This document shows, piece by piece, positions 1 to 23,338 of a stretch of DNA of 23,338 nt. Position 1 is the first letter of the stretch. Each line of letters starts with the position of its first letter. Origin of the DNA: Chlamydiia bacterium (lineage in GTDB: Bacteria > Chlamydiota > Chlamydiia > Chlamydiales > Parachlamydiaceae); assembly GCA_038257035.1 (NCBI GenBank), contig JBBSJT010000025.1:1-23338 (forward strand), read 5' to 3'. A model generated the notes under the pieces. That model was not told the origin of the DNA and ran no database searches. It saw nothing but the letters and a program-made list of their open reading frames with translations. The position numbers and the translations under genes were made by a program.

Positions 1-1
1 A

Positions 2-214
2 CTGCTCATGCATAAGCGTGAAATCAAAACTTTAAAAGTCGCTACCCAGGAAAAAGGTCTTGCACTGATTCCTCTCTCCTTCTACCTTGTTAAAGGCCGT
101 GTTAAAGTGCGTATTGCAATTGCCAAGGGTAAAAAACTTGGTGACAAACGCGAGACTGAAAAGAAACGGGACGATGTGAAACGCATGGCCCAAGCCATGA
201 AAAACCACAACTAA
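2..214 (+). CDS. smpB: SsrA-binding protein SmpB (5'-truncated by window edge)
   Basis: LLMHKREI...KGLALIPLSFY...VKVRIAIAKGKKLGDKRE is the typical SmpB C-terminal half; the frame is open to the window start. Confidence 0.95.
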   Translation: MLMHKREIKTLKVATQEKGLALIPLSFYLVKGRVKVRIAIAKGKKLGDKRETEKKRDDVKRMAQAMKNHN

Positions 215-215
215 C

Positions 216-638
216 ATGCTAAAACTTAAGATTTTGTCCATCGGAAAAACTAAGGAAGATTGGCTTGACATGGCCCTTGATGAATATATCAAGCGCCTAA
301 AACCTACCATGTCCATAGAATTTTGTCTTGTAAAAACAGATGAACAACTTCTTAATTTAACTGAAAAAGAACCTCTCATCATCTGCTTGGACCCAAAAGG
401 TATCAAGCTTACAAGCGAAGGCTTTGCAGATTACTTACAAAAAAAATTCATCGAAGGCGGCGCAAGGCTTGCCATTGTGATCGGCGGGTCTGACGGCCTG
501 CCAGCCAAATTAAAATCTCATAAAAACTTAATTAGCTTTTCTGATCTTACCATGACGCATCAGCTAATAAGGCTTATGCTGCTTGAGCAAGTTTACCGCG
601 CCTCAGAAATCCTGAAGGGCACTAAGTACCATAAATAG
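216..638 (+). CDS. rlmH: 23S rRNA pseudouridine-1915 N3-methyltransferase RlmH (SPOUT)
   Basis: ILSIGK, EYIKRL, LDPKGIKLTSEGFA, IGGSDG, LTMTHQLIRLMLLEQVYRA and C-terminal YHK motifs. Confidence 0.95.
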   Translation: MLKLKILSIGKTKEDWLDMALDEYIKRLKPTMSIEFCLVKTDEQLLNLTEKEPLIICLDPKGIKLTSEGFADYLQKKFIEGGARLAIVIGGSDGLPAKLKSHKNLISFSDLTMTHQLIRLMLLEQVYRASEILKGTKYHK

Positions 639-662
639 GGTACTTTAGATGACGTTAAGAAG

Positions 663-812
663 GGATTTTAAAGGACTAAAAGGACTAAAAGGACATTTCC
701 ACCCTTTTGACAATATTTTCAGGATAAATTTACTTTGAAAATACTTTCAAGACGGTGGGCATGTCCTTTTAGTCCTTTTTGTCCCTTTAGTCCTTTTTGT
801 CCTTTAAAATCC
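663..812. repeat. ~150 bp imperfect palindrome whose arms carry tandem 9-mers (AAAAGGACT-like)
   Basis: GGATTTTAAAGGAC (663-676) pairs with GTCCTTTAAAATCC (799-812); 3 units in the left arm, 5 in the right; the inner region is also self-complementary; lies between convergent rlmH and dus. Confidence 0.9.
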
Positions 813-828
813 AAAATCCTTTTTCAAA

Positions 829-1803
829 CTACTGGAGTGCCTCTTTGTAGAGCGGCAATGCAAGATCCAGGAAGTCAGTTAGCGATAAGTGGCTAGCCTG
901 CAGCATCTGTTGACGTTTTTCAAGCAGACGGGCGTTTGCTTTAAAAAGAAAGCCCATGAGCTGCTTCATCTTATTGACTTTACCTCTTTCTGGCATGCCT
1001 TCGGGCAAACCTGAAATAAACGTGGTTAAATACGTTAAAAGAGCCTCTTTTGATGCTTTATGAGAAGTGCCTGAAAAGTGTGCTTGGATTTCCTGAAAAA
1101 TAAAAGGGTTGATAATGCTACCACGACCTATCATTAATGCATCACATTTTGTGTGCTTTAGCATATTAAGTGCGTGATCAACCGTCAAAATGTCTCCGTT
1201 ACCAACTAAAGGGATTTGCAAAATAGATTTTGCCTCGGCGATCAAATCCCAATTTGCAGGAGGTCCATACCCTTCAACTTTTGTGCGTGGGTGCAATGTA
1301 ATGAATTTCACTCCGCTCTCTTCTGCCGCAAGTAAATTTTCTTTAAAAAGGGAAGTATCTTCATAGCCAGAACGCATTTTTAATGATACGGGAATGGAAA
1401 CTGCCATCACCATAGCGCGTGCAATTTTATTTAAAAGATTAGGTTCCTTTAAAAGGCCGGAGCCTGCCCCTTTACCGGTAACGGTGCCTGATGGACAACC
1501 GCAGTTTAGATCGATGCGAGGAGCGCCCTTTCTTTCAAGTTCAATTGCCATTTCGGCCATTAAATCAGGATCTACTCCCATGATTTGAGCGGCTAGTGGA
1601 ATAGGTGCAGTCTCTAGTGGATCATAAAATTTGCTTAAACTTGGAATATGGGCGTTCATTGGCACACGAATAAATTCGGTCGTTGCCTGATTGAAGCCAC
1701 CGACAGAGGCCATGGCTTTTCGAAATGCCCGGTCGCCAACGCCCTCCATTGGGGCTAAAATTAGCGTAGGGCATTCATTTGGATTTTTAGGCAAAAGAGT
1801 CAT
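829..1803 (-). CDS. tRNA-dihydrouridine synthase (Dus family)
   Basis: LAPMEG, DLNCGCP, GAGSGLL, VSLKMRSG, LHPRT, GNGDI and MIGRG motifs; subfamily not resolved. Confidence 0.92.
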   Translation of the reverse strand: MTLLPKNPNECPTLILAPMEGVGDRAFRKAMASVGGFNQATTEFIRVPMNAHIPSLSKFYDPLETAPIPLAAQIMGVDPDLMAEMAIELERKGAPRIDLNCGCPSGTVTGKGAGSGLLKEPNLLNKIARAMVMAVSIPVSLKMRSGYEDTSLFKENLLAAEESGVKFITLHPRTKVEGYGPPANWDLIAEAKSILQIPLVGNGDILTVDHALNMLKHTKCDALMIGRGSIINPFIFQEIQAHFSGTSHKASKEALLTYLTTFISGLPEGMPERGKVNKMKQLMGFLFKANARLLEKRQQMLQASHLSLTDFLDLALPLYKEALQ

Positions 1804-2085
1804 TTATCTTCTGGTGGTGATTGAGTGTAGACTACCGTTTAAAAAAAGTAAAACAAGCATAATAGGAAAGAAGATAATTGTCCAAAAGTAAACCCAAAAT
1901 CTGGATCCACCATAACGGTAACCGTATTGGGTATCACCAATTTCAAAGGTGGTATTAAAAAGGAAAAGATCAAAAGCGATTGGAAAGAAAAGAATTAACC
2001 AAAAGATTAGCCAAAAGACCGAGCCATTATAATGCAGTACTTTAAGTTTTTTTTCATATGGGTCATCCATCTTAAAATCGTCCAT
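1804..2085 (-). CDS. Small membrane protein with two repeated Trp/Phe-rich helices, function unknown
   Basis: GSVFWLIFWLILFFPI and GSRFWVYFWTIIFFPI; GGAGG RBS upstream; its stop abuts the dus ATG. Confidence 0.75.
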   Translation of the reverse strand: MDDFKMDDPYEKKLKVLHYNGSVFWLIFWLILFFPIAFDLFLFNTTFEIGDTQYGYRYGGSRFWVYFWTIIFFPIMLVLLFLNGSLHSITTRR

Positions 2086-2107
2086 CTTAAAACCTCCTGT
2101 TTAGATC

Positions 2108-2944
2108 CTAAATGCTACAAGGCAGACGCCCTGTTTTGTTGCAATAATCTTGATGATAATCTTCGGCAGCGTAAAAAACTGATGCCGGCTCTAAAATTGT
2201 TACAATGTCAAGACCTGTTCCTTTAAGCCTCAATATTATATTATCATTTATTTCTTTTTCTGTCTTTGTAAAATAAAAAATTGCGGATCTGTATTGACTT
2301 CCAATATCTGGCCCTTGGCGCATGTATTGTGTTGGATTGTGAATTTCAAAAAAATAGTTAACTAAAGTCTCATAACTTGTTACTTTTGGATCAAAAATCA
2401 GTTCTACGGCTTCGGCATGTCCCGTTTTTCCACTACACACTTCTTCGTAGGTTGGATTAACAGTAGTACCGCCAATGTAACCGGATGTGGCCTTTATAAC
2501 CCCTTTAAATTTTTTAAAACGATATTCTACCCCCCAAAAACAGCCGGCAGCAAAAATTGCTTTTTGATAACCTTCCTTGGTAAAAGCTGGGATAAATCTT
2601 AAGGAAATAGAATTGACACAATGTCTTGTATCTTTTTTAGTAAACGACTCCCCTAAAAAAACATGTCCAAGATGTGCATGGCAACGATTGCAGATAATTT
2701 CTGTACGACGACCATCTAAATCCGTTTTACGCTCTACGGCACCCGCAATTTCATCATCAAAACTTGGCCAGCCACACCCAGAGGAAAACTTATCTTCCGA
2801 AAGATAAAGTGGTAGATCGCAACGCTTGCAAACGTAAATACCAGGCTCCTTCGTCTCGTTATACTCACCGGTTCCTGGGAGTTCTGTCCCTTTTTGAACG
2901 ATGACCTTCTCTTCCTTTTCGGTCAATTTATGAAACTTTTCCAT
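2108..2944 (-). CDS. msrAB: Bifunctional methionine sulfoxide reductase, MsrB-MsrA fusion
   Basis: MsrB motifs GTE, CxxC, GCGWPSF, HLGHVF, RHCVNS, followed by MsrA motifs AGCFWG, GHAEAV, GSQYRS, AEDYHQ. ATG at 2944 has GGAG 6 nt upstream; the ORF extends to 2968. Confidence 0.93.
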
Positions 2945-3096
2945 AGCGCACTCCAATGGTTTATTCATTTTTTTACCACAGAGAGGCTTTTATTACCAGA
3001 TAGTTAAGAGAAGAGGAAAAAAGTACCCATAAGTGACTATTTACCCCCCTTCCCTTAAACTTTTTACAGGACTAAAGCGCAAAAGCGCCTCCTTAC

Positions 3097-4287
3097 TCAA
3101 GATTTGAAAGCAGCAAGTTTATAATATTTAAAAGCTTTCTCATGGCTTTGAGGGGCATGCTGGCCATTTTCATAATTTCTGGCTGTTTGGTATAGGGTTT
3201 GAGCATTTCCATGACAGCCAGCATTCTTATAATAATTGAAGGCCTTTTCTAAATTAATTTCAGTACCCAAACCTTTTTCATAGACTAGACCTAAATAATA
3301 ATAAAGATTTGCTTTATCCGAATTGGTTGTTTTAATATCAAGATTAAACGAATTTTCAGCTAATTTGAAATACTTAAAAGCCTCGTCCAAATTTTTAACA
3401 GTTCCAACACCATAGAAATAGCAATCAGCTAATTCAATCAATGCTTTCCAGCTGTATTTTTTTTCATCGACACATTTTTTAAAATAGTTAAATGCACATT
3501 TTGGTTGGGCTTTAACTCCTTTACCGTCTTTATACATAAGTGCAAGTTCAAACTGGGCAAGGTTATGCCCCTGATCAGCAGCAAGCTTGCAATAAGCAAA
3601 AGCTTTATTAATATCTTTAAAAGTGCCTATTCCATTTAGATAACAAATAAACATCTTATATTGGGCCTCAGGAAACCCTCCGTCAGCACTAAGCTTATAA
3701 AATTCAAAGCTTTTCTGTTTATTTCCTGAATCTTCATAGGATTTGGCAACTTCAAATTCTGCTGGATGAAACTTTTGATTTGCGCTAAGTTGAAAATATT
3801 TTTTAGCTTCTACGTTATGAAAAATGCCTCCTTGACCTGTTTTATAACAACAACCAAAAACATATTGAGCCTCAGGGTTTGCAAAAGGCTTCTTCAAATA
3901 GTCTGTAAGTGGATCCAATAAATTAAATGCTGATATATAATTATCGTTTTTAATGAATCCCCCACACTCAGCGACAATATTTTTAATCTTCTTGAAATAT
4001 GCAATATAAATTTCTTTTGGTTCCAAATCTTTTTCATTAATAAAATTTATTTTTTTCAAAAAGTCAAATTCAGTGACAATACAATTTTTCAAATAAGCTT
4101 TCGCCTCAGAAGAGAGACTTGAATGATACATAGCCTTACTGCACTGAGATGCCTTTGCAGCTGTTGCAGGATTAACACCTATATAATTTTCAGATGTTCC
4201 GTATAAAACTAACTTCATAACAGTGTCGGTGTCATTATATGTTATTTCTGATAAATTAGGCTGAAAATTATCGTATGCTCTTTTCAT
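3097..4287 (-). CDS. Sel1-like repeat protein with degenerate F-box-like N-terminus
   Basis: Repeats such as AQYVFGCCYKTGQG and AFAYCKLAADQGHNLAQFELA; N-terminal LVLYGT motif shared with the paralogs. Confidence 0.88.
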   Translation of the reverse strand: MKRAYDNFQPNLSEITYNDTDTVMKLVLYGTSENYIGVNPATAAKASQCSKAMYHSSLSSEAKAYLKNCIVTEFDFLKKINFINEKDLEPKEIYIAYFKKIKNIVAECGGFIKNDNYISAFNLLDPLTDYLKKPFANPEAQYVFGCCYKTGQGGIFHNVEAKKYFQLSANQKFHPAEFEVAKSYEDSGNKQKSFEFYKLSADGGFPEAQYKMFICYLNGIGTFKDINKAFAYCKLAADQGHNLAQFELALMYKDGKGVKAQPKCAFNYFKKCVDEKKYSWKALIELADCYFYGVGTVKNLDEAFKYFKLAENSFNLDIKTTNSDKANLYYYLGLVYEKGLGTEINLEKAFNYYKNAGCHGNAQTLYQTARNYENGQHAPQSHEKAFKYYKLAAFKS

Positions 4288-4518
4288 GAAGTTTCCTTAC
4301 TTTTGGGGTTGATTAGCATATAAATTAATGGTTTATTGTTTTAATTTAAATAAAAAAACGTTCGTTTTTCTTAAAAACTATTATTTTTATAAAATTTGAC
4401 CAAACCATCAAAAATATGTTGAATTCGGTAATGTGCTTTTGCTTTGCTGATAAAACCAATAAAGATTAAAGTGTCTCACTACATCTCTTATCCCGAGCAA
4501 GTTTACCCATACCCATTT

Positions 4519-7032
4519 TTATTTCTTGGAGGGGGTAACATTTTGAGTAGATGCCATTATATAATATCTCCTGGCTTCCACCAAGTCACATTCAGTACCA
4601 AGAGAGTATTGATAACAACGCGTAACGTCTTGTTGTGCTTGTTTATTTCCTTGATCAGCGCTTAATTTGTAGTATTTAAAAGCTTCCTTTAAATCAAGTG
4701 CAACCCCATCAGCAAATTCATAGCAGCGACCAACATTTTGTTGTGCAATGGCATTGCCTTGATCTGCACTTAATTTGTAATATTTAAAAGCTTGTATTGA
4801 ATCTAAATTAACTCCTTGACCATACTGGTAACAATATCCCAGATTTTTTTGTGCAACAGCATTACCTTGTTTTGCACTAAGAGTATAATAAAAAAACGCT
4901 TGTTTTGTATTAATAGGAAAACCATTAAAGCCTAACTGAAAAAGATAACCAAGGTTACATTGGGCGGCTTGATTTCCTTGATGGGCGCTTAATTCGTAAT
5001 ACCGAAGAGCATCTCTTAAGCTTAAATGTGTACCTTCACCATATTGGTAAAATTGACCCACATTATTTTGTGCAATAGCATTGCCTTTATCAGCGCTGAT
5101 TTTATAGCAATTAAAGGCCTCTTTAATATTAACATGGGTACCAAGACCGCTTTGATAAAAATGTCCAAGTTTATTTAATGCCTCAGCATGCCCCTGTTCA
5201 CCACTTTTTTTGTAATAGTTAAAAGCTTGCTTACAGTCCATTTTAATGCCAAAACCATTCTGGTAACACAATCCAACCATATACTGTGCCTCAACATGGC
5301 CCTGATCTGCACTTAGCTTGCAATATTTAAATGCTTCATTCGGATTTTTATTTGTCGCCCCGCTCAAAAGAAGACTCATTCCATATTGCGCATCTGCATT
5401 CCCTTGATCGGCAGGAATTTTATATTCTTTTAAGTTAGAAATCAGTTTTTCTTTTCCTCGAACTTCATTTTGACTACAAGACATTTCATAATTAGAAAAA
5501 GCTTCTTTTAAATTAATGGCAACTCCAAGTCCATGTTCATAGAAAAACCCAAGATGGTAAAATGCAGCATCACATTTTTTTTCTGCACTTAACTTATAAT
5601 TTTTTAAAGCCAATTCATAATTAATAGGTGTACCCAAACCATTTTCATAACAATGTCCAAGGTTGTTTAAGGCAACCGGATTTCCTTGGCAAGCACTACG
5701 AGTATAATACTTAAAAGCTTCATCTTCATTAATAGCAGTACCGATACCGTTGGCGTAGCACAATGCAAGAAGAAGCTCGCCTTGATTATTTCCTTGATTG
5801 GCGCTCATTTGATAATATTTAAACGCCTCTTCAAGTTTAATCCAGGTGCCAAGTCCAAATTCATACATATTTCCAAGATCACACTGTGAGGATGCATGGC
5901 CTTGGTCTGCAGAAAGCTTACAATATCTAAAAGCATCAACGAGATCCACCTTGGTTCCAACTCCATGTTTATAAGCAGAACTAAGACAGCTTTGAGCATT
6001 CATATTCCCCTGATCAGCTGATAGTTTATAATATTCCAAAGCTTTATCGATATTAATTTGAGTTCCCAGTCCATTTGAGTAACAATATCCAAGATTGTTT
6101 TGGCCGTTTGGATCCCCCTGATCAGCCGCAAGCTTGTAATAGTAAAAGGCTTTATTCAAATCAACCCCGAAGCCATATTTTCCAAGGTTATTTTGGTAGA
6201 GCCAACCAAGCAAATTCTGCGCTTTAGAATGACCCTGATTCGAGGCCAATGCCAAATATTTATAAGCATCATTATCTGATATATTTTTACAAATGTTTCC
6301 AAGAGCATACTGCGCTTCAGCATTCCCCTGATCAGCAGCTAATTTATAAAACCTTTTAGCTTCAGACCAATTAATAGGAATACCCAAGCCCAATTCATAA
6401 CAAACCCCAAGGCAATATTGAGCAATCGGATTTGCATTTAAATTAGCTAATTCTACATTTAGTATTCCTAAAATTTTAAAAACTTCTGCCTTATCAATAG
6501 ATTGATCTTTACTTTGGATCACACTTAGACAATATAAAGACATTTTATTAATCATATCTATTTTATTTTCAAATGCAGACTTCCATAAATCCGGCTCGTT
6601 GAAATGAATTGCATAAAAGATACGAGAAGCCTCAGTATTAAACGGCAGATGTTTTAGGCAATAAAGGTCTGCCGCTTCTTTCATCTCTTTTTTTTGGGAA
6701 TTCATTATATGAAGATCATTGGAATATTTAGAAAATAAATTTTTCCATTTCACATTTATTTGGAAAGGCTCATTGGTTACAGATGTTTTGAATTTCTCAT
6801 AAAATTTTTCTTTCCAATAACCTATTGCTTCAGAAGAATTGTTCATTTCGTAAAATGCTTTTGACGCTGCAGTCATACTAACTGCATTTTTTATTTCCAG
6901 ACCTTTGTAACCCTCACTTGTTCCAAAAATAACGAGCTGAAGAGCAAGATTAAGATTGTTTTGACGAACTTCTTCAATCTTCTGCTCTGTATAAATTGTG
7001 GGGATAATTGGATTATTTACAATGCGTTTCAT
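4519..7032 (-). CDS. Sel1-like repeat protein, 837 aa
   Basis: Many 36-aa AFxYYKLSADQGNxxAQxxLGxCYxxGxG units after a ~200-aa N-terminal domain. Confidence 0.92.
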   Translation of the reverse strand: MKRIVNNPIIPTIYTEQKIEEVRQNNLNLALQLVIFGTSEGYKGLEIKNAVSMTAASKAFYEMNNSSEAIGYWKEKFYEKFKTSVTNEPFQINVKWKNLFSKYSNDLHIMNSQKKEMKEAADLYCLKHLPFNTEASRIFYAIHFNEPDLWKSAFENKIDMINKMSLYCLSVIQSKDQSIDKAEVFKILGILNVELANLNANPIAQYCLGVCYELGLGIPINWSEAKRFYKLAADQGNAEAQYALGNICKNISDNDAYKYLALASNQGHSKAQNLLGWLYQNNLGKYGFGVDLNKAFYYYKLAADQGDPNGQNNLGYCYSNGLGTQINIDKALEYYKLSADQGNMNAQSCLSSAYKHGVGTKVDLVDAFRYCKLSADQGHASSQCDLGNMYEFGLGTWIKLEEAFKYYQMSANQGNNQGELLLALCYANGIGTAINEDEAFKYYTRSACQGNPVALNNLGHCYENGLGTPINYELALKNYKLSAEKKCDAAFYHLGFFYEHGLGVAINLKEAFSNYEMSCSQNEVRGKEKLISNLKEYKIPADQGNADAQYGMSLLLSGATNKNPNEAFKYCKLSADQGHVEAQYMVGLCYQNGFGIKMDCKQAFNYYKKSGEQGHAEALNKLGHFYQSGLGTHVNIKEAFNCYKISADKGNAIAQNNVGQFYQYGEGTHLSLRDALRYYELSAHQGNQAAQCNLGYLFQLGFNGFPINTKQAFFYYTLSAKQGNAVAQKNLGYCYQYGQGVNLDSIQAFKYYKLSADQGNAIAQQNVGRCYEFADGVALDLKEAFKYYKLSADQGNKQAQQDVTRCYQYSLGTECDLVEARRYYIMASTQNVTPSKK

Positions 7033-7218
7033 GAATGACCTTTATAAGTTTTAAATTATTGTTATATTATAACTGATAAAAATATTAAAACAAACTGTTA
7101 TTTAATTTTATAACCCTTAAAAAACACAACAAAGCAATAGTTAAAGATGTTAATAAAAAAAAGGAAGCATTTAAATTTTCATAATGAAATAAAAAGTGTA
7201 GGTTATTTAATTTTTGTG

Positions 7219-7253
7219 ATGAGTAGCGAGAGGTTTTACCTCTCGCTACTCAT
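7219..7253. terminator. Perfect 16-bp hairpin just downstream of the 774-aa Sel1 gene; possible terminator
   Basis: ATGAGTAGCGAGAGGT-ttt-ACCTCTCGCTACTCAT, 6 nt after the stop codon; no canonical U-tract. Confidence 0.5.
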
Positions 7254-7259
7254 TGCGTG

Positions 7260-9584
7260 TTAAGATTTTCTTAAAAATTGGTACTGTAAATTATTTTTAT
7301 AAAAGTAGCCCAAACGATCAAAGGCTGTTGCGTTTCCTTGATCGGCACTTAATTTATATAATTTAAAAGCTTGTTCCATATTTATTTGTGTGCCTTTGCC
7401 TTGCTGATAAAGCCAACCCAGATTACACTGACCGACTGCATCTCCTTTATCTGCTGCAAGTTTATAATAATTAAAGGCTTGAACATTATCTACAACTACA
7501 CCCTTGCCATCTTCAAAACACAAGCCTAAATTAACTTGCGCAACATTGTTACCTTGATCTGCAGCTATTTTATATAGGTTAAAAGCTGCCTCCAAATTAA
7601 CAGGAACACTATGGCCATTATAATGCATGTGTGCAAGATTTGTAATAGCCTCTACATTGCCTTGATCTGCAGCTAATGTAAAGTAGCTAAAGGCAAGACC
7701 CATATCTTGAGGTACACCTTGACCAATTTGATACATAACAGCCACTGACTTTTGCCCCCAATCATTGCCTTGGTCAGCCGACAATTTATAAGCTTCAAAA
7801 GCTTTTACTAAATCAATAGGGGTGCCAATACCATGTCCATAGCAATGCCCTAAATTCATTTGGGCATCAGCATTGCCTTGCTCTGCAGATAATCTATAAT
7901 TTTCAAATGCAAGCATAGGTTGATTAGCTTGCTGAATTCTACCCACCATATTTTGGCCATTAGCATTTCCTTGACTTGCACTAGCCTGTGCATATCGAAA
8001 TGCTTCGGGCATATTATTATGCACGGTTCCAGTTAATATATGGCTCATCATATATTGTGCTTCGGAATCCCCTTTATCCGCCTCGAGTTTGTAAAATTTA
8101 AGATAAGTATCAAGTTCGATTTTTGCATCCTGTAATCCATTGTAGCAAGCATAATCTAAATTTTTAATAAATTCACTTAAATTACCCTTTAATTTATAGC
8201 ATTTACTAAGAAAAAACTGCGCGGCAATACTGTTGAAATCGCGAATATTTTTATCTGCAACCTTTTTTAAGCATTTAATTGCTTCATTTAAGTTAACCTC
8301 GGTTCCCGATCCATTTAAATAACATAAACCTAACTCATTTAAGGCTTGGCTATTGCCTGACATTGCTGCAAATTGAAAATATTTAAAAGCTTCATTCAAG
8401 TTGACAACAGAACCACAACCTTGTTTATAACATAAACCCACTTCAAATTGTGCATTATGATTTTGCTGGTCTGCACTAAGTTTGCAATATTTAAATGCTT
8501 TTTCAAGATTCAAAAGAGTTCCAGTTCCATTTCGATAAAAAGTACTAAGCGTATGTTGCGCGTGTGCGTTTCCAAGATCGGCCGCCATCTTATAATTTTC
8601 AAAACTTAAAGCCTTGTCGCCAAGTAGATTTAGATAAACAAATCCCAGATTTGATAATGCTGTATGGCAGCCTTGGTCTGCAGATAATTTGTAACAATTG
8701 ATCGCCTCGTCTAAATTTATGCCAGTACCTAAGCCTTTTTGATAGCAAAACCCGAGACTATCTAGGGCTGACATATGACCTTGATCTGCGCTTTTTTTAT
8801 AAAGTTCAAAAGCTTCATCAAATTTACCTTTAGAGTAGTTGATATTTGCGAGCAAGTATTGAGCATCTTTATTTCCTTGATCTGCACTCAGATCCAGATA
8901 AATACCAGCTAAATTTAGATTTACATCGGTACCGTAACCTAGTTGATAGCACACCCCAAGGCAGTATTGAGCAATAGGATCTTCATCGCCATCATCCCCG
9001 CTCAGCTTATCTTTAAAGTTGCTTAAAAGCTCAAATACCTCTTTTTTATCAATGGACTTGTCTTTACTGTTTATAATTTCTAAACAATAAAGGGCTATTG
9101 CATCCTCCATATCAAATTTGTTCTTTGTTGCAGTTTGCCGTAAGGGAACTGAATGCTTTTGAATAATACTAAATAAATTAGCACATTTTGCAGAAAAATT
9201 AGGGAGTTCTTTAGTAACAATGTAATGTTCCGTCTTTTCAACCATTTCTTTTTTAGCGTTATTCAAATGATGCAAATCATTCATGCATTTAGAAAATACA
9301 TTCTTCCACTTTACATTAACTTGGAATTGCTCATTTGTGAGAGAAGAATTAAATTTCTCGATAACTTGACCATTCCAGTATTCAGTCGGTAGTTCAGGAG
9401 CTGCACCCATTTCAGAAAATACTTTGCAAGTTGACTCCATGAGGGCAGCACTTTTTGGATCAAGTCCGGTACCATAAACGACAAGCTTAATAGCCTCTAA
9501 ATAGTTATCAAAATCCATTGTTATAGGTTCGGCATTTACAGGTGTTGAACTGGTATTACTCATTGTATTAAAATCACGTTGCAT
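7260..9584 (-). CDS. Sel1-like repeat protein, 774 aa
   Basis: Many 36-aa Sel1 units; N-terminal domain paralogous to the neighbours (VKWKNVFSK, SKDKSIDK, PIAQYCLGVCY). Confidence 0.92.
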   Translation of the reverse strand: MQRDFNTMSNTSSTPVNAEPITMDFDNYLEAIKLVVYGTGLDPKSAALMESTCKVFSEMGAAPELPTEYWNGQVIEKFNSSLTNEQFQVNVKWKNVFSKCMNDLHHLNNAKKEMVEKTEHYIVTKELPNFSAKCANLFSIIQKHSVPLRQTATKNKFDMEDAIALYCLEIINSKDKSIDKKEVFELLSNFKDKLSGDDGDEDPIAQYCLGVCYQLGYGTDVNLNLAGIYLDLSADQGNKDAQYLLANINYSKGKFDEAFELYKKSADQGHMSALDSLGFCYQKGLGTGINLDEAINCYKLSADQGCHTALSNLGFVYLNLLGDKALSFENYKMAADLGNAHAQHTLSTFYRNGTGTLLNLEKAFKYCKLSADQQNHNAQFEVGLCYKQGCGSVVNLNEAFKYFQFAAMSGNSQALNELGLCYLNGSGTEVNLNEAIKCLKKVADKNIRDFNSIAAQFFLSKCYKLKGNLSEFIKNLDYACYNGLQDAKIELDTYLKFYKLEADKGDSEAQYMMSHILTGTVHNNMPEAFRYAQASASQGNANGQNMVGRIQQANQPMLAFENYRLSAEQGNADAQMNLGHCYGHGIGTPIDLVKAFEAYKLSADQGNDWGQKSVAVMYQIGQGVPQDMGLAFSYFTLAADQGNVEAITNLAHMHYNGHSVPVNLEAAFNLYKIAADQGNNVAQVNLGLCFEDGKGVVVDNVQAFNYYKLAADKGDAVGQCNLGWLYQQGKGTQINMEQAFKLYKLSADQGNATAFDRLGYFYKNNLQYQFLRKS

Positions 9585-9617
9585 ATTTTCTCCTTAAATC
9601 ACGTTAATTAAATAATT

Positions 9618-9646
9618 ACTATACATTTTATCACAATAAAAGTCAA
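9618..9646 (-). promoter_or_regulatory. Putative sigma70-type promoter for the 774-aa Sel1 gene
   Basis: Minus strand TTGACT-17 nt-TATAGT, 33 nt upstream of the ATG, followed by an AAGGAG RBS. Confidence 0.6.
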
Positions 9647-9801
9647 CCCTAATAAACATCTATTTAATAAAACTATCATTTTAACAATAAACTTTTTTTG
9701 TAGAGATGCGTTTTATTTCAAATGGTTTGTAATAATTTTTAATAAAAATACAGATTTGCAATATTGATCATCAATTAGAAAATCCCTTTTCATTCTCTCT
9801 G

Positions 9802-10535
9802 ATCTCACTTTGTAGCCCATACCAAGCTCTTGAGCGCTAGCGCTCAAGAAAGCGCAGGTGTGGGATATGTCATTATCCATTTAAACTCCTTCAGGAGTTC
9901 TTCTCTTTTCTCTTTAATTTAATCAATAAATTAATTATTTTAGTTTGCATATTTCCTGAAATATCGAGGTTATTTATGGCACATGCTTTTACAAATTTTT
10001 TATACCATCTTGTTTGGTCAACGAAAAATCGCGAACCTTTAATAAAAAAGGAATTAAAGCCTAGATTAAATAGTTATTTAAGAACAACCATTAAAAACGA
10101 AGGCGCAAACCTATTTATAAATGGGATTGAAGATCATATACACCTTCTTGTTGCAATGCCGGCTACCATGCAATTCCTGATTTGGTTCAGAAAATTAAAC
10201 CCACATCGACAAAATGGTTTCGAAAAACATTTCCAGAAGCAAAAAATTTTTCCTGGCAAGAGGGTTATGGCGGATTCAGTGTTGCAAAATCGATTTTACC
10301 TGCTGTAATAAAATATATTGAAAATCAAGAGGAACATCATAAAACAATTTCATATAAAGAAGAATTTTTACATTTCTTAAATGAACAAGGCATTAAATAT
10401 GATTTAGATACGGTTTTTGATTAGAAAAAGAGAGGAACTCCCGAGGAGTTTTTTTTTATTTTATCACATACCCACACCTGCGCCTTTCGGGCGCAAAAGG
10501 CGCCCTCACGCTTGGTATGGGCTACAAAGTGAGAT
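9802..10535. mobile_element. REPtron-like element: Y1 HUH transposase between ~110 bp structured inverted repeats
   Basis: Perfect 26-bp IR at 9802-9827 and 10510-10535, plus paired GCGCAGGTGTGGG/CCCACACCTGCGC and AAACTCCTTCAGGAGTTC/GAACTCCCGAGGAGTTT. Confidence 0.8.
9976..10424 (+). pseudogene. tnpA: Frameshifted IS200/IS605 TnpA-like or REP-associated tyrosine transposase (Y1 HUH)
   Basis: YHLVWSTKNR and DHIHLL (HUH) lie in one frame; WQEGYGGFSV and YIENQEEHH (catalytic Tyr) lie in another; adding one base near 10170 joins them. Confidence 0.85.
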
Positions 10536-10615
10536 AATAGAGAGGCAAAAGAGATTTTTATTTATAAACCAATCCATCTCTAAAAGGTGCAATCTTATTA
10601 AAGATTCATTATGGC

Positions 10616-11695
10616 TTATGCGATTAGCTCTAGCTTGAGTTTTGCCCTGAGATGGCCTTGACTAGCGCTGAACCTGTAATATTTTGCAGCTTCATAGAGA
10701 TTAACGTCTGTACCTTTACCCAATTCATAGCTAAGCCCAACCTGGTATTGGGCATCAAGGTCTCCTTGTTCTGCACTTAATTTAAAATATTTAAAAGCCT
10801 GCACTAAATTTTGGCTTAAACCATCGCCTTTTGTATAGCGCATGGCCAAATTGTACTGTGCACAATAATTGCCTTGATCTGCACTAAGTTTGTAATAAGT
10901 AATGCTTTTTTCAATATTTACCTCAGTACCAAAACCCTCAGCATAAAAAATGGCTAGCACATTTTGTGATTCTGCATGACCCTGATCTGCAATGCTCTTA
11001 TAACTCTCAAATGCTTTCTCCCTCGATAGTTCAGTCCCATAACCTTTTTCATAAAGAAAGCTTAAGTCATATTGTGCTTGTAAGTATCCTTGATCGGCAC
11101 TTAGTTTTAAATATTTAAAAGCTGATTCATCATTTTTCGAAATACCAAAACCTGCACGATAACACATTCCAAGACAATACAGTGCAGTGGGATTTGTCTT
11201 TAAATCGGAAATGAATTTTATGCTGGGTCTTAACAGCTTAAAAACTTCACTTTTTTCAAGCGATTTGTTTTTGCTGAAAAGGAGTTTAAGACAGTATCGG
11301 GATGTTTTTTCAAGTACTTTTTCTTTTTCTGAATAGGACAAAGCCTTTTCCTTGCCATAAAATTCAATGATTTTAACCATTTCTTCTTTAGCAACTTTTA
11401 AAGTTTTTTCTTTTTTACAATATTTAATATAAACATTTTTCCAGATCTGATCCATCTTATAAAGTTCATTATGCTTATAATTTTTAAATGTTTCAATAAA
11501 GTGGTTTTTCCAAAAATCATTTTGCGTTTCAATGCATAGGCTCATATTTAAAAATGCTTTACATACTAAAGCAAGCGTGGTTTCAGATTTTGGATCGACA
11601 CCAAAATAGGCTTCCCTTGTGCCGTAAATGATAATTTTCCAAATTTCGGGATAAAAATTGAAATGTTCGTTGTAATAATCAAGACCACGCTTCAT
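10616..11695 (-). CDS. Sel1-like repeat protein with F-box-like N-terminus, 359 aa
   Basis: FYPEIWKIIIY...VDPKSETTLALVCKAFLNMS...FWK, then about five Sel1 units. Confidence 0.9.
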   Translation of the reverse strand: MKRGLDYYNEHFNFYPEIWKIIIYGTREAYFGVDPKSETTLALVCKAFLNMSLCIETQNDFWKNHFIETFKNYKHNELYKMDQIWKNVYIKYCKKEKTLKVAKEEMVKIIEFYGKEKALSYSEKEKVLEKTSRYCLKLLFSKNKSLEKSEVFKLLRPSIKFISDLKTNPTALYCLGMCYRAGFGISKNDESAFKYLKLSADQGYLQAQYDLSFLYEKGYGTELSREKAFESYKSIADQGHAESQNVLAIFYAEGFGTEVNIEKSITYYKLSADQGNYCAQYNLAMRYTKGDGLSQNLVQAFKYFKLSAEQGDLDAQYQVGLSYELGKGTDVNLYEAAKYYRFSASQGHLRAKLKLELIA

Positions 11696-11729
11696 AAAAT
11701 CCTACAATTTTTTTAGAAAATTGAATAAT

Positions 11730-11762
11730 ATCATGTTATTGGTTAAAAACCAATAACATGAT
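11730..11762. promoter_or_regulatory. Perfect 15-bp inverted repeat (terminator or operator)
   Basis: ATCATGTTATTGGTT-aaa-AACCAATAACATGAT, between the DUF2147 stop and the Sel1 gene start. Confidence 0.5.
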
Positions 11763-11792
11763 TAAAATGAAATTATTGAAGGGAAACTATTA

Positions 11793-12314
11793 CTAGTTTT
11801 CGATGACTTCCGGGATTTTGGGGACAAGAGTTTTTAAATCAGGCTTTGTAAAGCCTTGTGGAAAATCAGCATCGACGGCTTTTGGCCATGTCTGATTTTT
11901 TCCTAAGAAAAACATTTCCCCTCTTAAAGTAAGATCGCCCTTATCGTCGATCCAGGCAGAGGCAGAATATTCATAACCTTTTTCAGGATCTAAGATAACG
12001 CCATTTGAAAATTTTTTGCCATGTTTTTCAAGTTCCCACATAAAATCCAACCCTACATAATAAGGATTTCCTTTAACGGCAGGAGCTCGTTTGATCGGCT
12101 TTTCAATAGTGTCATAGATTTTACCGTTATCATCATAAGTTGCAATGAGCCTGCCATAATATTTTTTTTGATACTCATAAATGGCTACAATACTTCTTGG
12201 CATATGTGTCTCATCATCAATGGTTTTCCAAAACCCTGCTATGTCTTGTGCAAAGATAGATGAGCTAAAAATAAATAAATAACATAATATGAAAATTTTA
12301 AGTTTACCGATCAC
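11793..12314 (-). CDS. Secreted DUF2147-family protein
   Basis: Signal peptide, then GFWKTIDD, YYGRLI, GVILDPEKGYEY and LTLRG motifs; GTG start. Confidence 0.8.
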   Translation of the reverse strand: MIGKLKIFILCYLFIFSSSIFAQDIAGFWKTIDDETHMPRSIVAIYEYQKKYYGRLIATYDDNGKIYDTIEKPIKRAPAVKGNPYYVGLDFMWELEKHGKKFSNGVILDPEKGYEYSASAWIDDKGDLTLRGEMFFLGKNQTWPKAVDADFPQGFTKPDLKTLVPKIPEVIEN

Positions 12315-12330
12315 GTTTACCCCTTTTGTA

Positions 12331-12469
12331 GTTAAACTCGACTTTGCAATTTTTCAGGTTCATATTCGAGAGAGAGGCAAACTACAGCTTAATAAATTTA
12401 GAAATTTATTTAGCTGTAGACAGCATCTCTCCCAAGATGAATCTTAAAAATTGCAAACTCGAGTTAAAC
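12331..12469. repeat. ~135 bp imperfect palindrome (MITE/REPIN-like)
   Basis: AACTCGACTTTGCAATTTTT...AAAAATTGCAAACTCGAGTT with inner CTACAGCTTAATAAATTT-ag-AAATTTATTTAGCTGTAG; bounded by GTTAAAC direct repeats. Confidence 0.88.
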
Positions 12470-12508
12470 GCATCTTGTCTAAAATCTAATTATTAGGATA
12501 GTTAAAAA

Positions 12509-12775
12509 ATGAATGTTGACGCATGGGAAGTTTATATAATTAAAACCTCAGATGGGAAACTCTACACCGGAATTACAAAGGATATTGAGCGTCGTTTTTC
12601 TGAACATTCATCAAAACAAAAAGGGGCTAAATTTTTCCATTTTTCAAGCCCTGAAAAAATCGTTTATCGACAAGTTTTTGAAAGTAGGGGCGAAGCTACC
12701 CGTAGAGAGATCGAAATTAAAAAGCTCACACGTTTGCAAAAACTCAATCTAGTTTTGGAACAAAACCTAAATTAG
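12509..12775 (+). CDS. Small GIY-YIG nuclease family protein (UPF0213-like)
   Basis: VYII...LYTGITKDIERRFSEH...KGAKF...EATRREIEIKKL. Confidence 0.9.
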   Translation: MNVDAWEVYIIKTSDGKLYTGITKDIERRFSEHSSKQKGAKFFHFSSPEKIVYRQVFESRGEATRREIEIKKLTRLQKLNLVLEQNLN

Positions 12776-12865
12776 ATTTTTCATCCAATGGCTACTTATA
12801 ATAATATATACTGGTTCTACTTAAATCTAAAAATAAAGCCTAAAATCAAATACTATAGCCTATAC

Positions 12866-12976
12866 GATTTTTTACAGTGAGGCAGTGAGATGCTGCATGA
12901 GATCAGTGAGAGGCAATGTATTCAGAGCCCCTCACTGTCCTCATGCAGCTTCTCACTGCCTCACTGTAAAAAAATC
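12866..12976. repeat. CAGTGAG-family palindromic element, copy 1
   Basis: 40-nt arms at 12874-12913 and 12928-12967 (4 mismatches), flanked by T and A tracts. Confidence 0.92.
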
Positions 12977-13026
12977 ATAAAAGTTATATCAAATAGAGAT
13001 TTTTTAGCATTTGAAGTTTTCTCTTT

Positions 13027-13060
13027 CAAGTAGCATTAGTATACAAGTAGCATCAGTATA
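13027..13060. repeat. 17-bp tandem duplication upstream of kdpF
   Basis: CAAGTAGCATTAGTATA followed by CAAGTAGCATCAGTATA. Confidence 0.8.
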
Positions 13061-13219
13061 TATGAATTTTTCAAACCAGGCTGTACAAGAAAAAATTCTC
13101 AAAAATTTATCTATTCATTTTTTTATTTTATAGGTTATACGTTGAATTTAACGCATATGTTTTTTAATAATTGAGATTAACTGTTAAGAAAAACGCGCAA
13201 TTTATAATGCAGGTGATGA

Positions 13220-13309
13220 ATGAATTTGGAATATATATTCATGTTGAGTTTAAGTTTGGCTCTTCTTGCTTACCTCATTTATGCTTTAATTAATCCTGAA
13301 AAACTATGA
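13220..13309 (+). CDS. kdpF: K+-transporting ATPase subunit F (29 aa; absent from the ORF track)
   Basis: MNLEYIFMLSLSLALLAYLIYALINPEKL*; YLxYALxxPEK motif, AGGTG RBS, immediately upstream of kdpA. Confidence 0.9.
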   Translation: MNLEYIFMLSLSLALLAYLIYALINPEKL

Positions 13310-13321
13310 ATTTGGTAAACC

Positions 13322-15013
13322 ATGACACTGTTTGATTTATGTGAATTATTCATTTTTATCTTGGCTTTCTCATTTCTTACAATTGTAATTGGCTCCTACA
13401 TGAAAATTGTTTATACAGGAGAAGTTTCAAATTGGACTCGCCCTTTTCTTTGGCTTGAAGATTTAACTTATCGGCTATCCAATATAAATCCAAAAACTGA
13501 AATGAACGCTTCAACTTATTTAAAGAGCCTTTGTTTGTTTAATTTCCTGGGGTTTATGGCAGTTTTTTTTCTGATGATTGCGCAAGGAATTCTTCCCCTT
13601 AATACAGAGAATTTGCCGGGAACATCCTTCGATTTAGCCTTTCATACCTCGGTAAGTTTTACGACAAACAGCAATCTGCAATCATATAAGGGAGAAAACA
13701 CTTTAAGTTACCTTACTCAAATGCTAGGTCTTGCAGTGCAAAATTTCTTAAGTGCAGCAACAGGTCTTGCTGTTTTAGTTGCCTTTATAAGAGGAATTAA
13801 ATCCCATAAAACAGACACAATCGGAAATTTTTATGTTGATCTTGTAAGATCAACAATTTATATTTTCCTACCTCTCTCCTTAATTGTTGCTACTTTTCTA
13901 CTTTTTGAAGGTGTCATTCAAACATTTTCACCTTATTTAGAAGTAATTAGCTTGGAAGGGATTAAGCAAATAATTCCTTTTGGTCCTGTTGCAAGCCAGG
14001 TTGCAATTAAACAAATCGGAACAAATGGCGGGGGTTTTTTTGGTGCAAACAGTGCCCATCCTTTTGAGAACCCAACAAAACTCACCAATTTTGTTGAAAC
14101 CTTATGTATTCTTCTTGTGCCATCCGCTTCTATTTATTTTTATGGTATTATGACAGGCAAAAAAAAACATATTATAGCCCTTTTTTCTGTCGTAGTTTTC
14201 CTTTTTGCCATCGGAATTTTATTCTCCATGTTTGGCGAATATTTATATAGTCGTACATATGATGGACTGCAAATTATGGAAGGCAAAGAAATGCGTTTTG
14301 GTCTTTTTAATTCCATATTTTGGTCAAAAGCCACAACAGTTACTTCAAACGGTTCTGTTAATGCAGCGATGGAAAGCTTATCGCCAATTGCATCAGGAAT
14401 TGCCCTTTTTAACATGATGGTTGACGAGTTGATTTTCGGGGGTGTTGGAGTCGGTCTTTGTAGCTTAATCATTTTTGTGCTATTGACTGTTTTTTTATGC
14501 GGTCTAATGGTAGGAAGAACACCTGAGTATCTTGGAAAAAAAATTGAAGCGCGCGAAATGCAATGGATTTCCTTGGCCATTTTAACGCCTGCTTCTACAA
14601 TTTTAATCGGTACAGCAATCACATCTATCTTACCATTAACTACCACAAACTTGAAAGACATGGGCCCACACGGTTTTACTACCATTCTTTATGCCTTTAC
14701 ATCAGCTGCTGCAAATAATGGAAGTTCCTTTATTAGCCTTGACACTAACACTCCTTATTATAATTTAATGCTAGGCATCATCATGCTCACCACAAGATTT
14801 TCAATTATTGTTTCGAGCTTAAATTTGGCCGCACTTTTAGCTAAAAAAAAATTGGTTCCCCCATCCATTGGTACATTCTCTACAAACAGCGCGCTTTTTG
14901 CTTTTCTTCTTTTAAGTGTGATTCTTATCGTCGGCGCTCTCACTTTTTTTCCGGCTCTTGCTTTAGGCCCTATTGCCGAGCAAATTTTATTGATGCAACA
15001 TAGATATTTTTAA
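13322..15013 (+). CDS. kdpA: K+-transporting ATPase subunit A
   Basis: TNSNLQSY, QNFLSAATG, GTNGGGFF, SAHPFENP, MVGRTPEYLGKKIE, ANNGS, LALGPIAE. Confidence 0.97.
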   Translation: MTLFDLCELFIFILAFSFLTIVIGSYMKIVYTGEVSNWTRPFLWLEDLTYRLSNINPKTEMNASTYLKSLCLFNFLGFMAVFFLMIAQGILPLNTENLPGTSFDLAFHTSVSFTTNSNLQSYKGENTLSYLTQMLGLAVQNFLSAATGLAVLVAFIRGIKSHKTDTIGNFYVDLVRSTIYIFLPLSLIVATFLLFEGVIQTFSPYLEVISLEGIKQIIPFGPVASQVAIKQIGTNGGGFFGANSAHPFENPTKLTNFVETLCILLVPSASIYFYGIMTGKKKHIIALFSVVVFLFAIGILFSMFGEYLYSRTYDGLQIMEGKEMRFGLFNSIFWSKATTVTSNGSVNAAMESLSPIASGIALFNMMVDELIFGGVGVGLCSLIIFVLLTVFLCGLMVGRTPEYLGKKIEAREMQWISLAILTPASTILIGTAITSILPLTTTNLKDMGPHGFTTILYAFTSAAANNGSSFISLDTNTPYYNLMLGIIMLTTRFSIIVSSLNLAALLAKKKLVPPSIGTFSTNSALFAFLLLSVILIVGALTFFPALALGPIAEQILLMQHRYF

Positions 15014-15022
15014 AAGGAAAAC

Positions 15023-17092
15023 ATGAATAATTCAGAAAGTTTGATTAGTAAAAGTATACTAAATGAAGCTCTATTCAATTCCTTTAAAATGCTTCGCCCT
15101 TCGGTGCAATTTAAAAACCCTATTATGTTTATCACATACATTGGTGCAATTGTCACAACCCTTTATTTATTAGCTGAAATTTGGAATAACAATTTTCTTT
15201 TCTTTGATTTTGAAGTTTGTATGTGGATCTGGTTTACCGTGTTGTTTGCTAATTTTGCAGAAAGTCTTGCTGAATCCAACGGAAAAGCACACGCTGCCTC
15301 TTTGAAAAAAACTCAAACTGAAACACTGTCACGTCAATTAAAAAATGGGATTGAAATACAAACTGAAACCAATAAATTAAAAAAAGGCGATTTAATTATA
15401 TGTGAGGTAGGAAATGTCATTCCGGTCGATGGAGAAGTTGTTGAAGGTATTGCAACGATCGATGAGTCTGCAATTACCGGTGAATCAGCACCTGTCATAA
15501 GAGAGAGCGGAGGAGATCGAAGCGCTGTTACCGCTGGTACAAGGGTTTTAAGTGATCGGATTATTATTGAAGTTACATCAGAGGTCGGCAATAGCTTTTT
15601 GGATCGAATGATCAATCTTATTGAAGGGGCAAAAAGACAAAAAACTCCTAATGAACTTGCACTGAATGTTTTATTGTCAGGACTCACAATTCTTTTTCTT
15701 ATTATAACCGTCACCCTAAGATTTTTTGCTTCATTTGGAGGGCCTAACGCAAATGCTATTACCGTTCCTATTCTCATTGCTCTTCTCATTTGTTTAATAC
15801 CCACATCAATCAGTGCCCTTTTAAGTGCTGTCGGAATTGCAGGAATTGAGCGACTTACAAGACGTAACGTCATAGCAAAAAGTGGAAGAAGCGTTGAGGC
15901 TGCAGGCGATGTAGACCTGCTCATACTAGATAAAACAGGAACCATCACCATTGGCAATCGTTCAGCGACAGCATTTATTCCCGTGAATGGAAAATCTGAA
16001 AAAGAATTTGCAGAAATTGCACAGCTAGCATCACTCGGAGATGAAACTCCAGAGGGCAGATCCATCGTTGTACTTTCAAAAACAAACTTTAATTTAAGGG
16101 CCGAATCTCTAGATATTCAAAACTCTAAAATCATTCCCTTTTCAGCCACAACAAAGATGAGCGGTGTAAATTTTTTTGATGATGAGGGTCAAACGATTCG
16201 TATGATTAGAAAAGGCTCTTCAAGCGCAATCAAAGCACATGTTGAAACACTTGGTGGAATTTATCCTGAACTTATTGATGTAACATTGCAAACCATTTCA
16301 AAAAGCGGCGGCACTCCCCTTCTTGTGTCAGATAACGAAAAAATTATTGGGGTTATTCATTTAAAAGACATCATTAAGGGTGGCATTAAAGAGCGTTTTA
16401 AAGAAATGCGAAAAATGGGTATCAGGACGATCATGGTTACAGGTGACAATGCTTTAACTGCCGCAGCAATTGCCGCAGAAGCCGGTGTTGATGATTTTGT
16501 AGCTGATGCCACACCTGAAATTAAACTTGAGCTGATTAAAAGAGAGCAAAATAATGGCCATCTTGTTGCTATGACGGGTGATGGAACAAATGATGCTCCG
16601 GCACTTGCACAAGCAGATGTTGCTGTCGCCTTAAATACCGGAACACAAGCCTCAAGAGATGCCGGTAATATGGTAGACCTTGACAGCAACCCTACAAAGC
16701 TTATTGACATTGTTGAAATAGGAAAACAATTACTGATGACAAGAGGTGCTTTGACAACTTTTAGCATTGCAAATGATGTTGCCAAATACTTTGCCATCAT
16801 CCCTGCAATTTTTAGTTCTTTATATCTTGGCAAGAATGACACGGTGGGCCCGCTTGCACATTTAAATATTATGCATTTGAATTCACCCAAGAGTGCGATT
16901 TTAAGTGCGATCATTTTTAATGCGTTAGTAATCATCGCATTGATCCCCCTTGCAGCAAAAGGGGTGAAATATTCACCTAAATCGGCCGATGAAATGTTAC
17001 AACGAAATATTTTGATTTATGGTGTTGGAGGATTTATTGCTCCTTTTATAGGAATTAAAATGATTGATCTCGTTGTCCAGTATATAGTATAG
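15023..17092 (+). CDS. kdpB: K+-transporting ATPase subunit B (P-type ATPase)
   Basis: [38 protein letters not shown]. Confidence 0.97.
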
Positions 17093-17156
17093 ATCTTTTT
17101 TACCACAAAGGGTATGAGTAGGCATTGTTGCAACTGGGAAAGTGAAAAGTTATAGA

Positions 17157-17263
17157 TTTTTTTACCAGTGAGGCAGTGAGAAAGACATGAGATCAGTGAG
17201 AGGTTTATGTAAGCAGTACCCCTCACTGTCCTCATGTTTTTCTCACTGCCTCACTGGTAAAAA
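17157..17263. repeat. CAGTGAG-family palindromic element, copy 2, in the kdpB-kdpC gap
   Basis: Arms at 17164-17203 and 17219-17258, highly similar to 12874-12967. Confidence 0.92.
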
Positions 17264-17335
17264 TATATAATCACTGGTTCCCTCTTTGTGCTCTCTTGGT
17301 AAAAATGCAAAAGGTGACTTTTAAATAAGGTTAAT

Positions 17336-17911
17336 ATGAGTAGCTTATCAACATCATTGCGATTATTTCTTTGGCTTACATTACTCACAGGTATTGTCTA
17401 CCCGTTGATTATTACTTTTATTGGTTACACTTTTGTTAACAACAAGCGAACCGGTGATATCATCTTTGTAGAAAATCGCCCAATCGGGGCCAAACTGATC
17501 GGACAAAAATTTGAAAGTGATCGCTATTTCCATAGTCGTCCCTCAAGTATCAACTATAACCCTCTTAATTCAGGAGAAAAAGTTTTAGGTCCTACAAGCC
17601 TTGAATTAAGAAATAAAGTAGCAGTACGAGAAGAAATGATTACTAAAAAGTTTAAATTTAACGGTCACATACCACCTGAACTTCTTTTTGAATCTGCAAG
17701 CGGTCTTGATCCCCATATTAGTAAGGAAGCAGCTTTAATCCAAGTGGACAGCGTCATGGCAGCAAGAGGATTAAATGCTGAACATAAATATGTAATACTT
17801 AAACTCATTGATGAACTAAATTCTCAGCCGTTCAGGACGTATGGAAAGCCTTATATCAATGTTTTAATACTCAATCATTCATTAGATTTGATTTTAGGGA
17901 GTTTGATGTGA
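17336..17911 (+). CDS. kdpC: K+-transporting ATPase subunit C
   Basis: LTGIVYP, LIGQKF, YFHSRPS, SASGLDPHIS, INVLILN. Confidence 0.95.
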   Translation: MSSLSTSLRLFLWLTLLTGIVYPLIITFIGYTFVNNKRTGDIIFVENRPIGAKLIGQKFESDRYFHSRPSSINYNPLNSGEKVLGPTSLELRNKVAVREEMITKKFKFNGHIPPELLFESASGLDPHISKEAALIQVDSVMAARGLNAEHKYVILKLIDELNSQPFRTYGKPYINVLILNHSLDLILGSLM

Positions 17912-20106
17912 ACGAGGAAAACAGACCCAATCCGGACGAGCTTCTTAAAGCAATTCAAAATAGAGAAAACCAGGAGAGCAAGGGTCGTCTAAAAATATTT
18001 CTTGGAATGGCAGCGGGTGTTGGAAAAACTTATGCAATGTTACAAGAGGCTCAAGAATTAAAAAAAGCCGGCCTCGATGTTCGTATTGGTACTGTTGAGA
18101 CCCATAACCGCATCGAAACGATGAACTTGGTCAAAGGGCTTGAAATTATCCCGGAAAAAATTGTTTATTATAAAGATAAGGAATTTAGCGAACTTAACCT
18201 TGATGAAATCATTCGTTTAAAACCCAAAATTGTTTTGGTCGACGAATTAGCTCATAGTAATATCCCGGGATTAAGACATGAAAAGCGCTGGCAAGATGTT
18301 GTGGAAATTCTTGCCAACGGAATTGATGTTCACACAACTTTAAATGTACAACATATTGAAAGTTTAAAAGACATCGTAGAAAATATTTCATCCATAGTAA
18401 TCCGAGAAACTGTCCCCGACCTTGTAATTGAAAGGGCTGCATTTATTCAAATTGTTGACATTGTTCCTAATGAGCTTTTAAGAAGGCTGGATGAGGGCAA
18501 AGTGTACCTTGGAGATCAGTCAAGAATTGCTGCTCTTAATTTTTTTAAAGAAGATAAATTAACTGCCCTAAGAGAAATTCTTTTAAGGTATACTGCTGAA
18601 AAAATCGATCATGATTTACACAATATGGTTTCAATTGTCGAAAACGAAAATCAATGGAAACCAAGAGAAAAATTACTTGTAGCTGTAGGATCAAGTCCAC
18701 ATTCACAAAAACTGATCCGAAATACTAGGCGCTTGAGTTCAATTCTTGAAGCTCCATGGATAGCCGTTTACGTCGATACAGGGGAAGCTTTATCAGAATC
18801 TGATACAAGCATGCTCGACAAAAATTTATCGCTGGCAAGAGACCTTGGTGCCGAGGTGATTACCACTTACGACCCTAACATTGCAGATGCCATTCAACGA
18901 ATTGCAAGACGAAGGGGGGTAACCCAAATCATTGTTGGAAGAAGCCCCCAAAACGGCTTTTTTAGCTTTTTTAAAAAAATGAGTCTTCAAGAAAAGCTTG
19001 CTAAAGATTGCAAAGACATTGATATCCATATGGTAAGGCAACAGCAGCAACTAACGACCCATCGAAAAAAATTAAGGGCTACAGCTAAATCCAAACATTA
19101 TAGCGATTATTTGTTTGTTTTTTTCTACGTAGGTCTTTTAGGGCTCCTTAATTTCATGATTTATCCTCTGGTTGGCTATCAAGTAATCGGTGAAATTTTT
19201 TTCATTGGTATTTTGGCTTTAACCCTTTTTTTTAAAAAAGGTCCTATTTTTTTTGCAACGCTCCTTTTTTCATTGATTTGGTTTTTCTTTTTTATTCCCG
19301 ATGAATTTAAATTTTCCATTGAATCCATTTTATTACTTTTACTCTATTTTCTGACTGCAATTGCAACAGGCATTTTAGTGGATCGGTATAGAACACACCA
19401 AGAAATGCTTGCCAAACGTGAGGAACAGTCACTTGCGCTCTATCGCATCATCCGTGAGATAGCTACAGCTACATCATCGACAAAGTTATTTAAAGAAATC
19501 GATGAGCGTTTAGAGAGGCTATTTAAAACAACTATTGAAATTGTCATAAAAGAAATTAACGATGGCCTGGTCTTTAGCGAAAAGTCAGAACTTCTTACCG
19601 ATGAAAAGGAAAAAGCCGCATTAAGTTGGGTTTTTGAAAATGAAGTAGAAGCCGGTTGGTCAACAGATACTTTGCCTCTTTCCCAAAATTTATATATTCC
19701 CCTAAAAGGCTTTCATGAAATTGTCGGGATTCTTATTTGTCAAAAAAGAAAAGGGGAAATGTTAAGCTTAGATGAAAAGAATTTCCTCTACACCGTTTCA
19801 CAGCAACTTGGGTATCATATTGAACGCTCATTTTTAGAAGAGCGTGCCAATCAAAAAGAGATGCTCATACAATTAGAAAAAATCAATAAGTCGATTTTGA
19901 GACGACTTGGAAATGAATTTAAACCATTAGCATTAGATGCTAAGCATGTCGTAAACACATTTAAAGAAAAACTCCAGACAAGCCATAATAAAGTATTAAT
20001 AAGCGACTTTTCAAAAATTGAAAAGTCGCTTGAGAAATTAACCAGAGCATTCGAGCATGTTTCTCTTATGACAGATGTTGATAAAAAAAGTGAACCGGCA
20101 AAATAA
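17908..20106 (+). CDS. kdpD: KdpD-like sensor lacking a recognisable kinase domain
   Basis: RPNPDELL, GMAAGVGKT, VDELAHSN, KRWQDV, Usp domain, four TM helices and a GAF-like region; ends about 85 aa later; GTG start overlaps the kdpC stop. Confidence 0.9.
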   Translation: MNEENRPNPDELLKAIQNRENQESKGRLKIFLGMAAGVGKTYAMLQEAQELKKAGLDVRIGTVETHNRIETMNLVKGLEIIPEKIVYYKDKEFSELNLDEIIRLKPKIVLVDELAHSNIPGLRHEKRWQDVVEILANGIDVHTTLNVQHIESLKDIVENISSIVIRETVPDLVIERAAFIQIVDIVPNELLRRLDEGKVYLGDQSRIAALNFFKEDKLTALREILLRYTAEKIDHDLHNMVSIVENENQWKPREKLLVAVGSSPHSQKLIRNTRRLSSILEAPWIAVYVDTGEALSESDTSMLDKNLSLARDLGAEVITTYDPNIADAIQRIARRRGVTQIIVGRSPQNGFFSFFKKMSLQEKLAKDCKDIDIHMVRQQQQLTTHRKKLRATAKSKHYSDYLFVFFYVGLLGLLNFMIYPLVGYQVIGEIFFIGILALTLFFKKGPIFFATLLFSLIWFFFFIPDEFKFSIESILLLLLYFLTAIATGILVDRYRTHQEMLAKREEQSLALYRIIREIATATSSTKLFKEIDERLERLFKTTIEIVIKEINDGLVFSEKSELLTDEKEKAALSWVFENEVEAGWSTDTLPLSQNLYIPLKGFHEIVGILICQKRKGEMLSLDEKNFLYTVSQQLGYHIERSFLEERANQKEMLIQLEKINKSILRRLGNEFKPLALDAKHVVNTFKEKLQTSHNKVLISDFSKIEKSLEKLTRAFEHVSLMTDVDKKSEPAK

Positions 20107-20110
20107 TCAA

Positions 20111-20431
20111 TTATTGGCCGGTTTTTCTCATGCTTCTTAAATTTTGCTCGTATAGGCTGTCCATATCATCATTCGGTGTAAGAACAGGATCTGGAAGTAA
20201 AACAGGTGAGTAGCCACCATTATAATAAACTCCGCCACCGTATCCACCATAACCGCCAACTCCGTCGTGTCGATGAAAATCACCTCGGTTTAAATCACCA
20301 TGATCACCGGCATGAACACCACCACCTGCATGGCCGCCGCCACCTCCACCTCTTGCAATTTCACTATTTTCAGCTGTAACAGTTGCAATTAAAGCAAAGG
20401 TAAGTGGTATAAAAAATAAAATTTTACGCAT
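20111..20431 (-). CDS. Small secreted Gly-rich protein, function unknown
   Basis: Signal peptide, ARGGGGGGHAGGG and GGYGGYGGG; GGAG RBS. Confidence 0.75.
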   Translation of the reverse strand: MRKILFFIPLTFALIATVTAENSEIARGGGGGGHAGGGVHAGDHGDLNRGDFHRHDGVGGYGGYGGGVYYNGGYSPVLLPDPVLTPNDDMDSLYEQNLRSMRKTGQ

Positions 20432-20440
20432 AACGACTCC

Positions 20441-20764
20441 TTATCGATTAATATTCAAGTTAGGACTTGTATTATCTAAAATATTAGACTGGTTAAAATC
20501 ATCTTGATATTGCGGATAATATTCACCACCTCGATCGCTCTGATAATAACTGCCATCTCTACCTGAATCAAAACGATTGTTATATTGCACATTTTGTCTG
20601 TTAAAATCGTAAAGATTTGGCCTTTCGCGAGAGGCATTACTTCTATCAGTGATTAGCTCTTCTTCAAGTGGCGTTAATCCACCTGCAGTTTCCGTTGCAT
20701 AAATTGCCGATGTCGTTAAGATAGAAAGAAAAATAAATAATGTTAACTTAAGAGAATTTTTCAT
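20441..20764 (-). CDS. Small secreted Asn/Tyr/Gln-rich protein, function unknown
   Basis: Signal peptide MKNSLKLTLFIFLSILTTSAIYA; 9 nt from the next co-oriented gene. Confidence 0.7.
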   Translation of the reverse strand: MKNSLKLTLFIFLSILTTSAIYATETAGGLTPLEEELITDRSNASRERPNLYDFNRQNVQYNNRFDSGRDGSYYQSDRGGEYYPQYQDDFNQSNILDNTSPNLNINR

Positions 20765-20860
20765 ATAAACCCCAAAAAATATAAGTTTTTACCCTTAAAA
20801 TAATAAGTATCACTTATTTATTATAATTATCAATAATTAAGTGGTTGGTAGAGATACACG

Positions 20861-20908
20861 TTTTTTTTAACACCGAGAACACCGAGGAGCAAAGAGAGAG
20901 GGAGAGAG
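20861..20908 (+). repeat. T-tract plus tandem 9-mer AACACCGAG (unpaired arm)
   Basis: TTTTTTTT-AACACCGAG-AACACCGAG-GAGCAAAGAG. Confidence 0.6.
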
Positions 20909-20940
20909 TAAAGTTTACAAAAATAGATTAATCTTAGTTT

Positions 20941-21042
20941 GGGGACGGGTTTCCTATAAGTGCATTAACTTTTAATCGATTTCCTCAACTATATAATTCT
21001 TAAAGTTGATTAAAAGTTATGAACTTGTAAGAGAACTGTCCC
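20941..21042. repeat. GGGAC(A/G)G-family ~100 bp palindromic element, copy 1
   Basis: GGGACGGGTTTCCTATAAGTGCATTAACTTTTAATC pairs imperfectly with GATTAAAAGTTATGAACTTGTAAGAGAACTGTCCC. Confidence 0.85.
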
Positions 21043-21088
21043 TATCCCCTTTTTTTGGAGTGCTTTGAAAGAAAAATGAATTTTGTTT

Positions 21089-21367
21089 TTACCCCGGCAG
21101 AGACAATTACAAAAGTGACAATAAATATTTTAATTTTCACTTTACTTTAACTTGAGAAACCAAAAGCCTGAAGGGCTTAAATTGCAACAGCCTAGGGCAA
21201 CGCCCTAGGTATGTTATTATTTAAAAATGCTTGTCTAAATTCTAAACAAACAATTATGTAATTATCCTTGCCGGGCTGGTATTGTTTTTTTACCCCGAGT
21301 TCCATTTCAGGCCTATCGGCCTTCCATTACACACGAGGCTGACATCTGTTGACCCCTGCCGGGGTAA
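21089..21367. repeat. Cluster of REP-like hairpins
   Basis: TTACCCCGGCAG/CTGCCGGGGTAA outer IR; AAGCCTGAAGGGCTT; CCTAGGGC-aac-GCCCTAGG; GGCCTATCGGCC; ACCCCTGCCGGGGT. Confidence 0.7.
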
Positions 21368-21370
21368 TAA

Positions 21371-22954
21371 TTAATGTGTTGCGACCATCATGTCAACGAA
21401 GCAGTTTACAATGTCGTCAGGGAACATGCTTAGATTTGAATCTTCTCCTGATTTTTGACCCTGCTTCAAAACAATTCCTGTGGCTATGTTTTGTTTTTCA
21501 AGAATTTTATCAACCACTTCTAAACCTTTAGTTAAGCGCATAGCTTCTTTTTCGTTCGAAATAATACAAGAGGCAATTTGATCACTTAAGACTTCTCTGA
21601 AACTTTTGCCATCGGGGTTTTTGGCTCTGATGTCAAAACCAAAATCAACGAATTTGTGTAAAAACTCAAAGGCTTTATCATCTTTATCATCAGGGAAAAA
21701 GCACCTCTGCTTAAAAATGTGATTTTGCTCTACTTCAGTAAACATATTAGCCGTAATTTCACCATCTTCTAAAAGTGAATCTACAAATTTAGAATTAATT
21801 TTTTTACCAAAGTTTCCAATAAAACAGTACTTTCTTGTTTCATCAGAATCCGTTTTATCCCACAATAGGCGACCAATCTTTACATTGTCATCAAAGAAAG
21901 CTTGACTCAAAGCAGTTGGATTTGCATCAAGACAAGGAGTAATCACTTCCAGCATCTTTTCATTCCAGTAATACCCTTCTAAAGCTCTCGATGCTTCGAG
22001 ATTACTGCTTTTTTGCAAAAATCGCATTGCCGCACAAATATTACGTTCGGAAATTATAAACCCTACATTATGATGATGAGGAGGTAGATAAGCACCTTGA
22101 CGATTTGCAGCAATATTTAAAGCCACCGTATACACAGCTGCAGAAATTTCATATCTTATAGTTTTAGTCTTTTTGCCTGCATCAATGTTAAACCCAACAC
22201 CTGCTAATTTTTGTATCCAATTTAAATGCTCTTCGGTCCATTTCATGCTGCCTTCTAAAGGCTCTAAAGGCTTAGTTTGTAATGAAAATTTCATTTCATC
22301 AGTAAACATTGCAGCTGAAATTTGTTTGGCATCCACCATATAATTTAAACTTTTACAGGCTTGAAAACCCCCTTTGCACTTCAAATTTATGAAAGTATTA
22401 GCTCGATGAATCTCTGAAGAGTTTTCACACAACATAGTAAAAATTTTAAGGTCTCCAAATCCCCATCCAGCCTTCAAGAGCAAATCTTCACCTTTTGAAT
22501 CTTTTTTGCTTAAAATGTCTTTATTAAATTCAATATTTTGAAGTAGCAGCTTGACGCTGTCAATATGCTCCAATAACCACTCAAAGGCCTCATGTGAAGG
22601 ATTGCTCTTATCAATAAATTCCTGAATTGCTACCTCAGCTAAGGCTTTATTGGTCAGTATTTGATCAAGCTTATAACCCAAAACACCCAATGCCACGCAA
22701 CCTGCAATGATTGTCAAAGGTGTTGCAAAACCTAAAGTCGCAATAATTGCTAATGGTGAATTTACACCAGCCACATGAGAAATTGCAAAAAAAGATAATG
22801 TTATGGTTGATATAGTAAAAACAACTCTTCGCTTCTCTTCAATAAAAGGATGTATTCTGCACTGATGATTCCCTAGGGAATCTATCGCTAATGCAGGAGA
22901 AATAAAAGGAACGGCTCTTTTATTATCAAACCCAAAATCGATATAATAGCTCAT
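21371..22954 (-). CDS. Hypothetical 527-aa protein with a long N-terminal hydrophobic domain and ankyrin-like remnants; possible effector
   Basis: Long ORF with a ~50-aa hydrophobic stretch; DSKGEDLLLKAGWGFGDLKIFTML and GFDIRAKNPDGKS. Confidence 0.7.
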   Translation of the reverse strand: MSYYIDFGFDNKRAVPFISPALAIDSLGNHQCRIHPFIEEKRRVVFTISTITLSFFAISHVAGVNSPLAIIATLGFATPLTIIAGCVALGVLGYKLDQILTNKALAEVAIQEFIDKSNPSHEAFEWLLEHIDSVKLLLQNIEFNKDILSKKDSKGEDLLLKAGWGFGDLKIFTMLCENSSEIHRANTFINLKCKGGFQACKSLNYMVDAKQISAAMFTDEMKFSLQTKPLEPLEGSMKWTEEHLNWIQKLAGVGFNIDAGKKTKTIRYEISAAVYTVALNIAANRQGAYLPPHHHNVGFIISERNICAAMRFLQKSSNLEASRALEGYYWNEKMLEVITPCLDANPTALSQAFFDDNVKIGRLLWDKTDSDETRKYCFIGNFGKKINSKFVDSLLEDGEITANMFTEVEQNHIFKQRCFFPDDKDDKAFEFLHKFVDFGFDIRAKNPDGKSFREVLSDQIASCIISNEKEAMRLTKGLEVVDKILEKQNIATGIVLKQGQKSGEDSNLSMFPDDIVNCFVDMMVATH

Positions 22955-23042
22955 AAAAAAAACCTTTAAATTAAAATTATATAATAATTAACAATACCCC
23001 ATCTAATTATTAAAAACAAGCTTTTAATAATTTCTAGCGAAT

Positions 23043-23142
23043 GGGGACAGTTCTTCATAAGTGCATAATTTTAATCGAAGTATAAGGCTTTATAACGCTT
23101 GAAAGATCGATTAAAAGTTACGCACTTATGTGAGAACCGTCC
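23043..23142. repeat. GGGAC(A/G)G-family ~100 bp palindromic element, copy 2
   Basis: GGGACAGTTCTTCATAAGTGCATAATTTTAATCGA...TCGATTAAAAGTTACGCACTTATGTGAGAACCGTCC. Confidence 0.85.
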
Positions 23143-23291
23143 TGGGGCGTTCGATCTAGACCCAGAACCTCAATTTTAAGAATAATGTTCCTTTAAAATT
23201 TGTGCCACTTTCTTGCTTTTCATATTGCTGATGCTACTTGAAATTGAAAATTTGCAATGCCTAATAAAGCTATGTATTATAGCATCTTCGA

Positions 23292-23338
23292 TTTTTTCAA
23301 CGCAGAGACGCAGAGGCGCTGAGACGCAGAGAAGCGCG
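23292..23338 (+). repeat. T-tract plus tandem 8-mer ACGCAGAG, at the window edge
   Basis: TTTTTTCA-ACGCAGAG-ACGCAGAG-GCGCTGAG-ACGCAGAG. Confidence 0.8.

Follow-up and report, generated by a model that had tools for sequence, protein, structure and literature searches.

Two palindromes of about 106 nt each, at 12868–12973 and 17158–17264 of the 23,338-nt metagenome contig analyzed here (the window; GenBank JBBSJT010000025.1), which is related to Parachlamydiaceae, are best read as one short foldback repeat in two copies, non-coding, non-autonomous, and similar either to a MITE or to a dimer of terminal inverted repeats; the host is an uncultured environmental chlamydia. We put the probability of this reading at about one half. 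In general kind the element resembles known small mobile repeats and is ordinary in appearance; finding it twice within 23 kb suggests that the family is multi-copy. Because both copies adjoin a single operon, kdpFABC, a local, operon-specific role keeps a small probability.

The arms of both palindromes are built from the heptamer CAGTGAG. It occurs 12 times, six per element and three per arm, against 0.96 occurrences expected from shuffles (12 was reached in 0 of 100 shuffles), and the paired CAGTGAG palindromes of the original prediction are real. An inverted-repeat search returned arms of 47 nt with 91% complementarity for copy 1 (12868–12914/12927–12973) and arms of 52 nt with 88% complementarity for copy 2 (17153–17204/17218–17269). 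Copy 1, described on the + strand, runs for 106 nt through T6-A, an outer doublet, a variable block, an inner doublet, and a loop, followed by the mirror image; copy 2, of 107 nt, has the same + orientation, judged by the arm asymmetries, and lies in the kdpB–kdpC spacer. CAGTGAG-type heptamers are paired twice on each arm, giving the 16-nt doublets CAGTGAG-G-CAGTGAG-A (outer) and CA-TGAG-AT-CAGTGAG-A (inner), with a freely varying spacer of 4–5 nt between them.

The outer doublets occupy 12875–12890 (+) and, in mirror image, 12951–12966 in copy 1, and 17166–17181 and 17241–17256 in copy 2. The inner blocks (CATGAG-AT-CAGTGAG-AGG in the left arm) lie at 12896–12913 (+) and 12928–12945 in copy 1, the mirror carrying GA and G at the asymmetric positions, and at 17186–17203 and 17219–17236 in copy 2. 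Between them, the variable block measures 5 nt in copy 1 (12891–12895 on the + strand, pairing with 12946–12950) and 4 nt in copy 2 (17182–17185, pairing with 17237–17240), one position shorter on both arms. The loops span 14 nt (12914–12927, +) and 15 nt (17204–17218), the second partly resembling the first. Exact matches to the 16-mer CAGTGAGGCAGTGAGA and to the 18-mer CATGAGRWCAGTGAGRGG, which correspond to the two conserved blocks, number four apiece, one per arm, and a search of the window at up to three mismatches returned no further match to either. Both copies are bordered by a T-run on the left and an A-run on the right, each lying outside the arm; similarity ends just beyond these runs, and the flanks of the two copies, 4.3 kb apart, are unrelated.

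Divergence between the copies is sharply partitioned. The constant arm blocks show no differences in 66 nt, whereas 14 of 25 columns differ in the variable block and loop (Fisher P = 4e-10), a pattern that argues for constraint on the sequence of the heptamer blocks (for instance from protein binding) at least as strongly as for constraint on the fold. Change in the variable block is concerted: All four base pairs (4/4) changed on both arms with pairing kept (three Watson–Crick, one G·T), and the position of a T·T mismatch in the variable block of copy 1 is absent from both arms of copy 2. Judged by base composition alone, a random tetranucleotide would be able to pair with the new left block at P of about 0.018. 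At the outer end, copy 2 has gained one C:G pair through an extra C on the left and an extra G on the right. The concerted block changes and the C:G gain support the view that the palindrome is maintained by more than shared descent. Joint change on both arms and a paired base gained at the outer end had both been predicted and both hold, with the correction that the changing segment is only 5 versus 4 nt long, the CATG once counted with it being constant; the predicted divergence of the loops is partial, about 9 of 15–16 columns still matching.

Both copies also share the arm asymmetries reported earlier (left GAG-AT-CAGTGAG-A-GG versus right-arm complement GAG-GA-CAGTGAG-G-GG), which place the oppositions A·C, T·T, and A·C on the + strand at 12902/12939, 12903/12938, and 12911/12930 in copy 1 and at 17192/17230, 17193/17229, and 17201/17221 in copy 2. 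The three non-Watson–Crick positions are the same in both copies, and on the − strand two of the three mismatches become G·T wobbles. These positions had been taken for bulges, but with arms of equal length and no extrahelical bases they are mismatches. Descent from one asymmetric ancestor predicts the three shared mismatches, and two copies are too few to separate a functional fold from common descent. The proposal of a fold functional as ssDNA or RNA, specific bulges included, accordingly survives in part: The concerted pair changes support a palindrome maintained by more than descent, whereas the mismatches are explicable by an asymmetric ancestor and neither strand is consistently the better folder.

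Folding is strong for the whole elements and absent from their halves. As RNA, the elements reach −73 to −86 kcal/mol at z-scores of about −14 to −15.5; none of 200 shuffles folded as well, whether as RNA or as DNA. Copy 1 folds at −80.9 (+) versus −86.3 (−) kcal/mol and copy 2 at −77.4 (+) versus −73.4 (−) kcal/mol; the strand with the better RNA fold differs between the copies, with no consistent winner. Single arms reach −1.1 to −3.8 kcal/mol (z −1.07 to +0.12), values equaled by 31–100 of 200 shuffles.

As predicted, the two same-orientation copies bracket kdpFAB: Copy 1 precedes kdpF (13220–13309) by about 250 nt; kdpF is followed by kdpA (13322–15013) and kdpB (15023–17092), and copy 2 lies between kdpB and kdpC (17336–17911). 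Copy 2 sits inside an abnormally long operon junction. The kdpB–kdpC spacer (17093–17335, +) measures 243 nt, and the remaining junctions of the operon are 12 nt (F–A), 9 nt (A–B), and a 4-nt overlap (C–D). Four plasmid-borne kdp operons, drawn from 462 plasmid records with a KdpC match, have B–C gaps of 13, 18, 75, and 100 nt, and none of the four contains a spacer like the 243-nt one. Downstream of copy 1 and ahead of kdpF are tandem 17-mers that resemble a real operator. A scan for sigma-70-like promoters in or beside the elements gave no signal, because 17 sites were found in 12300–17400 versus 16.0 expected.

One + strand frame (12837–12980) is open across the whole of copy 1; no + strand frame is open through copy 2, where the longest frame, on the − strand (17017–17250), spans most of the element. 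Across the two stretches, no reading frame is open in both copies. The 47-aa peptide of the open copy 1 frame gave no candidate in a word search of proteins, and phmmer against 1.84 billion representatives returned two matches (E = 2e-4 and 8e-4), both to unrelated repeat proteins. None of five small ORFs over or beside the elements (0/5) was present in the protein collection by exact look-up.

Searches for further copies covered plasmids, phages, and a pattern scan of a genome collection that may not include the genome of this metagenome contig. With copy 1 as query and an E cutoff of 1, blastn returned nothing from 72,556 plasmids or 50,697 phage records. The genome scan used the pattern CAGTGAGNCAGTGAGN{0,30}CAGTGAG, in which the N admitted 8-nt tandem arrays, and returned at least 114 loci, largely unrelated octamer arrays; one is an octamer repeated in 66 units. 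Among the matches listed, inverted heptamers within 150 nt were present at 11 loci, all with GC of 0.51–0.67, and at none of the 11 loci with GC <0.45. Blastn of both copies against 118 loci, including the scan matches listed, matched single arms only, over no more than 44 nt and with scores up to 38 bits, and the listed loci contained no related sequence. A literature search found no report of a foldback repeat in Parachlamydiaceae-like chlamydiae: Among the best 20 of 2,272 papers, the sole one that also names chlamydiae concerns CRISPR, and by their titles none of 13 further papers treats chlamydial MITEs. We rejected a CRISPR reading of the element. Four 15-mers of the element occurred in literature text only in three unrelated primer lists. 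Among proteins of the closest relatives, DusC is 95% and 82% identical, and GIY-YIG is 82–89% identical.

The preferred reading likens the element to miniature transposable elements. General criteria for MITEs (PMC11602168) are terminal inverted repeats of at least 10–15 bp, a length of 50–800 bp without a transposase gene, a target-site duplication of 2–10 bp, multiple dispersed copies with empty sites in relatives, and ends in common with an autonomous IS. The terminal inverted repeats here are the complementary 47- and 52-nt arms, and the elements are 106–107 nt long with no transposase gene. The single transposase gene in the window (9976–10424) has other flanks, and the window contains no transposase with ends matching the element. 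At shared offsets, target-site duplications of ≥3 nt are absent, and no empty site was observed. TA adjoins each end when the additional C:G of copy 2 is taken as part of the element, but a TA duplication would look the same as the palindrome itself, to which TA...TA also belongs.

Among bacterial MITEs, those consisting almost wholly of inverted repeat include the Correia elements of Neisseria, RUP of Streptococcus pneumoniae, and ERIC/IRU of enterobacteria. These are about 100 nt long, non-coding, and intergenic, form one long hairpin, and can be operon-internal and co-transcribed; Correia and RUP insertions have TA at both ends. The present element is likewise about 100 nt, non-coding, intergenic, and a single long hairpin with one copy within an operon, and, with the extra C:G of copy 2 counted in, it has TA beside both ends like Correia and RUP. 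It differs from all three in that no sequence similarity to them was found and its arms are heptamer doublets, and its T-run and A-run flanks may belong to the element or be its target. Elsewhere in the window are two or more further long palindromes, intergenic and unrelated to the element (663–812, z −12.5; 12328–12472, z −11.6), together with a transposase pseudogene between long inverted repeats; foldback DNA is therefore a habit of this genome.

For a foldback repeat of this kind, the heptamer blocks would be bound by a transposase whose gene lies elsewhere in the genome, and transposition would have spread the element into T(n)A(n) intergenic sites. The arms may stay complementary because identical sites are needed at both ends; alternatively, movement or repair of the element may proceed through a hairpin. 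Copy 2 would be co-transcribed with kdpFABC, and its RNA would form a non-terminating duplex of roughly 45 bp. Such a duplex could serve as a processing site or an exonuclease barrier between kdpB and kdpC, which would be a side effect of the insertion rather than its purpose.

We consider it unlikely that the element is instead a single-strand hairpin moved by an HUH tyrosine (Y1) transposase, a counterpart of REPINs or of TIRtron TIR repeats whose conserved mismatches would mark the active strand. The frameshifted IS200-like Y1 transposase gene at 9976–10424, 2.4 kb away, lies between long inverted repeats, the arrangement that Di Nocera et al. 2013 (PMC3733652) call a TIRtron and whose TIRs, according to these authors, can yield dispersed, often dimeric repeat families. 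A weak similarity links the inner arm to the transposase flanks (TGAGATCAG[T/A]GAGA), and the 9-mer GAGAGGCAA occurs three times versus 0.12 expected. The same three mismatches recur in both copies, and in both TTAC stands immediately 5′ of the first heptamer; IS608 inserts 3′ of TTAC. The flanks of the transposase gene are nevertheless a different sequence: Their similarity to the element is not significant (P = 0.005–0.035 uncorrected, over 16 comparisons), the best match of 17/25 hardly exceeding the 16/25 of unrelated sequence, and we rejected kinship between the two. The gene is also broken, neither strand of the element is consistently the better folder, the single arms are unfolded, and the element contains no GTAG, CTAC, CGTC, or GACG tag.

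The same observations bear on REPINs, reportedly the subject of work by Bertels and Rainey in 2011. The element resembles REP dimers, REPINs, and TIRtron TIRs in being a long hairpin of two inverted halves with a conserved half-to-half asymmetry, and it resembles TIRtrons further in having an inverted-repeat-flanked Y1 transposase gene near it in the window. As defined in PMC3733652, REPs carry a GTAG (or CGTC) tetranucleotide tag at one unit end; both copies of the element are without GTAG, CGTC, or their complements. Unlike REP and REPIN units, which are 20–40-bp stem-loops, a half of the element is not itself palindromic, and unlike RAYT systems, the nearby Y1 pseudogene is frameshifted and flanked by a different inverted repeat. 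With no tag, unfolded single arms, and no RAYT flanked by the same repeat, REP/REPIN membership was rejected.

In attC sites, strand choice operates through unpaired bases. The element resembles them as an imperfect palindrome of similar size, but its arms are equal in length and without extrahelical bases, and the GTTRRRY core was not found on either strand of copy 1 or on the + strand of copy 2: GTT is absent from both strands of copy 1 and occurs once on the + strand of copy 2 (GGTTTATG), followed by T rather than R. No integrase family match was obtained among 18 window ORFs scanned, and an attC assignment was rejected on these three grounds. A broader formulation—an undescribed class of hairpin elements of environmental chlamydiae, with heptamer-array arms and three fixed strand-marking mismatches, REP-like without the GTAG/CGTC tag, and either mobile as ssDNA through a Y1 (TIRYT-like) enzyme or adopted by the host as an operon-punctuating RNA duplex—appears distinctly unlikely.

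We regard a cis-acting host element of the kdp locus as quite improbable. It would act either as an RNA duplex that sets kdpFAB versus kdpC(D) levels by RNase III or exonuclease blocking, or as an operator array of eight heptamers, recognized by a DNA-binding regulator, on either side of kdpFAB. Such a role would suit the flanking of kdpFAB by both known copies in the same orientation and the perfect conservation of heptamer blocks whose spacers drift. Copy 2 would also be transcribed if the operon promoter drives kdpC, and read-through is expected because no U-run follows the hairpin. Several features weigh against it: Copy 1 is separated from kdpF by about 250 nt and lies upstream of the operator-like tandem 17-mers, a linked regulator gene is absent, the + strand (mRNA sense) has A·C and U·U mismatches and in copy 1 folds less well than the − strand, and the four other kdp operons have no such spacer.

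Like intrinsic terminators, the element is a strong G+C-containing hairpin after a gene; unlike them, the hairpin is preceded by a T-run and followed by an A-run on both strands, the reverse order. We rejected a terminator, there being no U-run and a terminator scan being empty at both sites. Rfam gave no match in the whole window at gathering thresholds; at E up to 10 over 12300–13350, a stretch with copy 1 only, 37 matches all fell below gathering scores, those over copy 1 being mostly eukaryotic miRNA-precursor models with a few snoRNA or other models. A known Rfam family was therefore rejected. Local segmental duplication of an immobile, functionless chance palindrome would suit two known copies only 4.3 kb apart but is highly improbable given flanks unrelated right to the element ends, strongly non-uniform divergence (0/66 vs 14/25), concerted arm changes, and a fold z near −15.

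If the element proves multi-copy, the foldback repeat described here would be a described case in Parachlamydiaceae-like chlamydiae, and its heptamer-doublet arms would indicate the ends of a yet unknown transposase. The copy within kdpFABC would provide a natural test of the effect of a 45-bp RNA duplex on a polycistronic mRNA.

The CAGTGAG element is a ~106-nt palindrome found twice, upstream of kdpF (copy 1, 12868–12973) and between kdpB and kdpC (copy 2, 17158–17264). Across the 23,338-nt window the CAGTGAG heptamer has 12 occurrences where 0.96 would be expected (12 reached in 0 of 100 shuffles), and all fall at these two places, each with three on the + strand followed by three on the − strand. 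A repeat search returned inverted repeats with 47-nt arms, 91% complementary (copy 1; 12868–12914/12927–12973), and 52-nt arms, 88% complementary (copy 2; 17153–17204/17218–17269). Exact matches in the window number four for the outer 16-mer and four for the inner 18-mer, one per arm in each case, with no further match there at ≤3 mismatches. Each left half comprises a T-run ending in TA, an outer doublet (CAGTGAG-G-CAGTGAG-A), a variable block, an inner block, and a loop of 14–15 nt; the right half is its mirror image. Because the inner block (CATGAG-AT-CAGTGAG-AGG) is a second, slightly degenerate doublet, this block order parses each arm as two 16-nt doublets of one heptamer plus a short spacer.

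One long hairpin is predicted for both strands of both copies, with RNA folding energies of −73.4 to −86.3 kcal/mol (z −14.0 to −15.5) and DNA folding energies of −44.3 to −50.7 kcal/mol (z −13.5 to −14.9), matched by 0 of 200 shuffles in either case. Folded alone, single arms are unstructured (−1.1 to −3.8 kcal/mol; z −1.07 to +0.12).

The four constant blocks (66 nt) show 0 differences between the copies, whereas the variable blocks and loops differ at 14 of 25 columns (Fisher P = 4e-10). In copy 1 the variable block consists of a T·T opposition followed by G-C, C-G, T-A, and G-C; in copy 2 it reads A-T, A-T, G·T, A-T, so that four of four pairs changed on both sides with pairing retained. 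The mismatched T·T position is absent from both arms of copy 2, which alone carries an extra C on the left and an extra G on the right of its outer end. From base composition, the chance of four random bases pairing with the new left block is ~0.018, a figure that leaves the two symmetrical length changes out of account. The inner block has three oppositions that are identical in both copies: A·C, T·T, and A·C on the + strand, equivalent to G·T, A·A, and G·T on the − strand. The original prediction of two CAGTGAG palindromes with paired changes and common mismatches is therefore borne out. Its variable segment does change on both arms but spans 4–5 nt rather than 8–9 nt, and the irregularities it described as bulges are mismatches between arms of equal length.

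The further proposal, that the fold with its specific irregularities is functional as single-stranded DNA or RNA, is supported in part: the support extends to the palindrome, which is actively kept, and not to a role for the mismatches; neither strand folds consistently better, and the data thus give no sign of RNA-level selection. Since the heptamer blocks are untouched while the spacer changes freely, block sequence matters, not pairing alone; the simplest reason would be binding by a protein, with a transposase the obvious candidate. The concerted spacer change indicates that some process keeps the arms alike or complementary; with two copies, this would fit hairpin selection, correction templated by the hairpin, or two variant master copies as ancestors.

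We consider the CAGTGAG element most likely to be a small non-autonomous foldback repeat. Insertion fits its non-coding character, its sharp ends and unrelated flanks, and the excess length of the junction holding copy 2. Similarity between the copies, and of each copy to its own reverse complement, extends barely past the T and A runs, and the flanking sequence further out is unrelated. The kdpB–kdpC spacer measures 243 nt, versus 12 nt and 9 nt at two of the other operon junctions and a 4-nt overlap at the third. KdpC matches occur in 462 plasmid records; in the four plasmid-borne kdp operons examined among these, the corresponding gaps are 13, 18, 75, and 100 nt.

A tie to a Y1 transposase is a weak alternative. 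A frameshifted IS200-like Y1 transposase gene (9976–10180 plus 10182–10424) lies between long inverted repeats (9779–9827/10510–10558), a layout matching the TIRtron described by Di Nocera et al. (PMC3733652), in which the repeats can spread as dimers. The flanks of this gene, however, are not significantly similar to the CAGTGAG arms. The TIRtron-like unit (9779–10558) is inserted between Sel1-repeat genes, and its inverted repeats also contain GC-rich hairpins. TTAC precedes the first heptamer of the CAGTGAG element and TA stands at both ends; we take these to resemble the IS608 target and Tc1/IS630 ends, respectively, as leads rather than tests.

Known classes were rejected. REP dimers and REPINs do not apply, because the element lacks both the GTAG and CGTC tags, which define the two REP superfamilies (PMC3733652), and its halves are not stem-loops. 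An attC site is dismissed by the lack of a GTTRRRY core on either strand of copy 1 or on the + strand of copy 2, of unequal arms, and of any integrase-family match among the 18 ORFs scanned. Nor are these intrinsic terminators, since T-runs precede and A-runs follow the hairpins on both strands; a terminator scan found none at either element. Rfam gave 0 matches at gathering score; with the cutoff relaxed to E ≤ 10 around copy 1, every match over the element was subthreshold, mostly to eukaryotic miRNA-precursor models.

A genome scan for heptamers separated by N returned at least 114 loci (L001–L114), 8-nt tandem arrays of the form (CAGTGAGN)n in unrelated, mostly high-GC genomes; among those listed, none aligns beyond one arm's heptamer run. 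One such array (L035, 9997–10530) has 66 units. The plasmid and phage records searched contained no match to copy 1. The sole frame open through copy 1 had no word-sharing protein, an exhaustive protein search gave two spurious matches only, and 0 of 5 small ORFs at the elements were present in the protein collection. A literature search with four of its 15-mers found no relevant paper.

Other repeats occur in the window, where genes were assigned by Pfam. A 150-nt palindrome (663–812; RNA −65.8 kcal/mol, z −12.5) separates the convergent rlmH-like (216–638, +) and dus (829–1803, −) genes; Tandem Repeats Finder resolves its arms into tandem 9-mers AAAGGACTA, 2.8 units left and 4.8 right. Like the CAGTGAG element it has arms of short tandem units, but the sequences are unrelated. 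Beyond msrAB (2108–2968, −), four Sel1-repeat genes (3097–11695, −; 396, 837, 774, and 359 aa) carry DNA repeats with a 108-nt period, the dominant component of the window's direct-repeat families. A 145-nt palindrome (12328–12472; −62.3 kcal/mol, z −11.6) lies between the divergent DUF2147 (11793–12314, −) and GIY-YIG (12509–12775, +) genes, so that the latter, encoding 88 aa, is bracketed by two different palindromes, with copy 1 following 93 nt past it and ~250 nt ahead of kdpF. The 9-mer GAGAGGCAA occurs three times against 0.12 expected (10540, 12372, and 12908), always on the + strand and each within a different inverted-repeat element, an enrichment given low weight because the 9-mer was picked after being seen. 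An 8-nt tandem array of 4.1 units (23300–23332) occupies the very end of the contig, which the window spans in full, and may be why assembly stopped there.

The nearest named relatives of the window's proteins (Parachlamydiaceae and Chlamydiia MAGs, Chlamydiales bacterium STE3, and Criblamydia) share 66–70% identity for DusC and 63–65% for the GIY-YIG protein, and closer relatives are known only as metagenome proteins; an uncultured environmental chlamydia is therefore the host, with G+C of ~35%. Its kdp operon comprises kdpF (13220–13309), kdpA (13322–15013), kdpB (15023–17092), kdpC (17336–17911), and a kdpD-like gene (17908–20106), all on the + strand. KdpD, Usp, and DUF4118 domains are present in the 732-aa KdpD-like protein, whose C-terminal 228 residues match neither HisKA nor HATPase and match GAF weakly (E 0.0044), and no kdpE follows within the window. 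Two sites within kdpD, T6A7 (18967) and T8A6 (19226), are the window's sole instances of T(5+)A(5+) and share the form of the site expected after palindrome removal with TA duplication. CAAGTAGCATYAG occurs three times against 0.06 expected: two occurrences (13027–13060) make up a tandem 17-mer ahead of kdpF, and the third (23228–23240) is upstream of a − strand ORF of 527 aa, with its orientation relative to the gene unchanged. The motif may be a common operator or promoter element.

REP and Correia elements are known to undergo RNase III cleavage or to block 3′ exonucleases. If the operon promoter drives kdpC, copy 2 would be transcribed as a ~45-bp duplex that no U-run follows and that should not halt transcription; the duplex may instead be cleaved by RNase III or block 3′ exonucleases.
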